Below the pieces are notes generated by a model. That model was given only the letters and a program-made list of their open reading frames with translations, did no database searches and was not told the DNA's origin. A program made the position numbers and the translations under genes. Of a stretch of DNA of 64,000 bases, positions 1 to 64,000 are shown piece after piece. Origin of the DNA: Deltaproteobacteria bacterium (GTDB lineage: Bacteria; BMS3Abin14); contig JAADHJ010000044.1 of NCBI GenBank assembly GCA_013151915.1, positions 67,029 through 131,028 on the forward strand, in the 5' to 3' direction. Numbering within the stretch: the stretch's first letter is position 1; every line of letters begins with the position of its first letter.

Positions 1-430
1 CGGTCCGGAAAAGGGACGACTTGAGAAGAAGGTAGCCGGGCTCGGCATGGATGACCGGGTTGTTTTTACCGGGAATCTGGCGCCGCATGAGGTTGTCCGG
101 TGTTATCTGGCCGCCGACCTTTTCGTGTTTGCCTCGACCTCCGAGACTCAGGGAATGGTTTTGCTGGAAGCCATGGCCGGTGGCTGTCCGGTAGTGGCGG
201 TGCGAGCCAGCGGGGTCTACGACGTGGTCAAAGACGGCTACAATGGATTCAAGGTGCCGGAAAGCACCGAGAGCTGGGCCGAAGCGGTTGCAAATCTTTT
301 AGAGGACGACCAACGGTTATCGGTCTTGTCTGAGAACAGTCTGGCATTTGCCGAGGACTATTCCATGGAAAAAATCACGGAAAAGGTCTTAAGACTTTAT
401 CGGCGGGTAGTTGTCCTCGCTCAATCATAA
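1..430 (+). CDS. Glycosyltransferase family 4 (GT-B fold), C-terminal fragment; the 5' end lies outside the window
   Basis: ORF 47..430 is open back to position 1. The C-terminal GT1/GT4 signature is present (LAADLFVFAS...E..G.VLLEAMAGGCPVV, E-x7-E motif). Confidence 0.7.
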   Translation, partial: GPEKGRLEKKVAGLGMDDRVVFTGNLAPHEVVRCYLAADLFVFASTSETQGMVLLEAMAGGCPVVAVRASGVYDVVKDGYNGFKVPESTESWAEAVANLLEDDQRLSVLSENSLAFAEDYSMEKITEKVLRLYRRVVVLAQS

Positions 431-550
431 AACGGTTAATATCGCATGTTAACCTGAGCCAGTCGAAGGGTACAGCTCCAGGTACTTATTTGCGGGATGA
501 ACCATAAAACATATTTTTACAGCAGGAACAATTTGTTGGGTGGCGGTGCA

Positions 551-1234
551 ATGAGAATATTGATCGTCGATGATGAGCAGTCCTTATTAGATCAACTCAA
601 GCGCGCACTTGAAGGCCAGCGCTACATGGTTGAGACCGCACCGGATGGCGAAGAGGCTTTGGACAAGCTGTTTGATACCCCGTTCGATTTGATCATTCTG
701 GATATCATGTTGGCGAAACGGGACGGGCTATCTGTCCTGCAGGAAATTCGACAGGCCGGCATAATCACGCCCGTTCTCATGCTGACCGCCAGGGGGGAAG
801 TCGGCGACAGGATCAAGGGGCTTGATCTGGGCGCTGACGACTATCTGGCCAAACCATTTTCGCTGGATGAGTTGCTGGCGCGCATCCGTGCCCTGTTCAG
901 GCGATCCGGCAGCCAGGCTGATTCGGTGCTGCAGGTCCGGGACCTGCAGCTCGATACCGTAAGCCGCGAAGTGACCAAAGGAGGCGAACCCGTGGAACTG
1001 ACCGCCAGGGAGTTCTCCATTCTGGAATTTCTTTTCTACAACAAGAACAGGGCCGTGTCGCGTTTCAGCCTGGCTGAACATGTTTGGGGAGACGCATTTG
1101 ATCCCTTCAGCATGTCGAATTTCATGGATGTCCATATTAAAAACCTGCGGCGTAAGATTGGGGATTCCGGCCCTGGCATCATCATCCGGACCATTCGTGG
1201 TGTAGGGTATATTATCAAGGATGAAGCAGAATGA
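551..1234 (+). CDS. OmpR-family response regulator (receiver + winged-helix DNA-binding domain)
   Basis: MRILIVDDEQ...D receiver motifs and a C-terminal winged helix (TAREFSILEFL...IRTIRGVGY). The start is taken at ATG 551 rather than the extended ORF start at 497. The stop overlaps the downstream kinase start (ATGA). Confidence 0.85.
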   Translation: MRILIVDDEQSLLDQLKRALEGQRYMVETAPDGEEALDKLFDTPFDLIILDIMLAKRDGLSVLQEIRQAGIITPVLMLTARGEVGDRIKGLDLGADDYLAKPFSLDELLARIRALFRRSGSQADSVLQVRDLQLDTVSREVTKGGEPVELTAREFSILEFLFYNKNRAVSRFSLAEHVWGDAFDPFSMSNFMDVHIKNLRRKIGDSGPGIIIRTIRGVGYIIKDEAE

Positions 1235-2667
1235 CCGTTCGTCAAAAAATTTCCCTGTTGATTACAGCAGCCGGTTTTTTATCCAGTCTGGTATTTTCCT
1301 GCATCATATTGTGGGAAACGCTCGAACAGCCATTTAGAATTATTGATTCTGAGCTGGAAACCGCCGCCCAACGGGCTGTCGGTATTGTTTTAAAAAATGA
1401 GAAAAAGAGCTGGGAAAAGGGGTATTCGATTCAGGATAACCCTTTGTTTGTCGGCGATGATCGCTATTGGCTGAAGATTTACGATCAGAACACCGGTCGG
1501 CCGGTTTACCGGTCTCATTTGGCTACACTGATAGACATCCCGGAACCGGCACCAGGCTCCAGTGCTACTGTCAGCGTCATCATCCCCCCGGAAAAAATCC
1601 ATTTAGAGCAGGATCGTCAGAACGAGGTGACCTTCCGGGTCAAGGGTTCCAAAATTGTACTTGATGGGAGGACGTTTCTGGTTTATGTAGGCCGTCCCAT
1701 GGAAAAACTTGAAGAAGAAACATGGGATATCATAATTGGAGTCGTCAGCGGGCTTGCGTTTTCAGTGCTGCTGCTGATGGCTATCAGCTATTTTGTTGCC
1801 GGGTTTATCCTGAAACCCGTCAGGATCATAAACGACCAGGCCCGGGATATCACGGAAAAACACCTGCACCGGCGGATACCGGTAACCGGTGACCGTGATG
1901 AATTCAACGCGTTGGCGCAAACCCTCAACCAGGTCTTTGACCGGCTGCAGCATGCCTTCTTACGGCAAAAGAGGCTGCTTGCCGATGCGTCCCACGAATT
2001 GAAAACCCCACTGACCATGATGCGGTTGGCGCTGGATGAAATACGCTCAGCCCACGGCGAACATCCACCTGGCCTGCAAGCGGAAAACCTTGCGTGGCTG
2101 ACTGAGCAAGTGCTGCGCATGGAGCAGCTCGTGAAAAATCTTTTGGATCTGTCATCGCTTGAAATCGAAGGCACCACAACAGAAGATCCGGTAGATGTGG
2201 TCAAAATGTTGGAATCATTGATAGCTGATTATTGTTTTTTGGCTGATACGCGCAATATTCAAATAAACGCCCGTCTTCCTGAGCAACTTATCGTGAAAGG
2301 AAATGCGGCAAAGTTGAACCGCGCATTTTCCAATATTCTGGACAATGCCGTCAAATATAACGTGAATGGCGGCCGGGTTGAAGTGGTCGGCGACCAATCC
2401 GCTGCTGAACTGACGATAATCGTAACCAACACGGGCCCGGGCGTTGCCGAGGCTGAAATCCATAAGGTCTTTGAACAGTTTTATCGGGTCGAAAAGTCCA
2501 GGTCGCTTCAGCACGGCGGTTCCGGCTTGGGACTGGCAATCGTGAAGAGAATTGTCGAACTTCACGGCGGAAGAGTAAAATTGGAGAGCGAACAAGGGGC
2601 CTGGACCCGGGTAACGGTCTGTCTGCCCTGGGACCGGGAGACGGTCAAGGGCGGAAGTGTCGGGTAA
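1231..2667 (+). CDS. Sensor histidine kinase (2 TM, periplasmic domain, HAMP, HisKA, HATPase_c)
   Basis: H-box LADASHELKTPLT plus N, G1 and G2 boxes (NAVKYN, GGSGLGLAIVKRIVELHGG). There are two hydrophobic segments. The start overlaps the regulator by 4 bp, consistent with an operon. Confidence 0.85.
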   Translation: MTVRQKISLLITAAGFLSSLVFSCIILWETLEQPFRIIDSELETAAQRAVGIVLKNEKKSWEKGYSIQDNPLFVGDDRYWLKIYDQNTGRPVYRSHLATLIDIPEPAPGSSATVSVIIPPEKIHLEQDRQNEVTFRVKGSKIVLDGRTFLVYVGRPMEKLEEETWDIIIGVVSGLAFSVLLLMAISYFVAGFILKPVRIINDQARDITEKHLHRRIPVTGDRDEFNALAQTLNQVFDRLQHAFLRQKRLLADASHELKTPLTMMRLALDEIRSAHGEHPPGLQAENLAWLTEQVLRMEQLVKNLLDLSSLEIEGTTTEDPVDVVKMLESLIADYCFLADTRNIQINARLPEQLIVKGNAAKLNRAFSNILDNAVKYNVNGGRVEVVGDQSAAELTIIVTNTGPGVAEAEIHKVFEQFYRVEKSRSLQHGGSGLGLAIVKRIVELHGGRVKLESEQGAWTRVTVCLPWDRETVKGGSVG

Positions 2668-2690
2668 TTACCATCCCTGTTCATTCTTTG

Positions 2691-3680
2691 CTATATTAAT
2701 TTCCTTCTGCTTAAAAAAAGCAATATTAAAAGATACATACATCCTGTTATGATTATTATATCAATAAAATGGACCACAATAAATGCATAAATAAATATCC
2801 AAGCATCATGAATCAATCTGTCGATTAATTCAAAGTCAGGGCTTTTTAATTTTTTAACTTCATATTTAATTCCTTCTTGAGATATATTGACTTTCATATA
2901 ATGGTAAAAATAATGGGATGGGTCAGTTCCGGCTAATTCACCTCCAGCTCCTCCTGTGATAGTAAAAGGTGTATTCTTCCAATATCCTTTGTAATATCCA
3001 TGAATGTGCGAGCAAAATAACATTGAAACATGATATTTATCAAAAATATCATTTAACTGTCCTGCAAATGTCAAATCTTTCAAGCTGTGACCTTCTTCGT
3101 TTTCTCCTTGGCGTGGATCATATAATGGGACATGCATAAATACAAAGCGGTATTTATACGATTGTGCTTTTTGCAACTCGTTTTCTAACCAATCCAACTG
3201 CCATAAATCCAATCTTTCTTCATTTGCATCATCAAGGATGATGAAGTATGATTCACCAACCTTGAAGGAATAATAGAATCTTCCAAACATTGGATAGTAA
3301 TTAGCTCTTCCATCTTCGCGTAATTCATGATTGCCAATCGCTGTAAGGAAAGGTTTATCGGCTTTTTTAATCTGATTTATAAAAAATCTGAATTTTTCCT
3401 TTTCTCCGTCCTCGACTAAGTCTCCGATGTCGATGGCAAATATTATATCATCATGATTTAATTTGTTTATCAATTCATCAAATGTTGTTATTGAATTCTT
3501 ATTGTCGCCGAACACGGCAAAGCTATATGTATCGTTTGTTTTATCAATTTTTTTAATTTCATGATAATTCCAATCATTAACTTCAGGGAAGGTAAATATT
3601 GAATATAGTTTTATTGTTACTGAGAATATTAAAATCAATATTACAGCATAGCTTATATATTTATTAAAATATTTTTTCAT
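2691..3680 (-). CDS. Membrane-anchored calcineurin-like metallophosphoesterase
   Basis: MPP motifs are present (FAVFGDN, DIGDLVE, GNHE, HVPLY, SHIHGY). There are N- and C-terminal hydrophobic segments. The gene lies in a strongly AT-rich islet. Confidence 0.75.
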   Translation of the reverse strand: MKKYFNKYISYAVILILIFSVTIKLYSIFTFPEVNDWNYHEIKKIDKTNDTYSFAVFGDNKNSITTFDELINKLNHDDIIFAIDIGDLVEDGEKEKFRFFINQIKKADKPFLTAIGNHELREDGRANYYPMFGRFYYSFKVGESYFIILDDANEERLDLWQLDWLENELQKAQSYKYRFVFMHVPLYDPRQGENEEGHSLKDLTFAGQLNDIFDKYHVSMLFCSHIHGYYKGYWKNTPFTITGGAGGELAGTDPSHYFYHYMKVNISQEGIKYEVKKLKSPDFELIDRLIHDAWIFIYAFIVVHFIDIIIITGCMYLLILLFLSRRKLI

Positions 3681-3703
3681 TTATTCATTTCATTTATCAT
3701 TGT

Positions 3704-4300
3704 TTAGTCCTTTGGATAAAACTTTGATACAGTATCTCCAACCTCTTCAAGCCATCGGCTCCGTTGTTCAATTGTGCTTATTATAACCATTTTAAACATC
3801 TTTCGATGGAATCGTGTAACTCCGCAAAGACCAAATATGCAATTCTTCCATATAGTTTCTAAAGGATCACCAAAAACCTTCTCCTCTCTTTCAGGTAAAG
3901 TATTGGATGTATTGAATACAATAGCTGATTGTGCTTTCAATAATCCTTTTGGTACCCCTTCGCCCTCGTCGCCTTCTTGAAATTCGTATGCAACTCCAGG
4001 ACGAATTACTCTATCCATCCATCCTTTCAAGATTGCGGGCGGCTGACCCCACCAGTTTGGATGAACTATTATAATTCCATCAGAATCTTTCAATTCATTA
4101 CAATACTTCTCTATATACGGATGAATATCTGCATCTCTTTCCATCTCATTTGCAGGAAGAATTGGATCAAAACTTTCTTCATATAAATCATGAAAAAATA
4201 TATGATGGCCTTGCGATATAAGTGTCCTTAATGCAATATCGGCAATTGCGTGATTGAAGCTATTGCTGTCTGGATGCGCAAGTATTATTGATAATTTCAT
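3704..4300 (-). CDS. Flavodoxin-like fold NAD(P)H dehydrogenase (quinone) / Flavodoxin_2 family
   Basis: The N-terminus MKLSIILAHPDSNSFNHAIAD and overall length and pattern are typical of MdaB/KefF-like FMN reductases. The gene is AT-rich, like its neighbour. Confidence 0.65.
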   Translation of the reverse strand: MKLSIILAHPDSNSFNHAIADIALRTLISQGHHIFFHDLYEESFDPILPANEMERDADIHPYIEKYCNELKDSDGIIIVHPNWWGQPPAILKGWMDRVIRPGVAYEFQEGDEGEGVPKGLLKAQSAIVFNTSNTLPEREEKVFGDPLETIWKNCIFGLCGVTRFHRKMFKMVIISTIEQRSRWLEEVGDTVSKFYPKD

Positions 4301-4384
4301 CTTGTTTATCTCTAATCAATATTTACGAATCTCTCTTCGCACCGTGCAGCAGTATCCCGCGTCCGCTGCATTTGCCTTGTTCGA

Positions 4385-4999
4385 TCACCTCGATGCAACT
4401 GCCACTTTTATCCCAAAACCAATAAACAGCCATCCGCACACCTTCCGTGTGATTGACTGAATCGTGTGACTTTCTTGAAATGCCACGCCAACTCTGGATG
4501 AGACATGGCTGAGAATGCAGAGATATGTGAAGCTGATCGCCATGAAAACAAAGGTCATGCCGACATATGGAACAAGTAGTCCACCTTGAGCAGATTGAAT
4601 AAATACCGGAAAAAACGCCATAAAGAAAAATACGGCTTTGGGATTGAGCAGCGTAATCGTGAGAGCTCTCCGCAAAGACAAAGCAGAATCCTGAGGAACC
4701 ACTGACTTGTTTTTCCGATTGGCGAAGATTGACTGCAAGCCGAGAAAAATCAGATAGCCGGCACCAATCAGGCGAACAGCGTGAAAAAGTGATGGGTGTG
4801 TCATGAAAAGCGCAGAAATGCCGAGTAGAGAGAGCATGATCAAACATGTGTCACCGAGCATGATGCCGAACATGGCCATGCGTCCTGCTCTCGCACCTAC
4901 AGATCCGGCTGTCTTAGCCACGAAAACAGAGCCGGGACCGGGCGCAAGCACAACGGCTAACGAAGCAACGGTAAATCCTATCCAGTCAACATTTGTCAT
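4385..4999 (-). CDS. LysE/RhtB-family amino-acid exporter
   Basis: Six hydrophobic segments are predicted. The LysE-type N-terminus reads VDWIGFTVASLAVVLAPGPGSVFVA. The start is placed at the internal ATG (MTNVDW), not the extended ORF start. Confidence 0.75.
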   Translation of the reverse strand: MTNVDWIGFTVASLAVVLAPGPGSVFVAKTAGSVGARAGRMAMFGIMLGDTCLIMLSLLGISALFMTHPSLFHAVRLIGAGYLIFLGLQSIFANRKNKSVVPQDSALSLRRALTITLLNPKAVFFFMAFFPVFIQSAQGGLLVPYVGMTFVFMAISFTYLCILSHVSSRVGVAFQESHTIQSITRKVCGWLFIGFGIKVAVASR

Positions 5000-5323
5000 G
5001 TTTGTCTTCCTGATTGAACTGGTTATTCTACACAAAATCTCCGTTTGCCGGGGACGGACCACCTCCACAGCCACACATTATAACGTCCAGTGCCGGGTTA
5101 TCAAGCGGAACATGAAGAATCAGCTGATGATGAAGCTGTCGTACGATGGCGGTTTGTGTCTGATGGAACTGCTGCGAGGATCTCGACCATGAATATTTTT
5201 CAATTTTTCTCCTTGATTTCCTTCCCATTCGCTACTAAATAATTATTGAGGGCCTACTGGTGGGGCACCTTTGGCCATGCCCTGTGTCAGCCTTTAAGCG
5301 GAAAGCCTGGGGTGGAATATTCC

Positions 5324-6055
5324 ATGATGTTCAAGCCGATCAAAAAGACGAGGGTGTACGAGGAGATTGTCGCAAAAGTGACCGAGATGATTAACAATGG
5401 CATTCTCAAGGAGGGTGACCAGCTTCCGGGGGAGCGGGAGTTGGCGGAGACGTTCAGCGTAAGCAGATCGTCCCTTAGGGAAGCTCTCCGAACACTTGAG
5501 AGCCAGGGGTTTCTGGAAAGCCGGCAGGGAAACGGGACATACGTGGCCAGCCAGCCCGTCGAGCTGTTGGTGAAACCCTTTGCCTCTGTAATCCTTTCTG
5601 AAAAGGGTGCGCAGAGTGAACTGTTCGAGATGCGGCGGTTAATAGAACCTCAGGTCGCCTATCTGGCTGCCGAACGGGCCACATCTGAAGAGATTGACCA
5701 GATGGAAAAAATCCTTGCCGATCAGGAATCGCAGGTTGCCGGGGGAGGGACAGGCACGGATGTTGATAAGGCGTTTCATTACGCGTTGGCTGAGGCGACA
5801 AAAAACAGGATTCTTCTGCGTATGATGGACGCCGCCATGGAGTTTTTCAGCGAGAGCCGTGATAACTACCTGCAGATAAAGGGAAGGCCGGAAAAATCCC
5901 TTGTTCGCCACAAAGAGATGCTCAACGCCATTAAAGCGGGGGAGAAGAAGCTCGCGGCCGGTATAATGCGTGAGCACCTCGAGGATATCGAGAGCAGTCT
6001 GTTTGAGGTAAAAGACAGGAAAATCTCGGCGAAGTCCGTCGGTAAAAGCAACTGA
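5324..6055 (+). CDS. GntR-family transcriptional regulator, FadR/FCD subfamily (paralog 1)
   Basis: The N-terminal GntR HTH (ERELAETFSVSRSSLREALRTLESQGFLESRQGNGTYV) is followed by a C-terminal FCD-type helical domain. It is about 93% identical to the paralog at 44831..45565. Confidence 0.8.
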   Translation: MMFKPIKKTRVYEEIVAKVTEMINNGILKEGDQLPGERELAETFSVSRSSLREALRTLESQGFLESRQGNGTYVASQPVELLVKPFASVILSEKGAQSELFEMRRLIEPQVAYLAAERATSEEIDQMEKILADQESQVAGGGTGTDVDKAFHYALAEATKNRILLRMMDAAMEFFSESRDNYLQIKGRPEKSLVRHKEMLNAIKAGEKKLAAGIMREHLEDIESSLFEVKDRKISAKSVGKSN

Positions 6056-6179
6056 TCCAGACCTTTCCATCTTGTCCCCATGCCGCCCCCGGGTCGCGCC
6101 CCCCAGGTCACCCGGTACGCCGGGTCCATTATCCAAGGTAGGCGCCAATATCCTCTTTTCGAGTAGCCCCGCAGTTAAT

Positions 6180-6221
6180 AAAGAACGGTCATTCCCATCT
6201 TAGGGGGAATAACCGTTCTTT
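6180..6221. terminator. Bidirectional stem-loop between convergent genes (gntR paralog 1 and the lipoprotein)
   Basis: A 17-bp perfect inverted repeat AAAGAACGGTCATTCCC...GGGAATAACCGTTCTTT. A T-run lies a few bases downstream on the plus strand. Confidence 0.4.
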
Positions 6222-6260
6222 CAAGGGTACTTTTTTTACCTGTCGAAAATCGATCCGGTG

Positions 6261-7310
6261 TTACTGAATGATGTAAGGCATTCCCCAGGCAGTGGAGTTG
6301 TAGGGCGCTTCAAGCTGGGCGAAGGTTGCCGAGTCGATGACGTCCACGGCCGCGAAATGCCGTCCCTTGCACGGTCCTATTGTGTAGGTCCGGCTGTAAA
6401 TCCCGTCTCCCGCGGTTATGTCTCCATTGGTCCCGTCATCGAACATCACGTCTCTTATTCTTTTCCCAAAGAGCCCGGGTCCCGGGCGGTGAAGAAAGAC
6501 GAACTGCGCCGGGTTGAAACCGGAGGTGGATGAATTTTCCACCTGGACCTCCACCAACACCTCTTCGCCGGTGGAAAATGTGGGAATTTCCCCCGGGACC
6601 TCGAAGAGATTATCGGGGGCGTCGGTTTCCCACACTGTCTCTCCGTTAACCGATGCGCCGAGCCATGTTATCTCGACGGTCTGCTGGTCCATGTTGGTCA
6701 GGTTAATATCCACAGGGGAGATTTCCGTTAATTTCCAACCTGCGGGCGTCCTGGCGAATTGAGCATGACGCACAGCTGTGTCCTCGAAGGGCTTGCCCCA
6801 TAGAACCAGGGTGCCGCCGACATCATCGGCGATAAAGAAGGTCCCCTCGAGGAAGTGGGTGACCGATACGGAGGCCGTGTCGCCGACGATTGAGATGTCG
6901 ATATCTTTTTGCACCAGGTTGACATCCCCCCTCCACCAGAAACGCGGCAGGCTGGCCGCTGTCCCTTCCTCGGCGGAGAGGGATTGAAGGGATACCACCC
7001 CGGTATAAGGAACTGCCTGGGCCTGGGATGCGGCTTCCTCATCTTCGCTGGTGTCCGTAAGATCGGTCCCGAAGAGCCCCGATGATTCCATCTCACCGAC
7101 AATCGCCGCCTGATCGGCCGACATGGGCTGAGTCGATTCGGCCGTGCCGCCGCATCCCGCCGCCAGGAGGCCCAGGAGGCCCAGGAGGGAAATTGACGCC
7201 AGTGTCAGAGACACACACGGTCTTTTGCCATGGAAAACCGCCTTGATACCATCCATCTTTTTCTCCTTTCCCTTTTTGACAACTTTTTTTTCGCGCAGGG
7301 TTCTGAACAT
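6261..7310 (-). CDS. Hypothetical lipoprotein (secreted)
   Basis: Signal peptide with lipobox (LLGLLAAGCGG). There is no recognisable catalytic motif. The start could be the internal Met (MDGIK, about 7256). Confidence 0.5.
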   Translation of the reverse strand: MFRTLREKKVVKKGKEKKMDGIKAVFHGKRPCVSLTLASISLLGLLGLLAAGCGGTAESTQPMSADQAAIVGEMESSGLFGTDLTDTSEDEEAASQAQAVPYTGVVSLQSLSAEEGTAASLPRFWWRGDVNLVQKDIDISIVGDTASVSVTHFLEGTFFIADDVGGTLVLWGKPFEDTAVRHAQFARTPAGWKLTEISPVDINLTNMDQQTVEITWLGASVNGETVWETDAPDNLFEVPGEIPTFSTGEEVLVEVQVENSSTSGFNPAQFVFLHRPGPGLFGKRIRDVMFDDGTNGDITAGDGIYSRTYTIGPCKGRHFAAVDVIDSATFAQLEAPYNSTAWGMPYIIQ

Positions 7311-7447
7311 GAAGACACGCGTGAAAGGAAAAGGTTTAAAAGTAAATTCCCGTTGGATCGTTTCAGGAGGGTCATGGCCCTTGATAATATGCCATGCGAA
7401 AGGATATGTACCTGATTGCGGCCGGGTTGTTATGGGACCCGTCGTTT

Positions 7448-8005
7448 TCAGCCTGTGGTACGCTCTTCGTAGCGTTCCACCATCTGCCGGTAACGGCTCA
7501 CGAAATCGGCAGGCACCGACCCTTCAGCCCGGCGGTAGGCGGTCAGTATCCCCGGCCGCATGTCTTCGGGGAGAATCCGCTCGGAGAGCGGGTAGAGTAT
7601 GTTGTCCTCCTTGTTGATATGATCGCGCAGCAGGGCTGCGTAGCCTCGGGCATTCTCGAGGATTGCCGTCTCCTGCCCTTTATTTCCAGCCAGCGCCTTT
7701 GTGGCTGCCTGTTCCAGACCCCGGACGAAGGCGCGTCCCTGGTCGTGCTCCATGAGCATCGCAGCTACCGGTGAATTATCTTCCGGCATGCCGTTTTCGA
7801 CCAGGGCGGTGAAGAGTGTGTCCTCCTCCTTGGCGTGGTGAAATTGGTCGGCGTAGTGACGGATGAAGTCCACCGCGTAGAGAAAAAACTGCCAGTCGGC
7901 AAAACGTCTCCGCTCCAGAAGTTCACAGTTCTTTTCAAGCAGGGCGATCATACGCAGAATCAGCCGGTGTTCTTCCACCAGCACCTTTGTCACATCTGTT
8001 TTCAC
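7448..8005 (-). CDS. Hemerythrin HHE cation-binding domain protein
   Basis: Paired H/E motifs typical of hemerythrin-like domains (EEHRLI, HHAKEEDTLF, MLMEHDQG, HINKEDNILYP). Confidence 0.65.
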   Translation of the reverse strand: MKTDVTKVLVEEHRLILRMIALLEKNCELLERRRFADWQFFLYAVDFIRHYADQFHHAKEEDTLFTALVENGMPEDNSPVAAMLMEHDQGRAFVRGLEQAATKALAGNKGQETAILENARGYAALLRDHINKEDNILYPLSERILPEDMRPGILTAYRRAEGSVPADFVSRYRQMVERYEERTTG

Positions 8006-8007
8006 GG

Positions 8008-8463
8008 TCAGTTCCTCAACTCACCGTCCACGCCGACGATTACAACCTCCAGGGGGACATCCTTTCCCGAGGCGGAGATCGCCTGCTGGACTACGGCCGC
8101 CAATCCACGACAGCAGGGGACTTCCATGATCGGCACCGTGACCGAACGGATGTTGTTCTGCTGGAACATGGCGGTCAGTTTCTCGATGTAGGGGCCGCAG
8201 TCGTCAAGTTTGGGGCAGGCGTTGACCAGTACCCGTCCCTTTATGAATTCGCGGTGGAAGTCGGCGTAGGCGAAAGGGACGCAGTCGGCGGCGACCAGCA
8301 GATCGGCATCCTGGAGCCAGGGCGCGGTGGGCGGTACCAGGGTCAGTTGGGTCGGCCACTGGCGCAGCTCGGACTGAAGGACGCCGGTTTCCGGTTGTTC
8401 GGTTTCGGGACGGTCGATGGTGCGCAGGTTGGAACCCGGGCATCCACAGGGCAGATCACTCAT
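8008..8463 (-). CDS. Cysteine-rich hypothetical protein, putative metal or Fe-S binding
   Basis: Cysteine motifs CGCPG, ADCVPF, CPKLDDCGPY and a CC pair. It overlaps its upstream and downstream neighbours by 4 and about 3 bp, consistent with an operon with DUF1858-like and hemerythrin genes. Confidence 0.45.
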   Translation of the reverse strand: MSDLPCGCPGSNLRTIDRPETEQPETGVLQSELRQWPTQLTLVPPTAPWLQDADLLVAADCVPFAYADFHREFIKGRVLVNACPKLDDCGPYIEKLTAMFQQNNIRSVTVPIMEVPCCRGLAAVVQQAISASGKDVPLEVVIVGVDGELRN

Positions 8464-8705
8464 AATGTACCTCCTGAAGCGGCGGATGGTTGTCGATTTT
8501 CGAGATAGTCATTGATTTGCTTTTCGATTTTCGCTTCGATCCCCTCGCCGAGGGCGTGGATGGAAACCACGTCCTTGAGCAGACAGATGCCGACGCCGCA
8601 TTCGACACAGCCGATCTCGTAGCCGTTGAGAATCTCCCCGATGCGGGGATAATTCTTGACCACGTTCTGTATCTGTTCTTCGCCGAGATTGTTCGCAAGC
8701 TTCAT
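8460..8705 (-). CDS. Small DUF1858-like redox protein (CxxC)
   Basis: 81 aa. The motif GCVECGVG is flanked by a pattern reminiscent of DUF1858 domains that accompany hemerythrin and hybrid-cluster proteins (IGEILNGYEIGCVECGVGICLLKD). Confidence 0.45.
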   Translation of the reverse strand: MKLANNLGEEQIQNVVKNYPRIGEILNGYEIGCVECGVGICLLKDVVSIHALGEGIEAKIEKQINDYLENRQPSAASGGTL

Positions 8706-8848
8706 CGTCTATCTCCTTATTGTTGTCTACAGCATAGCCGTACCGTGTCAGGGCGAACATGACATAGGTCAAAAACTTGAGGAAAAAATTTGGTTTTTGG
8801 GGGTATCAGGGAGCCTCGATGCGCTGATAAAAGAGGTTAGATGCCGAC

Positions 8849-10027
8849 TTACACGTCCGCGAACGCCCTCGCCAGCCGGTCCAGGGCTTCGTCGAGCATG
8901 GATCGGGGGCATGCGAAATTAAGGCGCATGTGGTTCTCGCCCCCCGGTCCGAAGGTGGGGCCGTGGTTGAGGGCCAGGCGGGCGTCTTGCTGCACGCGGC
9001 GGACGATCTCGTTCATGGGAAGGCCGATGTTCGAAAAATCCAACCAGGACAGGTAGGTACCCTCAAGGGGCATGCAGGTCACCCCCGGCATAAGGTTTTC
9101 CACGACCTCTTCCACGCGGTCCCGGTTGTCCCGCAGGTAGGCGAGCAGTTCCTCGAGCCATGGTTCCCCGTGGGTATAGGCCGCCATGGCCGCCATGGGG
9201 CCGAAGCTGTTGGGTCCGTGGACCCCGCAGCGCGCCATCTGTCCAAGAAATCTCCGGCGCAGACCGACGTTGGGAATAATCACATTGCCGGTCATGGTTC
9301 CCGCCAGGTTGAAAGTCTTGGAGGCTGAGGTGCAGGTGATGACGTGTTGGGCCACATCCGGGCCCAGGGAAGCCAGTACTGTGTGGGTGTGTCCCTCGTA
9401 AACCAGGTCGTTGTGGATCTCGTCGGAAACTATAAGAATGTCCCTGGAGAGACAGAACTCGACCAGCCTTTCCAGCTCGTCCGGTTTCCACACCCTGCCG
9501 CCCGGGTTGTGCGGGCTGCACAGGATGAGCATCCGGGTTCTGCGGTCAACCTGCGTTCCCAGGGTATCGAGATCCATTTCATAGCGGCCGCGGATCTTGA
9601 CCAGGCGGTTGTCAAGTACCTCGCAGCCGTTGCCGGTCACGACTGTAAAGAAGGGATAATAAACCGGTGTCTGGAGAACCACCTTATCCCCCGGTCGGCA
9701 GAATGTCTGCACCAGCAGGTTAACCGCCATAACGGTGCCGTGGGTGGTCAGGATCCATTCGGGGTTGATGTCCCAGTTGTGCCTTCGGGTCATCCATTCC
9801 ACAATGGCCTCATGGTAGGCGCCGAAATCTCCGGGGTAGCCGTGGATGCCGTGGTCGGCAGAGATTCTTATGGCGTCATTCACCTCGGGCGGCGGGAGGA
9901 ACTCCATGTCCGCAACCCACATGGCGATTCCGTCCTCGGGTGAGACCCCGTAGCGATGTTCCATCCCGTCCCACTTCTCGCAGTGGGTACTTCGCCTGTC
10001 AATGAATGTGTCGAAATCGTAGCCCAT
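8849..10027 (-). CDS. PLP-dependent C-S lyase / aminotransferase class I-II (PatB/MalY-type cystathionine beta-lyase family)
   Basis: The N-terminus FDTFIDRRSTHCEKWD is typical of MalY/PatB. The PLP lysine motif SASKTFNLAG is present. Length is 392 aa. Confidence 0.8.
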   Translation of the reverse strand: MGYDFDTFIDRRSTHCEKWDGMEHRYGVSPEDGIAMWVADMEFLPPPEVNDAIRISADHGIHGYPGDFGAYHEAIVEWMTRRHNWDINPEWILTTHGTVMAVNLLVQTFCRPGDKVVLQTPVYYPFFTVVTGNGCEVLDNRLVKIRGRYEMDLDTLGTQVDRRTRMLILCSPHNPGGRVWKPDELERLVEFCLSRDILIVSDEIHNDLVYEGHTHTVLASLGPDVAQHVITCTSASKTFNLAGTMTGNVIIPNVGLRRRFLGQMARCGVHGPNSFGPMAAMAAYTHGEPWLEELLAYLRDNRDRVEEVVENLMPGVTCMPLEGTYLSWLDFSNIGLPMNEIVRRVQQDARLALNHGPTFGPGGENHMRLNFACPRSMLDEALDRLARAFADV

Positions 10028-10290
10028 AGAGGCCTTCTACTTGAGGATCGGCCAAAATGCAAGACGTCACCAGAACTATGATTCCCACAGTCATGTTCGC
10101 GGAGGCCGTCAGGATAGGGGCGGCCGGCTCTCCTTGCGTTCAGAGTCCGTTTTTACGCAGAACTAAAGGCTATTGCCGGAATTTGTGATATATTCGATAT
10201 AGAAACCAAGGTACATCACGATAATGCGTACCTTATTTGCGGTGTCAGAATCGCCCATGTCGTTACCAAGAGACTTTTTACGAGGCCGTC

Positions 10291-10758
10291 ATGATTAGAA
10301 TCAAAATTCCGGGATGGAAAGAAATTTCTCTTTTTCACCTCGTTCTCGACATGAACGGAACCCTGACCCTGGACGGCCGGCTGATTGAAGGGGTAGAGGG
10401 GAACCTGCTGAGTCTTTCCTCCAGTCTCGCAATCCACATTTTGACCGCCGACACTTTCGGGACCGCCCATGAGGTTTTTCGGGATCTCCCCGTGTCCCTC
10501 GACCTGATTCCCGGTAAGGATCAGATTCGGGCCAAGGAGGCGTTTCTCCAGGGTCTGGAGGGGGATGCCGCGGCCATGGGCAACGGAAGGAACGATGCAG
10601 GAATGCTCGGGGTGGCGGCCATCGGTATCGCCGTACTCGGCCCGGAAGGAGCTGCGTCGCAGGTGGTCCAGGCGGCCGACGTGGTGGTCAGGGGCGTTAA
10701 CGACGGGCTTGGCCTGCTGCTGAACCCGAGGAGGCTGGTCGCCACCCTGCGGCGCTAG
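10291..10758 (+). CDS. HAD-superfamily hydrolase (soluble P-type ATPase-like, COG4087-type)
   Basis: HAD motif I DMNGTL and motif IV GNGRNDAGML are present. The start is taken at ATG 10291 (MIRIK). Confidence 0.55.
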   Translation: MIRIKIPGWKEISLFHLVLDMNGTLTLDGRLIEGVEGNLLSLSSSLAIHILTADTFGTAHEVFRDLPVSLDLIPGKDQIRAKEAFLQGLEGDAAAMGNGRNDAGMLGVAAIGIAVLGPEGAASQVVQAADVVVRGVNDGLGLLLNPRRLVATLRR

Positions 10759-10829
10759 GGTTTTTGACCCTGTTCCCCAGCCCTTTCCCCGGTCTATCGA
10801 TGCATGTTCTCACCAGGTTTATCTTATTG

Positions 10830-11414
10830 CTAAGGAATAACAGAGGACACACGGCATGGTATTCCAAGCCATCTCCCGGTTCTTGATTTGTACGAACGGT
10901 ACTCCTCTCCATAAATACGCTCAAGATAAGGCTCCGCCAGCCGAGTAGTATACAAACAGATAACAATAGTGGCCGCTCCAGTAAGCACAAAAGCAAGCCC
11001 TGATCGGCCGGCAAGCGATATACCTGAAAGATAAAGAAGACAGCCGATAAACTGCGGATTTCTACTCCATCTATATATCCCGGTGGTTATGAGTTCTGAA
11101 ATGTCCTGTCCGCAACTTCTGCGCAAGGAGCGGAACTCAATCATCCCTGTTGCCAATACAACAATACCAACCACAATCAAAACCAAACCACCCGTTAAGG
11201 CGAATATCTTGTTAAGCGGTATCAGCCACAACCCATATAGCGACGAGAGGATTATCGCCAGATGGTAAAACCCCCACATAACAAACCAAAGGTTCAAAAG
11301 TTTATTTGTGAAGACCCCATTTCTATCATAGGTCTTCTTAATCTCGGAAAAAACATATATTCCCAATACCACCCATATGCCTATGGAAACACTCAAACCT
11401 ATGTACAACCACAT
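10830..11414 (-). CDS. Isoprenylcysteine carboxyl methyltransferase (ICMT)/PEMT-family membrane methyltransferase
   Basis: The C-terminal signature is RWSRNPQFIG...EP.LE..YGEEY..Y. Several TM helices are predicted. The gene has lower GC. The start is taken at MWLYIG, which has an AGGAAG ribosome-binding site. Confidence 0.65.
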   Translation of the reverse strand: MWLYIGLSVSIGIWVVLGIYVFSEIKKTYDRNGVFTNKLLNLWFVMWGFYHLAIILSSLYGLWLIPLNKIFALTGGLVLIVVGIVVLATGMIEFRSLRRSCGQDISELITTGIYRWSRNPQFIGCLLYLSGISLAGRSGLAFVLTGAATIVICLYTTRLAEPYLERIYGEEYRSYKSRTGRWLGIPCRVSSVIP

Positions 11415-11454
11415 TATTATCTTCCTTCTCTTGTTTGGATCATACTGGAAATGG

Positions 11455-11512
11455 GTGCCTGGAACCCGACGTCCAAAGTTCAACGTTCAAGGTTCAACGT
11501 TCAAGGTTCAAC
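11455..11512 (+). repeat. GTTCAA-hexamer repeat element, copy A1 (CCTGGAACCCGACGTCCAAAGTTCAACGTTCAAGGTTCAACGTTCAAGGTTCAACC)
   Basis: Direct repeats of GTTCAAC/GTTCAAG. A related element occurs at 12964..13010 and in the MITE-like insert at 22840..23073. Confidence 0.6.
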
Positions 11513-11609
11513 CACCACCCGTTCGCGGTGAGCCGCTCCTTAACCCGATAAGGTACGCATTACCCGGAGGACCTCATGCTTTCAATTGTCAATGATCAGA
11601 TTCATGCAC

Positions 11610-12878
11610 TTATTTGTGCGACAATTCAAAAGAAAACTGCTTCTCGTAAAACTCTCTTGCAGCATTTTGTTTGTCAGCTACGTAGGAATAAATTTCTTCA
11701 TAATTCTCGAAAAGCAGGTTGACGATTCTGGTATCCAGAAGGCGATTATCAGAAAGCTGTTTAAGGATTTGAACTACACCGTCTTTGGACATACCTTTTC
11801 TATATGGTCGATCTTCAGTCAGTGCGGTAAATATATCTGCAACCATCATAATTCGCGCCCCTGTGCTCAGGTCGGCTGCCGTGCAGTGAAAAGGATATCC
11901 TGATCCATCAGGTCTTTCATGGTGATAAGCGGCCCATTCGGCAATCTGCTTAAGACCTCCGATGGTATTAATCACAGAATAGGTATAGTAGGTGTGTGAT
12001 TTCATAACCGCCATCTCTTCTTTTGTAAGTTTCCCGGGTTTATCCAGAATGCTGTTAGGAATCGCCAGTTTACCTATATCATGCAAATTCCCTGCAACCT
12101 CCATAAGCCCTATTTCTGTTGCCGTCAGGCCAAAAACTTTTGATAGCATAGAGGCAGACGCGGCAACACCTGAAGAATGTGTTGAAGTAAAACGAGAACG
12201 GAAATCAATTATATTCCGAAAAAGCTCCGATATTAAGGATATATCCGAAAAGTCTATTTCTGTTTTTCTGAAAGGTCCTTCGTTAAGGAGAAAAGAATAT
12301 AACCTGGGAGAAACCAGGTCCAACCAGAATTCTTCGCGATTAGAGATCGCCAGGAAAAGATCTATAGCCTGAGAATGAAAAAGAGAACCAGACAAAGCTT
12401 CTATTTCAAGGATAATATTTTCATGCTGATGAAGAATATAATGATCTCGTTTTATTTCACGCTCAAGATGATCGGCAAGAAATAATAATTGTGAATCGAA
12501 AACAAGAGGAGTTTCAATTGATTCTTTCCAATTTTGCCATTCGTTGTGATGACATCTGATTATTTTTGACGACTCCTTTAACCACGGTATGTTACTGAAC
12601 AAAATTTCACCGCGTATGCAATGACCTTCGGTGTTTTCGACTTCAGAATTTCGAAGGGAGATTTTTTCCTCCAATGAAAGAGCGCCGATATCATGGAGCA
12701 ATGCAGCTATGAAAATATTTTCCAATCTTTCATTTGTGAGACCTGCCGCTTTCCCCATTTCCCACACAACAAATGCCGTCCTTTGTTGATGTTGAATTAA
12801 TGAAGGATCGGCCAAATCCATGGCATCGGAGAGTGAAAGGATAAGATTGCCTAAATTGACTGTAATTTGACGCTGCAT
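11610..12878 (-). CDS. HD-GYP domain c-di-GMP phosphodiesterase-type protein (N-terminal degenerate HD + C-terminal HD-GYP)
   Basis: Motifs LHDIGAL, LHDIGKLAIP and HHERPDGSGYP are present. The gene is low-GC (about 40%) and flanked by direct GTTCAA repeats. Confidence 0.75.
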   Translation of the reverse strand: MQRQITVNLGNLILSLSDAMDLADPSLIQHQQRTAFVVWEMGKAAGLTNERLENIFIAALLHDIGALSLEEKISLRNSEVENTEGHCIRGEILFSNIPWLKESSKIIRCHHNEWQNWKESIETPLVFDSQLLFLADHLEREIKRDHYILHQHENIILEIEALSGSLFHSQAIDLFLAISNREEFWLDLVSPRLYSFLLNEGPFRKTEIDFSDISLISELFRNIIDFRSRFTSTHSSGVAASASMLSKVFGLTATEIGLMEVAGNLHDIGKLAIPNSILDKPGKLTKEEMAVMKSHTYYTYSVINTIGGLKQIAEWAAYHHERPDGSGYPFHCTAADLSTGARIMMVADIFTALTEDRPYRKGMSKDGVVQILKQLSDNRLLDTRIVNLLFENYEEIYSYVADKQNAAREFYEKQFSFELSHK

Positions 12879-12963
12879 ATCGTTTCCCCCAAATTATTTC
12901 AGCTGACCAGCTACGACTTCGTAAAAAAGATATTCTTCCAACTATTTGAAAATATGGTTTATC

Positions 12964-13010
12964 CTGGAACCCAACGTTCAAAGTTCAAATAACAACGTTC
13001 AAAGTTCAAC
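12964..13010 (+). repeat. GTTCAA-hexamer repeat element, copy A2 (CCTGGAACCCAACGTTCAAAGTTCAAATAACAACGTTCAAAGTTCAACAGG)
   Basis: Same orientation and 5' end as copy A1. It is followed at 13040..13090 by an approximately 80%-identical remnant of the 3' end of the ICMT gene. Confidence 0.6.
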
Positions 13011-13282
13011 AGGAAAAAGAAAGTTCAATGCCGATGCCTGTTTTCAGCAGGTTTATCCTACTGCCAAAGAATAGCAGATGGCATCCGGTATGGCAATCTG
13101 ATCACCATTATCGTGGGTATTCGGCCTGGACTGTGGGTGGACTTTCAAAGGGTCCGAACTGTTTGAAAAGAAGGGTGCAAATAGAAGGCAAATAGGACTT
13201 GACCCCATTGGATTGAAGCGTAAAATTAAGACGCCGGAGCGTTTCAAAGATTTTCAATCGTTTAAAGACGGGATTTTTCTCT

Positions 13283-14347
13283 ATGAGAAGATGTTTTTCT
13301 ATAACGATCGTTTTTCTTGTTATCGTTGTCGGAGGGACATTATCTCCCGGCGCCGCGTGGGCGTATGAGATAACGCCCACGTTCGACTGCGAAGCAACGA
13401 TACGTGCATGGAAATTCGATCCCAAATACCGGGAATACGCCGCCACCTGCTCCTGCCCCAACCCCAACCCCCATGCGGCTCCGGTGTGCGATGACAATAC
13501 GCCCGCCTCCAGCGGGCCGGCTGCGCCATATTCCAGCGGGAACCCCAACGATCTTTCTTTCACCCTGATGCAAAGCTTTATGCAAGGCTTCTTCTCCAAC
13601 CTTTTTTCATCCTCCTCAGCCCCCGCTTCCAATGGACTTCCGAAAACGCCGCCGTCATCACTTAAACTTAACCCGCAGTACATGAAAGCCTGGCGGAAGC
13701 TTCAGGAAATGCGGCTCCCACCGGAAAAGGCGAAATTCATCATGGCGGAGGCGCTGAGGAGCCAGCGGCAGGCTCTTCGTCCCTACCGACCGGGTGATGT
13801 ATTACAGCAGGCTGCCTTGAGTCGCTGCCTATCCTTAAAAGCGGCGAAAAGGGCGTCTGGCGGTGGCGGCGGGAGTATGGAGGAGGCTTCATGGCTTCTG
13901 AGACAGGGTGCGTTTGCGCTTTCCGGTGATCTGGTGGAGGCCGCTCCCGGCTCTTGCCCGCCTGTAACTGAACCCCATTCAGGCGCGGTTCACGGTGCGA
14001 ACCATGTGGCGCCGCCTGCAGAACAGTTCAGGGCCGCTGTCCAACTCCTTGACCGGAAGAGGGGGACCTGGGAGAAGGCGAAAAAGTCTATCGGCGAGGC
14101 GAAGAAAAATCTGTCCGAATGGGAAGAAACCAGGGTTCGTATTTCGTCTGAGGTCGATGCTGCCGCGACGGAGGAGGAAAAAAAGGAAAAGAAGGCATCC
14201 CTGGAGGAAGTGATGAAAGCGCTCGCCGAGGCAAAGGAAGAACTCGCTGACGCGAATAACTTCGAGAAGAACAGCAGGAAGGATTTCATGGAAGCGGACA
14301 GGCGGGCTCAGGACACCGGTAATGCCATACTGCGGGAGCAGCGGTGA
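13283..14347 (+). CDS. Secreted hypothetical protein (Cys-rich N-domain, low-complexity linker, coiled-coil C-terminus)
   Basis: Signal peptide with six Cys in the first 70 mature residues, a Ser/Pro-rich linker, a GGGGGS stretch, and an E/K-rich helical tail. It overlaps the next gene. Confidence 0.5.
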   Translation: MRRCFSITIVFLVIVVGGTLSPGAAWAYEITPTFDCEATIRAWKFDPKYREYAATCSCPNPNPHAAPVCDDNTPASSGPAAPYSSGNPNDLSFTLMQSFMQGFFSNLFSSSSAPASNGLPKTPPSSLKLNPQYMKAWRKLQEMRLPPEKAKFIMAEALRSQRQALRPYRPGDVLQQAALSRCLSLKAAKRASGGGGGSMEEASWLLRQGAFALSGDLVEAAPGSCPPVTEPHSGAVHGANHVAPPAEQFRAAVQLLDRKRGTWEKAKKSIGEAKKNLSEWEETRVRISSEVDAAATEEEKKEKKASLEEVMKALAEAKEELADANNFEKNSRKDFMEADRRAQDTGNAILREQR

Positions 14348-15399
14348 GAACCCCAAAGATGATTGGGGAAAGGAGCGTATTTCCCCCCGGACGCGGGTGC
14401 CGGCCGGCCCTTTTCATCCTGGCCGCGTCATTGTCTGTCATCATCCTTCAGACATCCATCGCCTCAGGCGCAAACAACGGCAGGGCTGTCCCTTTCCTCG
14501 ACCTGTACCGCCCCGCCGGGAAACCCGGGATTCAGGTTGCCGCGTTCAAGTCTTTTGGATCCACGCGGATTCCATATGCTGACGCAACGGTGTTCGTCGT
14601 GTTACCTGACGGCGGGGCCTGGTTCGGAAAAGCGGACTTACTCGGCCGCTGCGAGATCCCGGCGCGGGTGATTCTACCCCATATTGAAACGAAGAGCGGC
14701 CCGGCGACCTTGCGGGTTGCCCTGTCGCTTAACGGGACCGTGGATGAGAAGAGGATCACCGTCTCCAAAAGCGAGCTTGTTCAGTATGCTGATAGCGCGG
14801 CCGACAGTAAGGTTGAAGAGGGGAACGCCCTGGCGCGGAAGGGTGGGCTTCGTGAGGCGATCTCCCTTTACAGGGAGGCGCTTGTCTTAAATCCCCTTTC
14901 CTCGCGGGCGGCCTACAACATCGCCTTCGCCTACGAGAAGCTGGGGATGATGCGCATGGCTGTCGCCGCCTACGCGGATTACCTGCTTCAATGCCAGGCA
15001 AAGGCGCAGGATCGGGAGGACGTCAAGAGGAGAGTCATCAATCTTTCCCGGGGGTTGACCCCCCCGCCCCCCGTGCTCGCGCGCATCTTCGGCATGCTTG
15101 ACAAGGCGTCCGCGCTTGCCGTTGGGGGAGATTCTTTTGGGGCCTTGCGGCTCTACGAGATAGCCCAGTCCGTCGCTCCCTGGTGGGCGGAACCCTACTA
15201 CGGTGCGGGAATCGTATACTACCACTTAGCGATCCAGAACTCTTTTTCCTATGCGGACAATGCCATCCGCTGTCTGAAGAATTTTCTGGCCGCCGTCCCC
15301 CCGGAGGACGCCAGGATTGAGGCCGTACGAAAGAGGGTAAAAGATCTGCTGACAATAAAGGAGGGATTAGATGCACCGAAAACAGTTTCTTCATACTAG
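14344..15399 (+). CDS. Secreted TPR-repeat protein
   Basis: Signal peptide plus TPR-like A/Y/L-rich repeats (AISLYREALVLNP, AAYNIAFAYEKLG, AEPYYGAGIVYYHLAI). The start may be GTG 14344 or ATG 14359. Confidence 0.55.
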   Translation: MRTPKMIGERSVFPPGRGCRPALFILAASLSVIILQTSIASGANNGRAVPFLDLYRPAGKPGIQVAAFKSFGSTRIPYADATVFVVLPDGGAWFGKADLLGRCEIPARVILPHIETKSGPATLRVALSLNGTVDEKRITVSKSELVQYADSAADSKVEEGNALARKGGLREAISLYREALVLNPLSSRAAYNIAFAYEKLGMMRMAVAAYADYLLQCQAKAQDREDVKRRVINLSRGLTPPPPVLARIFGMLDKASALAVGGDSFGALRLYEIAQSVAPWWAEPYYGAGIVYYHLAIQNSFSYADNAIRCLKNFLAAVPPEDARIEAVRKRVKDLLTIKEGLDAPKTVSSY

Positions 15400-16918
15400 C
15401 CTTCGGATGAGGACAACGGTTCTTTACGCCTTGACTCTGGCCATGGCGCTGTTTCTTGTCTCCTGCGCCGGGGGGCAGGTCAAGAAAAAGGAGCCGGTCT
15501 ACCGTTTAGGTGTGCAGATCTCTACGTTCGCTCCCCTGGTCGCGCATGATCTCGGTCTGCCCGAGGATATCAAAGGTGTGCTTGTCATGGCTGTGTCCCA
15601 GGGGTCGCCTGCGGCTACGGCGGGGGTCCGGTCCGGGGACGTCATCGCGGGAATAAAGATGCCTGACGGAAAACTGCAGGAAACGCCCGATACCACTGCC
15701 CTTTTAGAACTGCTCAAGAAGATGCCCATAGACCGGTCGGTAGCGCTTTCCATCCTGCGGGACGGAAAAACGATGGATATCTCCAGCATGCGGAGCACCA
15801 GGCAATTTTCCGGGTACGTTCAGCCCGGGTCCCGGCCCGAGCCGAGGACGATCAAGGTGGCGCCGGACGGATCCGGCGACTGCCGCACCATCACCGGGGC
15901 CATGCTTTCCGCCCGTCCGGGCGACACGATCCTGCTCTCTCGTGCTCCCGGTCCCGGCGGGGTGTACGGTTCCTTCCAGCTCTTCCTTGACAACCTGACC
16001 GTTCGCTCGGAAGACCCGGCGAACCGGGCGGTTGTGCAGCAGATCGTTGTGGATGGCCTTTCCGGAGTGAAGCTGGCCGACCTCGAGTTCCAGGTGAGCC
16101 AGCAGGGAAGCTGGCCCGGAGTGCATGTCCAGGGTTCCAAAGAGGTGACGGTGGAAAACTGCACCTTCTCAGGATATGTAAAAGCGGTCACCATCAGCGG
16201 TTCCAGAGAAGTCTTTATCAGTGGCAACCGTATGGAAGAGAATGCCCTGGGAATATTGGTGGATTCCGGTTCGGAATTTAAAATTAAGGATAACCTGATT
16301 ACCGGAACCGGGGTCCGGTGGGCCGACAGTAAGGGGATCTACATCTCAGGTTCCCGTGGAACGGTTTCGAATAATACGATCCTTTACTACAAGGTAGGGA
16401 CCGAAGCGTTTATAAATGACCTGAAGAACGGCGGGTATGGCGGGTATAATGTTACCGGCGTAGGTATCTACGTGGGCCAGGGTTCCAACGTTTCCATCGA
16501 GAACAACATCGTGTATGACAACAGCGCCGGGATATACGTGCAAGCGGGCGAAACAACCCACTACCGCGTCGAGTACAACGATATCTTTCAGAATACCATG
16601 GAGACCGGACAAACTGGAAGTAGAGACTTTGCGGATTACCTTACCGGCTCCGACTGGAACATATCAAAGGGGGTCAAGAAGAGGCATGAGTCGTCGCCCA
16701 TTCTGTCGCTTTCCATATGGGACCACAACTACTACGCGCCAAACCCCATGCCCCTTTCGCGGACTAACCTTTCCCGGGATCCGTTTTTCAACGACCCTGT
16801 GCGCGGCGACTATCGCCTGGCCGCCGACTCGCCGCTCGTCGGAAGGGGCAGAGGCGGAACCTACATCGGAGCTTTCCCGCCGATAGAGCAAAAGGCAGGG
16901 ACCGGGGAGTTCAAGTAA
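15371..16918 (+). CDS. Lipoprotein with PDZ domain and right-handed parallel beta-helix (pectate-lyase/NosD-like) repeats, paralog 1
   Basis: Lipobox LVSCAGG. PDZ region GVLVMAVSQGSPAATAGVRSGDVIAGI. The beta-helix N-cap is DGSGDCRTITGAM...PGDTILL, followed by repeated NNTI/ENNIVYDNSAGIYV-type rungs. Confidence 0.7.
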   Translation: MHRKQFLHTSLRMRTTVLYALTLAMALFLVSCAGGQVKKKEPVYRLGVQISTFAPLVAHDLGLPEDIKGVLVMAVSQGSPAATAGVRSGDVIAGIKMPDGKLQETPDTTALLELLKKMPIDRSVALSILRDGKTMDISSMRSTRQFSGYVQPGSRPEPRTIKVAPDGSGDCRTITGAMLSARPGDTILLSRAPGPGGVYGSFQLFLDNLTVRSEDPANRAVVQQIVVDGLSGVKLADLEFQVSQQGSWPGVHVQGSKEVTVENCTFSGYVKAVTISGSREVFISGNRMEENALGILVDSGSEFKIKDNLITGTGVRWADSKGIYISGSRGTVSNNTILYYKVGTEAFINDLKNGGYGGYNVTGVGIYVGQGSNVSIENNIVYDNSAGIYVQAGETTHYRVEYNDIFQNTMETGQTGSRDFADYLTGSDWNISKGVKKRHESSPILSLSIWDHNYYAPNPMPLSRTNLSRDPFFNDPVRGDYRLAADSPLVGRGRGGTYIGAFPPIEQKAGTGEFK

Positions 16919-17832
16919 TGACGGACGGAATGCAGGGGCGACCGCCGGGAACGCGGCGGATTGCCACTTCTGCAGCGCTTATTCTGATACTGGCGTTCTT
17001 CCTGCCGGCGGTTTCCTTCGCCGGGACGCAGGAAGGGTGGATCTCCGATTACATTGCGCGGCTGGTCAGGACACGGGATGAGGCCGGCCGGAAGGTCAGG
17101 GACACGGAACGAACAGTATCAAAGACGGACCGGCTCCTTTCCCTCGCCAGGGAAGCGAACAATACTCAGGCCGAAGCGTTGGCCGGAGAGGCCCGGACCA
17201 TTGCTCTCGCCGCCAGGGAGAAGTACAGGCGTGCCCTGGACAGGTCTGAAGCGGGCATCAGGATGGCCCGTTCTTATTTGGAGAAGTCCGACGCCGATGC
17301 CGGCTATGCTCGGAATACGGGAGTATTTTTTCGTATGGGTACAGTGGATGTTCGACGGGGCGGCACACAGGTCTGGAACCCACCCGGAGAAGGCGCGGTG
17401 GTCCTGGCCCCCGGCGACTCGGTGCGTACCGGTTCCGACGGTCGGGTCGAGCTGCGGGTGATGGCCGACGGCTCACGGATAGATGTGGCTCCAAGCACCA
17501 CCTTGAAAGTGATTAAGGACGCTATAAGGCTTGATCTGGGAAAGGTTCTTCTCAGGATCGCAAAGGGTATTAACCGAAAATTGATACGCTTCAGGGTGAA
17601 AACCCCCGTGGCGGTGTGCGGGGTGCGGGGGACCGAGTTCGCCGTCCATACGGAGCCTGACGGCCGGACGGTGGTTTCCGTTCTCGAAGGGAACGTTGAG
17701 ATAACCAGTCTGAATGGCGGAGAGCCGGTTATCCTCAAAGCGGGGCAGGAATTGGTCATTTCCTCGGACCACCGCCCCTTGGTCCCCCGGAAATTCGACC
17801 TCGCAGAAATCAGACGCGGTTTTGAAATGTGA
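16918..17832 (+). CDS. Secreted FecR-domain protein
   Basis: Signal peptide plus a FecR-like beta-sandwich region (LAPGDSVRTGSDGRVELRV.DGSRIDVAPST.LKV...VKTPVAVCGVRGTEFAV). The start overlaps the upstream stop (TAATG). Confidence 0.65.
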   Translation: MTDGMQGRPPGTRRIATSAALILILAFFLPAVSFAGTQEGWISDYIARLVRTRDEAGRKVRDTERTVSKTDRLLSLAREANNTQAEALAGEARTIALAAREKYRRALDRSEAGIRMARSYLEKSDADAGYARNTGVFFRMGTVDVRRGGTQVWNPPGEGAVVLAPGDSVRTGSDGRVELRVMADGSRIDVAPSTTLKVIKDAIRLDLGKVLLRIAKGINRKLIRFRVKTPVAVCGVRGTEFAVHTEPDGRTVVSVLEGNVEITSLNGGEPVILKAGQELVISSDHRPLVPRKFDLAEIRRGFEM

Positions 17833-17966
17833 AAATAAGGGGACCTTTGAAAGCAACGGCGGGCGCCGGGACTGGAATGTGAAACCCTTGTGAAACATGT
17901 ATGTAAGTATGGGAATATAGGTGTAGGAACGCAGCACAATAACCGTGCTAACCATAAGGGAGGGTA

Positions 17967-19478
17967 TTGATGGGTCGAAAACAGTATTTTCATACCAGTC
18001 TTCGGATGAGGACAATGGTTCTTTACGCCGTGGTTCCGGCCATGGCGCTGTTTCTTGTCTCCTGCGCCGGGGGGCAGGTCAAGAAAAAGGAAGCGGGTTA
18101 TCGTATCGGCGTGAACATGGGTACCCTCAATCCCGCATTGGCGCAGGATCTCGGTTTGCCGGGGAACCTGAAAGGTGTGGTTGTCGTGGCGGTGTCCCAG
18201 GGGTCGCCCGCGGCTGCGGCGGGGATCAGACCAGGGGATGTTGTCCTGGGGATAAAAACGGCGGACGGAAAGCTGCAGGAAACGCCCGACACCAATGTAT
18301 TCGTAGAGTTATTGAAAAAGATGCCGATAGATCGCCCGGTGAAATTCTCCGTGCTCCGCGGCGGAAAAACGATGGATATTTCCAGCACGCAGGGCACCGG
18401 GCAATTTTCCGGGTACGTTCAGCCCGGGTCCCGGCCCGAGCCGAGGACCATCAAGGTGTCGCCGGACGGATCCGGCGACTGCCGCACCATCACCGGGGCC
18501 ATGCTTTCCGCCCGCCCGGGCGACACGATCCTGCTCTCTCGTGCTCCCGGTCCCGGCGGGGTGTACGGTCCCTTCCATGTTTTCCTGGACAACCTGACCG
18601 TTCGCTCGGAAGACTTGGCGAACCGGGCGGTTCTGCAGCAGATTCTTTTAAAGGGTCTTACCGGTGTGAAATTGAGCGGCCTCGATTTTAGGGGGAGTCC
18701 GCAGGGAAGTTGGCCGGGGGTGCATATCAACAACTGCAACAGGGTCACGGTGGAAAACTGCACCTTCTCCGGGTACTTCAGGGCGGTGGGCATCCGCGCC
18801 TCCCAGGGGGTTTCCGTTACGGGCAGCCGTATGAAGAAAAACGCTCAGGGGATCGTTGCTTCTCAAACGGATTTTAAAATTAACGGCAATCTTATTGTCG
18901 GGGCACAAAGCGGGGGGCACGACAAGCAGGGGATCTGGATCTCAGGTTCCCGTGGAACGGTTTCGAATAATACGATCCTTTACTACAAGGTAGGGACCGA
19001 AACGTTTATAAATGGCCTGAAGAACAGCAGGTATAATATTACCGGCGTAGGTATCTACGTGGGCCAGGGTTCCAACGTTTCCATCGAGAACAATATCGTG
19101 TATGACAACAGCGCCGGGATATACGTGCAAGCGGGCGAAACAACCCACTACCGCGTCGAGTACAACGACATCTTTCAGAATACCACTAAGACCGGACAGA
19201 CGGAAGATGGAGATTACGCGGATTACCTTACCGGGTCGAACTGGAACTTCTCCAAGGGGACCAGGGTCATAAAGAAATCGTCTCCCCTCCTTACGGTTTA
19301 CGGATGGGAGCATAACTACTTTGCTCCCATCCCCGTGCCCCGCTCACGGACCAACCTTTCCCAGGCTCCGTTCTTCAACGACCCGACCCTGGACGATTAT
19401 CGGCTGGCCGCCGACTCTCCCCTCGTCGGGAGGGGCAGAGGCGGGACCTATATTGGAGCTTTGCTTTCCCGCCGATAG
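17967..19478 (+). CDS. Lipoprotein with PDZ domain and beta-helix repeats, paralog 2
   Basis: Same architecture as 15371..16918. The 5' roughly 300 bp and 3' roughly 500 bp are nearly identical in nucleotides to paralog 1, and the middle has diverged. The C-terminus is truncated by a 5-bp GCTTT duplication relative to paralog 1. Confidence 0.7.
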   Translation: MMGRKQYFHTSLRMRTMVLYAVVPAMALFLVSCAGGQVKKKEAGYRIGVNMGTLNPALAQDLGLPGNLKGVVVVAVSQGSPAAAAGIRPGDVVLGIKTADGKLQETPDTNVFVELLKKMPIDRPVKFSVLRGGKTMDISSTQGTGQFSGYVQPGSRPEPRTIKVSPDGSGDCRTITGAMLSARPGDTILLSRAPGPGGVYGPFHVFLDNLTVRSEDLANRAVLQQILLKGLTGVKLSGLDFRGSPQGSWPGVHINNCNRVTVENCTFSGYFRAVGIRASQGVSVTGSRMKKNAQGIVASQTDFKINGNLIVGAQSGGHDKQGIWISGSRGTVSNNTILYYKVGTETFINGLKNSRYNITGVGIYVGQGSNVSIENNIVYDNSAGIYVQAGETTHYRVEYNDIFQNTTKTGQTEDGDYADYLTGSNWNFSKGTRVIKKSSPLLTVYGWEHNYFAPIPVPRSRTNLSQAPFFNDPTLDDYRLAADSPLVGRGRGGTYIGALLSRR

Positions 19479-19527
19479 AGCAAAAGGCAGGGACCGGGGA
19501 GTTCAAGTAATGACGAACGGGATGCGC

Positions 19528-19610
19528 GACTCTGGACCCTTCGACAGGCTCAGGGCAGGCTCTGGACTCTGGACTCAGGACACTGGACTCTGGACTTCAG
19601 GTTCCGTACC
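19528..19610. repeat. CTGGACT heptamer tract plus GGTTCCG...CGGAACC hairpin, copy D1
   Basis: Reads ctggact ctggact caggaca ctggact ctggact then GGTTCCGtacccCGGAACC. It lies exactly at the break of homology with the paralog 1 locus. Confidence 0.5.
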
Positions 19611-19623
19611 CCGGAACCTGAAC

Positions 19624-20490
19624 CTACCCTCCGAAGACCACCGTTTTCCCATTGTGGATCAGCACTCTGTTTTCAACGTGCATTCCAACCGCCCTGGCCA
19701 GCACCATCTTCTCGATGTCCAGGCCTTTCCTCTTCAGCGTGATCACGCTGTCGCGGTGGGTCACAGGGACAACGTCCTGAAAGATGATGGGACCTTGGTC
19801 CAGCTTCTCGGTAATGTAGTGGCTCGTAGCGCCGATGATCTTGACCCCCCGCATGAATGCCTGCCTGTAGGGATCGGCCCCGACAAAGGCGGGAAGGAAG
19901 GAGTGGTGAATATTGATGATACTGTTGCGGTAGCCGTTGACGAACTTGGATGACAGGATCTGCATGTACCGCGCGAGGACGATGGTATCGATATTTTCTT
20001 TCCTGAGAAGCTCCATCACCTGTTGTTCCTGATCCTTTTTATTGTCCTTCGTGACCGGGAAGCAGTGGAATGGAACGTGGTAGTATCCGGCGATGTCCCT
20101 CTGGTCCTCGTGGTTGCTGATGATGCAGGGGATATCCACCTGGAGGTGGCCGCTCCGCCACCTGTACAGGAGATCAAGGAGGCAATGGCCCTGCCTGGAG
20201 ACCATGATGGCTATCCGTTGTTTCCGGTCTGAGAAGAAAAGTCTGTGGGCCATTCCCAGACGCCAACAGACCTTGCTGAACTCATCATCCAGGTCCTCCC
20301 GCGGGATCTCGAAGCCGTCCATGTCCCAGCGGATCCTCATGAAGAACATGCTCTCCACGGGATCGGTGTGCTGGTCGAGGTAGACGATGTTCCCGCCGTG
20401 ATCGAAGATCCAGTTGGTAATTGTGGCGATGATCCCCTTTGTATCCTTACCCTGGATCAGCGCGGTTACTATGGGGGCCTTGTCACCCAT
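19624..20490 (-). CDS. purU: Formyltetrahydrofolate deformylase
   Basis: N-terminal ACT domain plus formyltransferase core (HHSFLPAF, SHYITE.LD.GPII motifs). The start is taken at ATG 20488-90 (GGGGA ribosome-binding site) rather than TTG 20496. Confidence 0.85.
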   Translation of the reverse strand: MGDKAPIVTALIQGKDTKGIIATITNWIFDHGGNIVYLDQHTDPVESMFFMRIRWDMDGFEIPREDLDDEFSKVCWRLGMAHRLFFSDRKQRIAIMVSRQGHCLLDLLYRWRSGHLQVDIPCIISNHEDQRDIAGYYHVPFHCFPVTKDNKKDQEQQVMELLRKENIDTIVLARYMQILSSKFVNGYRNSIINIHHSFLPAFVGADPYRQAFMRGVKIIGATSHYITEKLDQGPIIFQDVVPVTHRDSVITLKRKGLDIEKMVLARAVGMHVENRVLIHNGKTVVFGG

Positions 20491-20513
20491 GCTCAATCAT
20501 CCCCTTTACTGTT

Positions 20514-20693
20514 GGTAGGGTCGTAAAAAGTCCATGAATGGCTTTTTACTCCACGGAAAGCGAAAAGTGTCATTTTCACTTTCCTTACAAATCAACAACC
20601 TGTCCCGTAAATCGATGACCTGCGGGACAAGTCATTGATTTGGGCGCCCCTTAATGGGCGCGATGATGATTTCTTACGAAGTCATCATCTTTA
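20514..20693 (+). repeat. 180-bp multi-hairpin intergenic repeat, unit B copy 1
   Basis: Five consecutive imperfect palindromes: AAAAAGTCCAT/ATGGCTTTTT, GGAAAG..CTTTCC, CAAATCAACAACCTGTCCCG..CGGGACAAGTCATTGATTTG, GCGCCC..GGGCGC and GATGA...TCATC. It is tandem with copy 2. Confidence 0.7.
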
Positions 20694-20880
20694 GGTAGGG
20701 TCGTAAAAAGTCCGTTAATGGCCTTTTTTCTCAACGGAAAGCGAAAAGTGTCATTTTCACTTTCCTCACAAATCAAGAACCTGTCCCGCAAATCGATGAC
20801 CTGCGGGACAAGTCATTGATTTGGGCGCCCCTTAGCGGGCGCATTGATGACTTTTTACCAAGTCATACGAAGTCATCAAT
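20694..20880 (+). repeat. 180-bp multi-hairpin intergenic repeat, unit B copy 2 (about 90% identical to copy 1)
   Basis: Direct tandem duplicate of 20514..20693. It ends in GTTGATGACTTTTTACC..AAGTCATCAAT. Confidence 0.7.
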
Positions 20881-21072
20881 ATTCATTGTAATGAATATTC
20901 GTTGTCGATGCTGGATGATATTATAACGTGCTGTATTTTAAAGAAAAGATAATAAAGGTCAACATGTATTAGGGCTGAGACTTCCACCCTCTTCATTATT
21001 CCTCTCGACTGTGCTAATTTTCTTCCTTTCGGATCAACCTGAAACAGATATTACGTGCGGAGGAAAGCTCCC

Positions 21073-21363
21073 GTGAAAATTACCCCCGAGCTGGTGGAAC
21101 ACGTGGCCGACCTGGCCCGCCTGAAACTGTCCGGCGATGAACAGAAGAGGATGGAGATCCAACTGGGTGACATCCTTGCCTATATCGGTCTTCTGGACGA
21201 ACTGGACACGTCCGGTGTTTCCCCGACCTCCCACGTCATCGAGGTATTCAATGTCTTTCGGGATGACGAGGTGAGGCCGTCTTTTCCGGTGGAAAAGAGT
21301 CTGGCCAACGCTCCAGATAGATCCGGCACCGCCTTTAAAGTCCCGCGAATCATTGAAGACTAG
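21073..21363 (+). CDS. gatC: Asp/Glu-tRNA amidotransferase subunit C
   Basis: Typical GatC start ([21 protein letters not shown]) and length. The GTG start has a GGAGGAAAG ribosome-binding site. The ORF-track start at 21055 probably over-extends it. Confidence 0.8.
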
Positions 21364-21376
21364 GAAAAAGAGCCCC

Positions 21377-22834
21377 ATGAAACTTTACAGCAAGACCATA
21401 CATGAGCTGCATGAGGAAATGAAAGAGGGCCGCCTCACCTCAACGCAGATTACAAAGAGTGTTTTTTCCCGCATTGCCGAGGTGGACGACCGGATCGGTG
21501 CCTATCTGACCCTCACTGAGGAGTCGGCCATGGAAGCGGCGGAGAGGGCTGACGGCCGGTTTGGCAAAGGTGATTTTCTGGGCCCTCTGGATGGAATACC
21601 CATAGGATTAAAGGATATCTTCCTTACCGAGGGGGTCAGGACAACCTGCGGCTCGAAAATTCTGGAAAACTTCATCTCACCCTATGATGGGACAGTGGTT
21701 GCGCGGCTTAAACAGGCCGGCGCAGTGATTTCCGGCAAACTCAATATGGACGAGTTTGCCATGGGATCGTCCAGCGAGAATTCCGGGTTCTTCCCGGTTC
21801 ACAACCCGTGGAATATCGGCCGGGTTCCGGGAGGGTCATCGGGCGGGTCCGCCGCCTCCATCGCCGCGGGCGAGGCCATCGGTGCGCTGGGAACCGACAC
21901 GGGAGGCTCCATCCGTCAGCCCGCTTCGCACTGCGGCGTCGTGGGCATGAAGCCTACCTATGGCAGGGTGAGCCGCTATGGGGTCATCGCTTTCGCCTCG
22001 TCCCTAGACCAGGTCGGCCCCTTGGCAAAGGACGTTACCGATTGCGCTATTCTCCTGAAGGCCATCGCCGGTCATGATCCGGCCGACTCCACATCCGCGA
22101 AGCTCCATGTCCCTGACTATCCCTCCCTTCTCACAGGGGATGTTGAAGGTATGAAGGTGGGAATTCCGGATGAATATTTCGGGGAGGGGCTTGACCCTGG
22201 AGTAGAGGACCTGGTCCAGAAGGCGGCGGCGGCCCTTGAAGACAGGGGGATGGAACTTGTTCCTGTCACGCTTCCCAGCACTCGTTACGCGGTGGCCACA
22301 TACTACATCATCGCCCCGGCGGAGGCGTCATCTAATCTCGCGCGCTATGATGGGGTCCGCTTCGGTGCCCGTTATCCCGATGCCGGGGGACTCATGGAGA
22401 TGTACAAGGAAACCCGCAGCAGGGGATTCGGGCCCGAGGTGAAGCGCCGGATCATGCTCGGCACCTTCGCCCTGTCGTCCGGGTATTACGATGCCTACTA
22501 CGGGAAGGCTCAGAGGGTTCGCACCATGATTCGCAGAGAGATGGATGAGGCGTTTTCAAAGGTGGACGTGCTTCTCTCTCCCACCGCCCCGACACCGGCG
22601 TTTCCCATCGGGGATAAGATCGACGATCCCCTGAAAATGTACCTTTCGGATATTTTTACGATCCCGGTGAATATCGCCGGGGTTGCCGCTCTGTCGTTGC
22701 CCTGCGGCCTGTCGGTGGATGGCATGCCTGTGGGTGTGCAGCTCACCTCCCCCGCCTTCAAGGAGGAGGTCCTGCTCAATGTGGCCTTCGCCTACGAAAA
22801 GGAGAGAGGAAAGTTCCCGGAGTGCCCATTGTAA
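21377..22834 (+). CDS. gatA: Asp/Glu-tRNA amidotransferase subunit A (amidase signature)
   Basis: Amidase signature [14 protein letters not shown] and a GatA-type N-terminus. The ATG at 21377 lies just after the gatC stop. Confidence 0.9.
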
Positions 22835-22839
22835 ATACG

Positions 22840-23073
22840 TTCCACGTTCAAGGTTTAACGCCCAACGGGGAAAGCACCTTCAACGTTCAACAATGATAGG
22901 GTCGCAAAAAGTCCATTTATGGCTTTTTGCTCTACCCATCAGTGGGCGCATTGATGACTTTTTGCGATGGTGTCAACCATTGAACTCTTGAACCTTTGAA
23001 CCATTGAACCTTTGAACCATTGAACTCTTGAACCATTGAACTCTTGAACCATTGAACCTTGAACGTGGAACTC
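22840..23073. mobile_element. MITE-like element with about 20-bp terminal inverted repeats (TTCCACGTTCAAGGTT / AACCTTGAACGTGGAA)
   Basis: Perfect terminal inverted repeats lie at 22840-22859 and 23054-23073. The interior carries GTTCAA hexamer arrays (about 14 copies) and a deletion derivative of unit B (GGGTCGCAAAAAGTCCATTTATGGCTTTTTGC...GGGCGCATTGATGACTTTTTGCGATGGTGTCAACC). It is inserted between gatA and gatB. Confidence 0.6.
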
Positions 23074-23110
23074 GAAATCTGATTCAGAGACTGTTGCGGA
23101 GAGAAAAACA

Positions 23111-24544
23111 ATGGACTACGAAGCGGTTATAGGGCTGGAGATTCACGCCCAGCTTAAAACGAATACCAAAATCTTCTGCGGCTGCAGTACCAGGTTTGGC
23201 GAGAAACCCAACGCCAACACCTGCCCGGTGTGCCTTGGAATGCCCGGCGTCCTGCCGGTTCTCAACCGCAAGGTGGTGGAATATGCCATCATGATGGGGC
23301 TGGCTACGCACTGCCGCATCGCGGAAGAGAGCGTATTCGCCCGGAAGAACTACTTCTATCCGGACCTGCCCAAGGGGTACCAGATCAGCCAGTATGAACA
23401 CCCATTGTGCGAGAAGGGGTGGGTCGATATCAGCACCAACGGCGAGTCCAGACGGATAGGGATTACCCGGATTCACATGGAAGAGGATGCCGGCAAGCTT
23501 GTACACGAGGGAGCCATGGGGTCGGCTTCGTTCAGCCTGGTTGACCTGAACAGATCCTGCGTCCCCCTGATCGAGATTGTCAGCGAACCGGACATCCGAT
23601 CCCCCGAGGAGGCCAGGGGATACGTTCAGGCCCTCCGGGACATCGTGGTCTACCTGGGCATATGTGATGGAAATATGGAGGAAGGCTCTCTTCGGTGCGA
23701 CGCCAACATCTCCATCAGGCCCAGGGGATCGGATACCTTTGGCACAAGGGCTGAGATCAAGAACATGAACTCCTTCCGGTTTCTCCATGCCGCCCTTGAA
23801 TACGAGATCGAACGGCAGATCGAAATCGTGGAAAACGGCGGTCATGTTGTCCAGGAGACCCGCCTTTTTGACTCCACCAGAGGGATGACGTCCTCCATGA
23901 GAGGTAAGGAGGATGCCCACGATTATCGATATTTCCCGGAGCCCGACCTGGTCCCGATCAAAATCGATGAGGACTGGATCAAGAATGCCGAGGGAGCCAT
24001 GCCCGAGTTGAGGGCCGCCAAGATGAAAAGGTTTGCGGCGGAACTGGGGCTTCCCGAATACGACGCCGAGGTCCTGACTTCGGATCCTGAGGTCGCCGCG
24101 TTCTTCGAATCCGTGGTGAACGCCGGCGCCGGGGCCAAGGCAGCCAGCAACTGGATTATGGGTGAGTTCATGCGTCTTGCCAAGGACAGCGGGGTCGGGG
24201 CTGCTCGCGTCACTCCCGCTCAGATGGCTCGCATTATCACCCTGGTGGAGACTCAGACCATATCAGGGTCCGCGGCGAAGGCGGTCTTCGAGGAGGTGTT
24301 CACTACGGGCGGTGACCCTGACAGGATCGTGGATGAACGGGGACTCGCCCAGGTTTCAGAGGACGGCGCCATCAGGGGTGAGGTCCGGAAGGTCCTTGAG
24401 GCCTACCCGGCCGAGGTGGAACAATTCAGGGCCGGCAAGGATAAGGTTCTCGGCTTCTTCGTGGGTCAGGTCATGAGGGCGATGAAGGGTAAGGCGAATC
24501 CCAAAATTGTCAACGAGATATTAAGGGAATTACTGTCGGAATAG
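23111..24544 (+). CDS. gatB: Asp/Glu-tRNA amidotransferase subunit B
   Basis: Canonical GatB N-terminus ([23 protein letters not shown]) and a C-terminal YqeY-like tail. Confidence 0.9.
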
Positions 24545-24608
24545 AAGCGCTTCTGACGTCCCTGACGGGGCGTGTATGGGAGTAGGGGAGCATGGGAGTA
24601 TCGATGTA

Positions 24609-24648
24609 TTCTGGACTCTGGACCTTGGACTCTGGACTTTGGGTTCCG
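24609..24648. repeat. CTGGACT heptamer tract, copy D2
   Basis: Reads ctggact ctggacc ttggact ctggact ttgGGTTCCGgcatCGGAAAC. It has the same composition as 19528..19610. Confidence 0.5.
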
Positions 24649-24670
24649 GCATCGGAAACGTGAAGTGAAA

Positions 24671-25723
24671 ATGAGTGAGATCAGGCCCATATTCTGGGAT
24701 CCATCAAAAAAGGTTCTGACCCTTCTTGACCAGTCCCTCCTCCCCGCTGAGCGGGTCTATCGCGGGTACTCCGACCCCCATGGGGTTACCGAGGCTATCA
24801 GGTCCATGGTGGTACGCGGCGCCCCGGCGATAGGGTGTGCGGCCGCCTTCGCTCTGGTCATGGCCGCGGCCAATTATTCCGGCGCGGACCCCGCTGAACT
24901 CGGGGTTCAGGTGAAAGCCGCCTCTGTGGAGATGGCGTCTGCCCGTCCCACCGCGGTCAACCTCTTTTGGGCCATAGAGCGTATGGGACGCCTGCTGTCC
25001 GAGACTGAGGATCGGGACTGTTCCTGGGTCAAGGAGGCACTGGAAGCCGAGGCCATGGCCATTTTCAGGGAGGACCTGGCCGCATGCCGCCGCATTGGGG
25101 ACCTGGGGGCACGGCTGGTTCCCGATAATGCAAGAATCCTCACCCACTGCAACGCCGGAGCCCTGGCCACCGCCGGGTACGGGACCGCCCTTGGTGTTAT
25201 CCGTTCGGCGGCCGGTGACGGCAGGGTTTCCATGGTCTGGGTGGACGAAACCCGTCCGGTTCTGCAGGGGGCACGGTTGACGGCGTGGGAGATGGTGGAA
25301 GATGGAATCCCCGCTACCCTTATCACCGACAATGTGGCCGGCTCTCTAATGGCCTCAGGCAGGGTGGATTTCGTAATCGTGGGTGCGGACCGTATCGCGG
25401 CCAATGGGGATGTCGCCAACAAGATCGGGACCTACAGCCTGGCTGTTCTGGCTCACTATCACCGGATTCCCTTCGTGGTGGCGGCTCCAACGTCCACGGT
25501 TGATCTCTCAATAGCATCCGGTGCGTCTATCCCCATCGAGGAACGTTCTCCGGCCGAGGTTACCGGATATGGGAACCTGTCATGGGCCCCCGATGGGATC
25601 GCCGTATTCAATCCTGCCTTCGATGTGACCCCGGCGAATCTGGTTACCGCCATCATCACGGAGCGTGGAATCATGACACCGCCCCTCGACCAGGGCCTGT
25701 CAGGGCTTCTGGAGTCCGGGTAA
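24671..25723 (+). CDS. mtnA: S-methyl-5-thioribose-1-phosphate isomerase (eIF-2B alpha/beta/delta-like family)
   Basis: Family signatures VRGAPAIGCAAA and GADRIAANGDVANKIGTY. The start is at ATG 24671 (MSEIRP). Confidence 0.8.
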   Translation: MSEIRPIFWDPSKKVLTLLDQSLLPAERVYRGYSDPHGVTEAIRSMVVRGAPAIGCAAAFALVMAAANYSGADPAELGVQVKAASVEMASARPTAVNLFWAIERMGRLLSETEDRDCSWVKEALEAEAMAIFREDLAACRRIGDLGARLVPDNARILTHCNAGALATAGYGTALGVIRSAAGDGRVSMVWVDETRPVLQGARLTAWEMVEDGIPATLITDNVAGSLMASGRVDFVIVGADRIAANGDVANKIGTYSLAVLAHYHRIPFVVAAPTSTVDLSIASGASIPIEERSPAEVTGYGNLSWAPDGIAVFNPAFDVTPANLVTAIITERGIMTPPLDQGLSGLLESG

Positions 25724-25729
25724 CAGCCT

Positions 25730-28700
25730 ATGTCCAAGGGAGACGGCAGGTCCCTCATCTCTCTCGTAAAGCACAGCGGCAGGATCGCCGACGCCGCTTC
25801 TCTGGCCCCTCTTTTTCAATCTCTCACGGATATGGCCGCTTCCAAAGGCCTGTCGGAAGGCTTTGTCCACCGGGCCGTGAGCAGCGTCCTGGAAACAGCG
25901 GATCCCCCGGCCGCCCTCAATCGGCTGGCCAGAGTTCTGTCCATAACCGACGATCCCAACTTCCTCTCCCTTATGGAAGACCCCGACGGTCTCAGGTCCC
26001 TTCTGTCGATTTTCGGATACAGTAACTTCCTGTCCTCATTGATTATCCGATCCCCGGAGAATTATGTCTGGCTCATGCGGGAGGTGGGATTAGCCGGGAC
26101 CAGGTACTCCTCGTCCATGCGGGAGGAGCTGGAGGGTAAAATCAGGGGTGATGTCTCCATAGAAGATGCCTCGTTGATACTCCGGGCCAACAAGTACAGG
26201 GAGATGCTCCGGATCGGTGCCAGAGACCTGTTGGGGGTCGCGACCCTGGAGGAAACCGTCCACGACATTTCCAACCTCGCCGAGGCCTCAATAGATGTGT
26301 CGGTCCAGGTGGCCACGACCCATCTGAAGGCGAGGCATGGTATCCCCCTGCATGTGAGCAGCCTGCAAACTACCCGGCCGGGAAAATTCTGTGTACTTGG
26401 AATGGGAAAACTCGGAGGGGAAGAGCTTAACTACAGTTCAGACGTGGACCTCTTTTATCTCTATTCGTCTCATGAGGGGATGACCACCGGAAGGCGGTCC
26501 GCTTCCGGCGGCTACCGCGATGCTATCGACAACCACAGGTTCTACGTCAAGCTGGGGGAAACCGTCACGCATCTCCTTAACGAACGAACCGCCGAAGGAA
26601 TGGTGTTCCGCGTGGACCTTCGTCTCCGGCCCGAAGGGGAGGCCGGCGAGATCGCCTATTCCCTCTCCAGCCTGGAGGTGTACTACCAGTCGTGGGGAAG
26701 GACCACCGACAGGCTTGCCCTGCTGAAGGCCAGACCGGTAGGCGGCGACCAGCGGCTTGGGGAGGATTTTCTTGACCTGATGACCCCCTTTATTTATCGG
26801 AGGCATCTTGATTATACGGCCATTGAGGAGATCGGCCTTCTGAAGGAGAAGATCGATCGGCAGGTTAGCAGGGCTCCGCCCGGGGTCACAGACATCAAGC
26901 TGGGCCGCGGCGGGATCAGGGAGATCGAGTTTCTGGTCCAGAGCCTGCAGCTTATCCACGGCGGTCGAAACCCCGCTATCCGGGAGAAAAACACTCTGAG
27001 AGCCCTTGACCGGCTGATGAGAAACGGGTTCCTGACCGAGAGGGACGCGAGTACCCTGCGGGATGCCTACATCTTCCTTCGAACGGTGGAACACCGGGTT
27101 CAACTGGTGGAGGAACGCCAGATCCACACTTTGCCGCGGGATCCGGAGGGGCTTGAAAGGCTGGCCTATGTCATGGGCTTTTTTCGGGATGGCCGGGGCG
27201 ATCCGGATGCGTTTGACGGAACATTGAGCAGGGTTGCCGGAAATGTGCGGACCTGTTATGAACGTCTGTTCTTCACCGAAAAGGGCCACGGGGCCACGGA
27301 GGGGACGTGTGAATCGAACCTGTTGAGGGAAAATCTGACCCGGGAAGAGGCCGTAAACGAACTGAAGACGGCCGGTTTTTCCGACCCGGAGGAGGGGTAT
27401 CGAAACCTCCTCCTCCTCAGGGACGGCCCCGCGTATGGCCATTTTTCAGATGTCTGTCGGAACCTTTTAAGACGCATTGCTCCACGTCTTCTCGATGAAC
27501 TAAAGTCGGTGCCGAATCCGGATGCTGTTCTTGTCAATCTGAACCGGTTCATCGGCAGGGTAGGGGCGAGAGCCTCCTACTATTCCATGCTGGCCGGCAA
27601 TCCCGAATCAATCCGTTTGCTGGCTGTTCTCTTCGGTTCCAGTCCATTCCTTTCCAGCCTTCTCATCCGCCAGCCTGACCTGCTTGACCTGATGGTGATG
27701 GGGACCGATCTTTCCGCCTCCAAGCCGGCTGAGATCATGGAGGATGAGGTAAGGGGAGTGCTGCTTTCAAGCCCTTCCTTCGAGGACGAGCTGGTCATGC
27801 TGAGGAGATATCGCAACGGGGAGATCTTTCGCATCGGTCTGGGCGACCTGCTTGGATTAAGGGACCTGCCCGGTATCAACGGGGAGCTGACTCTCCTTGC
27901 CGAAACCCTTCTTCAGACCTCCTTCGACCTGGCCGTCAGGCACGTGGTCGCCCGGGGTGAAAAACCATCCGGCTCTTTTGGAGTAGTAGCCATGGGAAAG
28001 ATGGGCGGGGGGGAGATGAACTACAGCTCCGACCTGGACCTGATTTTCCTGTTCGAGGGGGCAGAAAAGGAAAGGGAGGATTACACCCGGGTAGCGCAGC
28101 GGATGATTACCATCCTCACCAGCCCCACAGGGGAGGGTGTGCTGTACCGTATTGACATGAGGCTCAGACCTTCCGGTCACTCTGGACCCCTGGTGACAAC
28201 CCTCGAGGCATTCAGGCGCTATCACCTCGAGGAGGCAATGGTGTGGGAGCGCCAGGCGTTGATCAAGGCCCGCTGGGTGGCCGGGAACCGGGAGCTCTCC
28301 CATGAGATAGAAAAGACCTTGGACGAACTTATATATACCCGCCCTGCCGGCAGGCAGGATCTTTCCGAAATCATGCGCGTCAGGCAGAGAATGGAAAATG
28401 AAATTGCAGATGAGGGCAAAGGGGATTACCTTGACATCAAAGCCGGACGGGGAGGGTTGGTGGACATTGAATTCGCGGTCCAGGCGCTCCAGTTGACCTA
28501 TGGCAAAAGGTATCCTCGGATCCGTTCCACCTCGACCTTCCATGCCCTGGATTCCATTCGTGAAACTGGACTTGTGGATGAAAAACAGTATAATATCCTG
28601 CGCCGCTCGTATCTCTTTTACAGAGAAATCGAGGATCGTTCCCACCTCCACAGCGACCGACCCGACCATCGGGTACCCCTGGATGAGGAAAAGGTCAAAC

Positions 28701-28843
28701 CACTTGCCAGGACGCTCGGGTATACCGGGAAAGGTGAAAAAGCGGGGGAGTTTCTCCATGATGTACAGGACACCAGGGAGCAGGTCAGGAAGGCTTACCA
28801 GGATATTTTAGGGAGGATTATTCATGGTTGTACCGGTGGCTAA
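25730..28843 (+). CDS. glnE: Bifunctional glutamine synthetase adenylyltransferase/adenylyl-removing enzyme
   Basis: Two nucleotidyltransferase cores (GMGKLGGEELNYSSDVDLFYLY and AMGKMGGGEMNYSSDLDLIFLF). Length is 1037 aa. Confidence 0.85.
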   Translation: MSKGDGRSLISLVKHSGRIADAASLAPLFQSLTDMAASKGLSEGFVHRAVSSVLETADPPAALNRLARVLSITDDPNFLSLMEDPDGLRSLLSIFGYSNFLSSLIIRSPENYVWLMREVGLAGTRYSSSMREELEGKIRGDVSIEDASLILRANKYREMLRIGARDLLGVATLEETVHDISNLAEASIDVSVQVATTHLKARHGIPLHVSSLQTTRPGKFCVLGMGKLGGEELNYSSDVDLFYLYSSHEGMTTGRRSASGGYRDAIDNHRFYVKLGETVTHLLNERTAEGMVFRVDLRLRPEGEAGEIAYSLSSLEVYYQSWGRTTDRLALLKARPVGGDQRLGEDFLDLMTPFIYRRHLDYTAIEEIGLLKEKIDRQVSRAPPGVTDIKLGRGGIREIEFLVQSLQLIHGGRNPAIREKNTLRALDRLMRNGFLTERDASTLRDAYIFLRTVEHRVQLVEERQIHTLPRDPEGLERLAYVMGFFRDGRGDPDAFDGTLSRVAGNVRTCYERLFFTEKGHGATEGTCESNLLRENLTREEAVNELKTAGFSDPEEGYRNLLLLRDGPAYGHFSDVCRNLLRRIAPRLLDELKSVPNPDAVLVNLNRFIGRVGARASYYSMLAGNPESIRLLAVLFGSSPFLSSLLIRQPDLLDLMVMGTDLSASKPAEIMEDEVRGVLLSSPSFEDELVMLRRYRNGEIFRIGLGDLLGLRDLPGINGELTLLAETLLQTSFDLAVRHVVARGEKPSGSFGVVAMGKMGGGEMNYSSDLDLIFLFEGAEKEREDYTRVAQRMITILTSPTGEGVLYRIDMRLRPSGHSGPLVTTLEAFRRYHLEEAMVWERQALIKARWVAGNRELSHEIEKTLDELIYTRPAGRQDLSEIMRVRQRMENEIADEGKGDYLDIKAGRGGLVDIEFAVQALQLTYGKRYPRIRSTSTFHALDSIRETGLVDEKQYNILRRSYLFYREIEDRSHLHSDRPDHRVPLDEEKVKPLARTLGYTGKGEKAGEFLHDVQDTREQVRKAYQDILGRIIHGCTGG

Positions 28844-29741
28844 AATCTGGATGAACGGTGGGATGGTTGACTGGGCCGACGCCCAGGTACATGTACTGAC
28901 CCACACCCTGCACTACGGCATGGGGTTCTTTGAGGGTATCCGTTTCTACAAAACACCGGAGGGCCCCGGGATATTTCGTCTCGAAGACCATGTAAGGAGG
29001 CTCTACGATTCCTGTAAAATATGCAGGATAGAGATCCCCTATGACTGGGATACCATCTGGAATGCCCACCTTGATGTCGTAAAGGTCAATGGGCTCGAGG
29101 ACGGTTATATCAGACCCGTGGTCTACCTGAAGGACGGCCCCATGGGTCTCCTGGTCCAACAGGACCATCCGGTGGGTGTCTTCATCGCGACCTGGTCCTG
29201 GGGGGCCTACCTGGGCGAGGATGGGCTGGAAAATGGTATCCGGACGAAGATCTCCTCTTTCGCGCGCAACCACGTCAACAGCCAGATGACAAAGGCCAAG
29301 GTCAACGGGGCCTACGTCAACTCCATCCTCTCCAAGATGGAGGCCCACCAGGCCGGTTACGACGAGACGATCATGCTCGATACCGATGGGTACGTCAGCG
29401 AGGGGAGCGGGGAAAACCTGTTTATCGTCCGGGACGGGGAGGTCAGGACAACATCCCTGACCTCCATTCTCAAGGGGATCACCAGGGATACGGTCTTTGT
29501 CCTCGCGAAGGAGTTGGGATACCGGGTTACGGAGGCCAGGTTCACCAGGGACGAGCTGTACGTGGCGGACGAGGCATTCTTCACCGGTACGGCCGCCGAG
29601 GTTACCCCCATACGGGAGGTGGATGACAGATCCATTGGAAAAGGCAGACCGGGACCTGTGACCCGGGCCATTCAGGAGGCCTACTTCAAGGCTGTCCACG
29701 GGAAGGACCCGAACCACAGGGCCTGGGTAACTGTTGTCTAG
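28824..29741 (+). CDS. ilvE: Branched-chain-amino-acid aminotransferase (class IV PLP)
   Basis: IlvE-type N-terminus KIWMNGGMVDW. Class IV motifs are present (EGIRFY, catalytic lysine region NVNSQMTKAKV..NGAY) and the tail reads EAFFTGTAAEVTPI. It overlaps the glnE 3' end by 20 bp. Confidence 0.85.
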   Translation: MVVPVAKIWMNGGMVDWADAQVHVLTHTLHYGMGFFEGIRFYKTPEGPGIFRLEDHVRRLYDSCKICRIEIPYDWDTIWNAHLDVVKVNGLEDGYIRPVVYLKDGPMGLLVQQDHPVGVFIATWSWGAYLGEDGLENGIRTKISSFARNHVNSQMTKAKVNGAYVNSILSKMEAHQAGYDETIMLDTDGYVSEGSGENLFIVRDGEVRTTSLTSILKGITRDTVFVLAKELGYRVTEARFTRDELYVADEAFFTGTAAEVTPIREVDDRSIGKGRPGPVTRAIQEAYFKAVHGKDPNHRAWVTVV

Positions 29742-32391
29742 TCTCTATCTTATTGACGGCAGTTCCTATATCTATCGCGCTTATCACGCCATACGCGGCC
29801 TGTCCACAAGGGATGGTTTTCCCACAAATGCCGTGTTCGGCTTTGCCAATATGCTGCTGAAGATTCTGCGGGATCATCAGCCGACCTACGTTGCCATAGT
29901 CCTGGATTCCAAAGGGCCCACATTCCGCCACGAACGATACCCGCAATACAAGGCCAACCGCCCCCCCATGCCCGAAGATCTCAGGGTTCAGCTGCCGCGC
30001 ATTGAAGAACTCATTGATGCGTTCAATATCCCGGCCCTGCAAAAGGAGGGGTTCGAGGCCGACGACATCATTGCCACCCTCGTAAAACGTTGGTCCGGGA
30101 AGGTGGACAGTACCGTCGTCGTTTCGTCGGACAAGGATCTCATGCAGTTGGTCTCCGGGCGTGTCCGCATGCTCGATACCATGAAGGAAAAGTGGATCGG
30201 GGTTGAGGAGGTCCGGGAACGCTTTGGCGTGGACCCTGAGCGGGTCCCGGATGCCCTCGCCCTGGCGGGCGACACAAGCGACAATGTTCCGGGACTGCCG
30301 GGCGTTGGTCCAAAAACCGCGGGGAAGCTCATATCCGCCTACGGTACCCTGGAGGGCCTCATCGAAAGAAAAGATGAGATTGATGGTAAGGTCGGCCGGA
30401 ATCTTGCTTCCGGGGTAGACGCTGTCCGACTGGCCCTATCGCTGGTAACCCTCGACAGGGATGTTGATCTTCGTATTACCATGGACGATCTTACGGCCTG
30501 CGGGCCTGATGTGGAGTCCCTCCGGACGATCTTCCAGGAACTTGGTTTTACCAGCCTTATCAGGGGACTGACGCCGCAGACAAGCCTTGGCCGCGAGGGT
30601 TACCATATCATCGGCAGCGAGGAGGAATTGATAGATCTGGCCGGGCGTCTTCGGGGTGTCGATATTCTGGCGGTGGACACGGAGACAACCGACAGAGATG
30701 CCATGAAAGCCCGCCTGGTGGGCATCTCCCTTTCATGGGAACCGGGCCGGGCTGCCTATGTACCCCTGACACACAGCTACCTCGGGGTTCCCCGGCAGAT
30801 ACCTGAACCACGGGCCAGGGAGATTCTCGGCCCCGTTCTCGGTGACCCGTCCATCCACAAGGTCGGACAGAACGTCAAGTACGACATGAAGGTGCTTGCG
30901 CGTTCCGGCTGGGCGCTTGAAGGCGTTCGATGGGACACGATGATCGCTTCCTACCTGGTTAACCCTTCCAGACGGTCCCACAGCCTTTCGGAGATCTCCG
31001 CGGAGCGGCTCAACCACACCATGATCTCCTACGATGAGGTCACCAAGAAGGGGAAAAAGCGGATACTGTTTTCCGATGTCCCGGTGGAAGAAGCAGGGAT
31101 ATACTCGTGCGAGGACGCCGACGTAACTTTCAGGGCACTGAAGCCCCTGCTGGAGGACCTCGAGAGGATGGAGCTTCTCGATCTGTTCCAGAATGTGGAG
31201 ATGCCGTTGGTTCGGGTTCTCAAGGAGATGGAGATGGTCGGGGTGCTGCTGGATATCCGGCCTCTTCTGGATCTATCCTCGGAGCTTTTGGACAGGCTCA
31301 AGGAGCTGGAGGCAAAAATTCACATGGAGGTCGGCAGACCCTTCAACGTCGGTTCTCCCAAACAGCTTTCCCATGTTCTGTTCGAGGTCCTGAAGCTCCC
31401 CGCGCTCAAGAAAACCAAGACAGGATACTCCACCAGCAGTGATGTCCTTATCGAACTTTCCTCAAAACATCACCTGCCGGCCATGGTGCTCGAGTACAGG
31501 AGCATGGCGAAGCTCAAATCCACCTACCTTGATGCCCTTCCCGCCCTCATCAACCCGGAGACCGGGAGGATCCACACCTCGTTCAACCAGACCGCCACTG
31601 CCACAGGCAGGCTTTCGAGCTCCAATCCCAACCTGCAGAACATCCCGATCCGGACCGAGCTTGGCAGAAGGATACGCGGGGCGTTTGTCGCGCCGGAGGG
31701 AAGTGTCCTGTTGTCGGCGGACTACTCCCAGATCGAGCTGAGAATCCTTGCCCACCTTTCCGGGGACACGGAGCTGTTGGAGGCGTTTCGCAAGGGCGAG
31801 GACGTCCATGCCAGAACCGCCCGGCAGGTGCTCGGTGCCGGCGAGGATGTGGAACCTGAGCTGAGAAGGCGGGCCAAAGTCATAAATTTCGGCATCATCT
31901 ACGGGATGAGCGCTTTCGGGCTGTCAAAGGAGCTTGGAGTCCATCCGAAAGAGGCCGCGGAGATCATCGATGGATACTTTGACGTCTATTCGGGGGTAAA
32001 GGCCTATATTGATCGGACGCTGGAAGAAGCCAGGACGAACGGATACGTCATGACGCTCATGAACCGGCGACGCTACCTCCCGGAGCTCACGAGTGCCAAT
32101 CCAAACCAGAGGCAGCTCGGGGAGCGTATGGCGGTAAACACTCCCATTCAGGGGACGGCGGCGGATCTCATCAAGGTGGCCATGATCGCGATCCACGGGG
32201 AACTGGGGGAACGGGTCCCGGAGGCGAGGATGATACTTCAGGTTCACGATGAACTTGTTTTCGAGGTACCCGAGGATCATCTCGCCCGGACCTGTGAGAT
32301 CGTCAGGGATGGCATGGAGAAGGTTGCAGCGCTGCAGGTCCCGCTTGTTGTTGATTTGGGAACAGGCGCGAACTGGGCGGAGGCCCATTGA
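29734..32391 (+). CDS. polA: DNA polymerase I (5'-3' exonuclease, 3'-5' exonuclease, polymerase domains)
   Basis: N-terminus LYLIDGSSYIYRAYHA and polymerase motifs DYSQIELRILAHLS, RRRAKVINFGIIYG and QVHDELVFE are present. Length is 885 aa with an apparent TTG start. Confidence 0.9.
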   Translation: MSSLYLIDGSSYIYRAYHAIRGLSTRDGFPTNAVFGFANMLLKILRDHQPTYVAIVLDSKGPTFRHERYPQYKANRPPMPEDLRVQLPRIEELIDAFNIPALQKEGFEADDIIATLVKRWSGKVDSTVVVSSDKDLMQLVSGRVRMLDTMKEKWIGVEEVRERFGVDPERVPDALALAGDTSDNVPGLPGVGPKTAGKLISAYGTLEGLIERKDEIDGKVGRNLASGVDAVRLALSLVTLDRDVDLRITMDDLTACGPDVESLRTIFQELGFTSLIRGLTPQTSLGREGYHIIGSEEELIDLAGRLRGVDILAVDTETTDRDAMKARLVGISLSWEPGRAAYVPLTHSYLGVPRQIPEPRAREILGPVLGDPSIHKVGQNVKYDMKVLARSGWALEGVRWDTMIASYLVNPSRRSHSLSEISAERLNHTMISYDEVTKKGKKRILFSDVPVEEAGIYSCEDADVTFRALKPLLEDLERMELLDLFQNVEMPLVRVLKEMEMVGVLLDIRPLLDLSSELLDRLKELEAKIHMEVGRPFNVGSPKQLSHVLFEVLKLPALKKTKTGYSTSSDVLIELSSKHHLPAMVLEYRSMAKLKSTYLDALPALINPETGRIHTSFNQTATATGRLSSSNPNLQNIPIRTELGRRIRGAFVAPEGSVLLSADYSQIELRILAHLSGDTELLEAFRKGEDVHARTARQVLGAGEDVEPELRRRAKVINFGIIYGMSAFGLSKELGVHPKEAAEIIDGYFDVYSGVKAYIDRTLEEARTNGYVMTLMNRRRYLPELTSANPNQRQLGERMAVNTPIQGTAADLIKVAMIAIHGELGERVPEARMILQVHDELVFEVPEDHLARTCEIVRDGMEKVAALQVPLVVDLGTGANWAEAH

Positions 32392-32421
32392 TGTTGATGA
32401 CTTTTGCAAAGTCATCAACAT
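32391..32421. repeat. Short palindrome ATGTTGATGACTTTTGCAAAGTCATCAACAT (repeat C) overlapping the polA stop codon
   Basis: A near-perfect 31-bp palindrome. The same GTTGATGACTTTTTGC...AAGTCATCAAC motif recurs at 37451, 42193, 22942, 20861 and 59479. Confidence 0.55.
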
Positions 32422-32455
32422 TGACCGTTCTTCTACCGATGTGGTACGTTTTTTC

Positions 32456-33448
32456 ATGATTGACCGGGATATCCGTTCCTGCTTCGTAACCGGTGGAACA
32501 GGATTTATCGGAAGCCACCTGGTGGACCATCTTCTTAAGCAGGGGGTGAAGGTACGCTGCCTGGTCAGGAGGCCGTCCAAGCTCAGGTGGCTGGCGGGGC
32601 GGCCTGTTCAGATTATACAGGGTGATCTGGCCTCTGACGAGGCTCTTGCGGCCGGCGTCGCCGGTGTCGACGCGGTATTTCACCTTGCCGGCCTCGTTGC
32701 AGCGGGAAGCCGGGAGGAATACTTCAGGGTTAACGCGGACGGGTGCCGGAGCCTTGTGAAGGCGGTTGGTCTAAGTGGGGGAAAAACCACCGTTTTGGTC
32801 TACGTTTCAAGCCTGGCGGCTTCCGGGCCCAGTGAAGCGGATGGGGAGGTTACAGAGGAGGATTCTCCGGCGCCCATTACCTCTTACGGGATGAGCAAGC
32901 TTGAGGGGGAAAGAGCTCTGGAGGCCGCCTCGGGCCGGCCGATCGTGATTGTCAGACCCCCCGCCGTGTACGGCCCGAGGGACAGGGAGATTCTCCCCTT
33001 CTTTCGCATGGGAAACAGGGGATTCTTTCCCATCATTAACAGCGGAGCGCGTATCAGTCTCGTTCATGTGGAGGACCTGGCAAAGGGAATCTATCGCGCC
33101 GCGTGTTACGGCGGTCCCGGTGAAGCCTACTTCATCACCGGGCATGAGACAGTCAGGATCTCCGATATGCCTCGGTTCCTTTCGGAGGCTCTCGGAAAAA
33201 AGGTAAGGGGGGTGAGGATTTCACCAGCCCTTGTGAGCGTGGCGGCGGGTCTTTCCGAGGCATGGGGAAGGATCCGTGGCCGGATGCCCGTTTTTAACAG
33301 GGACAAGGCCAGGGAGCTGGCCGCGCCCGGTTGGGTGTGCAGTTCCGCCAAAGCGTTGAGGGATCTTTCGTTCCAGGCTGAGATCAGCATCAAGGATGGT
33401 TTTTCGCAGACAGCTCGATGGTACAGGGAGAACAACTGGATCAGGTAA
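32456..33448 (+). CDS. NAD-dependent epimerase/dehydratase-fold reductase (NDUFA9/3beta-HSD-like; candidate 3-ketosphinganine/ceramide reductase, CerR-like)
   Basis: Rossmann motif TGGTGFIGSHL and catalytic YGMSK are present. The start is taken at ATG 32456, after the polA stop. It lies adjacent to spt. Confidence 0.65.
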   Translation: MIDRDIRSCFVTGGTGFIGSHLVDHLLKQGVKVRCLVRRPSKLRWLAGRPVQIIQGDLASDEALAAGVAGVDAVFHLAGLVAAGSREEYFRVNADGCRSLVKAVGLSGGKTTVLVYVSSLAASGPSEADGEVTEEDSPAPITSYGMSKLEGERALEAASGRPIVIVRPPAVYGPRDREILPFFRMGNRGFFPIINSGARISLVHVEDLAKGIYRAACYGGPGEAYFITGHETVRISDMPRFLSEALGKKVRGVRISPALVSVAAGLSEAWGRIRGRMPVFNRDKARELAAPGWVCSSAKALRDLSFQAEISIKDGFSQTARWYRENNWIR

Positions 33449-33462
33449 GACCAACGAGGAGG

Positions 33463-34650
33463 ATGAAAGTGGGAATTTTCGACAAGTGTTGTCAGCTCGA
33501 ACGGCTCCAACAGGTGCGCGAGGCTGGTCTGTACCCCTATTTCAGGGTTATCGAGTCACAGCAGGATCCGGAAGTGATTATAAACGGGAAAAAGATAATC
33601 ATGTGCGGTTCCAACAACTATCTGGGTCTTACCTCTCATCCCAAGGTCAAGGAGGCCGCCGTTGAGGCAACCCGGAAGTATGGCACGGGGTGTGCCGGCT
33701 CGCGTTTTCTCAACGGGACACTGGATATCCATGTAAAGCTGGAGGAAAAACTGGCAAGGTTTTTCCGCAAGGAAGCCGCGCTGGTTTTTGCAACCGGTTA
33801 TCAGACCAACCTCGGTGTTATATCAGCTCTTGTGGGCAGGGGGGATGTTGCCGTCAGCGACCGTCAGAATCACGCCTCTATCGTGGATGGATGCAAGTTG
33901 AGTTATGGGGAGATAAGGAAGTTCCGCCACAACGACGTGGAGGATCTGGACCGGCTTCTGGATAGCGAGCGGGATCGGAACAAGCTGATCATCGTGGACG
34001 GTGTTTTTTCCATGGAGGGCGATATCGCTCCCCTGTCCGAGATTATTGCCCTGAGGGGGAAACACGATTTCGGGATCATGGTGGACGACGCGCACGGTGT
34101 GGGCGTCCTGGGTGAATCGGGAAGAGGGACCAGTGAGCATTTCGGCATGGAGGATGAGGTGGACGTCATTATGGGGACCTACAGCAAATCCCTGGCGACC
34201 ATCGGCGGGTTTGTGGCGGCCTCTCAGAAAATAGTGGATTATCTGAAACACTCCAGCCGCTCCATGATCTTTTCCGCCAGTCTGAGTCCGGGCAGTGTCG
34301 CTGCGGTAAGCGTGGCCCTGGACATTATTGAGGATGAACCCGAGCGTCGGGAAAGGTTGTGGAATCATACGAACTGGATGCTGGAGGAATTCCGGTCCCG
34401 CGGTTTTGACGTGGGCCACGCCGCCACTCCCATTATCCCTATCGTGGTGGGAGACGATTTGCTCGCTTTCAGAATGAGCCTCATGCTGCTCGAGGAAGGC
34501 GTCTTCACCAATCCGGTGGTCAGCCCGGCCACTCCGGCGGACAGGGCACTCATCCGCACCAGCTACATGGCCACCCACACCGAGGAGCACCTCAACAGGG
34601 TCATGGACGCTTTCGTGAAGGTGGGGCGGGACGTCGGGCTGATAGGGTGA
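33463..34650 (+). CDS. spt: Serine palmitoyltransferase-type alpha-oxoamine synthase
   Basis: PLP-dependent alpha-oxoamine synthase fold. The residues match SPT rather than Kbl or BioF at diagnostic positions (SRFLNGT, FRHNDVEDLDRLL, TYSKSLATIGGFVAAS versus Sphingomonas SPT SRMLNGT, FRHNSVEDLDKRL, TFSKSVGTVGGFV). A GAGGAGG ribosome-binding site lies upstream. Confidence 0.75.
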   Translation: MKVGIFDKCCQLERLQQVREAGLYPYFRVIESQQDPEVIINGKKIIMCGSNNYLGLTSHPKVKEAAVEATRKYGTGCAGSRFLNGTLDIHVKLEEKLARFFRKEAALVFATGYQTNLGVISALVGRGDVAVSDRQNHASIVDGCKLSYGEIRKFRHNDVEDLDRLLDSERDRNKLIIVDGVFSMEGDIAPLSEIIALRGKHDFGIMVDDAHGVGVLGESGRGTSEHFGMEDEVDVIMGTYSKSLATIGGFVAASQKIVDYLKHSSRSMIFSASLSPGSVAAVSVALDIIEDEPERRERLWNHTNWMLEEFRSRGFDVGHAATPIIPIVVGDDLLAFRMSLMLLEEGVFTNPVVSPATPADRALIRTSYMATHTEEHLNRVMDAFVKVGRDVGLIG

Positions 34651-34656
34651 CAATCC

Positions 34657-35778
34657 ATGATGAGTCTTAAAGTAGTTGACGCCGAAAGCGGAAGCGCCCA
34701 TCGCGACTTCATCGGGCTTCCCTGGGCCATCAATCGGGATGACCCCTACTGGGTCCCGCCCTTAAGGAGGGAGGTCGCGAAACTCCTTTCCCTTAAACAC
34801 CCCTTTTTCCAGCACGCCGAACGAAAACTTTTCCTTGTAAAGGACGGTGAACAGCCCGTTGGCCGTATAGCGGCCATTATCAACCACAACCACAACAGGT
34901 TTCACGACGAGAAAGCGGGGTTTTTCGGGTTTTTCGAGGCGTTTCCCGATCCGGGCATATCCTCGGTGCTGTTTGCTGCGGCGGAGGGGTGGCTCCGGGG
35001 AAAGGGCGCTGAATTCGTCATGGGACCCATGAACCCCAGCACCAATGAGGAGTGCGGCCTGCTGGTGGACAACTTTATGTCTTCACCCTTGGTGATGATG
35101 ACCTACAACCCCCCCTACTACATGGATCTGATCGAGGACGCAGGGTACGCAAAGGCCAAGGACCTTTATGCCTATTCCTTCAATACCCCCCGGACCATCC
35201 CTCCCAGGCTGGAGAAGCTTACAAAACGGATCGAGAAACGAGAAAAAGACCTTGTAACCCGGCCGGTGGACATGAAGCGTTTTGCCCGGGAGATCGAGGT
35301 GGTAAAAGCCATCTATAACGATGCGTGGGAAAAGAACTGGGGGTTCGTTCCCATGACCGATGCCGAGATGGATCAGATGGCCAAGGATCTTAAACCGATC
35401 ATCGTTCCGGAACTTACCATCCTTGCATTCATCGGTGACGAACCGGCGGGCTTTATCATGAGCCTTCCGGACTACAACCAGGTCCTGAAGGTACTCGATG
35501 GCCGGATGACTCCATGGGGTGTTTTCCGGGCAATAAGGGCGGCGAAGAGGATACGGACGGGTAGGTGTATAACTCTGGGTGTGAGGGAGAAGTTCCGAAA
35601 ACGTGGGCTCGAAGCGCCCCTGTTCGCGGCCACTCTGCGCGCCGGTATTGAGAAGGGATATCGGTACGGGGAATTTTCATGGATTCTCGAGGACAACACC
35701 CTGGTAAACGAAACTATCAACAAGGTATTCTCCGCTACTCATTACAAGACCTACCGGATTTACCGCAAAGACCTGTAG
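34657..35778 (+). CDS. GNAT/FemAB-like N-acyltransferase-fold protein (candidate bacterial ceramide synthase, bCerS-like)
   Basis: No hit to classical enzymes. Length (373 aa) and secondary-structure pattern fit acyl-CoA N-acyltransferase-like folds. It is genetically coupled to spt (7-bp gap). Confidence 0.5.
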   Translation: MMSLKVVDAESGSAHRDFIGLPWAINRDDPYWVPPLRREVAKLLSLKHPFFQHAERKLFLVKDGEQPVGRIAAIINHNHNRFHDEKAGFFGFFEAFPDPGISSVLFAAAEGWLRGKGAEFVMGPMNPSTNEECGLLVDNFMSSPLVMMTYNPPYYMDLIEDAGYAKAKDLYAYSFNTPRTIPPRLEKLTKRIEKREKDLVTRPVDMKRFAREIEVVKAIYNDAWEKNWGFVPMTDAEMDQMAKDLKPIIVPELTILAFIGDEPAGFIMSLPDYNQVLKVLDGRMTPWGVFRAIRAAKRIRTGRCITLGVREKFRKRGLEAPLFAATLRAGIEKGYRYGEFSWILEDNTLVNETINKVFSATHYKTYRIYRKDL

Positions 35779-35787
35779 GCGGATAGT

Positions 35788-36390
35788 GTGGCGCTCCGTG
35801 AATTACGGGCCGAGATTCCCAGGACCATACTCCACGTGGGCGGCGGTGCCCTGCTCGCCATCCTGGGGTATGGACTGCCGGTCCCGTCCAACCGGGTCGT
35901 ACTGGGAATAATCTTCCTTGCCGCCGTCGCAGTGGAGGCGGGGCGGAAGACATCCCCCGTTGTCGACGGTCTTACAGCAACGTGGCTCGGGGTGTTCATG
36001 CGTCCGTCCGAGCGATTCCGTGTGACCGGAGCACTTCCCTTCACAGGGGGAATATTCCTTACTTTTCTCCTTTTTCAAAAAGAGGTCGCCCTCCTGGCGG
36101 TAATTCCCCTGGTCGTCGGTGATAGAGCGGCCATCCTTGTCGGAAAGTGGATAGGGCGGGTCAGGTTCGGGAAAAAGTCCCTGGAGGGAAGCCTGGCCTG
36201 TTTTATTGTGAGTTTCCTGACCATTTTTTGTGTTGCCGGATTTGCCCCCGGTGCCTTTCCTTACCCGGCGTGGATTCTGTTGGGCGCCTCGGTTGTGGGG
36301 ACGGTGGCCGAAGCCCTGCCTAGCCCATTCGATGACAACCTGACCATTCCTTTGGCTGTGGCCGTGTTTATATACTGGGTCGGTGCGTGA
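35788..36390 (+). CDS. CTP-transferase-1-like / dolichol-kinase-like integral membrane protein
   Basis: The C-terminal motif KSLEGSLA between TM helices is characteristic of the CdsA/dolichol kinase/DUF92 superfamily. It has a GTG start. Confidence 0.5.
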   Translation: MALRELRAEIPRTILHVGGGALLAILGYGLPVPSNRVVLGIIFLAAVAVEAGRKTSPVVDGLTATWLGVFMRPSERFRVTGALPFTGGIFLTFLLFQKEVALLAVIPLVVGDRAAILVGKWIGRVRFGKKSLEGSLACFIVSFLTIFCVAGFAPGAFPYPAWILLGASVVGTVAEALPSPFDDNLTIPLAVAVFIYWVGA

Positions 36391-37118
36391 ATTCCGGCGT
36401 CTCCGAGAAGGACCGTGATGCACCCTCGGTCCCCTTTCGAAGGGCTCTGACCGATGCCACGCCCATTATTCTCGGGTACATTCCAATGGGAGCCGCCTAT
36501 GGCATTATCGCCCGCCAGAGCGGCATGGGGCTTTTCGCCGCTGTCTTCATGTCTCTTGTGGTTTTTGCGGGGGCGAGCCAGTTCATCGCGGTTGGCCTGC
36601 TGGCGGGAGGCGCCACACCCTTCGAGGTTGTTCTTACCACATTCTTTGTCAATCTGAGGCACGTGCTCATGAGCGCCTCCCTGTCGCCTTACTTCACGAA
36701 GGTCAGGCGTCTGGTCATCCCCCTGATTGCGTGGGGCGTGACGGATGAGACCTTCGCCATATCCATCGGAAGGTTTCAGCGTAAGGAGGCGGATTGCCGA
36801 TACAGTCTGGCCCTGAACTACATTGCCTATGCGAGTTGGGTCACAGGCACCGTTGCGGGCGCCTACGCCGGATACCTGGTCCCCGGGGTTCTCCAGAACA
36901 GCCTGGGTTTTGCCCTTTACTCCATGTTCGTGGGCCTGCTGGTCCTCCAGATTTCCGACAGGCTCCAACTTGTGGTCGCTGTCGGGGCCGCGGCCCTCTC
37001 CGTGTTTTTTTCAACCTTCATGGGAGGCACGTGGCATATTATTACCGCTTCCATAGTGGCCGCGACGGTGGGCCTGGTACTGGAGACCGTTGGTGGGGGT
37101 GTGGCGGAGCTGAATTGA
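36387..37118 (+). CDS. azlC: AzlC-family branched-chain amino-acid permease component
   Basis: AzlC signature ILGYIPMGAAYGI...AGASQF. It has a GTG start overlapping the upstream stop. Confidence 0.75.
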   Translation: MNSGVSEKDRDAPSVPFRRALTDATPIILGYIPMGAAYGIIARQSGMGLFAAVFMSLVVFAGASQFIAVGLLAGGATPFEVVLTTFFVNLRHVLMSASLSPYFTKVRRLVIPLIAWGVTDETFAISIGRFQRKEADCRYSLALNYIAYASWVTGTVAGAYAGYLVPGVLQNSLGFALYSMFVGLLVLQISDRLQLVVAVGAAALSVFFSTFMGGTWHIITASIVAATVGLVLETVGGGVAELN

Positions 37119-37122
37119 CCAT

Positions 37123-37447
37123 GGAAACCAGACGACTCATATTTATTTTCCTGGGCATGGGCGCCGTTACCTACCTACCCAGACTTATCCCCCTCGCCGC
37201 CCTGTCCCAGGCCGCCCTCCCGGACCGTCTGATGAGGTGGCTTCGCTACCTGCCCCCGGCCATCCTCTCCGCCCTTATCCTCCCTGGGGCTGTCACCTCC
37301 GGCGGCGCCATGGACCTGACTCCGGCGAACCCATCGGTCTGGGCTCTCCTGCTTAGTTTCGCCGTAGCGGTTAAAACCAGGAGTTTGATCCTGACCATGG
37401 TTGTGGGCGGCATCGTGATGTACCTCGGTCAGGTCCTGTTGGGCTGA
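37123..37447 (+). CDS. azlD: AzlD-family small membrane protein
   Basis: 108 aa with three hydrophobic segments (TYLPRLIPL....LRYLPPAILSALI). It sits immediately after azlC. Confidence 0.65.
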
Positions 37448-37450
37448 ATA

Positions 37451-37477
37451 ATGACGACTTTTTAGGAAGTCATCAAC
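37451..37477. repeat. Repeat-C palindrome ATGACGACTTTTTAGGAAGTCATCAAC immediately after the azlD stop
   Basis: Same motif as 32391..32421 and the 3' module of unit B. It is followed by GCGCCCACTTAA, which resembles the GGGCGC module. Confidence 0.5.
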
Positions 37478-37485
37478 GCGCCCAC

Positions 37486-38205
37486 TTAACAGGCCGGTTT
37501 TTCCCCAACGTGAAGAAAGGCGATGCCGAAAGTGAGGGGGCGGAACCTTACCTGCTCGAAGCCGGTCTCGGACATCTTTTCACTCAGGTCTCCGGGGTTT
37601 GGAAAGGAGTCCACCGAGCTGGGAAGATAACGGTATGCCCCTGATCTGCCGGAAATCATGCCTCCCAGAACGGGGAGGACATGGTGGAAGTAGAATCGAA
37701 AGAGGGGACCTAAGAGTCGATGGTCCATTGGGGAGAACTCCAGGACGATGACACGGCCCCCCGGCTTGAGCACCCGGAACATTTCATTTAGCCCTGTCGG
37801 CCTGTCGGGTAGGTTACGGAGACCGAAGGCGATGGTGACGGCGCTGAAGGTGCAGTCCGGAAATGGCAGGGCCATGGCGTCACCTGCCGTAAGGGTGATC
37901 CTTCCCTTTCCTCCCGTGCGAACCTTCGCCGCAGCCTGGTCGAGCATGGGAATGGTGAAATCCACGCCCACGATTTTTATTTCTCCCGGGATGTTTCTGA
38001 CCAGAGTCAAAGCCACATCGCCGGTCCCGGTTGCAAGGTCCAGGATGGGGGCTTTGCCCTGTCCATGCACCTCCTTGACCATATCCTTCCGCCAGCGGAT
38101 ATCCGCTCCCAGGCTCAGAATGTGGTTGAGCAGATCATAGTGCCCGGCTATGGATGAGAACATCCCCCTGATCGACTGGGATTCCTGTTTATGTTTTTGG
38201 GCCAT
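37486..38205 (-). CDS. ubiE: Demethylmenaquinone/ubiquinone C-methyltransferase
   Basis: UbiE/MenG N-terminus (VRGMFSSIAGHYDLLNHILSLG) and SAM motifs (ILDLATGTGD, VLKPGGRVIVLEFS). The start is taken at the internal ATG (MAQKHK). Confidence 0.8.
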   Translation of the reverse strand: MAQKHKQESQSIRGMFSSIAGHYDLLNHILSLGADIRWRKDMVKEVHGQGKAPILDLATGTGDVALTLVRNIPGEIKIVGVDFTIPMLDQAAAKVRTGGKGRITLTAGDAMALPFPDCTFSAVTIAFGLRNLPDRPTGLNEMFRVLKPGGRVIVLEFSPMDHRLLGPLFRFYFHHVLPVLGGMISGRSGAYRYLPSSVDSFPNPGDLSEKMSETGFEQVRFRPLTFGIAFLHVGEKPAC

Positions 38206-38531
38206 ATTCACCTTTCGGTCAGGCTTGATGACCTCGTAAAAAGTCTCTTCGCCAGGTTCCACCCCCACCTCTGGTCCTCCCCCTCAAGGGGGAGGAAGAA
38301 TACGGAAGGTGGCTTATTTTATGCCCACTCCAGGATGTGAAGGCCATGGCGGCGCCATGGCACAGAACGAGACTATATCTCAAAAAGAGGGGAATGTTAA
38401 CGGCACGGTTCCGGAGGGATAGAAAGGTGCTGCAAGGGGTCGTGACAGAGGGTTTTATTAGTGAAAGTTCTTTCTTGTTATATGTTTTGGCCTAATTATA
38501 AGCGATTGTGGAAAAGATCACAAAAAAAAGC

Positions 38532-38560
38532 TTGACATGTACCGGGTAGCTTGTTAAATT
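38532..38560 (+). promoter_or_regulatory. Sigma70-type promoter TTGACA-N17-TAAATT driving the small-protein pair
   Basis: A perfect -35 hexamer, a 17-bp spacer and a 4/6 -10 hexamer lie about 45 nt upstream of ATG 38606. Confidence 0.45.
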
Positions 38561-38605
38561 ATACACAAGCTTAGAAGTAATAGTTACCTGAAGGAGGTGT
38601 TTAAA

Positions 38606-38743
38606 ATGTTGGAGTTCCTGATGATGCTGGTAATAATGGCCCTGGTGTTTGGCGTTGTTTCCGGCCTGGTCGCTCTTGTAATAGGCGGTATTTTCAAGCT
38701 CAGCCGCTCCAGGTCCAAAAGCACGGTTTCTGAGGTTCTTTAA
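38606..38743 (+). CDS. Small single-TM protein, 45 aa (MLEFLMMLVIMALVFGVVSGLVALVIGGIFKLSRSRSKSTVSEVL)
   Basis: Strong ribosome-binding site AAGGAGGTG 7 nt upstream. It has a hydrophobic core and a basic C-tail. It is below the ORF-track length cutoff. Confidence 0.5.
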   Translation: MLEFLMMLVIMALVFGVVSGLVALVIGGIFKLSRSRSKSTVSEVL

Positions 38744-38777
38744 GACTTCAGATTAATTTCGAAGGGAGGAACCTGAA

Positions 38778-38915
38778 ATGTTGGAATTTATCACCACAAT
38801 GGCAGTGATCGCCCTGATATTTTGTGCCGCAACCGTTTTTGTAGCCCTGATCGCCGGCAGCCTGTTGAAAGCCCGGAATTATTTTCTCAGGAGAGCTAAG
38901 TCCGAAGTAGAGTAA
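38778..38915 (+). CDS. Small single-TM protein, 45 aa, paralog of the preceding gene (MLEFITTMAVIALIFCAATVFVALIAGSLLKARNYFLRRAKSEVE)
   Basis: Ribosome-binding site GGGAGGAAC. It has the same length, topology and MLEF start as its neighbour. Confidence 0.5.
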   Translation: MLEFITTMAVIALIFCAATVFVALIAGSLLKARNYFLRRAKSEVE

Positions 38916-38943
38916 GATGGACAGGAAAGATCCGGCAGGGAAA

Positions 38944-38968
38944 GGGGGAGCGTCGGCTCCCCCTTTTT
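38944..38968. terminator. Rho-independent terminator GGGGGAGC-gtcg-GCTCCCCC-TTTTT, shared by the convergent small-protein pair and the NapH-like gene
   Basis: A perfect 8-bp GC-rich stem with a T5 run on the plus strand and an A/T-rich flank on the other. Confidence 0.55.
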
Positions 38969-39986
38969 AATGGGAAAGCCCGGCGGCCAGGGGGATAAGG
39001 GTTCTATAGTCCGCGGGGGTAAGGGATGTCTGCCAATGTCCCGCCATCATTCCCCATCCCACCCCCAGGGTGAAAAGAAACAGGACAAAGGAGGGGAAGC
39101 CCCAGACCGGCAGAGGTTTTTTCCAGAAGGGCAGGGACATGGACAGGGCTTTATCTTCCGGACAATTGCTGACACAGGTCAGACAGCCGGTGCATTCGAC
39201 CGACCGAACCACAGTTTTCCTGTTCACAGGGAGGTAGGATGGGCATGACCGGGCGCATGATCCGCACTCCGTGCAGTTTTCCCCGTTGCGACGTATTTTC
39301 CAGGGACTGAGCAGGGAAAAAAGCCCCACCAGAGCGCCGTAGGGGCACAGATAGCGGCACCAGAAATTTTTCAACGGGAGGGAAAGAACAGCGAGGGCCA
39401 GAATGATTCCAGCGGCAAAAGGGGAGATGTGCACGAAAAAATCGAACATCTTGACGTCGGCCACTGCCCAATAGGGCCCATTGAGAAAGGGGAGAATCCC
39501 GGCAGCCGGCATTTTGAAGAAGATAATATTGATAAAGAGGTAAAGAAGAAGGTATTTGGCTGATCTCAGGGGAATGTCAACCGGCTTTGGCGGATGCCAG
39601 GTGCGGCCGAACAGTTTTTCTCCCCCCTTCCAGAGCCGCTCGGACAAAGTGCCCACCGGGCAGATGAAGGAACAAAAGGATTTCTTGGCGGCGAGGCTCA
39701 TTCCGAAAAAGGTCATGAGGAGGATAATACCCGCGGGATGAACGGGGTGAATCACTCCGGTCGAAAAAAGATGCCTGAGACCGACAAGTGACCCGATGGG
39801 GAGGAAAGCCTCCACTGATGGAGGTCTCGGAAATCCCGGCGTACCCCCCAGACGGTACCGATGGACGAAAATCCCGAAACGCACCCCGATAAAAATACAC
39901 CAGAGCAGGAAGCCCCACTGACTGATCTTCCGAAAGAAAATGCCCCGGGAAGCTAAAACCTTGAGATTCGGGAGATGGTGCATCAC
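38967..39986 (-). CDS. NapH/MauN-like membrane polyferredoxin (4Fe-4S binding)
   Basis: Multiple TM segments plus C..C..C...CP motifs (CTECGSCARSCP, CTGCLTCVSNCP) and the extra CPVG / CPYG cysteines typical of the family. Confidence 0.7.
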   Translation of the reverse strand: MMHHLPNLKVLASRGIFFRKISQWGFLLWCIFIGVRFGIFVHRYRLGGTPGFPRPPSVEAFLPIGSLVGLRHLFSTGVIHPVHPAGIILLMTFFGMSLAAKKSFCSFICPVGTLSERLWKGGEKLFGRTWHPPKPVDIPLRSAKYLLLYLFINIIFFKMPAAGILPFLNGPYWAVADVKMFDFFVHISPFAAGIILALAVLSLPLKNFWCRYLCPYGALVGLFSLLSPWKIRRNGENCTECGSCARSCPSYLPVNRKTVVRSVECTGCLTCVSNCPEDKALSMSLPFWKKPLPVWGFPSFVLFLFTLGVGWGMMAGHWQTSLTPADYRTLIPLAAGLSH

Positions 39987-40606
39987 GGTGGGGAAGGCGT
40001 GGCCGAACCCCAGTAGTTAAAACTCGCGGGTTTCCAGCCGGGTATATACATGGATTCAATCATCTCAATTCTGAACCCCGACCGTTCAATGAGCGATGGG
40101 ATAGGACGGTCAAGGTGGCAGCCGCCGCTGACCATTTTCCAGAGAGGATTTATCCGTTTCTGCCACCGCAAGACCCCTTGATCGGGCGCTGATCCGTGCT
40201 CACAGAATATGAGCTTTCCGCGAGGCTTCAGAACACGGCGCATTTCCCCAAGGGCCGGAAGGATATTCGGAATCGTACAGAGGGCATATGTTACTAATAT
40301 CGTGTCCATACTGGCGTCATCAAGCGGAATTTTTTCGGCTGACCCCTGGATGAACTGAACATCAAAACCGGCGGTCTCCACGCTTTTTTCCGCCATGGCC
40401 CATAACTCACGGGATGGATCCAGACCCCATAATCGGCGGACACGGTCGCTTGAGTAAAAAGGAATATTGAGCCCGGACCCTATCCCGATCTCCAGCACCA
40501 GGCCTTCCGCCATCGGAACGACTTTTTTCCGCTGTTTCATAAGCGGCGCTCCTCCGCAGGTGAGGTGCACTAATCTTGGGAGAAAATATTTTCCATAAAT
40601 ACCCAT
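39983..40606 (-). CDS. Class I SAM-dependent methyltransferase
   Basis: Motif I LVLEIGIGSG and post-I and motif II regions (VLKPRGKLIFCEH) are present. It overlaps the NapH-like gene by 4 bp. The start is uncertain (40606 or 40657). Confidence 0.65.
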   Translation of the reverse strand: MGIYGKYFLPRLVHLTCGGAPLMKQRKKVVPMAEGLVLEIGIGSGLNIPFYSSDRVRRLWGLDPSRELWAMAEKSVETAGFDVQFIQGSAEKIPLDDASMDTILVTYALCTIPNILPALGEMRRVLKPRGKLIFCEHGSAPDQGVLRWQKRINPLWKMVSGGCHLDRPIPSLIERSGFRIEMIESMYIPGWKPASFNYWGSATPSPP

Positions 40607-40815
40607 GTATCCTCCGGTATGGTTGTCGATTCTCCTCCCTGCAACACGGGCCGACACTTCTCATATTATGGCGTTTAAGGGAAGAGACAAAACCCCCGTG
40701 AGAGCTTTGCCCATGAGGTGAACAACCGAAAAACAATCCTTCATTATTCTTTTCAACTGTGTTACCTTCCCCGCTTTCTGATAGAATAATAGCTATCATA
40801 GGGGCTGTATTTTAT

Positions 40816-40907
40816 GGGGGGCATAGTTAAGTTGTTAAGTCAGGATTCAAAATCTCTTTAAAAAAACAGCCCTCAACCGGACAACTTAACAACTTAACTA
40901 CGTCCCC
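40816..40907 (+). promoter_or_regulatory. Long near-perfect hairpin in the thiC 5' leader (about 22-bp stem, about 40-nt loop)
   Basis: GGGGGGCATAGTTAAGTTGTTAAGTC ... GACAACTTAACAACTTAACTACGTCCCC. It ends 20 nt before the thiC ATG. No canonical TPP-riboswitch motifs were found. Confidence 0.4.
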
Positions 40908-40927
40908 TGGGAACTGGAGATTAATCG

Positions 40928-42196
40928 ATGAGCACCCAGAGAATAGCCGCCCTTGAAGGGCGCACCACGGAGATAATGAGGCAGGTCGCGGAGGACGAGG
41001 AAGTCTCCACGGACCAGGTGATTGAGGTTCTTGCCGCCGGGACGGCCGCCATTCCGGCCAACCCTGCCCACACGTCCCTGAAGCCCAAAGGAATAGGGGG
41101 CCCGTTTACCGTCAAGGTCAACGCCAACTTTGGAACCAGTCTGGCATGCAACGATCCGGACCAGGAGCTCGCCAAGCTGGAGGCGGCTATTGACGCCGGT
41201 GCCGACGCCATTATGGATCTTTCCACGGGCGGTGACATGGAGGGATTGCGGAAGGAGATCATCAAGCGTTCCACCGTTCCGGTGGGAACGGTTCCTATCT
41301 ATGACGCGGCAGTGAGCGCCTACGAAAGAAACGGAGACCCATCCTGTATTACTCCCGACGATCTTTTCGATGCCGTAAGGAAACACGCGGAAGCCGGGGT
41401 GGATTTCGTAACCCTGCACTGCGGCGTCACCAGGTCGGCGGTGGCGAAGGTTCGCAGTTCAGCCCGGGTGACCCGCATAGTCAGCCGTGGGGGATCGCTT
41501 CTTGCCGCATGGATGGAGAGGGAAGGGAAGGAGAATCCGCTTTACACGTATTACGACGACCTGCTGACGATCCTGAAGGAACACGATGTCACGATCAGCC
41601 TTGGTGATGGGCTGCGCCCTGGAAGCCTTGCGGACGCCACCGACCCCGCCCAGATAGAGGAACTCGTCACGCTGGGAGAACTGACTATCAGGGCCTGGGA
41701 TGCCGGTGTCCAGGTGATAGTGGAGGGGCCCGGTCACATTCCTCTGCATCAGATTGAGACCAACGTCGTGCTCCAGAAGAGGTTGTGCCACGGGGCTCCC
41801 TTTTACGTCCTTGGACCGCTCGTGACCGATGTTGGAGCGGGGTATGATCATATTACCGGGGCCATCGGCGGCGCCATCGCAGGGATGGCGGGAGCCGATT
41901 TTCTCTGCTATGTCACTCCCGCCGAGCATCTCGGCCTACCCAATGTGGACGACGTCAGGCACGGAGTCATGGCCTCGCGTATAGCCGCCCATGCCGTGGA
42001 TATTGCAAGGGGAAACCGGAGAGCCATAGACCGGGACGCTGCCATGTCGCGATGCCGGGTGACACTGGACTGGCAGGGACAAATGGACCACGCACTCGAT
42101 CCGGTGGAGTTTAAACGGAGGTTTGCCGATCACCCGGTTCTCGAAGACGTATGTTCTATGTGCGGCAAGCTTTGCGCCATGAAGATTTTCAGTTGA
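40928..42196 (+). CDS. thiC: Phosphomethylpyrimidine synthase, short anaerobe-type
   Basis: The ThiC core is conserved throughout and the C-terminal cluster ligands are C-x2-C-x4-C (CSMCGKLC). Confidence 0.9.
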   Translation: MSTQRIAALEGRTTEIMRQVAEDEEVSTDQVIEVLAAGTAAIPANPAHTSLKPKGIGGPFTVKVNANFGTSLACNDPDQELAKLEAAIDAGADAIMDLSTGGDMEGLRKEIIKRSTVPVGTVPIYDAAVSAYERNGDPSCITPDDLFDAVRKHAEAGVDFVTLHCGVTRSAVAKVRSSARVTRIVSRGGSLLAAWMEREGKENPLYTYYDDLLTILKEHDVTISLGDGLRPGSLADATDPAQIEELVTLGELTIRAWDAGVQVIVEGPGHIPLHQIETNVVLQKRLCHGAPFYVLGPLVTDVGAGYDHITGAIGGAIAGMAGADFLCYVTPAEHLGLPNVDDVRHGVMASRIAAHAVDIARGNRRAIDRDAAMSRCRVTLDWQGQMDHALDPVEFKRRFADHPVLEDVCSMCGKLCAMKIFS

Positions 42197-42240
42197 CGAC
42201 TTTTTGCGGCGAGATCCTTTTGTGGAGAATTTTTTTACCC

Positions 42241-42264
42241 TGAGCCCCCAACCGGGGGCTCAGT
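42241..42264 (+). terminator. Putative terminator hairpin CTGAGCCCCC-aacc-GGGGGCTCAG after thiC
   Basis: A perfect 10-bp stem with only a weak T-tract (TTATT). It is preceded by a partial repeat-C motif. Confidence 0.4.
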
Positions 42265-42519
42265 TATTCAGTTGAATCCTCTGTTCCACTTTTCCCACTT
42301 TCGACAATGTTCCGATTTCTCCCGCCAGGTCCCACGCTGTGTGTGCAGAATTATGCGTGGGCAACCCGGCAGGGCGGGATCGCCGTTCCAGGAAAAATTG
42401 CGATAATAGTTGCGGGATCCGCCGGGCGCAGGTAATATTTAACTATGCCTGTTTAGGAGCGGAACGGATCGATTTCCGCCGGGCTGTTTTTGCCCGGCGA
42501 ACACTGTTTGATTTTTTAT

Positions 42520-42548
42520 TTGACAAACAGCGCGTCTTTCTTTAAGTA
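42520..42548 (+). promoter_or_regulatory. Candidate sigma70 promoter TTGACA-N17-TAAGTA upstream of the Cdc48-like gene
   Basis: A perfect -35 hexamer with an A/T-rich UP-like stretch upstream. It is followed by four TACCATCR octamer repeats in the leader (42567-42600). Confidence 0.3.
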
Positions 42549-42635
42549 TTGGTCTGACCACAGTGGTCGTACCATCATACCATCGTACCATCATACCACT
42601 ATGGAACGGTAACAACCGGGGGGTGTCAGAGGAAA

Positions 42636-44816
42636 GTGAAAGTTGAAGCTAAAATCAGGCCAAGGGAAGAACTCTCTCTTCGGGTAGCCGAAGCGTTCAT
42701 CGAGGACGTGGGCAAGGGGTTTGCCCGCGTGGATACCGAGGAGTTGAAGAGCATAAGAGCCGTTCCCGGCGATCTACTCATGATTTCCGGCCGCGGGTCT
42801 ACGGTGGCTCGCACGGCGCAGGCTACCCCTGAGTATTCCGGACAAAGCCTGATTCAGATAGACGGTATTACGCGGGAAAATGCCAACGTTTCGGTTGATG
42901 AATGGTGTACAATTCGGAAAGTCCCCTTCAAACCGGCTGAGAGCATCCTGCTCTCACCTATGGAAACCGCCAGTATAATTCCGAAAGATTCCGAAATCCC
43001 CCATATACTTCAGATGCTTTCAGGGCGGTACGTGGTGCTTGGCGACAAAATCCAGGTCACCCTCTTCGGTACGCGGCCCCAATTCTTTATTGTTGATGGC
43101 GCGAGTCCGCGAGGGGCGCTCCTGATAACTTCCAATACCTCCATCTCCTTTAAAACTCCCGATGTCTTGCACGAAAAGGCTGCCAGAATTTCCTACGAGG
43201 ATATTGGAGGGCTGGAAAAGGAGTTAAGCCGTGTCAAGGAGATGATAGAGCTTCCGTTGAGATTTCCGGACCTCTTTACCAAGCTTGGCATTGATCCCCC
43301 AAAAGGTGTCCTCCTCTCAGGGCCTCCGGGCACAGGAAAAACCCTTGTGGCCCGCACCATCTCCAGTGAGGTCAGGGCGCATTTTATCCACGTGAATGGT
43401 CCCGAGGTCATCCATAAGTATTACGGGGAAAGCGAGGCTAAGCTAAGGGAGGTATTTGAAGAGGCACGAAGAAACGCTCCCAGTATCATTTTCCTCGACG
43501 AGATCGATGCTCTCGCCCCGAGGAGGGCCAAGGTTATCGGGGACGTTGAAAAACGTGTTGTCGCCCAGCTGCTTGCCCTGATGGACGGCCTGGTTTCCAG
43601 GGGGGATGTGGTGATTATCGGCGCCACCAATCTTCCTGAGCTGGTCGATCCGGCACTTCGGCGTCCCGGACGTTTCGATCGTGAGATCAGCATCGGCGTT
43701 CCCAATAGACCGGGCCGTCTCCAGATTCTGAAGATCCATTCCCGCAAGATGCCGCTTGCAGCCGATGTCGATCTGGACCGCCTTGCAGAAATCACCCATG
43801 GGTACGTGGGAGCCGATATTGCCGCCCTTTGTAAGGAGGCAGGCATGGCGACCCTGCGGCGAATCATGCCGGAGATCAAGTTCGAGGTGGACAAAAAGCC
43901 GGTGCTGAAAAATGGTTTAAGCATTGAGGTTACCGCCGAAGATTTCCTGACGGCCTTCAAGGGAGTCGAGCCGACCTCCACCCGGGAGTTCATGGTTGAA
44001 CGGCCTCGTCTTTCCTTTAACGACATCGGGGGATTGAAAGAGATCAAGCGGAAACTTCGTTCGATCGTACAGCTTCCCCTGCAGGGATTGTCTCTCTTTG
44101 CCAATTCCCGCCTGGGTCCGCCCAAGGGGGTTCTTTTCTCCGGTCCGTCCGGGACCGGGAAGACCCTGATGGCCAGGTCCCTTGCGGGGGAAATGGGCAT
44201 GACCCTGATAGTCGTTGATCCTCCGACCCTTCTGTCGAAGTGGGTTGGCGAGTCTGAAAAGGGACTCAGGGAGGTATTCAAACGGGCAAAGCAGGCTTCG
44301 CCCTGCATCCTGTTTTTTGACGAGATCGAAACCATCGCCTCGGCGCGTTCCGCTGATGATGCGGGTAATGTATCCCAGAGAATGGTCAGCCAGCTTTTCA
44401 GGGAACTGGATGGCCTTCACGGTTCTCTCGGGGTTGTCGTCATTGCCGCAACGAATCGAATTGACCTGATGGAGCCGGCCCTGCTCAGAGCCGGACGTTT
44501 TGACTATGTCGTTGAATTTCCCCTTCCGGATCGTGAGGAAAGGCAGGAGATCCTTGAGACCTATTTGCGGTCCCTGCCGTTGGATACCGATGTGGATATC
44601 GATACCCTGGCGGATGCGAGTGAGGGATGGACCGGAGCCGACCTGGAGGCTTCATGTAAGAGGGCCATCATGTTGGGGCTGGAAGAATGTTCGAAAGGCG
44701 ATGGGGAGGCTGATTTTTCACGCTGTGTATTGACCTCCCATCATTTCGCTGAAGCGGCCCGGCAGCATGCCGCTTTGTCTAATATTTCGTCGTCAGCCTT
44801 TAAGCGGAAAGGTTGA
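42636..44816 (+). CDS. Cdc48/p97/VAT-like double AAA+ ATPase (N-domain + D1 + D2)
   Basis: The Cdc48-N-like double-psi barrel start is followed by two Walker A motifs (GPPGTGKTLVA, GPSGTGKTLMA), two Walker B motifs (IIFLDEID, ILFFDEIE) and second-region-of-homology arginines. It has a GTG start. Confidence 0.8.
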   Translation: MKVEAKIRPREELSLRVAEAFIEDVGKGFARVDTEELKSIRAVPGDLLMISGRGSTVARTAQATPEYSGQSLIQIDGITRENANVSVDEWCTIRKVPFKPAESILLSPMETASIIPKDSEIPHILQMLSGRYVVLGDKIQVTLFGTRPQFFIVDGASPRGALLITSNTSISFKTPDVLHEKAARISYEDIGGLEKELSRVKEMIELPLRFPDLFTKLGIDPPKGVLLSGPPGTGKTLVARTISSEVRAHFIHVNGPEVIHKYYGESEAKLREVFEEARRNAPSIIFLDEIDALAPRRAKVIGDVEKRVVAQLLALMDGLVSRGDVVIIGATNLPELVDPALRRPGRFDREISIGVPNRPGRLQILKIHSRKMPLAADVDLDRLAEITHGYVGADIAALCKEAGMATLRRIMPEIKFEVDKKPVLKNGLSIEVTAEDFLTAFKGVEPTSTREFMVERPRLSFNDIGGLKEIKRKLRSIVQLPLQGLSLFANSRLGPPKGVLFSGPSGTGKTLMARSLAGEMGMTLIVVDPPTLLSKWVGESEKGLREVFKRAKQASPCILFFDEIETIASARSADDAGNVSQRMVSQLFRELDGLHGSLGVVVIAATNRIDLMEPALLRAGRFDYVVEFPLPDREERQEILETYLRSLPLDTDVDIDTLADASEGWTGADLEASCKRAIMLGLEECSKGDGEADFSRCVLTSHHFAEAARQHAALSNISSSAFKRKG

Positions 44817-44830
44817 GGGAAGAATATTCC

Positions 44831-45565
44831 ATGTTGGTCAAACCCATTAAGAAGACGAAGGTGTACGAGGAGATCGTCGCAAAAGTGACCGAGATGATCA
44901 GCAGCGGCACCCTCAAGGAGGGTGATCAGCTTCCGGGGGAACGGGAGTTGGCGGAGACGTTCAGCGTAAGCAGATCGTCCCTTCGGGAGGCTCTCCGAAC
45001 GCTTGAGAGCCAGGGGTTTCTGGAAAGCCGGCGGGGAAACGGGACATACGTGGCCAGCCAGCCCGTCGAGCTGCTGGTGAAGCCCTTTGCATCTGTAATC
45101 CTTTCCGAAAAGGATGTGCAGAGTGAACTGTTCGAGGTACGGAGGTTAATAGAACCTCAGGTCGCCTATCTGGCTGCCGAACGGGCCACATCTGAAGAGA
45201 TTGACCAGATGGAAGAGATCCTTGCCGATCAGGAATCGCAGGTTGCCGGGGGAGGGACAGGCACGGATGTTGATAGGGCGTTTCATTACGCGTTGGCTGA
45301 GGCGACAAAAAACAGGATTCTTCTGCGTATGATGGACGCCGCCATGGAGTTTTTCAGCGAGAGTCGTGATAACTACCTGCAGATAAAGGGAAGGCCGGAA
45401 AAATCCCTTGTTCGCCACAAAGAGATGGTCAATGCCATGAAAGCGGGGAATAAGGAGCTTGCGGCCGGCATAATGCGTGAGCATCTGGAAGATATTGAAA
45501 ACAGTCTGATCTCGGTCAACAGAAAGGAGGAACTTGATAAAACCGAACAGAAAGGGGGGATATAG
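44831..45565 (+). CDS. GntR-family transcriptional regulator, FadR/FCD subfamily (paralog 2)
   Basis: About 93% amino-acid and nucleotide identity to 5324..6055 over roughly 715 bp. It lies directly upstream of the por operon. Confidence 0.8.
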   Translation: MLVKPIKKTKVYEEIVAKVTEMISSGTLKEGDQLPGERELAETFSVSRSSLREALRTLESQGFLESRRGNGTYVASQPVELLVKPFASVILSEKDVQSELFEVRRLIEPQVAYLAAERATSEEIDQMEEILADQESQVAGGGTGTDVDRAFHYALAEATKNRILLRMMDAAMEFFSESRDNYLQIKGRPEKSLVRHKEMVNAMKAGNKELAAGIMREHLEDIENSLISVNRKEELDKTEQKGGI

Positions 45566-45623
45566 TGAGACCACCCTGTTAGGGAACCCAGAGTTTTTTA
45601 CTGAATAAAGGAGGTAATACATT

Positions 45624-46229
45624 ATGGGCGAAGTATATGAAGTTACTATTTGGGCGCGAGGGGTGACCCAGGATATGGAGGGGCGGCATCTGTCACTCCT
45701 GATTGCCAACTCAGCGGATAAAGACGGTAAATTCGTCCAGGCGTGGGACGACTACGCGGATCTGCCCGACAGGGTCCAGGTTCCTCTGCGGAAGTATGCC
45801 CGCATCAGCGATGAAGACCTCGAAATGCGCTATGACTACGAAAACGACCATCCCAACATGTCAGTGATCATGGATGACACCATTGTCAAGGGGATAAACG
45901 TGCTCAGGGGCATGCCGAAGGGCGGAGTCCTCGTGGTCAACACCAAGAGATCACCGGAGGAAATCCTCAAGTTTATTCCCAACAAGGACCTGCTCGATGC
46001 CATCGTGTGTGTTGACGCCAATTCGATCGCGGGTGCTGTTGACCTGGATTTCATGGGATCTGAAGGAGGCGTGGAAACCGTATCCGTTGGGGCGGGAATC
46101 TCCGCGCCGATAGTTGGGGCGGCGGCGAAGGCAACAGACCGCCTGACACTGGAGAGTCTCGTTGCGGTAGCTGCAAATAAGGATGGTGTGAAAAAGGGCT
46201 ACGAGACAGCACAGGTAAAATCTCTTTAA
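45624..46229 (+). CDS. porG: 2-oxoacid:ferredoxin oxidoreductase, gamma subunit
   Basis: POR-gamma-like pattern (GKFVQAWDDY...PLRKYARISDE). It is first in a gamma-delta-alpha-beta gene order. Confidence 0.7.
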   Translation: MGEVYEVTIWARGVTQDMEGRHLSLLIANSADKDGKFVQAWDDYADLPDRVQVPLRKYARISDEDLEMRYDYENDHPNMSVIMDDTIVKGINVLRGMPKGGVLVVNTKRSPEEILKFIPNKDLLDAIVCVDANSIAGAVDLDFMGSEGGVETVSVGAGISAPIVGAAAKATDRLTLESLVAVAANKDGVKKGYETAQVKSL

Positions 46230-46243
46230 AAAAGGAGAAGATC

Positions 46244-46576
46244 ATGTCTGATTTTAAGTTTCCGGAAGGAAAAGAGGTCCCGAGGGGTGCGGTTCTCCCC
46301 GCCCCGGTAAAGGAAAACAGGATGATGATTACGGGCAACTGGCGAACCGACCGTCCGGTCATTGACCACGAGAAGTGCACCCTCTGTCTGAACTGCTTCA
46401 TTTATTGTCCCGACGCCTGTTGGCATCTGGACGAAGAAGAGGAAAAGATGGTCTGGAACGCGGACTTCTGTAAGGGTTGCCTCATCTGTGCAGTTGAGTG
46501 TCCTGCATTTGCTCTCACCGCGGTTAATGAGCTGGAATTTGAGGATGGTGTCGTCCGTCTGGAGAAACCATTCTAG
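46244..46576 (+). CDS. porD: 2-oxoacid:ferredoxin oxidoreductase, delta subunit (2x[4Fe-4S] ferredoxin)
   Basis: Two C-x2-C-x2-C-x3-CP motifs (CTLCLNCFIYCP, CKGCLICAVECP). Confidence 0.8.
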   Translation: MSDFKFPEGKEVPRGAVLPAPVKENRMMITGNWRTDRPVIDHEKCTLCLNCFIYCPDACWHLDEEEEKMVWNADFCKGCLICAVECPAFALTAVNELEFEDGVVRLEKPF

Positions 46577-46591
46577 GAGGAGGTGTTGAAA

Positions 46592-48834
<2,243 letters not shown>

Positions 48835-48858
48835 TTTAAGGCCGGGATTGTTTGGTCA

Positions 48859-48914
48859 GGGTCCTGGGGGCCCTTGCGCAATTAAGCCGGTGGGCTTACC
48901 CAGGACCCTTTTTT
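48859..48914 (+). terminator. Rho-independent terminator after porB (GGGTCCTGGG...CCCAGGACCC-TTTTTT)
   Basis: A 10-bp perfect stem and a T6 run 25 nt after the porB stop. Confidence 0.6.
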
Positions 48915-49051
48915 ACCGGACATTGTCAGGCCGGATTCTTAACCCTATTTGAAGAAAAGGGGGTGCCGATGGAAGGAGATGTCTGATGTTGGAGTTTAGA
49001 GAAATGAAGCTTGCGGGGGGAATTTAAGGTTTTTTTTAGGAGGGAAAAGTT

Positions 49052-50032
49052 ATGCGAAGCATGAAAAAGCGCTATACATTTCTGCTTGTCGCCGTCATTG
49101 CGGTCGCTTCCATCGCTCTTTTCGGTGGAGTGGCAAAGGCGGCATGGCCGACGCGGCCGATCAGTTTTGTTATCCCGGCGGGCGCTGGTGGTGGGGCGGA
49201 TAAATACGTCCGATTCCTGGTGGGCCTTAACGTGAAGGGTCATTACGTTGATCAGGCCATAATCCCTGTCAACAAAGCGGGTGGCGCCGGGGCCGTTGCC
49301 ATGAATTATGTCCTCAACCAGAAGGGTGACGGCTACACGATGATGATCACCCTGAATTCCTTTATCACCACACCCCTGTTCCAGAGTCTGCCTTTTACTT
49401 TCCGAAACTTTACACCAATCTATCTACTGGCACTGGACAACTTCCCCCTCTGGGTCCCAAAGGACAGCCCCTTTAAGACCTTCGAGGATTTTCTGACAGA
49501 GGCACGCAAGCGCAGCCTCACGGTTGGGGGAACGGGATCCAAGCAGGAAGATGAGATCGTCTTCAGGGCCATCGAGACTATCGGCAAGACCAAGCCTTTC
49601 AGGTATGTGCCCTTCAAGGGCGGTGGGTCCGTGGCCAAGGCCCTGGTGGGCAAGCACATTGAAGCGTCGGTGAACCAGGTCAGCGAAGCCGGGCCCTTCT
49701 TCCCGGAATTTGTCAGGCCGCTGGTTGTATTTCAGGATAAACGGCTGGACGTCAAAGGCCTTGAGAATGTTCCCACGGCCAAGGAGCTGGGTTTCGATTT
49801 CAGCTACAACATGATGCGGGCGGTCTTCGCCCCTCCGGGGATCTCAAAAGAGGCACAGGACGGAATGATAGAGCTTTTCAGGAAGATTTCCGACGACCCG
49901 GCCTGGGTGACATTCGCGGCTAAGTTCGGTCTGCAGCGGACCTCGATATCGGGCAAGGCCCTTTACAAGTTCTGCGAGAAATATGAGAAGCTGCACAAAA
50001 AAATCATGAAGGCTCAAGGCTGGATCAAATAG
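49052..50032 (+). CDS. tctC: Tripartite tricarboxylate transporter substrate-binding protein (Bug/TctC family)
   Basis: Signal peptide plus the TctC family core (PTRPISFVIPAGAGGGAD, KPFRYVPFKGGGSVAKALVGKHIEASV). Confidence 0.8.
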   Translation: MRSMKKRYTFLLVAVIAVASIALFGGVAKAAWPTRPISFVIPAGAGGGADKYVRFLVGLNVKGHYVDQAIIPVNKAGGAGAVAMNYVLNQKGDGYTMMITLNSFITTPLFQSLPFTFRNFTPIYLLALDNFPLWVPKDSPFKTFEDFLTEARKRSLTVGGTGSKQEDEIVFRAIETIGKTKPFRYVPFKGGGSVAKALVGKHIEASVNQVSEAGPFFPEFVRPLVVFQDKRLDVKGLENVPTAKELGFDFSYNMMRAVFAPPGISKEAQDGMIELFRKISDDPAWVTFAAKFGLQRTSISGKALYKFCEKYEKLHKKIMKAQGWIK

Positions 50033-50151
50033 CCTTCGAATAACGAACGTTTAAATATCGTTTATGGGCAAACTGTGATCAAAGGGGGTGGCGGGTTCCA
50101 TGGGTAAGGGACCTGCGCCCCCGATTATCAGGACATCCAGGGGAGGGTATT

Positions 50152-50628
50152 TTGAAAAAAGGTGAGTTGATTACCGCGCTGGGTTTTATAATTATATCTA
50201 TCGTGACACTCCGTGAGGCTTTCCGGCTTGGCTTCGGGTGGGTGGAGCAGCAGGGGCCTGCGGCTGGTTTTACCCTCTTCTGGCTGGGATTGTTGATGCT
50301 CCTGTGTTCCGTCATGATTCTCGTCATCGGCCTGAGAAAAAAAGATGATGGCGAACCGTTTTTCGTTAACAAGCAGGGGCTATGGGAGGCTGTCCGAATC
50401 TTTTTTACTGCGGCGCTGCTTACCGTAGGCATCATCTACACAGGGATCTACTGGGCCACTCTCGGCTACTGTATTCTTTTCACCCGGTGGCTGGGAAAAC
50501 ACCGTTGGCGAACGGTGATCCTCTTTAGCGTCGTCATGACGGTGGCAGTCTATTTCGGAATGGAGAAAGGGCTGCAACTTCCCTTGCCGAAGAGTTTTCT
50601 GTACAAGAGGGGTCTTTTCCCGTTTTAA
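50152..50628 (+). CDS. tctB: Tripartite tricarboxylate transporter small membrane subunit
   Basis: 158 aa, four TM segments, between tctC and tctA. It has a TTG start with an AGGGGAGGG ribosome-binding site. Confidence 0.6.
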   Translation: MKKGELITALGFIIISIVTLREAFRLGFGWVEQQGPAAGFTLFWLGLLMLLCSVMILVIGLRKKDDGEPFFVNKQGLWEAVRIFFTAALLTVGIIYTGIYWATLGYCILFTRWLGKHRWRTVILFSVVMTVAVYFGMEKGLQLPLPKSFLYKRGLFPF

Positions 50629-50822
50629 CCAAAAATCAAGGTCCGAGATACAGTCAAACCGGGCTGAAAAATATCATGGTTGAATCTCCCGTGGAATTAA
50701 GACACCTCATCGCTCTACGGGACTTGGCAGCCTCCGGATAACCGTTTGAAGGTTTTCTGCAGGAAACTGCAAAGGTAAAAACCGAACGGTTTGAAGAAAG
50801 GCCTTCAGATCAGGAGGAATAG

Positions 50823-52346
50823 ATGGAAACACTGGCTCACCTGATGACTGGATTTGGGGTGGCTCTACAACCACTCTCTTTACTTATGATGACCCTGGGC
50901 CTTCTGCTGGGCCTTGCGGTTGGCGTCCTGCCGGGACTCGGCGGAACCGCAGGGGTGGCCCTGCTGCTCCCGGTGACCGTCCTGGTACCACCTACGGTCG
51001 CCATTATTTTTCTGGCCGCCATATACTGGGGCGCCCTTTATGGAGGGGTTATCACCTCCGTTCTTTTCGCCATCCCCGGGGAGCCATGGTCGGTGGCCCT
51101 TATTTTTGATGGGTATCCCATGGCTAAAAAGGGGCAAGCCGGCCTGGCTCTGGCCGCCGCTTTCCTGTCCTCCTTCGTGGGAATTTTTGTTGCGGCCATC
51201 TTTTTCGTGGCCTTTGCCATGCCGCTGGCCCTGTTCGCACTCAAGTTCGGTCCCCCGGAGATGTTCGGAATCATGTTGCTCGCTTTCAGCACCTTCGTTG
51301 GGCTTGGCAGGGGGTCCGCCACGAAGACTCTTGTAAGCACATGCTTCGGGTTGATCCTGACGATGGTTGGACTAGACATAGTTACGGGCCATCCGAGGTT
51401 GACATTCGGCACAATGGCCTTTCTCAGCGGTTTTCATTTCGTTCCTGTGACCATCGGGCTTTTCGGTCTGGGCGAGATAATGATCGATGGGGAAGAACGG
51501 TTCTCAACCGAGATCAAGGAGGTAATCCATGCCAAGCTGGGGTGGCAGGATATCAAGGCAGGCTTCAAGGCGACGAAAGAGCATTTCGGCCTGACGTTTT
51601 TCAGCGCCGTTCTTGGTTTTTTCGTTGGGATCCTGCCTGGAACCGGGGCTACCCCGGCATCCTTCCTTGGCTACGGCATTGCCAAACAGTACTCCAAGCA
51701 TCCCGAGAAATATGGCCAGGGTGCAATCGAGGGGGTGCTGGCGCCCCAGGCCGCGGCCAACGCGGCCGGGACGGGGGCCCTGCTCCCCATGATCTCCCTG
51801 GGGATTCCCGGTTCTCCCACTGCGGCTGTTCTCCTTGCCGGCCTTTATATGTGGGGTCTCTGGCCGGGTCCGAGGCTGTTTATCGAGCAGCCGGTGTTCG
51901 TCTGGGGTCTCATCGCCAGCCTTTTCCTTTCCGGAATGGTCTGCCTGCTCATCTGTCTCCTGGGCACGCCGATGCTGGCCTCCATCATGAGGGTCCCCTG
52001 GGGGCTTCTTACACCGACCATCGTCATTGCCTGCTTTATCGGCAGCTATGTGATGCGTAACCTGATGTTCGACGTCTGGTGTACCCTGATCTTCGGTCTG
52101 GTCGGATACGTCATGAAGAAGCTGGACTATCCCCTGGCCCCGCTCGCTGTTGCTCTGGTTCTGGGAGGCATGACCGAGAGGTTCCTGCGCCAGAGCCTGA
52201 TCATAGGAGATGGGTCCTTCTCGGTTTTCTTCAGTACGACCATCTCCACGGTTTTCATGTCTATCGCTTTTTTCCTGTTCCTTCTGCCGGCGGTAAAGTT
52301 GGTCAGGGACAAGATAAAGGCCGGCAACAAGATTGCGGAGGCCTGA
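50823..52346 (+). CDS. tctA: Tripartite tricarboxylate transporter large permease
   Basis: 507 aa polytopic protein. The TctA-type N-terminus reads GFGVALQPLSLLMMTLGLLLGLAVGVLPGLGG. Confidence 0.85.
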   Translation: METLAHLMTGFGVALQPLSLLMMTLGLLLGLAVGVLPGLGGTAGVALLLPVTVLVPPTVAIIFLAAIYWGALYGGVITSVLFAIPGEPWSVALIFDGYPMAKKGQAGLALAAAFLSSFVGIFVAAIFFVAFAMPLALFALKFGPPEMFGIMLLAFSTFVGLGRGSATKTLVSTCFGLILTMVGLDIVTGHPRLTFGTMAFLSGFHFVPVTIGLFGLGEIMIDGEERFSTEIKEVIHAKLGWQDIKAGFKATKEHFGLTFFSAVLGFFVGILPGTGATPASFLGYGIAKQYSKHPEKYGQGAIEGVLAPQAAANAAGTGALLPMISLGIPGSPTAAVLLAGLYMWGLWPGPRLFIEQPVFVWGLIASLFLSGMVCLLICLLGTPMLASIMRVPWGLLTPTIVIACFIGSYVMRNLMFDVWCTLIFGLVGYVMKKLDYPLAPLAVALVLGGMTERFLRQSLIIGDGSFSVFFSTTISTVFMSIAFFLFLLPAVKLVRDKIKAGNKIAEA

Positions 52347-52406
52347 TTTAAATGTCCTGGTGGCAGGGGCCCTTTCCTCCGGCCCCTGCCCGTTCTTCTT
52401 AAAGGG

Positions 52407-53363
52407 TTGTCTTCTTTAACTATGGGCCGTTCGAATACAACGATCCTCATTACCGGCGGCGCCGGGTCCGTGGGCAGATATCTGACTTTGTCCCTCCTTG
52501 AAAGGGGTTATAAAGTCAGGGTCTTTGACAGGGATGTAGAGCCTCTCAACTTCATTCACAACGCCAATCTAACCAGATTCCATGGTAACCTTGGGGACAG
52601 AGAGTTGCTCCGATCCGCCGTTGAAGAGGTTGATGCGGTTCTTCATCTTGCATGGTCGTTCTCAAACGACCCCCTGGAGGTTTTCGATGGTGACATTAAA
52701 GACCATCTCTATCTTCTGGAGGAAATGGCGTCCCGGCGGGTCAGGCACCTGGTTTATGCCAGTACCGCCGTAGTATACGGCAAACCACGGTATTACCCCA
52801 TTGATGAAGGACACCCATTGGTGGTGGAAGAGGCGAGAAAGCCGCTTTATGGAATTGCCAAAGCGGCTGCGGAAAAGCTGTGTCTTTTATACGAAAAGGA
52901 AAAAGGAATACCGGCCACCATATTTCGGTTCTGGTGGGCTTACGGGGAGGAAATAGGAGGCAGGCACCTGCGGGAAATGCTGAGGACCGCGGCTGAGGGC
53001 GAACTCCTGGAGGTTCCAGCGGACGCCGGGGGGAGTTTCCTCCATTTGGCTGATATGGTCCAGGCATTGGACCTTACCCTCTTTAATCCCAAGGCTTATG
53101 GTCGAACATTTAATTTTTCCACTATCTATATGACCTGGGAGGAAGTGGCGGAGATGGTTCGGGAGGTCACCGGATCATCCTCTGAAATCAGGTGTGTTCC
53201 TAAAGGAGAATGGAGGGGCAGCGCCTTTTTGGCAGATCCCTGGGAATTGTCGTACGCCCTGTCCAGGAATCTTCTGGGGTTCGGACCCATGGATGCCGCC
53301 ATGGCAAAGGCTTCGCTGAAAACGGCCATCTCAAATTGCTGGAAGGCGATGAAAGGCGGGTAA
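52407..53363 (+). CDS. NAD-dependent epimerase/dehydratase family protein (extended SDR)
   Basis: Rossmann motif ITGGAGSVGRYL and catalytic YGIAK are present. The start is uncertain (TTG 52407 or ATG 52422). Confidence 0.7.
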   Translation: MSSLTMGRSNTTILITGGAGSVGRYLTLSLLERGYKVRVFDRDVEPLNFIHNANLTRFHGNLGDRELLRSAVEEVDAVLHLAWSFSNDPLEVFDGDIKDHLYLLEEMASRRVRHLVYASTAVVYGKPRYYPIDEGHPLVVEEARKPLYGIAKAAAEKLCLLYEKEKGIPATIFRFWWAYGEEIGGRHLREMLRTAAEGELLEVPADAGGSFLHLADMVQALDLTLFNPKAYGRTFNFSTIYMTWEEVAEMVREVTGSSSEIRCVPKGEWRGSAFLADPWELSYALSRNLLGFGPMDAAMAKASLKTAISNCWKAMKGG

Positions 53364-53396
53364 AAACCGCTTAATAAGGATGAGAAAGGGAGGACG

Positions 53397-54740
53397 ATGG
53401 AACCAACTCAGATCATTACCGTTCTGATCTTCGCGGTTACGATTGTTCTGATCATCACGCGAAAAATCGACCCCGTGGTAGCTGCCCTGCTCGGCGTAGT
53501 TGCCATGGTGGCGGTGGGAAGTATAACGGAGATTCAGGCTTTTACTTTTGTTGACTGGGACGTCATCATGATCCTGATCAGCGTATGGCTGATCGCCGGC
53601 TATTTCGGGAAAACGGGCATTCCCGAAAAGCTCGGGGACCTCACCCTCCGTCTTTCCAAGGGGAACATCCCCCTTTTCGTGACCCTCCTCGGTGTGCTCG
53701 CCGGCTTTATCTCCATGTTCATAGACAATGTAGTTGTGGTGCTGATGCTGGCTCCCATTGTCTTCCATATCAGGAAAATTTATAATTTCAAGGCAACCGG
53801 ACCTATCCTTTTCATCGGGCTATGTTCAAATTTCATGGGTACGGCTCTCCTCCTTGGGGATCTCCCTCCACAGATGCTTCACAGTGTATCCGGCATCGAG
53901 TTCCTCGGATTTATCTGGCATTCCGGGAGACCGTCTTCATTTCTTATCCTGACCGTTACCTATTTACTGGTTTGCCTGGTTTTCTATTTCAAGTTCAAAA
54001 GGTCAGAGTTGGCGATGTGTACCCTGGATGAGAAGGCCGCCCACGCTGACGCCGGAGAAACGATGGTGCATATCAAGGATAAGCGGTTTGCTTTCCTTGT
54101 CTGTGCCGGTTTTATCTGGACGGTCATCGGGATGTCGTTGAGACAATTTCTCGGTTTCAAGCTTGGGTTCATCGCTTTCGCCGGTACCCTTATAATGGTA
54201 CTTGTCTTTGAACTGTTGAAAAAACCACTAAAAATGGATGTTCCGGATCTCGAGGGAATGCTGGGGGAGATCGAATGGTCAGCCATCGGGTTTTACGTGG
54301 CCCTTTTTGCTCTCGTGGGTGCCCTCGAGTATACCCATGTTCTTAAAATTGTGGCGAACTGGCTCATTCCCTTTATCAAATCCGGCCTGCTTACAGGGAC
54401 ATCGGTCCTTTACTGGGTAACATCCCCCATCGTCGCATTCGTGGAACACGACGCGTATATCCTGACCATCCTCTATGTGATTCGGGATCTGCATCAGAGC
54501 TTGAACATCAACGCCTGGCCATATTACTGGGCGCTTGTCTGGGCAGGCACGCTGGGAAGCAACCTCACTATCGCCGGGGCTCCTGCTCTTTACGTCGCCC
54601 TGACAATGGGCGAAAAGGAAGACGGGGAAAAGATGCCCCTGAAGAAATTCTTTTCCTACACCGTGCCCTACGTTCTCCTTTCCCTCGTGATATGCTATGT
54701 TTTTCTGGTGCTGATCTGGGTCCTTCCTTTTATGAAGTAG
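53397..54740 (+). CDS. ArsB/NhaD-superfamily anion permease (CitMHS-like), substrate unknown
   Basis: 447 aa with 10-12 TM segments and internal duplication. There is a GGGAGGA ribosome-binding site. Confidence 0.55.
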   Translation: MEPTQIITVLIFAVTIVLIITRKIDPVVAALLGVVAMVAVGSITEIQAFTFVDWDVIMILISVWLIAGYFGKTGIPEKLGDLTLRLSKGNIPLFVTLLGVLAGFISMFIDNVVVVLMLAPIVFHIRKIYNFKATGPILFIGLCSNFMGTALLLGDLPPQMLHSVSGIEFLGFIWHSGRPSSFLILTVTYLLVCLVFYFKFKRSELAMCTLDEKAAHADAGETMVHIKDKRFAFLVCAGFIWTVIGMSLRQFLGFKLGFIAFAGTLIMVLVFELLKKPLKMDVPDLEGMLGEIEWSAIGFYVALFALVGALEYTHVLKIVANWLIPFIKSGLLTGTSVLYWVTSPIVAFVEHDAYILTILYVIRDLHQSLNINAWPYYWALVWAGTLGSNLTIAGAPALYVALTMGEKEDGEKMPLKKFFSYTVPYVLLSLVICYVFLVLIWVLPFMK

Positions 54741-54764
54741 AGGTATGGAGCTGAAGGGAGTCAT

Positions 54765-56555
54765 ATGAGTACCGGTAAATCCCGGAACATGCTTAGCGTC
54801 CTGGCCCCTTCCCGACCCGAGGATTTCACCACCCGCCCTGTCATAATGGGCACCCACGGAATGGTCACGAGCGGGCATTACCTGGCCGGCAGGATAGGGG
54901 TCCGCATCCTCGAGGACGGTGGTAATGCCATTGATGCCGGGGTTGCGATGGGTTTTGCCCTGGCCGTGCTGGAACCTTACATCTACGGAATCGGTGGCGA
55001 GGTGCCCATACTGATTTATCTGGCCGACGAGAAACGGGTCGTGAGCCTTTGTGGACAGGGACCGGCCCCCGGGAAGGCTACCATCGAATGGTTTAAAAGA
55101 AACGGGTTCGATGCGGTTCCGGGGGATGGTCTGCCGGCTGCCGTGGTGCCGGATGCCTTGTCCACCTGGATCGCGGCCCTTTCCAGATTCGGAACAATGA
55201 GGCTTTCGCAGGTCCTCGAGGCTGCCATTGACCTGGCGGAGTGCGGGTTTCCCATGTATGGAGTCCTCCAGGCCGCCCTGGAACAGAATTCCCAACGGTT
55301 TAATGATTCATGGCCTACTTCGGCGGATGCATTTCTCCCCAATGGTCGGATCCCGGCGATAGGAGAGCTGTATAGGCAGGCTGATATAGCTGAAATGTTC
55401 AAGAGACTTGCAGCGGCGGAATATCGGGAGAAGAAAAGGGGACGCAGGGCCGGTCTTCAGGCTGCGCACGACCTGTTTTATAAGGGTGAAATCGCGGAAC
55501 GGATAGTGAGATTTGCCCAGGAAAGCAGGTCTCCTGATTCCATGGGCAACAGATTCAGCGGGCTTTTGACAAAGGAGGATCTGTTTAATCACGCTGCCCG
55601 GGTCGAGGAACCCGTTTCCACAACCTATAGGGGATATGAGGTCTTCAAGTGCGGTCCATGGACCCAGGGGCCGGTTTTTTTACAGCAGTTAAACCTCCTG
55701 GAAGGATATGACCTGTGTTCGATGGGACATAATTCGCCCGAATACATTCACCTCCTGACAGAGGTTGCCAAACTGGCGTTTGCGGATCGGGAAGAGTATT
55801 ATGGCGATCCCGACTTTGTTCACGTACCTCTCGATATTCTTTTAGATAAAGGGTATTCAACCGAACGGCGCAAGTTGATCGACCCGGATCATGCCTCAAT
55901 GGACCTCCGTCCCGGCAATGCGGCTTCAAGCCGGCCCCGGCGAAAAAAGGGAAATCCGAACGTATTCAAAGGGGACACTACCCATCTTGACGCTGTAGAT
56001 CAATGGGGGAACATGATTGCCGCCACTCCATCCGGAGGGTGGTTTTCCAGCTCCCCCGTCGTTGCGGGGCTGGGCTTTCCCCTGGGGTCGCGCATGCAGA
56101 TGTTTTCCCTCGATCCCGACCATGCCAATGCCCTTGTCCCGGGTAAGCGGCCGAGAACAACTCTCACCCCCTCCCTTGTCTTGCGGGAAGGGCAGCCGTT
56201 CATGGTGTTCGGAACTCCGGGTGGGGATCAGCAGGACCAATGGACCCTGCAGTTTTTCCTGAACTGTGTGGATTTTGACATGAATATGCAGGCCGCTGTG
56301 GATGCCCCAACCTTCCACTCGAGCCATTTTCCCGCATCCTTCTACCCCCATAGCGCAAACCCCGGCAGACTGACGGTTGAGGGCCGTATTCCGGATGCCG
56401 CCATCGCCGTTCTCCGGGAAAAGGGGCACGATGTGGAGGTGGCCGGAGACTGGAACCATGGGCGGGTTCTGGGTATCAGATTCAATGCCGGCAGCGGTGT
56501 CATGTCCGGAGTGGCGACCGCCCGATTGGAAACCGGCTACGCCCTGGGATGGTAA
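54765..56555 (+). CDS. ggt: Gamma-glutamyltransferase family protein (Ntn hydrolase)
   Basis: Autoprocessing/catalytic threonine context GDTTHLDAVDQWGNMIAATPSGG and the C-terminal GGDQQ region are present. Confidence 0.85.
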   Translation: MSTGKSRNMLSVLAPSRPEDFTTRPVIMGTHGMVTSGHYLAGRIGVRILEDGGNAIDAGVAMGFALAVLEPYIYGIGGEVPILIYLADEKRVVSLCGQGPAPGKATIEWFKRNGFDAVPGDGLPAAVVPDALSTWIAALSRFGTMRLSQVLEAAIDLAECGFPMYGVLQAALEQNSQRFNDSWPTSADAFLPNGRIPAIGELYRQADIAEMFKRLAAAEYREKKRGRRAGLQAAHDLFYKGEIAERIVRFAQESRSPDSMGNRFSGLLTKEDLFNHAARVEEPVSTTYRGYEVFKCGPWTQGPVFLQQLNLLEGYDLCSMGHNSPEYIHLLTEVAKLAFADREEYYGDPDFVHVPLDILLDKGYSTERRKLIDPDHASMDLRPGNAASSRPRRKKGNPNVFKGDTTHLDAVDQWGNMIAATPSGGWFSSSPVVAGLGFPLGSRMQMFSLDPDHANALVPGKRPRTTLTPSLVLREGQPFMVFGTPGGDQQDQWTLQFFLNCVDFDMNMQAAVDAPTFHSSHFPASFYPHSANPGRLTVEGRIPDAAIAVLREKGHDVEVAGDWNHGRVLGIRFNAGSGVMSGVATARLETGYALGW

Positions 56556-56624
56556 TTACCCTTTCAGCGAAAAAAAGCTCCCGCCTTTTGCGACGGGAGC
56601 TTTTTTTCGCTCTTTACGCCTGCT

Positions 56625-59294
56625 TTATACCGAGGCTTTTGACATGCCTTTTTTCATCTTTTTTCTCAATGTTGCCTGTGCCGCCGCGAGGCGGGCCGCA
56701 GGCAGCCTGAACGGCGAGGCGCTGACATAGGTGAGTCCGATCTCGTAGCAGAATTCCACCGAGTCGGGATCCACCTGTTCCCCGCAGATCCCCATCTTCA
56801 TGCCCTTTTTAATCTTCCTGCTGCTGTCGATGGCCATCCTCATGAGCAGGCCCACACCCTTGCGGTCGATGGTCATAAACGGATCACTCTCAAATATCCC
56901 GTGTTCGACGTAATAGGGCAGGAAACTTCCAGCGTCATCCCTCGACAGCCCGTATGTGGTCTGAGTCAGGTCGTTTGTGCCAAAGGAGTAGAAGTCCGCC
57001 TCCGGGGCTATTTCATGGGCAAGCAGGGCTGCCCGGGCGATCTCAATCATGGTTCCGACATCGTAGGGAATCTTCACATTGTAGTGTTTTTCCACCTCTT
57101 CGGCCACTCTCACCGTCATCTCACGCATCACGCTAAACTCTTTTACATCGGCGATGAGGGGGATCATAATCTCGGGAATAGCCTTGATGTTCTTTTTGGA
57201 GACCTGACAGGCGGCTTCTATAATAGCCCGAACCTGCATCTCGGCAATTTCGGGATAGGTAATGGCAAGCCTGCATCCTCTGTGGCCAAGCATGGGGTTG
57301 AATTCACGCAGCGACTTGTTCCTCGCCCTGAGTTTCTCCAGGGGTACACCCATCTCATCGGCCAGAGACTTGAGATCCTTCTCGGTTTTGGGAAGAAACT
57401 CGTGCAGGGGCGGATCAAGGAGCCTTATGGTCACCGGCAGGCCGTCCATCACCTTGAAGATGTTGATAAAGTCTTTCCTCTGCATGGGAAGGATCTTTTT
57501 GAGGGCTTTTTTTCTGCCCGCCGTGTCGTCCGCCAGAATCATCTCACGCACCGCCTTGATCTTTTTGGCATCGAAGAACATATGCTCGGTGCGTACAAGT
57601 CCGATCCCTTCAGCACCAAACTTTAATGCCATACGGGCGTCGGCGGGGGTATCGGCATTTGCCCTGACACCCAGCTTTCTTATTTCGTCGGACCACTTCA
57701 TGATGGTGTTGAAATCCCCTGTGAGCTCGGGTGAAACCAGGGGGACCTGTCCGAGCATCACCTCCCCGGTTGAACCGTTAAGGGTGATGTAATCCCCTTC
57801 CTTGATGACATGGGGTTCGACAATAAAGGATTTCTTCTTTTCGTTGATGTCAAGAGCAGTGCAGCCGGCGACACAGCACTTGCCCATTCCCCTGGCCACC
57901 ACGGCCGCGTGGGATGTCATGCCACCTCTGGCGGTGAGAATTCCCTGGGCGGCATCCATGCCTCCAATATCCTCAGGGGAGGTCTCAGGCCTAACCAGAA
58001 TCACCTTTTCGCCATGCGATGCGGCGTTTTCGGCATCCGCTGCGGAAAACACGACCTTTCCCACAGCGGCGCCGGGGGAGGCAGGGAGTCCCTTGGCAAT
58101 GATGTCAACGGATGCCTTGGGATCAATGGTCGGGTGAAGAAGCTGATCAATCTGATCGGCGTCGATTCTCATTATCGCGGTCTTTTTGTTGATCAGTTTT
58201 TCCTTAACCAACTGAATGGCGATTTTGATGGATGCCGCCGCCGTTCGTTTTCCAATCCTGGTCTGGAGCATGTATAGTTTGCCGTCCTGCACCGTGAACT
58301 CCAGGTCCAACATGTCCTTGTAGTGTTTTTCCAGCTTTTTATATATTCGATCCAACTCTTTATATGTGGCCGGCAGCTTCTTCTTCATTTCGTTGATGTG
58401 AAGAGGCGTCCTTATTCCAGCAACAACATCCTCCCCTTGTGCGTCGATGAGGTACTCGGCAAAAAATTTCTTCCGGCCGGTGGATGGATCCCTTGTAAAG
58501 CCGACGCCCGTACCTGAATTTTCGCCCATGTTTCCAAAAACCATGGCCTGTACGTTGCACGCCGTGCCGAGATCATCGGGTATTCCGTTCAGCCTTCTGT
58601 AGGTTCCGGCCCTTTCCCCGAACCAGGATTCAAAAACAGCGTTGATGGCAAGCTTGACCTGCTGCAGGGGATCTCTGGGAAAAGCTTTGCCTGTCTCAGA
58701 TCGGTAAATGCCCTTGAATTCCTTCACAAGTTCCCTGAGATCCTCGGCGGTCAGTTCCGTATCATTCTTTATGCCCCTGTCGCTCTTCATCTTTTCCAGT
58801 GCGTTTTCAAAAAGCTGTCTGTCCAACCCCATGACGGTACTCCCGAACATGGAAACAAGCCTTCTGAAGGTGTCCAGGGCAAAACGCTCGTTGTCTGTCT
58901 TCTTGATGAGGGCCTTTAAAGTGGTCTCATTGAGTCCAAGGTTCAAGACAGTGTCCATCATTCCCGGCATGGAAAACTTGGCGCCTGAACGAACGGAGAG
59001 AAGAAGAGGATTTTTTGAATCCCCGAGCTTCATGCCCATCGCCTTCTCAATCTTTTTCAGGTTATCAAGCACCTGGTCCCACATGCCTGCAGGGTACTTC
59101 CTGTTATCGGCAAAGTAGGCGTTACAAGCCTCAGTCGTGATGGTAAAGCCGGCGGGAACGGGGATCTTGAGTCTGGTCATTTCTGCCAGGCCGGCGCCTT
59201 TTCCGCCAAGCAGATCCTTCATTTTTCCGCTTCCGTCAGCCTTCCCATCTCCAAAAAAATAGACAAACTTTGTTGCTTTACCTGCCATAATCAA
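56625..59294 (-). CDS. ppdK: Pyruvate, phosphate dikinase
   Basis: 889 aa. The phospho-His domain GGMTSHAAVVARGMGKCCVAG is present, with an N-terminal ATP-grasp and C-terminal PEP-utilising TIM barrel. Confidence 0.9.
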   Translation of the reverse strand: MIMAGKATKFVYFFGDGKADGSGKMKDLLGGKGAGLAEMTRLKIPVPAGFTITTEACNAYFADNRKYPAGMWDQVLDNLKKIEKAMGMKLGDSKNPLLLSVRSGAKFSMPGMMDTVLNLGLNETTLKALIKKTDNERFALDTFRRLVSMFGSTVMGLDRQLFENALEKMKSDRGIKNDTELTAEDLRELVKEFKGIYRSETGKAFPRDPLQQVKLAINAVFESWFGERAGTYRRLNGIPDDLGTACNVQAMVFGNMGENSGTGVGFTRDPSTGRKKFFAEYLIDAQGEDVVAGIRTPLHINEMKKKLPATYKELDRIYKKLEKHYKDMLDLEFTVQDGKLYMLQTRIGKRTAAASIKIAIQLVKEKLINKKTAIMRIDADQIDQLLHPTIDPKASVDIIAKGLPASPGAAVGKVVFSAADAENAASHGEKVILVRPETSPEDIGGMDAAQGILTARGGMTSHAAVVARGMGKCCVAGCTALDINEKKKSFIVEPHVIKEGDYITLNGSTGEVMLGQVPLVSPELTGDFNTIMKWSDEIRKLGVRANADTPADARMALKFGAEGIGLVRTEHMFFDAKKIKAVREMILADDTAGRKKALKKILPMQRKDFINIFKVMDGLPVTIRLLDPPLHEFLPKTEKDLKSLADEMGVPLEKLRARNKSLREFNPMLGHRGCRLAITYPEIAEMQVRAIIEAACQVSKKNIKAIPEIMIPLIADVKEFSVMREMTVRVAEEVEKHYNVKIPYDVGTMIEIARAALLAHEIAPEADFYSFGTNDLTQTTYGLSRDDAGSFLPYYVEHGIFESDPFMTIDRKGVGLLMRMAIDSSRKIKKGMKMGICGEQVDPDSVEFCYEIGLTYVSASPFRLPAARLAAAQATLRKKMKKGMSKASV

Positions 59295-59347
59295 CCTCCC
59301 TGAAACATTGTTGAGCGGTGATAAACCACGAAAAGCTCCATTATTGA

Positions 59348-59506
59348 TATGGTCGTAAAAAGTCCATTAATGGCTTTTTACTTTACGGAAAGCGAAAAGT
59401 GTCATTTTCACTTTCCTCACAAATCAACAACTTGAACTTGCGCTGCAAGTCATTGATTTGCGCGCCCCGGAAGTGGGCGCGTTGACGACTTCGTAAAAAG
59501 TCATCA
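59348..59506 (+). repeat. 180-bp multi-hairpin repeat, unit B copy 3, immediately 5' of ppdK
   Basis: Matches copies 1 and 2 except that the central hairpin is replaced by a shorter one with compensatory changes (CAAATCAACAACTTG..CAAGTCATTGATTTG). It ends in the repeat-C palindrome. Confidence 0.7.
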
Positions 59507-60025
59507 ACATTGAATCGGAAATTAAAACCATCGATAAGGAGGAAAAAACATCGATATCCGGTACAATTTATCAGCCAAATGATGGCCCGTCAATGGGGTT
59601 TACCTCTTTCTGAGCACCAGTTTATCCAGGAGAAAAACGCCCCCTGTAATCAGGTAAATCAGGATTATTCTCATGACAGAGTTCTTCATCCCGTAGGTGA
59701 GTCCAAAGCCAAGCAGGAGCCCTATAAAGATCGAAACATTTTTGCGCCTTTTGTTGGGAAACCATTCCACTCTTTTCATTGTTGAGATCCCATCCTTTCC
59801 CTGGACTTTCCTTTCGATTCAATCCGTTTTCGCCATCCGGCCGGATGCCTTGTCAGGTTGTAACTTCCTGCGTGCGGTGAGGTCAAGCCCCATCGACGGG
59901 CCCGGATCATTCCGCGGCAAATCCGCCTCCAGGAAGGATAATACCACTGGAAATACCCCCCCAACACTTCCTTTTGAACCGGGAAAGTAGTAAAATTTCA
60001 GGCAAATTGGAAGGGACCTGAGACA

Positions 60026-61843
60026 TTGAAAATTACTCCGCCTGAAAAAACCGATTTCTATTTGAGCAACCTGTCCTATCATGGGAAACAGGTCGTCCTT
60101 TACTCCGGCGGTATCCTGTGTTCAACTACCCACGAACTGGTTCACAGCTGGGCGTTCGCGACTGTTTTTAAACTGTTTGTTGATCACCTCTTCGAAAACC
60201 AGGACTCCGTCCTGAACGGCATGACGTCCGATCTGGGAACGGAAGAGGGGAGACAACGGATGTTGTCCCTTCTCTGGACCGTGGCCGAAACGCCCATTGA
60301 AAACGCTGTCAGGGTTATCCCGGGAGCGGATCACTATCAGTCCAACCCCAGGGCGCTCTACCTGTTTGTCGAGGCTTTCTACGATTTCTGGCGCTCCCAC
60401 GACCGTTATCTTGTCTGCTACTCCGAGCAGGGGCCAAGAAGCCACGACAGGAGACCGTACAGGACCTTCAATGTAACCATCGAAAGGCTGACAGACCTGA
60501 TCCGTTCCCTCTACCGGGATATGTGCGAGAATATTACGGGGGATCACTCCCGCATCTACAGGCAGGTCGCGGCCGGATGCAATCTTGGTGTCATCGCCAC
60601 CCGGAAGGAGTGGAACCCGCCCAGCCCGGGCACCCTTGCTCTTGCGGACATACCCTTCATAAGGCAGGTCCTCATTAATCCTCCTCTCATTATCGATCCA
60701 CCCGAGAACCGGCGGACGGGTCAATTCCTCAAGGTGGATCGTGATCCCCTCGAGGGGCTTGAACTGGAATCCGATGAGTGGCTTTGCTATCCCGCCCAGG
60801 TAGGTCCCCTTTCCATATTCATCTACTTCCATCAGGTTTTCATGGGGCTGGGATGTTCCCTTGCCAACCTGTTCGAACTGGCTTCCGACGATATGATTGC
60901 TTCGGGCCCCGACGCCGTTTTTCTGTACGGGGTTCCGGCCGGACACCTCTCGGAATATGGAGATGTGCCCACCGTCTTTTACGATGACGAGGTTAACGGC
61001 ATTATCACGGGGGCCATTCCCGGAGAAGACAGGTTCGGATATTTCGGTTACCTCAAGAAGATGGCTCTGACTTTGCACAACATAAAGATGATGAAGAGGG
61101 GACGGATGCCCTTTCATGGGGCAATGGCGCGGATCATGCTTAGAAACGGTAAGGAGTCGACAGTCCTTGTCATGGGTGAGACTGCCACCGGCAAGTCGGA
61201 GACCCTGGAGGCCTTGCGCGTCATCGGTCGGGAGTTCATCAGGAACATATCCATTATCTCGGACGACATGGGGTCGTTGGGGATCGACGATGAGGGACGG
61301 GTCCTGGGATATGGGACCGAGACGGGGGCCTTTATCCGGCTGGACGATCTTCAGCGCGGATACGCTTTGAAACAGGTGAACAGGGCCATCATCATGAGTC
61401 CCCAGAAGGCAAACGCGAGGGTGCTCATTCCCGTGAACTTCATCGAAGAGATCCTCAAAGGTTACCCCATCGGCTATATCCTTTATGCCAACAACTACGA
61501 ACAGGTGGACGAGGACCATCCCGTTATCCAGACCTTCCCCACAGCGGAGATCGCCATGACGGTTTTTCGGGAGGGGGCGGCAATGTCCAAGGGCACCACC
61601 ACGTCCACAGGCCTGACCCACAGTTATTTCGCTAATATCTTCGGGCCGCCCCAGTATCGAGAGGTGCACGAGGAACTGGCGGTCAGGACCTTTGATGCCG
61701 CCTTTACCTCCGGGATATTTGTGGGCCAAATGAGAACACGTCTGGCCGTCCCGGGTTTTGAGACGGAAGGTCCCAGGCTGGTGGCAAAGGCATTACTTGA
61801 ACTGATCACTGAAAAAGAGGACGGGAAGAAGGTGAAGGTGTAG
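60026..61843 (+). CDS. Hypothetical 605-aa protein with HprK/PEPCK-like P-loop domain
   Basis: Walker A in HPr-kinase-like context VLVMGETATGKSETLEALRVIG....ISDDMGSL (compare HprK GDSGVGKSETALEL...VADD). The N-terminal roughly 400 aa has no recognisable motifs. Apparent TTG start. Confidence 0.5.
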   Translation: MKITPPEKTDFYLSNLSYHGKQVVLYSGGILCSTTHELVHSWAFATVFKLFVDHLFENQDSVLNGMTSDLGTEEGRQRMLSLLWTVAETPIENAVRVIPGADHYQSNPRALYLFVEAFYDFWRSHDRYLVCYSEQGPRSHDRRPYRTFNVTIERLTDLIRSLYRDMCENITGDHSRIYRQVAAGCNLGVIATRKEWNPPSPGTLALADIPFIRQVLINPPLIIDPPENRRTGQFLKVDRDPLEGLELESDEWLCYPAQVGPLSIFIYFHQVFMGLGCSLANLFELASDDMIASGPDAVFLYGVPAGHLSEYGDVPTVFYDDEVNGIITGAIPGEDRFGYFGYLKKMALTLHNIKMMKRGRMPFHGAMARIMLRNGKESTVLVMGETATGKSETLEALRVIGREFIRNISIISDDMGSLGIDDEGRVLGYGTETGAFIRLDDLQRGYALKQVNRAIIMSPQKANARVLIPVNFIEEILKGYPIGYILYANNYEQVDEDHPVIQTFPTAEIAMTVFREGAAMSKGTTTSTGLTHSYFANIFGPPQYREVHEELAVRTFDAAFTSGIFVGQMRTRLAVPGFETEGPRLVAKALLELITEKEDGKKVKV

Positions 61844-61863
61844 AGATCCTTTCCGGGACAGGT

Positions 61864-62016
61864 CTATTTTTTTTTTGACGGTGAAGCGCATTTCGGGCAC
61901 TCGATTGCTGATTTTAACACCCATGTCCTGCAGACCGGGCACCTTTTTGACCTCCCCAGGGTCATTAAGCCAACAACGAACAAAATGCCGAAAAATGTAC
62001 CAAACGCCAGGATCAT
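61864..62016 (-). CDS. Small TM + zinc-ribbon protein, 50 aa (MILAFGTFFGILFVVGLMTLGRSKRCPVCRTWVLKSAIECPKCASPSKKK)
   Basis: GGGAG ribosome-binding site 8 nt upstream. It has a hydrophobic N-terminus, CPxC-x12-CPxC and a KKK tail. It is below the ORF-track cutoff and lies downstream of the MBL hydrolase on the same strand. Confidence 0.4.
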   Translation of the reverse strand: MILAFGTFFGILFVVGLMTLGRSKRCPVCRTWVLKSAIECPKCASPSKKK

Positions 62017-62147
62017 TGCATTATCTCCCTTCCAATCTCACTGGATTACCGTCAACAGATTTTTCTGTTTCCATGATCAAGAGGTCAAATAAAGCTACCG
62101 CGGAATTATAGCATTTCCGGCAGGCTTTTGAGAAGTATCAGGTGTTC

Positions 62148-63233
62148 TTAATCCTTATGGAGGCTGGAAAATGTGTAGACGTTCCCGACCGGGGCCAGAT
62201 GGTTTTTCGTGAGCATAAACGGTTTTTTTGATTTCCTGTTCTCCTGCCAGAGAAGATTGACCAGGGCCAACGGGGAACAATGGGTGGGGATTATATAGCG
62301 GATATTCTGGGAGAGCAGGTCCCTTCCGGTTGTATCCACGTCGGAATTTGGATGAAAGCCGCCATAGTAACAGTGGACATTAACCTCTTTCGTCAAGGTC
62401 TTTGCGTAGATGAGAGAGGTATTAACACCGGCGTGGGAGCATCCGCTGATGACGACAAGTCCCTTGTTTTTTACATTAAAGACGATGGAGGTGTCCTCGT
62501 CAGCGGAATCTTCTATATTTCTGTCGATAACATTCCCGTTGTTGCCGCATTTAAAGAACTTCGGCCAGGGACGGGGCTTCATCTCGTAATCCTTCGCAAT
62601 CCCCATTTTTCCGGCTGCCGGCCGGATACTTCCAAGATAGAGTATCATGTTGTCCATGACCAAAGCGGGGCGTCGTGAAATGATCCATTTTCCACCGCGT
62701 TTTTCGGCCCCCTGTTTGTCGGGGGCGAGGACGATATATTCTCCGGCGTTGAGGAACGCTCTCCCGGATACCTTGGCCCTCGGCAAAAAGAAGCTCTCCC
62801 CACCGACATATAGGGGGATTTCCCTTCTCGCACCGGGATTAACAATTTCGAGTGCCCTGTTAAGATTGTAATAGTGATCCGAATGACCGTGGCTTAAAAG
62901 GATCATCTCCACTTTTTGCGGGTCAAATTCCCTGTCCAGAGCACTGAACACTTTAATGTTATGCTCAAGCGCCGTTTCGTTCTGGCCTACATCGAAGAGA
63001 AGATACCGGGATTTTCCGTCTTTTGTGACCCTGATGTAATTCGCAAAGGCATGAGCCCCGTGAAAACTGTGTTCAGGACCGTCGTATAAGTCGTAGTTAC
63101 CCAATGAATTCAGGATAACGTTGCCGCTTTTGTCCTCAATACGGCTTCCCTGAACTCCGGCGTAATCCCCCATAAGTTCGTAAACCCTGACCTCGTCCAC
63201 GGGCTCAATGTCAAATGTCTTGATTCCATTCAT
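62148..63233 (-). CDS. MBL-fold metallo-hydrolase
   Basis: HxHxDH motif LSHGHSDHY plus downstream His/Asp ligands. Length is 361 aa. Confidence 0.75.
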   Translation of the reverse strand: MNGIKTFDIEPVDEVRVYELMGDYAGVQGSRIEDKSGNVILNSLGNYDLYDGPEHSFHGAHAFANYIRVTKDGKSRYLLFDVGQNETALEHNIKVFSALDREFDPQKVEMILLSHGHSDHYYNLNRALEIVNPGARREIPLYVGGESFFLPRAKVSGRAFLNAGEYIVLAPDKQGAEKRGGKWIISRRPALVMDNMILYLGSIRPAAGKMGIAKDYEMKPRPWPKFFKCGNNGNVIDRNIEDSADEDTSIVFNVKNKGLVVISGCSHAGVNTSLIYAKTLTKEVNVHCYYGGFHPNSDVDTTGRDLLSQNIRYIIPTHCSPLALVNLLWQENRKSKKPFMLTKNHLAPVGNVYTFSSLHKD

Positions 63234-63262
63234 GCGAGTACTCTCTTCCCCTTCGCAGTTCG

Positions 63263-63994
63263 CTACCAGCTCCAGCTCAATCGCAGTCCATACCCTTCAT
63301 TCAACACGAGGGGGCTTATCCGGAAGTCCCGGCCGGCTTTCTCGCTTTCGGTTACGGCGCCGACTGCCTCCCAGCCCATATACCATCCCAATAGAGCCTG
63401 GGAGGCAAAATGAGCATCGTCGTTGATCCTGGACCAGCCTGCCGCGGTGGATGCGGTGAAGAAGAGATAGCGCAGAAACCGGGATTCGCTCATGCGTCCG
63501 GCAGTGAGAAATGGTATTGCCCCGATAAGAGCATGGCCGCTGACGCCGTTGGAATCTTTCAATGGGTTCCAGTGCGAGGCGTTATGACTTTCGCCCGGAC
63601 GGGAACCCCCGGTTACGACCTGCATAAGGAGAAGAGCCGGGCCGCCGACCAGGTAGGCGCGGGCGGACCTCCATCCCCATTCGCCAATACCTGAAGCTTC
63701 CGGGTTGGTGGAATACAGTGAACCCACGCCGGCGGCCAGCAGGGAAAGCGGTATGAGGTATTTACCCTCGCCGAGCAGCTTGGCGTTTTTTGAAATGTCA
63801 TCCGTTCCGGAGCTGCGGAAGTCTTTCTGAAACCGCTCCCGAATGTTCTCATCGAGGTCGGTGTTTGCCATGACTCCGCCGACGCCGAAGGCGATGCCAA
63901 GGTGAGTCAGATGTTCGGGAGAATAGAAATGTTGATAATCCTGTTTGACCTTCGCCCACGTTTTGTCCACGGCGGTATCGTGATATCCATTCAC
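63263..63994 (-). CDS. Hypothetical protein, possibly outer-membrane beta-barrel (ends ...GYGLRLSWSW); the N-terminus may extend beyond the window
   Basis: C-terminal aromatic residue, alternating hydrophobic pattern, conserved His/Ser. No confident family assignment. Confidence 0.35.
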   Translation of the reverse strand: MNGYHDTAVDKTWAKVKQDYQHFYSPEHLTHLGIAFGVGGVMANTDLDENIRERFQKDFRSSGTDDISKNAKLLGEGKYLIPLSLLAAGVGSLYSTNPEASGIGEWGWRSARAYLVGGPALLLMQVVTGGSRPGESHNASHWNPLKDSNGVSGHALIGAIPFLTAGRMSESRFLRYLFFTASTAAGWSRINDDAHFASQALLGWYMGWEAVGAVTESEKAGRDFRISPLVLNEGYGLRLSWSW

Positions 63995-64000
63995 ACCCCT

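Follow-up and report, generated by a model that had tools for sequence, protein, structure and literature searches.

A low-GC islet at ~10798-13098 of the window (the whole 64,000-nt stretch of DNA analysed here) is probably a composite, in which two independently circulating low-GC genes, one for an HD-GYP-type protein and one for a membrane methyltransferase, would have arrived by horizontal transfer in a common ancestor of the four sampled relatives. A paralogous intergenic module appears to precede each gene; its slot would be filled by an array of GTTCAA heptads prone to slippage or by a GC-rich element of 220-290 nt, and the content may have changed between relatives most simply because repeats slipped, sequence was deleted and one module converted the other. 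The GTTCAA elements would represent a class of intergenic repeats specific to the lineage and akin to the ends of a nearby MITE-like element, rather than footprints of an HD-GYP insertion. The D2/D2′ duplication at the two edges of the islet would be a separate, older event, with D2′ fixed in the clade and D2 belonging to a replaceable methyltransferase block that gives the open reading frame (ORF) 8 non-native terminal codons.

The features on which this reading draws are the following.

10798..10864, unstranded: D2, left 67-nt direct repeat; last 8 non-conserved methyltransferase codons, stop and 32 nt downstream
10830..11414, minus strand: PEMT/ICMT-superfamily membrane methyltransferase, 194 aa; ATG at 11414; Pfam PEMT
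11444..11463, unstranded: module flank ACTGGAAATGGGTGCCTGGA; ends at the CCTGGA insertion junction
11458..11512, unstranded: D1, copy A of the GTTCAA heptad array, ~6 units; 41-98 nt ahead of the methyltransferase ATG
11550..11568, unstranded: other module flank AAGGTACGCATTACCCGGA; shortly downstream of the HD-GYP stop codon
11610..12878, minus strand: HD-GYP-type protein, 422 aa; Pfam HD_5, HD, HDOD; motifs in translation
12879..12962, minus strand: HD-GYP leader; kept in three close relatives, only ~22 nt kept in distant homologous loci
12963..13010, unstranded: D1′, copy B of the GTTCAA heptad array; 85-131 nt ahead of the HD-GYP ATG
13032..13098, unstranded: D2′, right 67-nt direct repeat; adjoins the HD-GYP side
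22839..23071, unstranded: MITE-like insert in the gatA-gatB spacer (comparison element); 20-nt inverted ends of GTTCAA heptads

Composition and gene content of the islet

Over 10800-13280 the islet has 42% GC, against a window mean of 54% and 57-60% in the adjacent genes. It contains only the HD-GYP gene (40% GC) and the methyltransferase gene (44%), whose GC3 values of 0.355 and 0.467 compare with 0.61-0.78 in 12 other window genes. The low-GC islet of the original prediction is thus borne out, in codon usage as well as in base composition. Its neighbours are a HAD-like gene, an aminotransferase, the p354 gene and TPR/NosD genes; ORF translations and Pfam revealed no integrase, transposase or recombinase gene within or beside it.

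The HD-GYP protein joins a degenerate HD/HDOD-like N-terminal domain, which has HD and HH without GYP, to a C-terminal HD-GYP domain. Two stretches match Pfam HD_5 (PF13487; E 2.1e-44, 152 bits, cut-off 27.2), and HD (PF01966) is matched at E 1.6e-24. The C-terminal domain carries NLHDIGK and HHERPDGSGYP, that is, both the HD dyad and the HHExxDGxGYP signature; by these sequence motifs the gene presumably encodes a class II cyclic-di-GMP phosphodiesterase. Homologues of 75-87% identity occur in Geobacter argillaceus, Syntrophorhabdus, Nitrospirae and Syntrophales, in genomic contexts that differ in every lineage. The clade as a whole (at least ~75% amino acid identity) has a GC content of 0.36-0.45, mostly 0.38-0.43, inside flanks of 0.32-0.67; the G. 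argillaceus copy, for example, has a GC3 of 0.37 and sits between pilR (0.78) and recC (0.86). Among the distant loci fetched, with and without good flanking sequence, homology covers the coding sequence and at most 22 nt upstream, no methyltransferase adjoins the HD-GYP homologue, and no D1 or D2 sequence accompanies it. The best plasmid match to the HD-GYP protein reached at most 37% identity, pointing to no plasmid vehicle; neither islet protein had relatives in IMG/VR viral contigs; and exact-sequence look-ups of the window HD-GYP protein and of protein P0001 gave no match.

The methyltransferase starts at an ATG, with the mechanically called ORF reaching back to a TTG at 11483, and ends at a TAG (10830-10832). 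It passes the Pfam PEMT model (PF04191; E 1.8e-13, 51.3 bits, threshold 25) and fails the ICMT model (PF04140; 19 bits, threshold 24), so PEMT/ICMT-superfamily is the accurate label; the earlier term ICMT-family holds for the superfamily, not for ICMT sensu stricto. Some of its homologues do have the PF04140 annotation. Homologues of 60-94% identity are found in bacteria and archaea, most of them 188 aa long with the C-terminus GIPK*, and those of 60-85% identity lie in unrelated contexts in Actinobacteria, Chloroflexi, Nitrospirae, Planctomycetota and archaea. The window ORF reads 8 codons past this family end, into the D2 repeat. An HDOD gene upstream of a methyltransferase homologue (loci L170 and L171) was considered as a conserved partner and set aside: it is not detectably homologous to the HD-GYP protein (E 0.48) and is a single case.

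Both families, then, span phyla at 60-87% identity, in unrelated contexts and still low in GC. From this composition and distribution we infer a horizontal origin for both genes; the acquisition is not itself observed, because no empty-site relative was found. An empty site would place the HAD gene directly beside the p354 gene, and all three close relatives carry the islet. In more distant relatives reached via p354 homologues (L164 and L167-L169), synteny is broken or the contig ends at an IS element, and a genome-contig search with the neighbouring aminotransferase gave a best match of 72% identity, with neither synteny nor an empty site.

Heptad arrays and a variable intergenic slot

The two GTTCAA elements are real and lie in the same orientation, as originally predicted. 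They align over 47 nt without gaps (11458-11504 with 12963-13009; 83% identical, BLAST E 1.6e-9 within the window), and their 26-nt head, CCTGGAACCCRACGTYCAAAGTTCAA, occurs exactly twice, with 0 occurrences expected from 100 dinucleotide-preserving shuffles. TRF detects tandem arrays of period 7/14 at 11469-11512 and at 12972-13009. No inverted partner was found for D1 or D1′, which lack the TIRs and target-site duplication of a MITE.

Heptads of this kind extend beyond the islet. In the window they recur at 22839-22890 and 23052-23071, in the gatA-gatB spacer, where they form the 95% complementary inverted ends of an insert that carries an 11-unit TTGAACNN array; related CTGGAC heptads lie at 19560-19596 and 24610-24642. 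GTTCAA heptads are also present in L001 and in L164, which retains the gatA-gatB heptads at the same place, and are all but missing from 1.9 Mb of unrelated loci. The 64 kb holds four GTTCAA arrays, two of them inside the islet, so the arrays may yet be associated with it to some extent. They have the hallmarks of heptamer repeats, namely tandem 7-nt units at several intergenic loci with copy number or presence varying between close relatives; a literature search on heptanucleotide repeats yielded nothing relevant. A family of 181-nt units also shows insertion polymorphism between relatives.

The islet was compared in four genomes: the window and three related metagenome contigs (L083, L165 and L166). 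All three carry HD-GYP at the same position with 95.6-96.4% nucleotide identity, and L083 and L165 are fully syntenic with the window. On the window plus strand, the intergenic module reads GGAAATGxGTxCCTGGA, then a variable slot, then AAGGTACxCATTAxCCGGA. The ACTGGAAATGGGTGCCTGGA flank recurs upstream of HD-GYP (L165, L166) and upstream of the methyltransferase (L083, L165), and paralogous copies of the AAGGTACGCATTACCCGGA flank lie upstream of HD-GYP at 7352-7370 of L165 and 1525-1543 of L166; the window copy upstream of HD-GYP retains only CCTGGA and the array.

What fills the slot is different in every genome. L083 has neither GTTCAA array, D1 being replaced by ~280 nt of GC-rich element upstream of the methyltransferase. 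The corresponding array in L165 is shortened to ~3 degenerate units, against ~6 in the window. An array upstream of HD-GYP is present in the window only; at the D1′ site L165 and L166 have a 283-nt stretch holding the GC-rich element instead. This one element, 220-290 nt long and unrelated to GTTCAA, recurs between the same flanks, in front of the methyltransferase (L083) or in front of HD-GYP (L165 and L166); it was seen at these two slots only, and its mobility is therefore putative. The element 3′ of HD-GYP likewise differs between relatives. Within these four genomes the pattern suggests gene conversion between modules, although separate insertions at a favoured target site would look no different.

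Because the arrays are missing, shortened or replaced in relatives, and because the same heptads end the gatA-gatB insert, the GTTCAA arrays are slippage-prone, lineage-specific intergenic repeats and not footprints of an HD-GYP insertion. The footprint originally read into them is contradicted by L083, which has the same gene order with neither copy, and by L165 and L166, which lack the copy upstream of HD-GYP. The possibility that they are ubiquitous intergenic motifs, envisaged at the outset as one challenge to that footprint, is partly realized in the heptads of the gatA-gatB spacer, L001 and L164.

Other roles for the spacers were considered. An RNA element or terminator was rejected: no Rfam match appeared at E up to 1, the intergenic segments fold no better than shuffles (z-scores -0.22 and -0.31), and terminator matches are near shuffle expectation. 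Promoter matches are likewise near expectation, with the exception of one extended -10 match inside D2′, where the minus strand reads TTGCCA-17-TATTCT preceded by TG, a sigma-70-like match (TTGCCA-17-TGCTATTCT, 13096-13068). An integron gene cassette was also rejected, there being no attC-like imperfect palindrome and no IntI, and the 3′ element of HD-GYP differing between relatives.

The 67-nt repeat and competing origins of the islet

D2 and D2′ are 78% identical over 67 nt (E 3.5e-12), with a longest identical run of ~10 nt. About 35 nt of D2 (10830-10864) lie inside the methyltransferase ORF and the other 32 nt past its stop. D2 starts exactly where homology to other methyltransferases ends, and its left edge is the point where the L165 alignment to the window stops. 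The duplicated ICMT 3′ end of the original prediction therefore survives as a repeat, longer than the ~45 nt first noticed and with the original coordinates off by 2-5 nt, but not under that name. Next to HD-GYP, D2′ is constant in all four genomes; its core (13049-13098) is common to all relatives and 13032-13048 is window-specific. The methyltransferase block with D2 varies: D2 is present in L083 and absent from L165, which has D2′ and, at the methyltransferase position, a different, decayed allele (a P0150-like pseudogene). Two methyltransferase alleles thus occur at this locus, with only 60% identity between them although the flanks of the genomes concerned agree at 88-98%. Neither the window nor any fetched locus contains a further D2 copy. 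D2′ is not the tip of a decayed second methyltransferase, because tblastn of the protein against the window found nothing at 13099-13282, even at E 100. A separate, older duplication with D2′ as the fixed copy may account for these comparisons, and integration of a circle at D2 would yield this arrangement as well.

Several other histories have been weighed against the composite islet. The one first proposed, an HD-GYP cassette bounded by GTTCAA elements and inserted beside a resident methyltransferase whose 3′ end it duplicated, draws on the same-orientation D1 copies that bracket HD-GYP in the window and on the copy of the methyltransferase ORF end beyond the right one. Yet it is contradicted by L083 and L165, relatives that keep HD-GYP in place without such D1 copies; the supposed resident, the methyltransferase gene, is low-GC and foreign too; D2 does not belong to the native methyltransferase; and HD-GYP homologues elsewhere have neither D1 nor D2. 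The polarity is moreover the opposite of that proposed, HD-GYP and D2′ being constant and the methyltransferase block with D2 variable. The scheme is very improbable as a whole: the foreign origin of HD-GYP stands, on composition and cross-phylum spread, while the repeat-mediated target duplication does not, since relatives keep the gene without D1. On the view of a small integrated element, D2 and D2′ would be attL/attR-like repeats left when a circle of module, HD-GYP, module and methyltransferase recombined via a D2-like site. Direct repeats at the two edges of a low-GC segment, a left edge coinciding with the L165 breakpoint, and the order of D2 after the methyltransferase and D2′ before the module and HD-GYP, as a circular permutation would have it, all speak for such an event. 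It is nevertheless rather unlikely: the islet neither contains nor adjoins an integrase, transposase or recombinase; two repeats only 78% identical, with no identical run beyond ~10 nt, lack a shared identical core; the window and the fetched loci contain no third copy of the repeat; L165 has D2′ without D2; the two genes travel separately everywhere else; and neither an empty site nor a circular junction was found. It is similarly unlikely that the duplicated module is a specific landing pad, each of whose two paralogous copies could receive, exactly at the CCTGGA junction, at least two unrelated small elements (the array and the GC-rich element), or that the whole D2′-to-D2 unit is the footprint of an integrase-less two-gene circle integrating via a 50-67-nt repeat.

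Selection offers two further accounts. Were the GTTCAA arrays functional operators, tandem regulator sites co-controlling both genes, one could understand why both, oriented alike, sit 40-130 nt ahead of a start codon and have a common identical 26-nt degenerate head. They are dispensable, however: L083 has neither, and the one in front of HD-GYP is missing from L165 and L166, with the genes intact (HD-GYP dN 0.014-0.017). The same heptads form the inverted ends of the gatA-gatB insert, and the leaders show neither significant structure (z -0.2, -0.3) nor an Rfam match, which makes retained operators improbable. Low GC, for its part, might be no sign of transfer if both genes were ancestral and AT-rich through selection. 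The islet is indeed common to all sampled close relatives, so that the same arrangement with similarly low GC, the other challenge envisaged at the outset, does exist across this small clade, and the HD-GYP clade keeps ~0.40 GC in many hosts though dS between copies is near 1. Against an ancestral origin, contexts differ in every lineage; the sister clade of HD-GYP (72% identity) has a GC of 0.48-0.53 where its hosts have 0.55-0.60, the pattern that resident copies should show; and the two methyltransferase alleles are far more divergent than their flanks. Ancestry of both genes is accordingly quite unlikely, and a composite islet of two horizontally acquired genes is the reading we prefer.

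Significance and relation to known systems

The locus is fairly ordinary, because its GTTCAA repeats are an unstable, lineage-wide spacer repeat and not acquisition scars, and the finding has little importance beyond annotating the lineage. Its wider lesson is that a neat picture of a cassette with flanking direct repeats can come from unstable spacer repeats and an unrelated older duplication, which a handful of close relatives suffices to separate. Two by-products are a repertoire of heptamer repeats and MITE-like elements in an uncultured Deltaproteobacteria/Thermodesulfobacteriota lineage, and HD-GYP and PEMT/ICMT-like genes that are low-GC and 60-87% identical across many anaerobe phyla with no visible vehicle.

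Among known systems, acquired-gene genomic islets share with this locus a GC and GC3 low relative to the host, a patchy cross-phylum spread in unrelated neighbourhoods, and a locus at which one allele has been replaced by another among close relatives. Unlike them, it shows neither an integrase nor a tRNA target nor any recognisable mobility gene; an empty site was not seen, and its two genes seem to have travelled independently. With attL/attR-bounded elements and integron cassettes it has in common direct repeats at both edges of foreign DNA and compact, cassette-like genes; here, however, integrase and IntI are both lacking, the repeat has two copies only and they share no conserved identical core, no attC-like imperfect palindrome is present, and shuffled sequences fold as well as the leaders do.

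The STRR heptanucleotide repeats of heterocystous cyanobacteria are reportedly tandem 7-nt units, intergenic and lineage-specific, and are not known to have a function. As here, they occupy several intergenic loci per genome and vary in copy number between relatives, but the unit here is GTTCAAN (with related CTGGACN arrays), the host is a Deltaproteobacteria/Thermodesulfobacteriota metagenome-assembled genome, and at one place the heptads make up the inverted ends of an insert resembling a MITE. With respect to MITEs and other small non-autonomous insertions, D1 and D1′ differ in being single-orientation, without inverted ends or target-site duplications, and the GC-rich element in occupying two paralogous sites only. 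The likeness lies in the 20-nt inverted ends of the gatA-gatB insert, in the insertion polymorphism of the 181-nt unit, and in an islet slot that carries alternative inserts at the same junction.

Composition and distribution of the two-gene islet

The low-GC segment at about 10798-13098 is a small, probably horizontally acquired two-gene islet, old for this clade, whose spacers carry unstable lineage-specific repeats. Its two genes are:

10830-11414, minus strand: PEMT/ICMT-superfamily membrane methyltransferase, with an ATG start behind a GGAAG ribosome-binding site
11610-12878, minus strand: HD-GYP-type protein, 422 aa (Pfam and translation)

The methyltransferase, whose mechanical ORF extends further, to a TTG at 11483, scores above the Pfam cut-off for PEMT and below that for ICMT. 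The HD-GYP protein bears two HD-type domains, the C-terminal one with the HD and HHERPDGSGYP motifs. In 500-nt windows, islet GC is 0.39-0.44 versus ~0.54-0.60 in the surroundings, and GC3 is 0.355 (HD-GYP) and 0.467 (methyltransferase) versus 0.61-0.78 in twelve other window genes, which bears out the low-GC islet with HD-GYP and ICMT-family genes described in the original prediction.

Homologues of the HD-GYP protein at 73-87% identity number in the hundreds; their annotated sources include Geobacter argillaceus, Syntrophorhabdus, Syntrophales and Nitrospirae. Among the related loci compared (79 from a metagenome scan, plus L081 and L082), neighbours differ, none has an adjacent methyltransferase, and nucleotide homology is confined to the coding sequence and at most 22 nt upstream. 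Members of this clade (~75% identity or more) have a GC of 0.36-0.45, most 0.38-0.43, with flanks of 0.32-0.67; the G. argillaceus copy, with a GC3 of 0.37, has pilR (0.78) on one side and recC (0.86) on the other. Copies in a sister clade (72% identity) have a GC of 0.48-0.53 in hosts of 0.55-0.60. The dS of ~1 and dN of 0.12 between the window and G. argillaceus genes point to independent acquisition of the copies from a varied low-GC pool, under ordinary purifying selection. The methyltransferase family displays the same cross-lineage pattern, in bacteria and archaea. Viral contigs yielded no close relatives of either gene, and known plasmids none of HD-GYP. A second case of an HD-type gene next to a member of this methyltransferase family comes from L170 and L171 (3075-4567), where a co-directional gene for a 276-aa HDOD-domain protein lies immediately before a methyltransferase homologue of 83% identity; that HDOD protein has no detectable homology to the window HD-GYP protein.

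Close relatives and the spacer module

The closest methyltransferase homologue, P0121 (94%), led to locus L083 (ENA ERZ23498652 scaffold_3316), which aligns collinearly to ~13 kb of the window (84-98% nucleotide identity) and has the same gene order: NosD, TPR, p349, HD-GYP, methyltransferase, HAD, aminotransferase. Two more islet carriers, L165 (ENA ERZ1742235 NODE_517) and L166 (Logan DRR093003), were found through homologues of the flanking gene p354. HD-GYP is 95.6-96.4% identical in L083, L165 and L166, and the arrangement is therefore common to this small clade; the comparison with relatives suggested in the original prediction thus finds the gene in all three. No empty site was found among the more distant relatives L164 and L167-L169: the latter three have p354 homologues with other neighbours, and L164 ends in an IS4-type DDE transposase (DUF4372 + DDE_Tnp_1; 3-1091) directly upstream of its p354 homologue, a contig end that hides presence or absence of the islet there. 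Between the window and L165, dS is 0.155 for HD-GYP versus 0.27-0.37 for flanking genes, modest evidence compatible with the islet having been exchanged by recombination at a later time.

Other differences from L083 lie outside the islet. Paralogous PDZ/NosD beta-helix genes in the window (15371-16918 and 17967-19478) both match a single L083 gene (80-85% nt), as do paralogous GntR/FCD regulators (5188-6050 and 44792-45508; 93-97%). A second lower-GC island (2628-5073; GC 0.30-0.47), encoding a metallophosphoesterase, a flavodoxin-like FMN reductase and a 174-aa ORF, is absent from L083, which has there ~163 nt with the motif AAGGAACGCATTAACCGGA, also present in the islet spacer module.

The two GTTCAA repeats predicted to flank HD-GYP are real: D1, upstream of the methyltransferase (11458-11504), and D1', upstream of HD-GYP (12963-13009), share 83% identity over 47 nt. 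Both are period-7 arrays of GTTCAAN, and the 26-nt head of D1 occurs exactly twice in 64 kb and never in shuffles. Their reading as an insertion footprint does not hold, the arrays being missing or replaced in the relatives. L083 lacks ~80 nt holding D1' and has an unrelated GC-rich element of ~280 nt in place of D1; L165 and L166 have at the D1' position a 283-nt stretch containing that same element, and L165 retains only about three degenerate heptads at the D1 position. Alignment of all seven spacer copies reveals a duplication larger than first seen, the same module preceding both genes: on the window plus strand, GGAAATGxGTxCCTGGA, a slot, and AAGGTACxCATTAxCCGGA. Slot content varies from genome to genome. 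The GC-rich element, found nowhere else in the window and other loci examined, lies between the same module flanks in each case: ahead of the methyltransferase in L083, ahead of HD-GYP in L165 and L166. The simplest account, drawn from four genomes, would be gene conversion or recombination acting on the pair of paralogous modules, together with slippage and deletion. Part of the module, the 15-nt string TAATGCGTACCTTAT, also occurs in reversed orientation at 10200-10236, just upstream of the HAD-like gene and inside a GGTAC-N13-GTACC palindrome.

The D2/D2' repeat and the replaceable block

D2 (10798-10864), at the methyltransferase end, and D2' (13032-13098), beside HD-GYP, are 67-nt direct repeats (78% identity, E 3.5e-12 within the window). 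The duplication predicted here is thus genuine, although its description as a duplicated ICMT 3' end is not. Family members end in ...GRWIGIPK*, mostly at 188 aa; the window and L083 proteins run on past GIPK with CRVSSVIP or CRVPPVIP, and nucleotide homology to the 87%-identical L084 gene stops at 10857, the inner edge of D2. D2 is therefore not native 3' sequence; the ORF continues into it for eight codons. The window holds no further methyltransferase-like coding sequence beyond D2'. D2 showed neither an RNA-family match nor a notable fold; D2' holds one sigma-70-like sequence match that includes an extended -10 and is directed towards HD-GYP.

L083, L165 and L166 all share the D2' core (13049-13098). 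D2 itself occurs in L083 but not in L165, whose alignment to the window breaks off at precisely 10798. At the methyltransferase position (5167-5650), L165 has a different, P0150-like allele (84-93% aa identity), ~60% identical to the window protein and a pseudogene through an internal frameshifting deletion. By this distribution, HD-GYP with D2' is the constant part and the methyltransferase block with D2 the replaceable one, reversing the predicted polarity, in which HD-GYP was inserted beside the ICMT gene; the original observation is confirmed, its interpretation only partly right. A circle integrated at D2 would leave just this D2/D2' layout, but is improbable because the islet has no recombinase, the repeats lack an identical core, and neither further D2 copies (window and fetched loci) nor an empty site was found.

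Related repeats in other spacers

Beyond the islet, the gatA-gatB spacer holds a ~235-nt insert (22839-23071) with 20-nt inverted ends of GTTCAA heptads, 95% complementary, eleven TTGAACNN units, and an internal 12-nt perfect palindrome pair. L164 keeps GTTCAA heptads at this spacer position, and in L001 a heptad array adjoins the aminotransferase. A GGTTCC...GGAACC hairpin follows each of two related CTGGAC arrays (19560-19596 and 24610-24642); these CTCTGGA/TCTGGAC heptads and hairpins (19560-19625, 24610-24660) occupy the spacers that follow the 17967-19478 gene and gatB.

A separate 181-nt unit, tandemly duplicated at 20514-20866, is a MITE-like family, with further copies in the window (59339-59506, 22897-22932), L083 (8498-8797), L164 (6196-6356) and L168 (213-369), the last a more distant organism with up to 96% identity over 84 nt. 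Its insertion is polymorphic, present in L083 and missing at the corresponding window site, 8474/8475.

Heptad arrays are otherwise almost absent from 1.9 Mb of mostly unrelated loci. Recurring at several spacers here and nearly missing there, the GTTCAA arrays form a lineage-specific class of spacer repeat, with the STRR heptamer repeats of cyanobacteria as their nearest known analogue.

Follow-up and report, generated by a model that had tools for sequence, protein, structure and literature searches.

The five genes at positions 13283-19478 of the window (the whole 64,000-nucleotide stretch of DNA analyzed here) are best explained as a cassette accompanied by an old paralog of its lipoprotein gene, which has been overwritten patch-wise by its neighbor through gene conversion, a reading to which we give a probability of about 0.7. 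Judging from sequence, the cassette appears to encode four exported envelope proteins and to be restricted to one small clade of uncultured bacteria from sediment. It consists of a coiled-coil protein without known family (g1), a TPR-like protein (g2), a PDZ plus beta-helix lipoprotein (g3), and a FecR-domain protein (g4); the additional lipoprotein copy is g5. All five ORFs are on the plus strand, and ORF calling shows overlapping stops and starts in the first four, by 4 nt (g1/g2), 29 nt (g2/g3) and 1 nt (g3/g4). The sequence-only reading had described these overlaps correctly and, with them, a co-directional cluster for secreted proteins, which is supported here as a translationally coupled set encoding exported proteins. 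Its "operon of five," however, is better divided into a four-gene cassette that is conserved and an extra lipoprotein copy that varies between lineages. For a sigma-70-like promoter of g1, the best upstream candidate, from a consensus scan only, is TTGACC-16-TAAAAT (13199..13226, plus strand, 10/12), and the surrounding region (13092-13290) is 93-95% identical to that of a close relative, L056. Since scanning the 137-nt spacer before g5 gave neither a terminator nor a promoter, it is plausible that g5 is co-transcribed with the cassette.

The predicted PDZ, beta-helix, FecR, and TPR domains agree with Pfam, which finds PDZ plus Beta_helix/NosD twice and places the TPR models just under cut-off. 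The first gene, g1 (13283..14347), encodes an exported 354-aa protein for which Pfam and NCBIfam searches gave no family, and whose relatives amount to only nine clusters among 5.8e9, every one from the same clade. After its signal peptide comes a small N-terminal module in which four cysteines are invariant; a low-complexity linker then leads to a helical core that is conserved and to an antiparallel coiled-coil hairpin at the C terminus. The AF2 model is confident only for the helices at residues 245-353, a helical hairpin with pLDDT above 90. The earlier label "Cys-rich coiled-coil" is thus half right: the C-terminal coiled coil is there, but the invariant residues include just six cysteines (C36, C56, C58, C69, C182, and C225) in 354 residues. 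The second gene, g2 (14344..15399), encodes an exported 351-aa TPR-like protein with an N-terminal beta-rich region. It matches several TPR models with E values of 5e-6 to 1e-3 (TPR_11 5e-6, TPR_9 2e-5), each slightly below cut-off, and has orthologs in every cassette (51-92% identical). The last ~55 nt of g2 hold the Shine-Dalgarno sequence and start of g3.

As for the lipoproteins, g3 (15371..16918, 515 aa) displays a lipobox (LVSC), an HtrA-type PDZ domain (residues ~43-140), a linker, a right-handed parallel beta-helix (residues ~160-500), and a conserved tail ending in GTGEFK, with Pfam matches to Beta_helix (1.4e-18), NosD (7e-15), and PDZ_2 (1.3e-7). The second copy, g5 (17970..19478), has the same architecture (Beta_helix 8e-15, PDZ_2 1.9e-9), shares with g3 the lipobox LFLVSC/AGG and 73% amino-acid identity overall, and has a reading frame that is intact except for a 3'-terminal frameshift. 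The g5 ORF could begin at 17967 or 17970. The ATG at 17970, which sits behind the Shine-Dalgarno sequence AAGGGAGGG, is the more likely start, giving 502 aa, the length of NCBI protein P0003. The assertion that this is no textbook family stands, since the architecture is rare and uncharacterized: full-length PDZ plus beta-helix relatives form ~12 clusters among 5.8 billion and occur in ~7 of 185,579 species genomes, and no solved structure joins a PDZ domain to such a beta-helix (TMq <= 0.33). The PDZ moiety matches the chain profiles of DegP, DegQ, and AlgW (1e-17 to 1e-12), superposes on the PDZ1 domains of the HtrA family (DegP/DegQ/DegS/AlgW) at 1.3-2.0 Å over ~100 residues with 26-29% identity, and shares their envelope location. 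In contrast to HtrA proteins, the lipoprotein has no trypsin-like protease domain, is lipidated, and carries its PDZ at the N terminus followed by a beta-helix; it scores 49 bits with the NCBIfam degP_htrA_DO model vs a cut-off of 416.

The second copy is part of a larger duplication, seen as a single blastn HSP between 15347-16933 and 17946-19525 (81% identity over ~1600 nt) that begins at the lipoprotein ribosome-binding site, which lies within the TPR tail, and ends shortly after the start codon of the FecR gene. This bears out the earlier claim that the 1.6-kb unit takes in the tail of the TPR gene and the start of the FecR gene. By alignment, the TPR-gene remnant at its 5' edge (17946..17969, plus strand, LTIREGIDGSKTVFSY) has lost its stop codon and provides the Shine-Dalgarno sequence of g5, while the g4 start remnant (19510..19525, plus strand, ATGACGAACGGGATGC) is followed by a tandem of the heptamer CTCTGGACT (19560-19596) and then by the convergent purU stop. 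Close to the end of g5, a 5-bp tandem duplication of GCTTT (19458..19467, plus strand, GCTTTGCTTT) shifts the frame and turns the tail FPPIEQKAGTGEFK into LLSRR*; deleting 5 nt makes the g5 tail identical to that of g3. The duplication had been recognized from the sequence, but its effect is not the loss of the last 10 aa: the last 14 residues are replaced by five, a net loss of nine. From this frameshifted tail, g5 may be decaying.

Along the two lipoprotein genes, four near-identical tracts are separated by three blocks in which the copies diverge, namely the PDZ, the central helix, and the C-terminal insert (16600-16810). In g3 coordinates, the tracts are 15371-15492 (signal peptide and lipobox), 15763..16015 (PDZ-helix linker and helix N-cap, 97-98% identical to g5 18362-18614), 16343..16580 (a set of conserved helix rungs from GSRGTVSNNTILYY to EYNDIFQN, 95-100% identical to g5 18939-19167 with one 9-nt indel), and 16871..16933 (the 3' tail, equivalent to 19463-19525), all on the plus strand. 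The last, where the duplicated unit ends on its 3' side, comprises the lipoprotein tail, the stop codon, the g4 Shine-Dalgarno sequence, and the first five g4 codons, with a 53-nt exact match (16871-16923 and 19463-19515). A mosaic had been proposed before and is real, but it has four near-identical tracts rather than two. Contrary to the earlier reading, the stretch from GSRGTVSNNTILYY to the end is not near-identical, since the divergent insert intervenes, and the linker/N-cap tract had been overlooked. Concordant runs span 17 and 26 polymorphic sites in the second tract and 34, 19, and 23 in the third (P<1e-4), where the longest exact match is 74 nt; for the longest runs (34, 26, and 23 sites), permutation gives P<1e-4, 4e-4, and 2e-3. 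The mosaic is far beyond chance.

Synonymous sites and trees show that gene conversion between old paralogs accounts for this mosaic. In the homogenized tracts, dS between g3 and g5 is 0.04-0.07 (0.068 in the second tract and 0.036 in the third), vs 0.44-0.91 between g3 and its ortholog in the same tracts (0.44 and 0.91, respectively, for the L001 lineage), while in the divergent blocks it reaches 0.77-1.03 with dN/dS of 0.26-0.33. Bootstrapped trees conflict accordingly: the converted blocks unite g3 and g5 at 100%, whereas the divergent blocks unite g3 and L001 at 99% to the exclusion of g5, which falls outside g3, L001, and L056 with a bootstrap of 0.89. The gene-conversion reading offered earlier is supported by these trees together with the block identities, the dS contrast, and the permutation. 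As a separate observation, the divergent blocks place g3 with L001 and not with L056, its genome-wise closest relative, which indicates further exchange events. If the tandem duplication were recent and the PDZ, the C-terminal insert, and the central face of the beta-helix had since come under diversifying selection, amino-acid differences would also be concentrated in three blocks, as is seen, and one variable loop (residues ~300-325, GTGVRWADSK vs GAQSGGHDKQ) has 11 nonsynonymous and no synonymous differences in a 30-codon window. However, that sole hint is non-significant and lies at a tract border, and no 30-codon window of g3 vs g5 has a dN/dS convincingly above 1. Moreover, dS in the divergent blocks is near saturation and equals or exceeds that between g3 and its orthologs (0.47-0.84), dN/dS there is low, and the group of g3 with its orthologs excludes g5 (89-99% bootstrap). 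A recent duplication with diversifying selection, the latter also suggested for the helix face by the sequence-only reading, is therefore largely refuted and very improbable.

The g1-TPR-lipoprotein(-FecR) cassette was found in seven related lineages and nowhere else, the relatives compared all being metagenomic contigs of uncertain taxonomy. The order g1-g2-g3 holds in all seven where observable, with identical stop/start overlaps in L001, L002, and L060, and g4 adjoins these genes in five lineages, is inverted in another, and is missing from the seventh; distant PDZ-beta-helix genes have no cassette partner. Among close relatives, the locus is structurally unstable and fast-evolving. L001 has a single lipoprotein copy, and two independent assemblies (L054 and L059) carry an out-of-frame 575-nt helix deletion between imperfect 16-nt repeats. 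In L056, whose flanks are 93-98% identical, a degenerate start of the FecR gene comes after the lipoprotein stop and is joined to TPR tail sequence of at least 70 nt, a tandem junction that differs from that of the window and at which the contig ends. While seven flank genes have dS of 0.04-0.14 and dN of 0.007-0.037, g1 and the lipoprotein have 0.39-0.45 and 0.14-0.15. The locus diverges from its relatives 3-4-fold (dS) and about 10-fold (dN) faster than its flanks do, but the TPR body matches the flanks in conservation. Because no single step converts the order in the window (g3-FecR-g5) into that in L056 (lipoprotein-junction-?) or the reverse, we only infer that the two share an ancestral duplication.

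These comparisons bear on two other origins. It is unlikely, if worth weighing, that g5 came from the homologous cassette of a diverged relative, through lateral transfer or recombination, and that g3 later converted part of it. In favor of this, g5 is flanked by what remains of a homologous cassette (TPR tail and FecR start), L001 has DUF805 and isochorismatase genes where the second copy would be and an IS4-like transposase adjoining its cassette, and the cassette gene trees are at odds with flank relatedness. Nevertheless, the tandem junction in L056 is most simply explained by an old duplication that is shared, mobile-element genes are absent from around g5 in the window, and no donor lineage nearer to g5 was found, the best divergent-block match being 0.77 (L056). 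That the mosaic is a metagenome assembly artifact, from strain mixing or repeat collapse, is scarcely credible. The window does come from a MAG contig, and in related loci the assemblies stop at this repeat, as does the L056 contig, but the longest exact shared run is just 74 nt, the tracts contain scattered single mismatches and a 9-nt indel, the flanks are unique and the frames intact in both copies, and related rearrangements occur in independent data sets. Gene conversion within bacterial genomes is known for paralogs such as tufA/tufB and the Neisseria opa and pilE/pilS genes, which g3 and g5 resemble in their patchwise homogenization of synonymous sites and tree incongruence. In contrast to these, g3 and g5 lie 2.6 kb apart in one putative transcription unit of an uncultured lineage, their tracts coincide with the most conserved framework segments, and there is no sign of programmed variation, with neither silent cassettes nor a recombinase.

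The remaining cassette protein, g4 (16918..17832, plus strand, 304 aa), is exported or N-terminally anchored and combines a helical/coiled-coil segment with a FecR domain (PF04773, 1.2e-15, residues 167-261). It has 259 representative clusters of relatives at E<1e-10, many being full-length ~300-aa matches, and a PDB search gave no sequence relative. The Pfam match could suggest a FecR-type anti-sigma or trans-envelope signaling protein, with the cassette as a cell-surface signaling system. This is most improbable: only 16 residues precede the hydrophobic signal/anchor segment, so that, in contrast to FecR and PupR, there is no cytoplasmic anti-sigma domain; no ECF sigma factor or TonB-dependent transducer is encoded within ~12 kb or in any related locus, and g4 is inverted or missing in some cassettes. 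The lack of a sigma/anti-sigma partner had been pointed out before. Membership in the FecR anti-sigma family itself is effectively refuted by a score of 21 bits vs the NCBIfam cut-off of 385. Like the Leptospira proteins LipL45, Lsa33, and Lsa19, g4 is exported and has the periplasmic FecR domain but no sigma-binding domain. Its best NCBIfam matches, Lsa33 and LipL45, are nonetheless far below cut-off (42 vs 420 and 40 vs 350), and unlike these lipoproteins it has a signal peptide/anchor, no lipobox, and an additional ~130-residue helical segment.

Tentatively, the g1-g4 proteins might form a periplasmic or outer-membrane-associated complex in which the lipoprotein PDZ would dock a protein C terminus, with the beta-helix displayed as a binding surface for a glycan or protein target. 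Across the family, E401 is the only invariant acid/base residue in the helix body, so neither an enzymatic nor a binding activity can be assigned. The pairing of AlgK with AlgG or AlgL in alginate export offers an analogy for a periplasmic polysaccharide-modifying scaffold, in which the TPR protein would be paired with a beta-helix lyase or epimerase and the exopolysaccharide made elsewhere. We consider this doubtful, since no glycosyltransferase, synthase, or exporter occurs within ~12 kb in the window or any related locus, and the helix, although of the pectate-lyase-like type (PbH1/CASH), differs from PL6/PL31 alginate lyases, AlgE/AlgG epimerases, and pectate lyases in having no identifiable conserved catalytic constellation or invariant catalytic-type residues. 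Furthermore, the fold match is generic to all such helices, including the non-enzymes NosD and PfbA. With the NosD NCBIfam model the lipoprotein scores 37 bits vs a cut-off of 300, and neither nosZ nor nosFY is near the cassette. The family could instead act on proteins, as an HtrA-like adaptor for envelope quality control or protease regulation whose helix would dock as in NosD. In keeping with this, the PDZ is specifically of HtrA/DegP/DegQ/AlgW type, NosD is the only PDB beta-helix detectable by sequence, one member of the family carries a fused trypsin-like protease, others have a second PDZ or a FlgO domain, and a serpin directly adjoins the gene in two independent distant loci, one of which also has an S58 peptidase. 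This support is by association, and the serpin adjacency concerns just 2 of ~8 distinct distant loci and never the cassette clade, whose cassette has no protease gene; an adaptor is therefore an equally doubtful role.

We propose that the two lipoprotein copies diverged before the sampled cassette lineages split. Several short gene-conversion events have since homogenized four tracts, and the PDZ, central helix, and C-terminal insert remained deeply divergent under purifying selection. The two divergent helices could provide two specificities on a shared, homogenized framework. In evolutionary terms the locus makes a neat case, but it is not a novel type of system.

The locus comprises five co-directional ORFs. 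A four-gene cassette, which encodes an exported coiled-coil protein (g1, 13283-14347), a TPR-like protein (g2, 14344-15399), a lipoprotein (g3, 15371-16918), and a FecR-domain protein (g4, 16918-17832), is followed by a second lipoprotein gene (g5, 17967/17970-19478). Successive cassette ORFs overlap by 4 nt (g1/g2), 29 nt (g2/g3), and 1 nt (g3/g4), while g5 is preceded by a 137-nt spacer in which a simple scan found neither terminator nor promoter. The best-scoring candidate promoter lies upstream of g1 (13199-13226). The C-terminal tail of g2 (KEG...PKTVSSY; 15345-15399) is dual-coded with the Shine-Dalgarno sequence and start of g3, and that of g3 (GTGEFK; 16895-16918) with those of g4. Since the latter tail is kept in two related loci with no downstream FecR gene (L002 and L057), it is constrained at the protein level also. 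The cassette is flanked upstream by HisKA, GntR, hemerythrin, aminotransferase, PEMT, and HD-GYP genes and downstream by purU, gatCAB, an IF-2B-like gene, glnE, a class IV aminotransferase gene, and polA.

All five proteins start with a positively charged n-region followed by a hydrophobic segment. In the g3 and g5 products, the signal peptide ends in the lipobox LFLVSC, which conforms to the pattern used to define lipoproteins, [LVI][ASTVI][GAS]C. The variants LTAC, LSAC, and LAGC occur in clade orthologs of g3, and distant family members have no lipobox. HMM searches strengthen the domain assignments made by the sequence-only reading. Pfam models matched g3 (Beta_helix, 1.4e-18; NosD, 7e-15; PDZ_2, 1.3e-7), g5 (Beta_helix, 8e-15; PDZ_2, 1.9e-9), and residues 167-261 of g4 (FecR, PF04773, 1.2e-15; 58 bits vs. 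a cut-off of 24), and several TPR models matched g2 with E values of 5e-6 to 1e-3, each slightly below its Pfam cut-off. As for g1, it has no Pfam match, and its AF2 model (pLDDT 61) is confident only for a C-terminal antiparallel coiled-coil hairpin (245-353); six of its cysteines are invariant. NCBIfam matches are all subthreshold and domain-level only across the cassette proteins: degP_htrA_DO (49 bits vs. a cut-off of 416, confined to the PDZ), LipL45 (40 vs. 350), Lsa33 (42 vs. 420), and, for g4, the FecR equivalog PRK09774 (21 vs. 385).

The AF2 model of the g3 lipoprotein is confident (pLDDT 85, pTM 0.83) and exhibits a right-handed parallel β-helix. Its PDZ superposes on PDZ1 of DegQ/DegP with deviations of 1.3-2.0 Å at 26-29% identity, and the family profile of the lipoprotein matches DegP, DegQ, and AlgW chains at 1e-17 to 1e-12, but no solved structure spans PDZ and β-helix together (TMq ≤ 0.33). 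In HtrA/DegP, a trypsin-like protease domain with a His-Asp-Ser triad lies N-terminal to the PDZ; g3 and g5 are devoid of it and match neither Trypsin_2 nor Trypsin, so we rejected their assignment as serine endopeptidases of this type. NosD shares both fold and repeats with the lipoprotein, but its nosF, nosY, nosZ, and nosL neighbors are missing here. This identity was also rejected, with 37 bits vs. a cut-off of 300 for the NosD family TIGR04247 in NCBIfam and no nos genes in the flanks. Polysaccharide lyases and epimerases (PL1/PL6/PL9/PL31, AlgG/AlgE) have the fold in common with the lipoprotein. On their helix face, these enzymes carry a conserved catalytic base and Ca-binding acidic residues, or the DPHD motif. 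What 12 family members of the lipoprotein share without exception are Asn/Gly ladder positions and N- and C-cap motifs; E401 is the sole invariant charged residue of the helix body, and the DPHD motif is absent, a pattern that speaks neither for nor against an active site.

Our preferred reading, to which we assign about three chances in ten, is that the g1-g4 proteins form an envelope complex in which the lipoprotein PDZ would bind the C terminus of a protein and the helix would serve as a binding surface. The β-helix fold matches would also agree with a scaffold analogous to AlgK/AlgG that modifies a polysaccharide, which we find doubtful because polysaccharide genes are absent nearby and no conserved catalytic residues are apparent. 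Also unlikely, in our judgment, is an adaptor directed at a protein or protease, for which several observations nevertheless speak. The PDZ is of HtrA type, the closest helix by sequence is NosD, and other family members carry C-terminal modules, namely a trypsin-like protease domain (Trypsin_2, in one fused member), FlgO, or a second PDZ. Moreover, serpin genes adjoin the PDZ-β-helix gene in two independent distant loci of Bacillota (L010, 6179-7408; L063, 5201-6679 and 9010-10278), one of which has an S58 peptidase too.

The g4 protein consists of 16 residues (4-16 in orthologs), a hydrophobic segment, ∼130 helical residues, and the FecR domain, and no solved structure is related to it in sequence. 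This architecture is common, being shared by 259 representative clusters at E<1e-10, of which many match at full length (∼300 aa). FecR-type anti-sigma factors, in contrast, have a cytoplasmic anti-sigma domain of ∼80-90 aa followed by a single transmembrane helix, and their genes adjoin those for an ECF sigma factor and a TonB-dependent transducer. Neither kind of partner gene lies within ∼12 kb of the cassette in the window or in the related loci L001, L054, L056, L002, and L060, which bears out the remark that the FecR gene lacks a sigma partner. Lacking both the cytoplasmic domain and these neighbors, g4 was rejected as an anti-sigma FecR. An anti-phage defense system was likewise rejected, since PADLOC returned 0 matches for all five proteins.

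The cassette is conserved within a restricted set of lineages. Full-length relatives of the lipoprotein amount to ∼12 clusters out of 5.8 billion, relatives were found in ∼7 of 185,579 species genomes, and only a handful of metagenome contigs encode full-length ones, a scan adding just two further cassette fragments. A protein identical to g3 exists at NCBI, and an exact-sequence look-up in the contig index gave no match. As for g1, its relatives form 9 clusters only, every one from the same clade. When g1, g2, and g4 were used as tblastn queries against all 84 fetched loci, the order g1-g2-lipoprotein was found in each cassette lineage where it is visible (the window, L001, L056, L054/L059, L057/L058/L007, L060, and L002/L062). 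The position of the FecR gene varies. It lies 3′ of the lipoprotein gene in the window, L001, L054/L059, L009, and L060, is inverted in L002, and gives way to a Fic gene in L057. The stop/start overlaps in L001, L002, and L060 are the same as in the window. L001, a close relative, has the four-gene cassette with purU, gatC, and gatA downstream as in the window. An IS4-like DDE transposase gene (L001, 3-1091) directly adjoins the L001 cassette upstream, where the window, L054, and L056 have the HD-GYP neighborhood, and DUF805 and isochorismatase genes occupy the position of g5. Distant PDZ-β-helix genes (29-37% identity), which come from Bacillota, Acidobacteriota, Chitinophagales, and bioreactor metagenomes, have no g1, g2, or g4 partners detectable by tblastn in the fetched loci. 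Literature searches returned no system that combines a FecR domain, β-helix, PDZ, and lipoprotein, nor one retrieved via FecR and LipL45. Both the four-gene cassette and the PDZ-β-helix family are thus undescribed in the searched literature.

The second lipoprotein gene belongs to a longer duplication, seen as a single blastn HSP of ∼1,600 nt (15347-16933 vs. 17946-19525, 81% identity). As suspected from the sequence, its 5′ edge falls within the tail of the TPR gene and its 3′ edge 16 nt into the FecR gene, and remnants of both were found in the second copy. The TPR-tail remnant (17946-17969), which reads LTIREGIDGSKTVFSY and no longer has a stop codon, provides the Shine-Dalgarno sequence of g5 (AAGGGAGGG); the FecR-start remnant, ATGACGAACGGGATGC, lies at 19510. 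With both remnants at its edges, the duplicated unit corresponds to a lipoprotein gene that carries its own ribosome-binding site at one end and, at the other, the ribosome-binding site and start belonging to the following gene. At the 3′ end of g5 (19458-19467), a tandem duplication of GCTTT had been said to truncate the protein. The frameshift is indeed there, and it alters the tail such that FPPIEQKAGTGEFK turns into LLSRR*; once 5 nt are taken out, the g5 tail equals that of g3 exactly.

Sliding-window identity along g3/g5 (in g3 coordinates) reveals a genuine mosaic, although it comprises four near-identical tracts rather than the two first recognized, the last of which had been wrongly extended to the gene end. 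The tracts lie at 15371-15492 (∼90% identity), 15763-16015 (97-98%), 16343-16580 (95-100%), and 16871-16933 (containing a 53-nt exact match). They alternate with three divergent blocks, corresponding to the PDZ (62-82%), the central helix (57-74%), and a C-terminal insert (60-80%). An assembly artifact was judged an unlikely source of this pattern, since the longest exact g3/g5 run is 74 nt and the tracts hold scattered mismatches and a 9-nt indel, which argues against assembly collapse.

Paralogous genes are well known to undergo gene conversion, and comparison with L001, which has a single lipoprotein gene, and further orthologs identifies this process as the source of the mosaic. The identity of g3 with its orthologs (0.79-0.80) exceeds that with g5 (0.70) in the divergent blocks, whereas in the tracts g3-g5 identity is 0.96 and that of g3 with orthologs 0.78-0.82. 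Consistently, Nei-Gojobori dS within tracts is 0.036-0.068 for g3-g5 and 0.44-0.91 for g3-L001, and the three longest concordant runs have P<1e-4, 4e-4, and 2e-3 in a Sawyer-type permutation of polymorphic sites. The trees conflict as well: NJ bootstrap support on converted columns is 1.00 for (g3,g5), while divergent columns give 0.99 for (g3,L001) and 0.89 for (g3,L001,L056), with g5 outside. The other explanation offered for the mosaic, diversifying selection on the helix face, was rejected at the block and window levels, because g3-g5 dN/dS in the divergent blocks is 0.26-0.33 (dS 0.77-1.03) and no 30-codon window along g3/g5 has an omega convincingly >1. The one hint of such selection, a variable loop around aa 300-325 in which 11 nonsynonymous changes stand against 0 synonymous ones, is not significant and sits at a tract border. 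Taken together, the dS, permutation, and tree results establish that g3 and g5 are old paralogs, both under purifying selection, whose most conserved framework segments have been homogenized repeatedly by short conversion tracts.

The locus is also unstable. In L056, whose flanks are 93-98% identical to those of the window, the lipoprotein stop is followed by a degenerate FecR start that has lost its ATG and runs directly into at least 70 nt of the TPR-gene tail, after which the contig ends; this is a tandem lipoprotein junction with no intervening FecR gene. One ancestral [TPR tail-lipoprotein-FecR] duplication with different deletions per lineage would be compatible with both L056 and the window. 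In L054, a marine-metagenome relative (12310-12325), and L059 (3930-3949), which are independent assemblies, a 575-nt out-of-frame deletion flanked by imperfect 16-nt direct repeats (GAAGACC.GG..AACCGG) removes the lipoprotein helix, so that an ORF of 240 aa with the PDZ alone remains. When the window is compared with L056, seven flank genes have a dS of 0.04-0.14 and a dN of 0.007-0.037, compared with 0.39 and 0.14 for g1, 0.45 and 0.15 for the lipoprotein gene, and 0.28 and 0.04 for the TPR gene. At 100-nt resolution, identity is 93-100% in the HD-GYP gene, promoter region, and TPR body and falls to 65-75% in the N-terminal half of g1 and to 73-89% in the lipoprotein gene. This acceleration of g1 and the lipoprotein gene, together with the copy-number and truncation polymorphism, is what might be expected of exposed envelope components.

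Repeats and further paralogy were observed elsewhere in the window. Intergenic tandem repeats with a 7-nt period, AACGTTCAA(A/G)GTTCAA, occur at 11468-11511, 12973-13009, 22836-22890, and 23052-23067 (11 matches vs. 0.46 expected). Two exact 16-mers, 21 nt apart, lie upstream of g1, in a segment that is indel-rich relative to L056. A second heptamer family (CTCTGGACT...; 19560-19596 and 24609-24645; 8 matches vs. 0.5 expected) has one copy directly adjoining the FecR-start remnant, where the duplicated unit ends on its 3′ side. Between purU and gatC, a multi-hairpin element of ∼173 nt is present in tandem (20514-20685 and 20694-20866, 91%), with a third copy 39 kb away (59344-59506, 80%). It is kept in relatives (L001, 6191-6356; L056, 4852-5151; L009, 2931-3088), and some stem changes between them look compensatory. 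It may represent a small RNA or an element of REP/MITE type; Rfam gave 0 matches in the whole window at gathering thresholds and a chance miRNA match only in an E-value scan of the purU-gatC spacer. A 737-nt duplication of a GntR/FCD regulator gene (5286-6020 vs. 44792-45528, 92% identity) constitutes a second paralog pair. Finally, L054 and L056, although otherwise 92-98% identical, lack a ∼2.5-kb segment of the window (2691-5074) with genes for a metallophosphoesterase, a flavodoxin-like FMN reductase, and a LysE exporter, so this segment is an indel among closely related genomes.

Every part of the locus is of a known kind, as is the evolutionary process. A more speculative extension of the envelope complex, which we regard as improbable, is that, in a Desulfobacterota-like lineage, the cassette encodes a new complex of the envelope or surface, and that phage, predators, or competitors would exert antagonistic selection on its exposed parts, namely the lipoprotein helix and the N-terminal half of g1. 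The tandem array would then be a mechanism of variation, in which conversion, deletions, and copy-number changes would keep the framework homogenized and swap specificity-determining PDZ/helix segments. The locus provides a clean, quantified case, from an uncultured anaerobe, of old tandem paralogs homogenized in short tracts by gene conversion, and it defines a small four-gene envelope cassette, not described before, whose core is a very rare fusion of an HtrA-type PDZ to a pectate-lyase-like β-helix, with no characterized member. Since distant members are associated with serpins and proteases, a link of PDZ-β-helix proteins to envelope proteolysis suggests itself and can be tested; if the variable surface complex is real, it would offer a handle on the envelope biology and phage/host interactions of sulfidic-sediment bacteria.

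Follow-up and report, generated by a model that had tools for sequence, protein, structure and literature searches.

Bacterial MITEs, among them Correia (CREE) of Neisseria, MITEAba12, Chunjie and Nezha, are small, non-coding, multi-copy elements. Their published features are terminal inverted repeats (TIRs), direct target-site repeats that fade as copies grow older, AT-rich intergenic targets, presence/absence polymorphism and transcripts predicted to fold as stable stem-loops, and Correia elements lie preferentially just upstream of genes and are sometimes inverted at a given site (PMC10969869). BOX of Streptococcus pneumoniae (boxA-boxB(n)-boxC) is assembled from modular hairpin units that may be missing, repeated or nested. 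It is expected to be co-transcribed with neighbouring genes, and BOX, RUP and SPRITE occur more often than expected between convergent genes (PMC3049150). ERIC/IRU of enterobacteria is an imperfect palindromic intergenic repeat of ~127-150 bp that is found in transcribed regions and in both orientations, and RNase E effects at the RNA level have been reported for some copies (PMC10969869, PMC3049150). REPs are 20-40 nt long, carry a GTAG/CGTC head and lack a target duplication (PMC3733652). REP/BIME and RAYT-mobilised repeats are extragenic, contain a GC-rich hairpin and occur in clusters. Palindromic elements derived from IS200/IS605 (PATEs) have neither TIRs nor a target duplication and insert 3' of a fixed tetra- or pentanucleotide.

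The repeat characterized here, found upstream of purU and ppdK in a 64,000-nt window (the whole stretch of DNA that was analysed), belongs to a family of miniature non-coding transposons that had not been described before and that occupies hundreds of intergenic sites. It matches the published MITE features listed above, which fits the reading of it as a MITE, and it resembles Correia in lying just upstream of genes and in being inverted at one site. It had no sequence similarity to the described MITE families among those that could be compared, and its body strings together five separate hairpins (H1-H5) rather than forming a single long hairpin driven by the TIRs. It is not Correia because Correia duplicates TA, whereas the present family duplicates 6 bp at AANNTT. 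Correia is further defined by ~26-bp TIRs, a Neisseria host and an internal promoter or IHF site, whereas the present copies belong to the BMS3Abin14 lineage and contain no predicted promoter-like site.

The modular construction of BOX has counterparts in forms such as [H1-H2]+[b-type H1-H4]+[H3'-H5], [H1-H2-H3]n and H1+H5 mini forms. In contrast to BOX, however, the present family has a clear target duplication and an unrelated sequence and host phylum, and in contrast to BOX, RUP and SPRITE it is depleted between convergent genes and enriched in divergent spacers. ERIC is similar in size, palindromic character and location but consists mainly of one long hairpin, and its sequence and hosts differ. 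A GC-rich hairpin (H4), clustering and an extragenic location are shared with REP/BIME and RAYT-mobilised repeats, yet the present unit is 153 bp long, and an alignment of the copies contained no GTAG/CGTC tag at the hairpin feet. With its inverted-repeat ends and true target duplication, the element lacks the defining features of REP/BIME and of IS200/IS605-derived elements.

Copies of the repeat in the window

Two full-length copies lie in tandem upstream of purU, which encodes formyltetrahydrofolate deformylase (19624..20490, minus strand; Pfam Formyl_trans_N and ACT). Tandem Repeats Finder (TRF) reported the tandem at 20514-20866 as a 181-nt unit present 2.0 times, with 91% matches and a score of 599. 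The copy nearer to the gene, c1 (20514..20686, plus strand; TRF, folds and nhmmer at 168 bits, with ends taken from the family alignment), is full length, has all five hairpins, carries a private expansion of H3 and starts 23 nt from the purU ATG (20490). Its tandem sister, c2 (20694..20877, plus strand), has the same expanded H3, is 87.5-91% identical to c1 and contains a 10-nt internal duplication in H5. Since the expanded H3 is confined to c1 and c2, and the left end GGTAGGG is common to both, the sisters are best explained by local duplication of one inserted copy. The gatC, gatA and gatB genes are on the plus strand, with calls supported by Pfam, and the tandem occupies the divergent purU/gatC spacer.

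A third full-length copy, c3 (59346..59505, plus strand), has the standard short H3 and lies 57 nt from the ATG (59288) of ppdK, which encodes pyruvate phosphate dikinase (56625..59288, minus strand; Pfam PPDK_N, PEP-utilizers and PEP-utilizers_C). An internally deleted copy (22895..22974, plus strand; nhmmer and alignment) is located in the gatA-gatB spacer, within heptad/octad arrays. It consists of H1, the 3' half of H4 and a degenerate H5, and both ends are retained. Two right-end remnants were also detected. One (32343..32424, plus strand; nhmmer 20.4 bits) comprises the 3' arm of H3, a decayed H4 and an intact H5 (GTTGATGACTTTTGCAAAGTCATCAAC) and sits directly past the stop codon of an 885-aa ORF; the other (37445..37488, minus strand; nhmmer 21.7 bits) comprises H5 and half of H4 and sits in a ~40-nt gap with convergent genes on either side. 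The purU tandem, the ppdK copy and the gatA-gatB derivative had been reported in a preliminary description of this DNA, and all three were recovered by TRF, a repeat finder and nhmmer. The same description had placed all full copies in plus orientation close to minus-strand start codons, in agreement with the distances given above.

A sigma-70-like purU promoter was predicted by consensus scan at 20935..20962 on the minus strand (TTGACC-16-TAAAAT, 10/12), at a match count that is not above shuffle expectation. This is the sole good promoter-like site on the purU strand, and it falls inside a block, 20920-20975, that was near-identical in an alignment with the genome of bacterium BMS3Abin14. 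We regard it as a candidate purU promoter. The position of this conserved block beyond the tandem suggests that the tandem was inserted between the likely promoter and the purU RBS, and, with a consensus match standing for the promoter, the purU leader would have grown from ~76 nt to ~437 nt. A further promoter-like site in the ppdK sense was predicted upstream of c3 from its consensus match (59565..59593, minus strand; TTGACG-17-TAAATT with TG, 9/12). Within the window copies, the consensus scan predicted no promoter-like sites, and terminator-like matches were weak and no more frequent than in shuffles. No T tract follows H4, so the GC-rich stem and T run of an intrinsic terminator are not found together. 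No ORF of at least 60 aa was confined to the copies.

A dispersed family with inverted ends and a 6-bp target duplication

A scan for the invariant H2 core, with one genome per species, returned 70 loci, nearly all in a few uncultured MAGs (e.g. CSMAG_1715, PFL40, N04_bin.36, SZUA-178 and SZUA-226) and many of them at contig ends. Metagenome contigs, scanned independently for an H1 pattern, yielded at least 120 loci; viral contigs contained no match to the H1 pattern, and carriage by phage is unsupported. A profile HMM (nhmmer) applied to 1.2 Mb of related loci produced 378 non-overlapping hits, which include 147 full-length copies with spans of 155-190 nt, mostly 155-170 nt. The consensus is 153 bp long and has no coding capacity, and hence no transposase gene. 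Insertion sites numbered ~230, in MAGs and metagenome contigs of the BMS3Abin14 lineage, which is regarded as a candidate phylum (PMC12400630) and is classified by NCBI as an unclassified bacterium.

Genes in these loci were called with a crude ORF and codon-usage caller, which makes the following context statistics approximate: none of 229 sites lay inside a gene, and, compared with element-free spacers of the same loci, copies were enriched in divergent-gene spacers (OR 3.4, p = 9e-6) and depleted in convergent-gene spacers (OR 0.43, p = 0.03). Both orientations occur, and tandem arrays were present at 42 of the 229 sites. Relative to co-directional neighbours, the minus sense was favoured by 25:9 (p = 0.009) in the first sample and by 56:28 overall, and after orthologous sites were merged the same bias stood at 38:24 (p = 0.10). 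No gene-specific association was found, and the genes beside copies were unrelated. The AT-rich palindromic AANNTT target may by itself explain the preference for upstream positions.

Alignment of copies together with their flanks, and comparison of filled with empty orthologous sites, placed the ends of the element at GATAGGGTCG...GAAGTCATC. The TIRs are 19 bp long and imperfect (15/19 match); the left repeat, held by H1, is GATAGGGTCGCAAAAAGTC, and the right repeat, held by H5, is the reverse complement of GATGACTTCGCAAAAAGTC. Written as a search pattern, the end sequence is GATAGGGTCGYAAAAAGTC.

The 6-bp flanks were identical in 26 of 129 copies, compared to 2.7 expected from shuffled pairing, and 30 further copies matched at 5/6 positions (14.1 expected). 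Exact matches numbered 26 in the correct register and 0-6 at shifts of +/-1-2, and a 5-mer version of the test gave 27 of 136 (2.6 expected). The duplicated hexamer is AANNTT, usually with (T)C before it and G/A then A/G after it, and the target is palindrome-like, with the logo TC-AAYNTT-GA. It can also be written TCAANNTTGA. Left and right hexamers include pairs such as AACTTT/AACTTT, AATCTT/AATCTT and AACGTT/AACGTT. Because the variable central bases agree copy by copy, these hexamers are a genuine duplication of the target rather than a constant motif beside the element. An IS200/IS605-like insertion beside TTGAT was considered and was ruled out by the pairwise matching of the variable flank bases.

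Duplications have decayed in older copies, and those of the window copies are partly decayed. The hexamers that flank the whole purU tandem, ACTGTT (20508..20513) and AATATT (20878-20883), match at 4/6 positions in the register established for the family and, judged from the sequence, appear to be a decayed target-site duplication. Those of c3 (ATTATT and AACATT) match at 4/6 positions, and those of the deleted gat copy (AACAAT and AACCAT) at 5/6. The heptad/octad arrays of the lineage (AACGTTC, AACCATTG) are a further source of AANNTT sites, in keeping with the positions of the gat copy and of a copy at another locus (L180).

Orthologous sites with and without the element were found in related genomes. 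GatA of the window has 92% protein identity to that of 'bacterium BMS3Abin14' (GCA_002897695.1; L191) and ~65% outside the lineage. No protein identical to PurU of the window was on record. The purU-gatC spacer is 565 nt in the window and 204 nt in L191; the flanks can be aligned, and what L191 lacks is the tandem. The gatA-gatB spacer is 277 nt in the window and 113 nt in L191, and the extra DNA consists of the deleted copy and octamer arrays. L191 represents the empty site at both spacers, and two other orthologous pairs consist of a filled and an empty site (L077 filled and L128 empty; L180 filled and L006 empty). L191 itself carries one right-end remnant, indicating that the family is old in the lineage. 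Copies were up to ~91% identical to each other between genomes whose coding DNA is ~72% identical, which calls for recent spread, horizontal transfer or constraint.

Upstream of ppdK, one site was filled in the window and at two related loci, L070 and L161. The flanks of L070 and L161 are ~95-97% identical, whereas their elements are in opposite orientation and 88% identical. The best match of c3 is a copy in another genome (L017, 91%), and c3 is 80-82% identical to the L070 and L161 copies at its own site. These flipped, non-orthologous copies indicate that the site is a hot-spot that was hit repeatedly and not an inherited regulator. L070 had seemed to carry the same element as the window, and a conserved orthologous regulator at ppdK was considered on that ground; the opposite orientation in L161 and the identities of 80-88% removed this candidate.

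A transposase was not found among multi-copy ORFs when ORFs of at least 150 aa from 1.1 Mb of flanking DNA were clustered and the top clusters were searched against Pfam; the top recurrent clusters near copies encoded housekeeping or regulatory proteins only. In the loci around copies, no transposase-sized ORF lay within solo ends, which were ~43-nt ends-only mini forms or truncated copies adjoined by ordinary genes, and a limited search of these loci revealed no RAYT or TnpA-like gene. IS families with 6-bp duplications are uncommon (IS481-like and a few others), and the clear target motif together with the 6-bp duplication can be used to trace the responsible transposase.

Folding and covariation of the five hairpins

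When folded as RNA, one unit formed five consecutive local hairpins, at -78.2 kcal/mol for the plus strand (z = -9.3) and -85.3 kcal/mol for the minus strand (z = -10.8) relative to dinucleotide shuffles. The unit had previously been described as a chain of five imperfect palindromes, and the fold, far better than that of shuffled sequence, bears this out. In the consensus of 38 full copies, 14 of 45 pairs showed pairing-preserving changes on both sides, compared to 3.1 +/- 1.2 in column shuffles (0 of 500 reached 14) and 0-4 in slid controls, counts that are inflated by the relatedness of the sequences. Among 144 unique copies, nine core pairs occurred as at least two Watson-Crick types, most clearly pair 19-43 (CG in 72 copies and TA in 67). 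A diverged 'b' subfamily (H1-H4) covaries in every stem. These compensatory changes across subfamilies indicate that the hairpins were selected or otherwise maintained.

Selection on secondary structure had been argued in the preliminary description from two differences at ppdK, and it is the family-wide covariation, not those two examples, that sustains the argument. The shorter central hairpin of the ppdK copy was not a compensatory replacement: 130 of 144 copies have a 35-nt H3, the usual form in the family, and the long H3 is a private palindromic expansion, confined to c1 and c2 and absent elsewhere in the 1.2 Mb of related loci, that forms a ~25 bp duplex in the minus sense. In the second example, a change in H4 from GGGCGC to GGGCGCG, the 3' G is the consensus base, and a 5' G>C change private to the ppdK copy adds one pair. 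The same description had held that genome-wide copies without positional bias or covariation would be simple decaying repeats; covariation was found, as was a positional bias towards divergent and away from convergent spacers.

Canonical pairs made up 93.8% on the minus strand versus 91.6% on the plus strand among the 144 copies, and 12 core positions, in H2 and H3, were skewed to minus-strand G.U versus 3 the other way. H5, however, favours the plus strand, and rare recent stem variants run in the opposite direction (23 of the A.C type versus 37 of the G.T type). The minus-strand RNA had seemed the better folder in the first 38 copies, owing to G.U pairs in H2 and H3; the picture on 144 copies was mixed.

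Several derivatives of the unit were observed. Composites of ~300 nt carry H1-H4 of the 'b' subfamily between a-type H1-H2 and H3'-H5, and other loci contain arrays of [H1-H2-H3]n units. Shorter forms include copies of ~105 nt that lack H3, copies of ~80 nt like the gat copy of the window, and ends-only copies of ~43 nt, a fusion of the two inverted repeats. H1 and H5 contain CTTTTTGC direct repeats, and slippage between these possibly produced the fusion.

Origin of the element and rival explanations

The repeat family, its inverted ends, the target duplication and motif, the empty sites, the orientation polymorphism, the covariation and the context bias were all observed directly, and together they argue strongly for a new MITE family. 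The unit was probably moved in trans by a transposase that made 6-bp staggered cuts at AANNTT, and its copies were tolerated in leaders and spacers. The small size, the lack of a transposase gene, and the dispersal of 147 full copies over ~230 sites with empty counterparts (L128, L006 and L191) are those of a MITE. The repeat is ordinary selfish DNA and not a gene-specific regulatory RNA. The preliminary description, which had offered a REP/MITE-like selfish element, a shared cis-regulatory module and a structured non-coding RNA side by side, was thus partly supported: the MITE form was borne out by the inverted ends, the 6-bp duplication, the dispersed intergenic copies, the empty sites and the derivatives, and the REP form was not.

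The proposed course of events is as follows. A transposase supplied in trans would cut the palindrome-like target (T)C-AANNTT-G(A) with a 6-bp stagger and leave a 6-bp duplication. Since AANNTT targets are abundant in AT-rich DNA upstream of genes and in the heptad/octad arrays, these would be the places where copies accumulate. At purU, one copy would have inserted into the leader, downstream of the conserved promoter block and ahead of the RBS, gained its private H3 expansion and then been duplicated in tandem. Another would have inserted upstream of ppdK, at a site hit independently in other genomes, and a third in the gatA-gatB spacer, where its middle was later lost; two further copies in the window would survive as right ends alone. 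After insertion, the element would most likely be co-transcribed with its neighbour and simply tolerated.

Two other readings of the unit were weighed. A gene-specific cis-regulatory leader, riboswitch-like RNA or free-standing structured ncRNA common to purU and ppdK, as raised in the preliminary description, would account for the strong folds and for the common orientation of all full window copies 23-57 nt upstream of minus-strand start codons. This reading has next to no probability and is already contradicted by the data: the genes adjoining the ~230 sites are unrelated, copies occur in both orientations and in every spacer type, a target duplication and inverted repeats mark the ends, the element is absent at purU in BMS3Abin14, and its orientation at ppdK is flipped between near-identical genomes. 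It also lacks the covariance-model match, the single gene set and the single orientation of a known RNA or riboswitch leader. Rfam, where a known family had been sought, gave no hit at the gathering score for the whole window and none at E <= 1 for 20400-21000. It is very improbable, too, that the unit is a REP/BIME-like or IS200/IS605-derived palindromic element, in which a tyrosine transposase moves hairpin DNA in single-stranded form, recognizes no inverted repeats and leaves no target duplication. The chain of hairpins with a GC-rich, REP-like stem (H4), the head-to-tail and composite clusters, the strand-asymmetric stem wobble in H2 and H3, and the flanks TTGAT...ATCAA, which recall the fixed target or cleavage motifs of such elements, would all suit this mechanism. 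The variable central flank bases, however, match pairwise as in a true duplication, the ends are 19-bp inverted repeats, and the unit, at 153 bp and without a GTAG/CGTC tag, is far above the 20-40 nt by which REPs are defined (PMC3733652). A non-exhaustive search near copies also revealed no RAYT or TnpA-like gene.

The maintenance of H2-H4 is a counterpoint to the MITE reading, as these hairpins were kept by compensatory change though they are seemingly dispensable for the ends-only derivatives, and a purely selfish model is insufficient on its own to explain it. One proposal is that the element spreads by transposition as a MITE and has been exapted, its five-hairpin body being retained as an RNA module that, once transcribed within a 5' leader or an operon spacer, would alter mRNA processing, stability or translation of the neighbouring gene, for example as a substrate of RNase III or RNase E. 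Its support comes from the 14 both-side compensatory pairs (3.1 +/- 1.2 in shuffles), the covariation of the 'b' subfamily, the 12 versus 3 positions skewed to minus-strand G.U, and the enrichment in divergent and depletion in convergent spacers. The location of the purU tandem, with the conserved promoter block on one side and the RBS on the other, and the ~25 bp minus-sense duplex of the expanded H3 agree with it as well, and Correia and ERIC are precedents for the cleavage of transcribed MITEs by RNases (PMC10969869, PMC3049150). We nevertheless consider exaptation of this kind unlikely. The orientation bias is weak once orthologous sites are merged, the rare variants favour the opposite strand, so that no single transcribed strand is singled out, either orientation is found at one site (ppdK), the closest relative, BMS3Abin14, has no copies at purU, and the AT-rich AANNTT target alone can yield the context bias. 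A broader version, to which we also give limited weight, is that the entire five-hairpin body is selected, either as a portable module of RNA, or of single-stranded DNA, that on insertion into a leader or operon spacer would reshape mRNA processing or stability of central-metabolism genes such as purU and ppdK, or because its hairpins are recognition sites for a transposition machinery that reads structure. Selection on the body would account for the compensatory changes between subfamilies, the high identity of copies between diverged genomes and the enrichment upstream of genes.

With the unit read as a MITE, the purU and ppdK leaders should not be taken for conserved regulatory RNAs. If the hairpin body did act at the RNA level, and so affected expression, it would be a further case of a mobile element that re-wires the leaders of housekeeping genes. 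The repeat family should be useful for annotation and assembly in a poorly known candidate phylum, BMS3Abin14 and its relatives. Many contig breaks coincide with copies of this MITE. The habitats of BMS3Abin14 and its relatives are marine sediments, cold seeps and vent sulfides.

Sequences of the purU-gatC spacer

A block of approximately 56 nt within the purU-gatC spacer (window 20920-20975) differs by a single base from the sequence of BMS3Abin14 (GCA_002897695.1), the closest relative, and is more highly conserved against that genome than the flanking coding DNA. The predicted purU promoter (TTGACC-16-TAAAAT, window 20935-20962, minus strand) falls inside this block, which probably contains regulatory sites that purU and gatCAB, transcribed divergently, have in common. 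The second tandem MITE copy is followed immediately by AATATTCATTGTAATGAATATT (window 20878-20899), a perfect 22-nt palindrome. The palindrome is absent from the purU-gatC spacer of BMS3Abin14, and could represent a footprint, a piece of the insertion, or an operator-like site.

Derivatives and a diverged copy of the element

Among the related loci gathered around element copies (designated L), derivatives of approximately 43 nt were identified in which fusion of the left and right inverted repeats has produced a single hairpin. These ends-only forms are located in L056 (5685-5740), L079 (2580-2630), L111 (4618-4670), L091 (2673-2725) and L153 (9790-9840). Some have retained a perfect 6-bp duplication, as in L111, where AACCTT is present on both sides. 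The derivatives may either transpose or arise repeatedly via slippage between CTTTTTGC repeats. A full-length, diverged copy (86 bits) was found at L038 5419-5575, on a contig binned as a Zetaproteobacterium in a MAG labelled Mariprofundaceae, indicating either that the element spread horizontally beyond the main lineage or that the contig was mis-binned.

Short tandem arrays

Intergenic spacers of the window carry short tandem arrays with units of 7-8 nt: ACGTTCA x6 (11469-11512), CTCTGGA x5 (19560-19596), AACCATTG x11 (22975-23064), TGGACTCTGGACCT (24612-24642) and TACCATCA (42567-42598). The gatA-gatB spacer of BMS3Abin14, which contains the heptads CGTTGGA and CTCTGGA x4 (L191 6458-6572), is orthologous to that of the window, but the heptads differ. 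Such arrays vary within the lineage, and several include AANNTT, the MITE target.

Gene duplications and the ORF divergent from ppdK

A tandem duplication of approximately 1.6 kb (window 15347-16933 and 17946-19525, spacing approximately 2.6 kb), with pieces 80-97% identical, spans paralogous proteins of the PDZ plus beta-helix (NosD-like) type. Two genes encoding GntR/FCD-family regulators (window 5246-6055 and 44813-45565), separated by approximately 39.5 kb, are 91% identical over a stretch of 300 nt, and relatives are present in L134 and L004. Divergent from ppdK lies a 605-aa ORF (window 60026-61843), for which a Pfam search returned no match; a relative in L046 has 69% nucleotide identity.

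Follow-up and report, generated by a model that had tools for sequence, protein, structure and literature searches.

The window, that is, the whole 64-kb stretch of DNA analysed here, carries gatC, gatA and gatB, all three identified as NCBIfam equivalogs, together with purU, mtnA and glnE, the scores of which lie well over the NCBIfam cut-offs (Table 1). The spacer between gatA and gatB is 276 nt long and is dominated by an outer inverted repeat, the two arms of which (20 nt each, complementary at 19 of 20 positions) bound a 233-bp non-coding unit; the left arm starts 4 nt past the gatA stop codon and the gatB ATG lies 39 nt past the right arm. Both arms are built from the same heptamers as the internal arrays, GTTCAAN on the left and TTGAACN(N) on the right. 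The left arm and the last two units of the right arm keep a 7-nt period, and the right-arm array TTGAACNN shows a 16-nt super-period and extends over the 3' end of a longer repeat, here called unit B, which is present as an internally deleted copy. The two arms are unequal in the number of units, with about 5 on the left (GTTCAAN type) and about 13 on the right (11 TTGAACNN octamers and 2 heptamers). Open reading frames that run across the spacer at 22683–22991 (+) and 22932–23111 (−) were judged to be by-products of stop-free repeats.

Table 1. Genes and repeat features of the window that bear on the gatA–gatB spacer
Feature	Position	Strand	Remarks
GTTCAAN heptamer array	11458–11512	+	Most closely related to the left arm among the window's arrays
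CTCTGGA heptamer array just beyond the purU stop	19560–19596	+	Same repeat class
purU	19624–20496	−	Score well over NCBIfam cut-off
Unit B, two tandem full copies, purU–gatC spacer	20514–20875	+	Period 181, score 599
gatC	21073–21363	+	NCBIfam equivalog (gatC and gatA: TIGR00135, 79 bits, and TIGR00132, 617 bits)
gatA	21377–22834 (stop 22832–22834)	+	NCBIfam equivalog
Outer inverted repeat, left arm GTTCCACGTTCAAGGTTTAA	22839–22858	+	Heptamers GTTCCAC GTTCAAG GTTTAA(C)
Non-repeat linker, 19 nt	22859–22877	+	Small CCC-aacg-GGG hairpin; sequence and fold
Left-arm units, second block CTTCAAC GTTCAAC	22878–22891	+	Sequence
Unit B copy, internally deleted	22892–22979	+	Match to both ends of full unit B
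Right-arm array TTGAACNN	22975–23064	+	TRF: period 8, 11.4 copies
Outer inverted repeat, right arm TTGAACCTTGAACGTGGAAC	23052–23071	+	TTGAACC TTGAACG TGGAAC
gatB leader	23072–23110	+	GGAGAG ribosome-binding site at 23098–23103
gatB	23111–24544 (ATG at 23111)	+	NCBIfam equivalog NF004014, 732 bits
Arrays ATGGGAGN ×3 and TCTGGAC ×5, gatB–mtnA spacer	24576–24642	+	Same repeat class
Unit B, third full copy	59345–59510	+	Sequence match

The arrangement described in the original prediction was confirmed with small corrections. The terminal inverted repeats, reported as perfect over 20 bp and as extending from 22840 to 23073, do have arms of 20 nt, with one mismatched position and with outer limits at 22839 and 23071; the array put at about 14 GTTCAA hexamers is real and contains 13 exact hexamers (2 GTTCAA on the + strand and 11 TTGAAC) plus 4 one-mismatch variants, and the spacing between them is 8 nt in nine cases and 7 nt in one, not 8–11 bp. 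The arms do lie close to both genes, the distances having been given as 5 nt from the gatA stop and 37 nt from the gatB start, and the truncated copy of unit B was correctly recognized, as it matches the two ends of a 181-bp repeat. Exact matches to the 16-mer core of the arms, TTCCACGTTCAAGGTT, are confined to the two arms within the window; when up to three mismatches were allowed, five matches were found relative to 0.47 expected, the other three lying in the array at 11479–11508. No target-site duplication is present at the outer ends, the flanks (AAATAC before the left arm and TCGAAAT after the right arm) sharing no direct repeat. A candidate transposase between the direct array copies at 11458 and 12963 was rejected, the open reading frame being that of an HD-GYP/HDOD protein.

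The same site was compared among relatives of the source genome. The nearest of these, bacterium BMS3Abin14 (GatB identity 87%, identical gene order), has a gatA–gatB spacer of 113 nt, so that the spacer in the window exceeds it by 163 nt. The shorter spacer starts with the identical TAAATACGTTCCACGTT, continues with (GTTGGAC)×3 and (CTCTGGA)×4 and ends with TGGAACCTTGAACGG, without unit B; the first 11 nt of the left arm are identical in the two spacers, GAACCTTGAAC at the right end is common to both, and the CGGAGA core of the gatB leader is kept. The outer 11–14 nt at both ends are accordingly already there, and because both ends are present in BMS3Abin14, which lacks the interior found in the window, they do not represent insertion boundaries. 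Across the clade, array-bearing gatA–gatB spacers (66–276 nt) were found in seven of eight lineages; the arrays begin about 4–8 nt past the gatA stop, are mirrored in most lineages and consist of units that differ from lineage to lineage, such as (ATCCAAA)×4 … (TTGGATN)×4 in L006, (ATTCCAG/A)×5 … (TTGGAAT-type)×4 in L008, (CTCAGTT)×3 in L005, (ATTTCAG)×4 … (CTGAAAT-type)×3 in L204 and (TCTAACG)×4 in L205. The L206 spacer is occupied by a 251-nt GC-rich inverted repeat and has no arrays, and that of Geobacter sulfurreducens (L207) is only 17 nt long. Long gatA–gatB spacers extend to more distant clade members with GatB identities of 70–76%. No precise empty site was found in these relatives, as BMS3Abin14 keeps the ends and seven of the eight lineages are filled with arrays. 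Since arrays are present across the clade with differing units, the array-bearing spacer is a clade trait, the sequence of which is not conserved. A second copy of the outer unit was found neither in the 64-kb window, which is the part of the source genome that the search covered, nor in 83 loci (about 480 kb of it clade DNA), where the 14-mer of the arm had zero matches; similarly, no other copy of any spacer loop was found among about 200 loci.

The arrays belong to a class that is abundant throughout this lineage. A census of 542 kb of clade DNA revealed about 120 arrays, or about one per 4.6 kb, relative to a single array in shuffled DNA. The histogram of about 136 array periods, which spanned periods of 4–15 nt, contained 99 periods of 7 nt, 15 of 14 nt, 7 of 8 nt and 6 of 9 nt, and the 8-nt period of the right array at gatA–gatB is therefore atypical for the class. 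Of the 120 arrays, 39 have an inverted partner no more than 250 bp away, defined by at least 11 matching positions out of 12, where about 2–3 were expected; two thirds of the clade arrays have no such partner. Most arrays are intergenic under a crude ORF model, and gene 3' ends are closer to them (median distance 44–67 nt) than 5' ends (77–105 nt); in L005, L006 and L008, repeats of this class occupy every spacer of the gat operon. Many units fit an RTYCMRN theme (GTTCAAG, GTTCCAC, ATTCCAG, ATCCAAA and GTCCAGA), and dozens of unrelated units coexist in the same genomes (for example AGGCTAT, GGTGATT, AACTAAC, GGGGAGA and ACACGGAG).

The arm sequence itself is widely distributed. The 17-mer core GTTCCACGTTCAAGGTT gave more than 120 matches in JGI metagenomes of many kinds, representing at least 116 distinct contexts, and among the matches listed it always lies within GTTCNAN heptamer arrays. 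For 76 of the 116 contexts among the matches listed, at least two further in-register units are present, and at least two T[TG]GAAC units follow within 170 nt downstream in 42 of them and precede in none; paired arms about 200 nt apart, as in the window, were never seen among the metagenome matches listed for the arm. Because GTTCCACGTTCAAGGTT recurs in unrelated metagenome contexts inside GTTCNAN arrays, the arm is not a private element end; judged from these contexts, the outer ‘terminal inverted repeat' is simply one section of a widely distributed GTTCNAN array hairpin.

Comparison of orthologous sites revealed how such arrays change while their position persists. The orthologous metagenome loci L125/L188 and L136/L181 differ by one repeat unit, and L133 and L159 differ in the loop and the right arm. 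Between L006 and L008, which share about 97% identity across 9.4 kb, no alignment of the gatA–gatB spacers is possible; differences in their other spacers are chiefly array indels, including a 16-nt expansion in the gatB–mtnA spacer. In four BMS3Abin14-type contigs the arrays are identical. Taken together, these comparisons speak more for arrays that are altered where they stand, and are now and then replaced as a whole, than for a family of dispersed elements; the full replacement that separates L006 from L008 despite 97% identity resembles a discrete event (cassette exchange or recombination) more than gradual slippage.

The putatively mobile part of the spacer is the unit B fragment, which is MITE-like and passes most MITE tests. 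The consensus of unit B is about 165 nt long, is non-coding and comprises five hairpins with compensatory changes in 9 of 48 pairs; its ends, TTGATAGGGTCGTAAAAAGTC and GACTTCTTGCGAAGTCATCAA, match in inverted orientation at about 15 of 21 positions, and about 80 aligned copies share the lead-in TCAAT-N-TTGATAG, followed by GGTCG, and the conserved end GAAGTCATCAA. Scanning of the genome collection with the 5' motif, which matches the window four times, yielded 75 stretches (73 after removal of two chance matches) from 3–4 MAGs, nearly all of them from CSMAG_1715, SZUA-178 and N04_metabat2_bin.36 and many at contig ends. The fragment in the gatA–gatB spacer retains the 5' lead-in (AATGAT-AGGGTCG) and, of the five hairpins, H1, H5 and a degenerate H4 but not H2 and H3; it has 12-nt inverted ends of its own (22902–22913 and 22956–22967, 12 of 12 matching). 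The copies are modular, and one in L081 has the same H1+H4+H5 form. Filled and empty sites were found for this family: the purU–gatC spacer of the window contains about 385 extra bp with two unit B copies relative to the empty site of BMS3Abin14, and L006 carries, between CAATC flanks, a mini-copy of 45 bp for which L008 has no counterpart. Some copies are flanked by copy-specific direct repeats of 5–11 nt (L035, L033 and L044, as well as CAATC in L006), the length of which varies. Mobilization of the IS200/IS605 type (ISDra2-like, with a TTGAT target) was raised by the conserved TTGAT directly 5' of the element; the flanking direct repeats of some copies, which are not made by such a mechanism, counted against it. 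Preferential insertion of unit B into arrays was rejected, since contact with an array was seen for 3 of 80 copies, roughly the chance level, and for this reason the nesting of unit B in the gatA–gatB arrays represents a coincidence of two abundant intergenic classes. The small bacterial repeats known as MITEs or mosaic repeats include Correia, ERIC, RUP, BOX and REP/BIME elements, of which BOX A-B-C and BIME are mosaics. Unit B resembles them: it is small and non-coding, occurs in many copies and has imperfect terminal inverted repeats (TTGAT…ATCAA) as well as filled and empty sites, and it shares with the mosaics the use of hairpin modules in variable combinations; the outer 233-bp unit differs from MITEs in that it has no target-site duplication, no other copy in the DNA searched and ancestral ends.

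The folding potential of the spacer was compared with that of shuffled sequences. A 241-nt stretch of the sense strand folds with −77.1 kcal/mol (z = −5.6; all 200 shuffles less stable), and its centroid structure retains the 20-bp outer stem; the antisense strand has a z of −4.5. Folds more stable than those of shuffles were likewise obtained for the spacers of L005 (z = −3.0) and L006 (z = −2.8) but not for those of L001 and L008 (z = +0.8 and −0.9, respectively). Among inverted pairs located between two genes of the same orientation (n = 34), the more stable fold belonged to the sense strand in 15 cases and to the antisense strand in 19 (Wilcoxon p = 0.37); this lack of strand preference indicates no G-U strand signature and no sign of selection on one transcript strand. 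The + strand of the spacer contains no sigma-70-like promoter, a consensus that may not suit this host, the promoters of which are uncharacterized, and the counts in a promoter and terminator scan equal those in shuffles. The unit B fragment contains the sole terminator-like site of the spacer, a weak stem of 8 pairs (22937–22956); the outer stem runs into CTCGAAATCTG, not into the T-run of an intrinsic terminator. Rfam searches were negative for the whole window with the gathering score as threshold, for 20300–23300 with E values up to 5 and for the array hairpins of 15 other loci, and neither tRNA nor tmRNA was found. A CsrA-type GGA-motif sponge, conceivable from the CTCTGGA and TTGGAC units of relatives, was dropped, as the arrays of the window have no GGA motif. 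The original prediction had left the choice between co-transcription of gatB through the spacer and a promoter inside it; as the spacer holds no consensus promoter, we infer that transcription reads through it and that translation of gatB uses the gene's own GGAGAG site.

We consider it probable (about 0.65) that the gatA–gatB spacer consists of two independent non-coding repeat classes that turn over in place and are read through in the gatCAB mRNA, and that it is not one transposable unit. Its outer part would be a local case of the mostly heptameric, often mirror-image arrays that fill many intergenic gaps in the BMS3Abin14-like lineage. The array-bearing spacer at this site would be old, being clade-wide and absent in Geobacter, while its units, copy numbers and loop would change quickly in place, presumably through replication slippage, template switching between the hairpin arms and occasional wholesale replacement; a decayed copy of unit B would have landed in or beside the loop. 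The 276-nt spacer would most likely be transcribed within the gatCAB mRNA, gatB having its own ribosome-binding site, and either the transcript or single-stranded DNA could form the 20-bp outer stem. The arrays would then have no dedicated function, and any effect of the stem on expression would be secondary and hypothetical.

The reading given in the original prediction, insertion of a MITE between gatA and gatB (or, more generally, of one non-autonomous transposable element, which could also be foldback-like with terminal inverted repeats built from tandem repeats), is very unlikely. The nearly perfect inverted repeat around a non-coding unit and the 163 nt by which the spacer exceeds that of BMS3Abin14 do favour it, and the spacer replacement in L006/L008 as well as the exchange of the loop and one arm in L133/L159 would fit a cassette-like behaviour. 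Several observations nevertheless count against it: no other copy with the same terminal inverted repeats was found in the window or in the 83 loci, the flanks show no target-site duplication, and BMS3Abin14, in place of an empty site, has both outer ends around a different interior. In addition, nothing sets the ends apart from the usual units of a generic array class, the arms are very unequal and the interior holds a fragment of another family. A putative mobile element is thus retained in the form of the nested unit B fragment, whereas insertion of the 233-bp outer unit as a MITE is not supported; nor is a splitting of gatCAB by it, given that array-bearing spacers are the rule at this site in the clade and the short spacer is that of Geobacter. 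The eukaryotic Foldback elements, which have terminal inverted repeats of short tandem repeats and are dispersed, multi-copy and bordered by target-site duplications, share with the spacer the long inverted ends of short tandem units around a non-repeat middle, but the gatA–gatB unit has one copy in the DNA searched, and its site has stayed filled over the whole history of the clade. There is likewise little probability in a GTTCAA/TTGAAC array that serves protein binding, be it iteron-like, bound by a nucleoid-associated protein or recognized by a ribbon-helix-helix reader of contiguous heptads. Eleven contiguous, evenly spaced and identical hexamers, the RTYCMRN theme common to many units of the clade and the recurrence of GTTCNAN units in very diverse metagenomes among the matches listed would suit such a role, as would the absent strand bias, which fits a role of double-stranded DNA; Aklujkar et al. 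proposed it for similar pairs, as a hypothesis only (PMC2700814). One reader protein cannot, however, account for dozens of unrelated units per genome; the units are swapped freely between orthologous sites, spacings of 7 and 8 bp place successive sites on different faces of the helix, and the operon that houses the arrays is essential and has no regulator gene beside it. The proposal of an iteron or response-regulator array is weakened because these arrays belong to a class with dozens of units that occurs at about one array per 4.6 kb.

GatCAB is an enzyme of 1:1:1 subunit composition, so that an imbalance between GatA and GatB would have no obvious use. This argues against mirrored arrays selected as an RNA stem-loop of the gatCAB transcript, which might act as a barrier to 3' exonucleases, as a site for RNase III or RNase E or as a partial terminator setting GatA relative to GatB, and we regard this alternative as improbable, although such selection could coexist with a mutational origin of the arrays. 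In its favour are the strong fold of the window spacer with the outer stem kept in the centroid, the better-than-shuffled folds of L005 and L006, the start of the arrays shortly past the gatA stop in seven lineages and the endurance of the architecture as the sequence changes; the proximity of clade arrays to gene 3' ends, which is also seen in Xanthomonas (PMC4692102), points in the same direction. Conversely, the antisense strand of the window folds about as well, the 34 pairs show no sense preference, the L001 and L008 spacers fold no better than shuffles, two thirds of the arrays are unpaired, no T-run follows the outer stem and no Rfam family is present. A similarly low probability is assigned to the mirrored arrays being a selected architecture, retained at fixed intercistronic sites such as gatA–gatB over the entire history of a candidate phylum with the arms rewritten in concert, or the product of a transposase-independent replacement of hairpin cassettes. 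The persistence of an array at one site down to 70% GatB identity and the reuse of RTYCMRN-like units could reflect functional selection, not neutral turnover, and the discrete character of the L006/L008 replacement would suit cassette exchange. If a selected architecture were true, the recurrence of GTTCNAN units would point to a widespread partner or process acting on DNA with a 7-nt period, such as a nucleoid or ribbon-helix-helix binder, a structure-specific nuclease or a repair pathway.

Cyanobacteria carry heptameric repeat arrays in the form of the STRR heptamers. Related arrays have been described in Xanthomonas, with 70–75 inverted pairs of GGGAATC heptamer arrays, and in Nostoc/Anabaena, with the unit GGGGAYT (Rehm et al. 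2015, PMC4692102); the Xanthomonas arrays keep their gene context between species while length and sequence vary, lie near the stop of the upstream ORF and are transcribed (PMC4692102). The gatA–gatB spacer shows the features of such intergenic inverted heptamer pairs, namely 7-nt tandem units, an array on the opposite strand able to form a stem-loop, a shared gene context with varying length and sequence, and a position near the end of the upstream ORF. In contrast to the Xanthomonas and Nostoc arrays, the units here are not G-rich, and the gatA–gatB arrays therefore have no quadruplex potential; the right array has an 8-nt period, many different units occur in one genome, a second repeat is nested within, and the host belongs to a candidate phylum (BMS3Abin14-like). 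In Geobacter metallireducens, paired tandem octa- and heptanucleotide repeats on opposite strands, one pair of them between proB and proA, were described as ‘putative global regulator binding sites' of classes 1–3 (GTTGCTYN, TCTCCGTS and MTYCTGA; Aklujkar et al. 2009, PMC2700814), and the authors guessed that they were binding sites of the IHF/HU type (PMC2700814). These pairs resemble the gatA–gatB arrays in having 3–5 tandem units of 7–9 nt, including an 8-nt period, on opposite strands at variable distance and inside operons, and also in being absent from sister species at the same site (PMC2700814). They differ in unit sequence and in that the G. metallireducens families are BLAST-defined and multi-copy with a fixed consensus in one genome, protein binding being hypothesized only (PMC2700814), whereas each clade site has its own units. 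The gatA–gatB arrays belong to the Xanthomonas and G. metallireducens kind and differ from it in their units, the 8-nt period, the host lineage and the nested unit B; a literature search for the spacer sequences themselves found nothing.

For annotation, this assignment averts both a false MITE call and a false ‘split operon', the long gatA–gatB spacer being the normal state of the lineage, and it shows a poorly known candidate phylum to be rich in heptamer arrays. It also sharpens the question of why 7-nt arrays, which frequently form mirrored pairs, should stay at fixed intergenic positions in Xanthomonas, Geobacter, cyanobacteria and the BMS3Abin14-like lineage even as their sequence changes; the gatA–gatB site, with seven array-bearing lineages and an outgroup, provides a clean comparable series for distinguishing neutral turnover from selected structure. 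Unit B, for its part, represents an undescribed MITE-like family of five hairpins and is probably one reason why these MAGs assemble into short contigs.

Unit B is apparently an undescribed repeat family, MITE-like in character, and its comparison with Rfam gave no match. The copies in the window, together with those in the matching genome stretches (L009-L083), define a modular element of ~165 nt with five hairpins, in which the TTGAT lead-in is conserved among copies and the stems show compensatory changes. Approximately 80 copies were counted in these stretches, spread over three to four MAGs of the clade; because many of them are located at contig ends, unit B probably causes assembly fragmentation.

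Features of the window, with repeat structure where applicable
Feature	Position	Strand
47-nt direct repeat, left copy with array	11444-11518	
HD-GYP/HDOD gene	11610-12878	-
47-nt direct repeat, right copy	12963-13009	
purU 3' flank: (CTCTGGA)x5, then GGTTCCG...CGGAACC	19560-19623	
Unit B, tandem pair	20514-20875	
AT-rich palindrome	20876-20900	
gatB-mtnA spacer: (ATGGGAGN)x3, then (TCTGGAC)x5 and small hairpin GGTTCCG...CGGAAAC	24576-24642	
Unit B	59345-59510	

Comparison of the clade relatives L006 and L008 revealed a 45-bp mini-element, GAGGAGCAAAAAGTCCCGTCTGGACTTTTTGCGACGCTGTCAATC, that forms a perfect hairpin in L006 (283-327), is missing from L008 and has a CAATC direct repeat on both sides; with nothing but the two ends left, it appears to be the most reduced mobile version of unit B. 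The AT-rich palindrome AATATTCATTGTAATGAATATT, immediately 3' of the tandem pair, is missing in the nearest relative, BMS3Abin14, and belongs to the ~385-bp insertion that holds this pair. One of the unit B-matching stretches, L056, carries on its minus strand two paralogous short ORFs of ~34 amino acids (about 1940-1990 and 4200-4250), one encoding VKKEITREARKREADYWAVQKRALRDTPVKACRK and the other a variant of it, each immediately preceded by a 5' unit B module in truncated form.

A TPP riboswitch (RF00059, ~60 bits) was found 5' of gatC in L006 (372-470) and L008 (389-487), where thiC sits between gatC and gatA; neither thiC nor the riboswitch occurs at the gatC site of the window or BMS3Abin14. 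Judging from this gene order, gatC would lie downstream of a thiamine riboswitch in L006 and L008, as possibly would gatA and gatB.

The gatB-mtnA spacer of these two relatives contains (GGGGAGA)n with mirror (CTCCCAN)n and is expanded by 16 nt in L008 relative to L006. On either side of the HD-GYP/HDOD gene of the window lies a 47-nt direct repeat with GTTCAAN arrays (83% identity). In BMS3Abin14 the orthologous gene has the sequence CTGGAAATGGGTGCCTGGA, part of the lead-in of the left copy, on its opposite side (around L001:1128), which hints at a rearrangement between arrays. Among the metagenome matches listed (L084-L203), heptamer arrays of GTTCNAN with mirrored arrays of TNGAAC after them occupy more than 116 separate contexts, drawn from JGI metagenomes of very different kinds; the difference between orthologous loci is either a single unit or one arm together with the whole loop.
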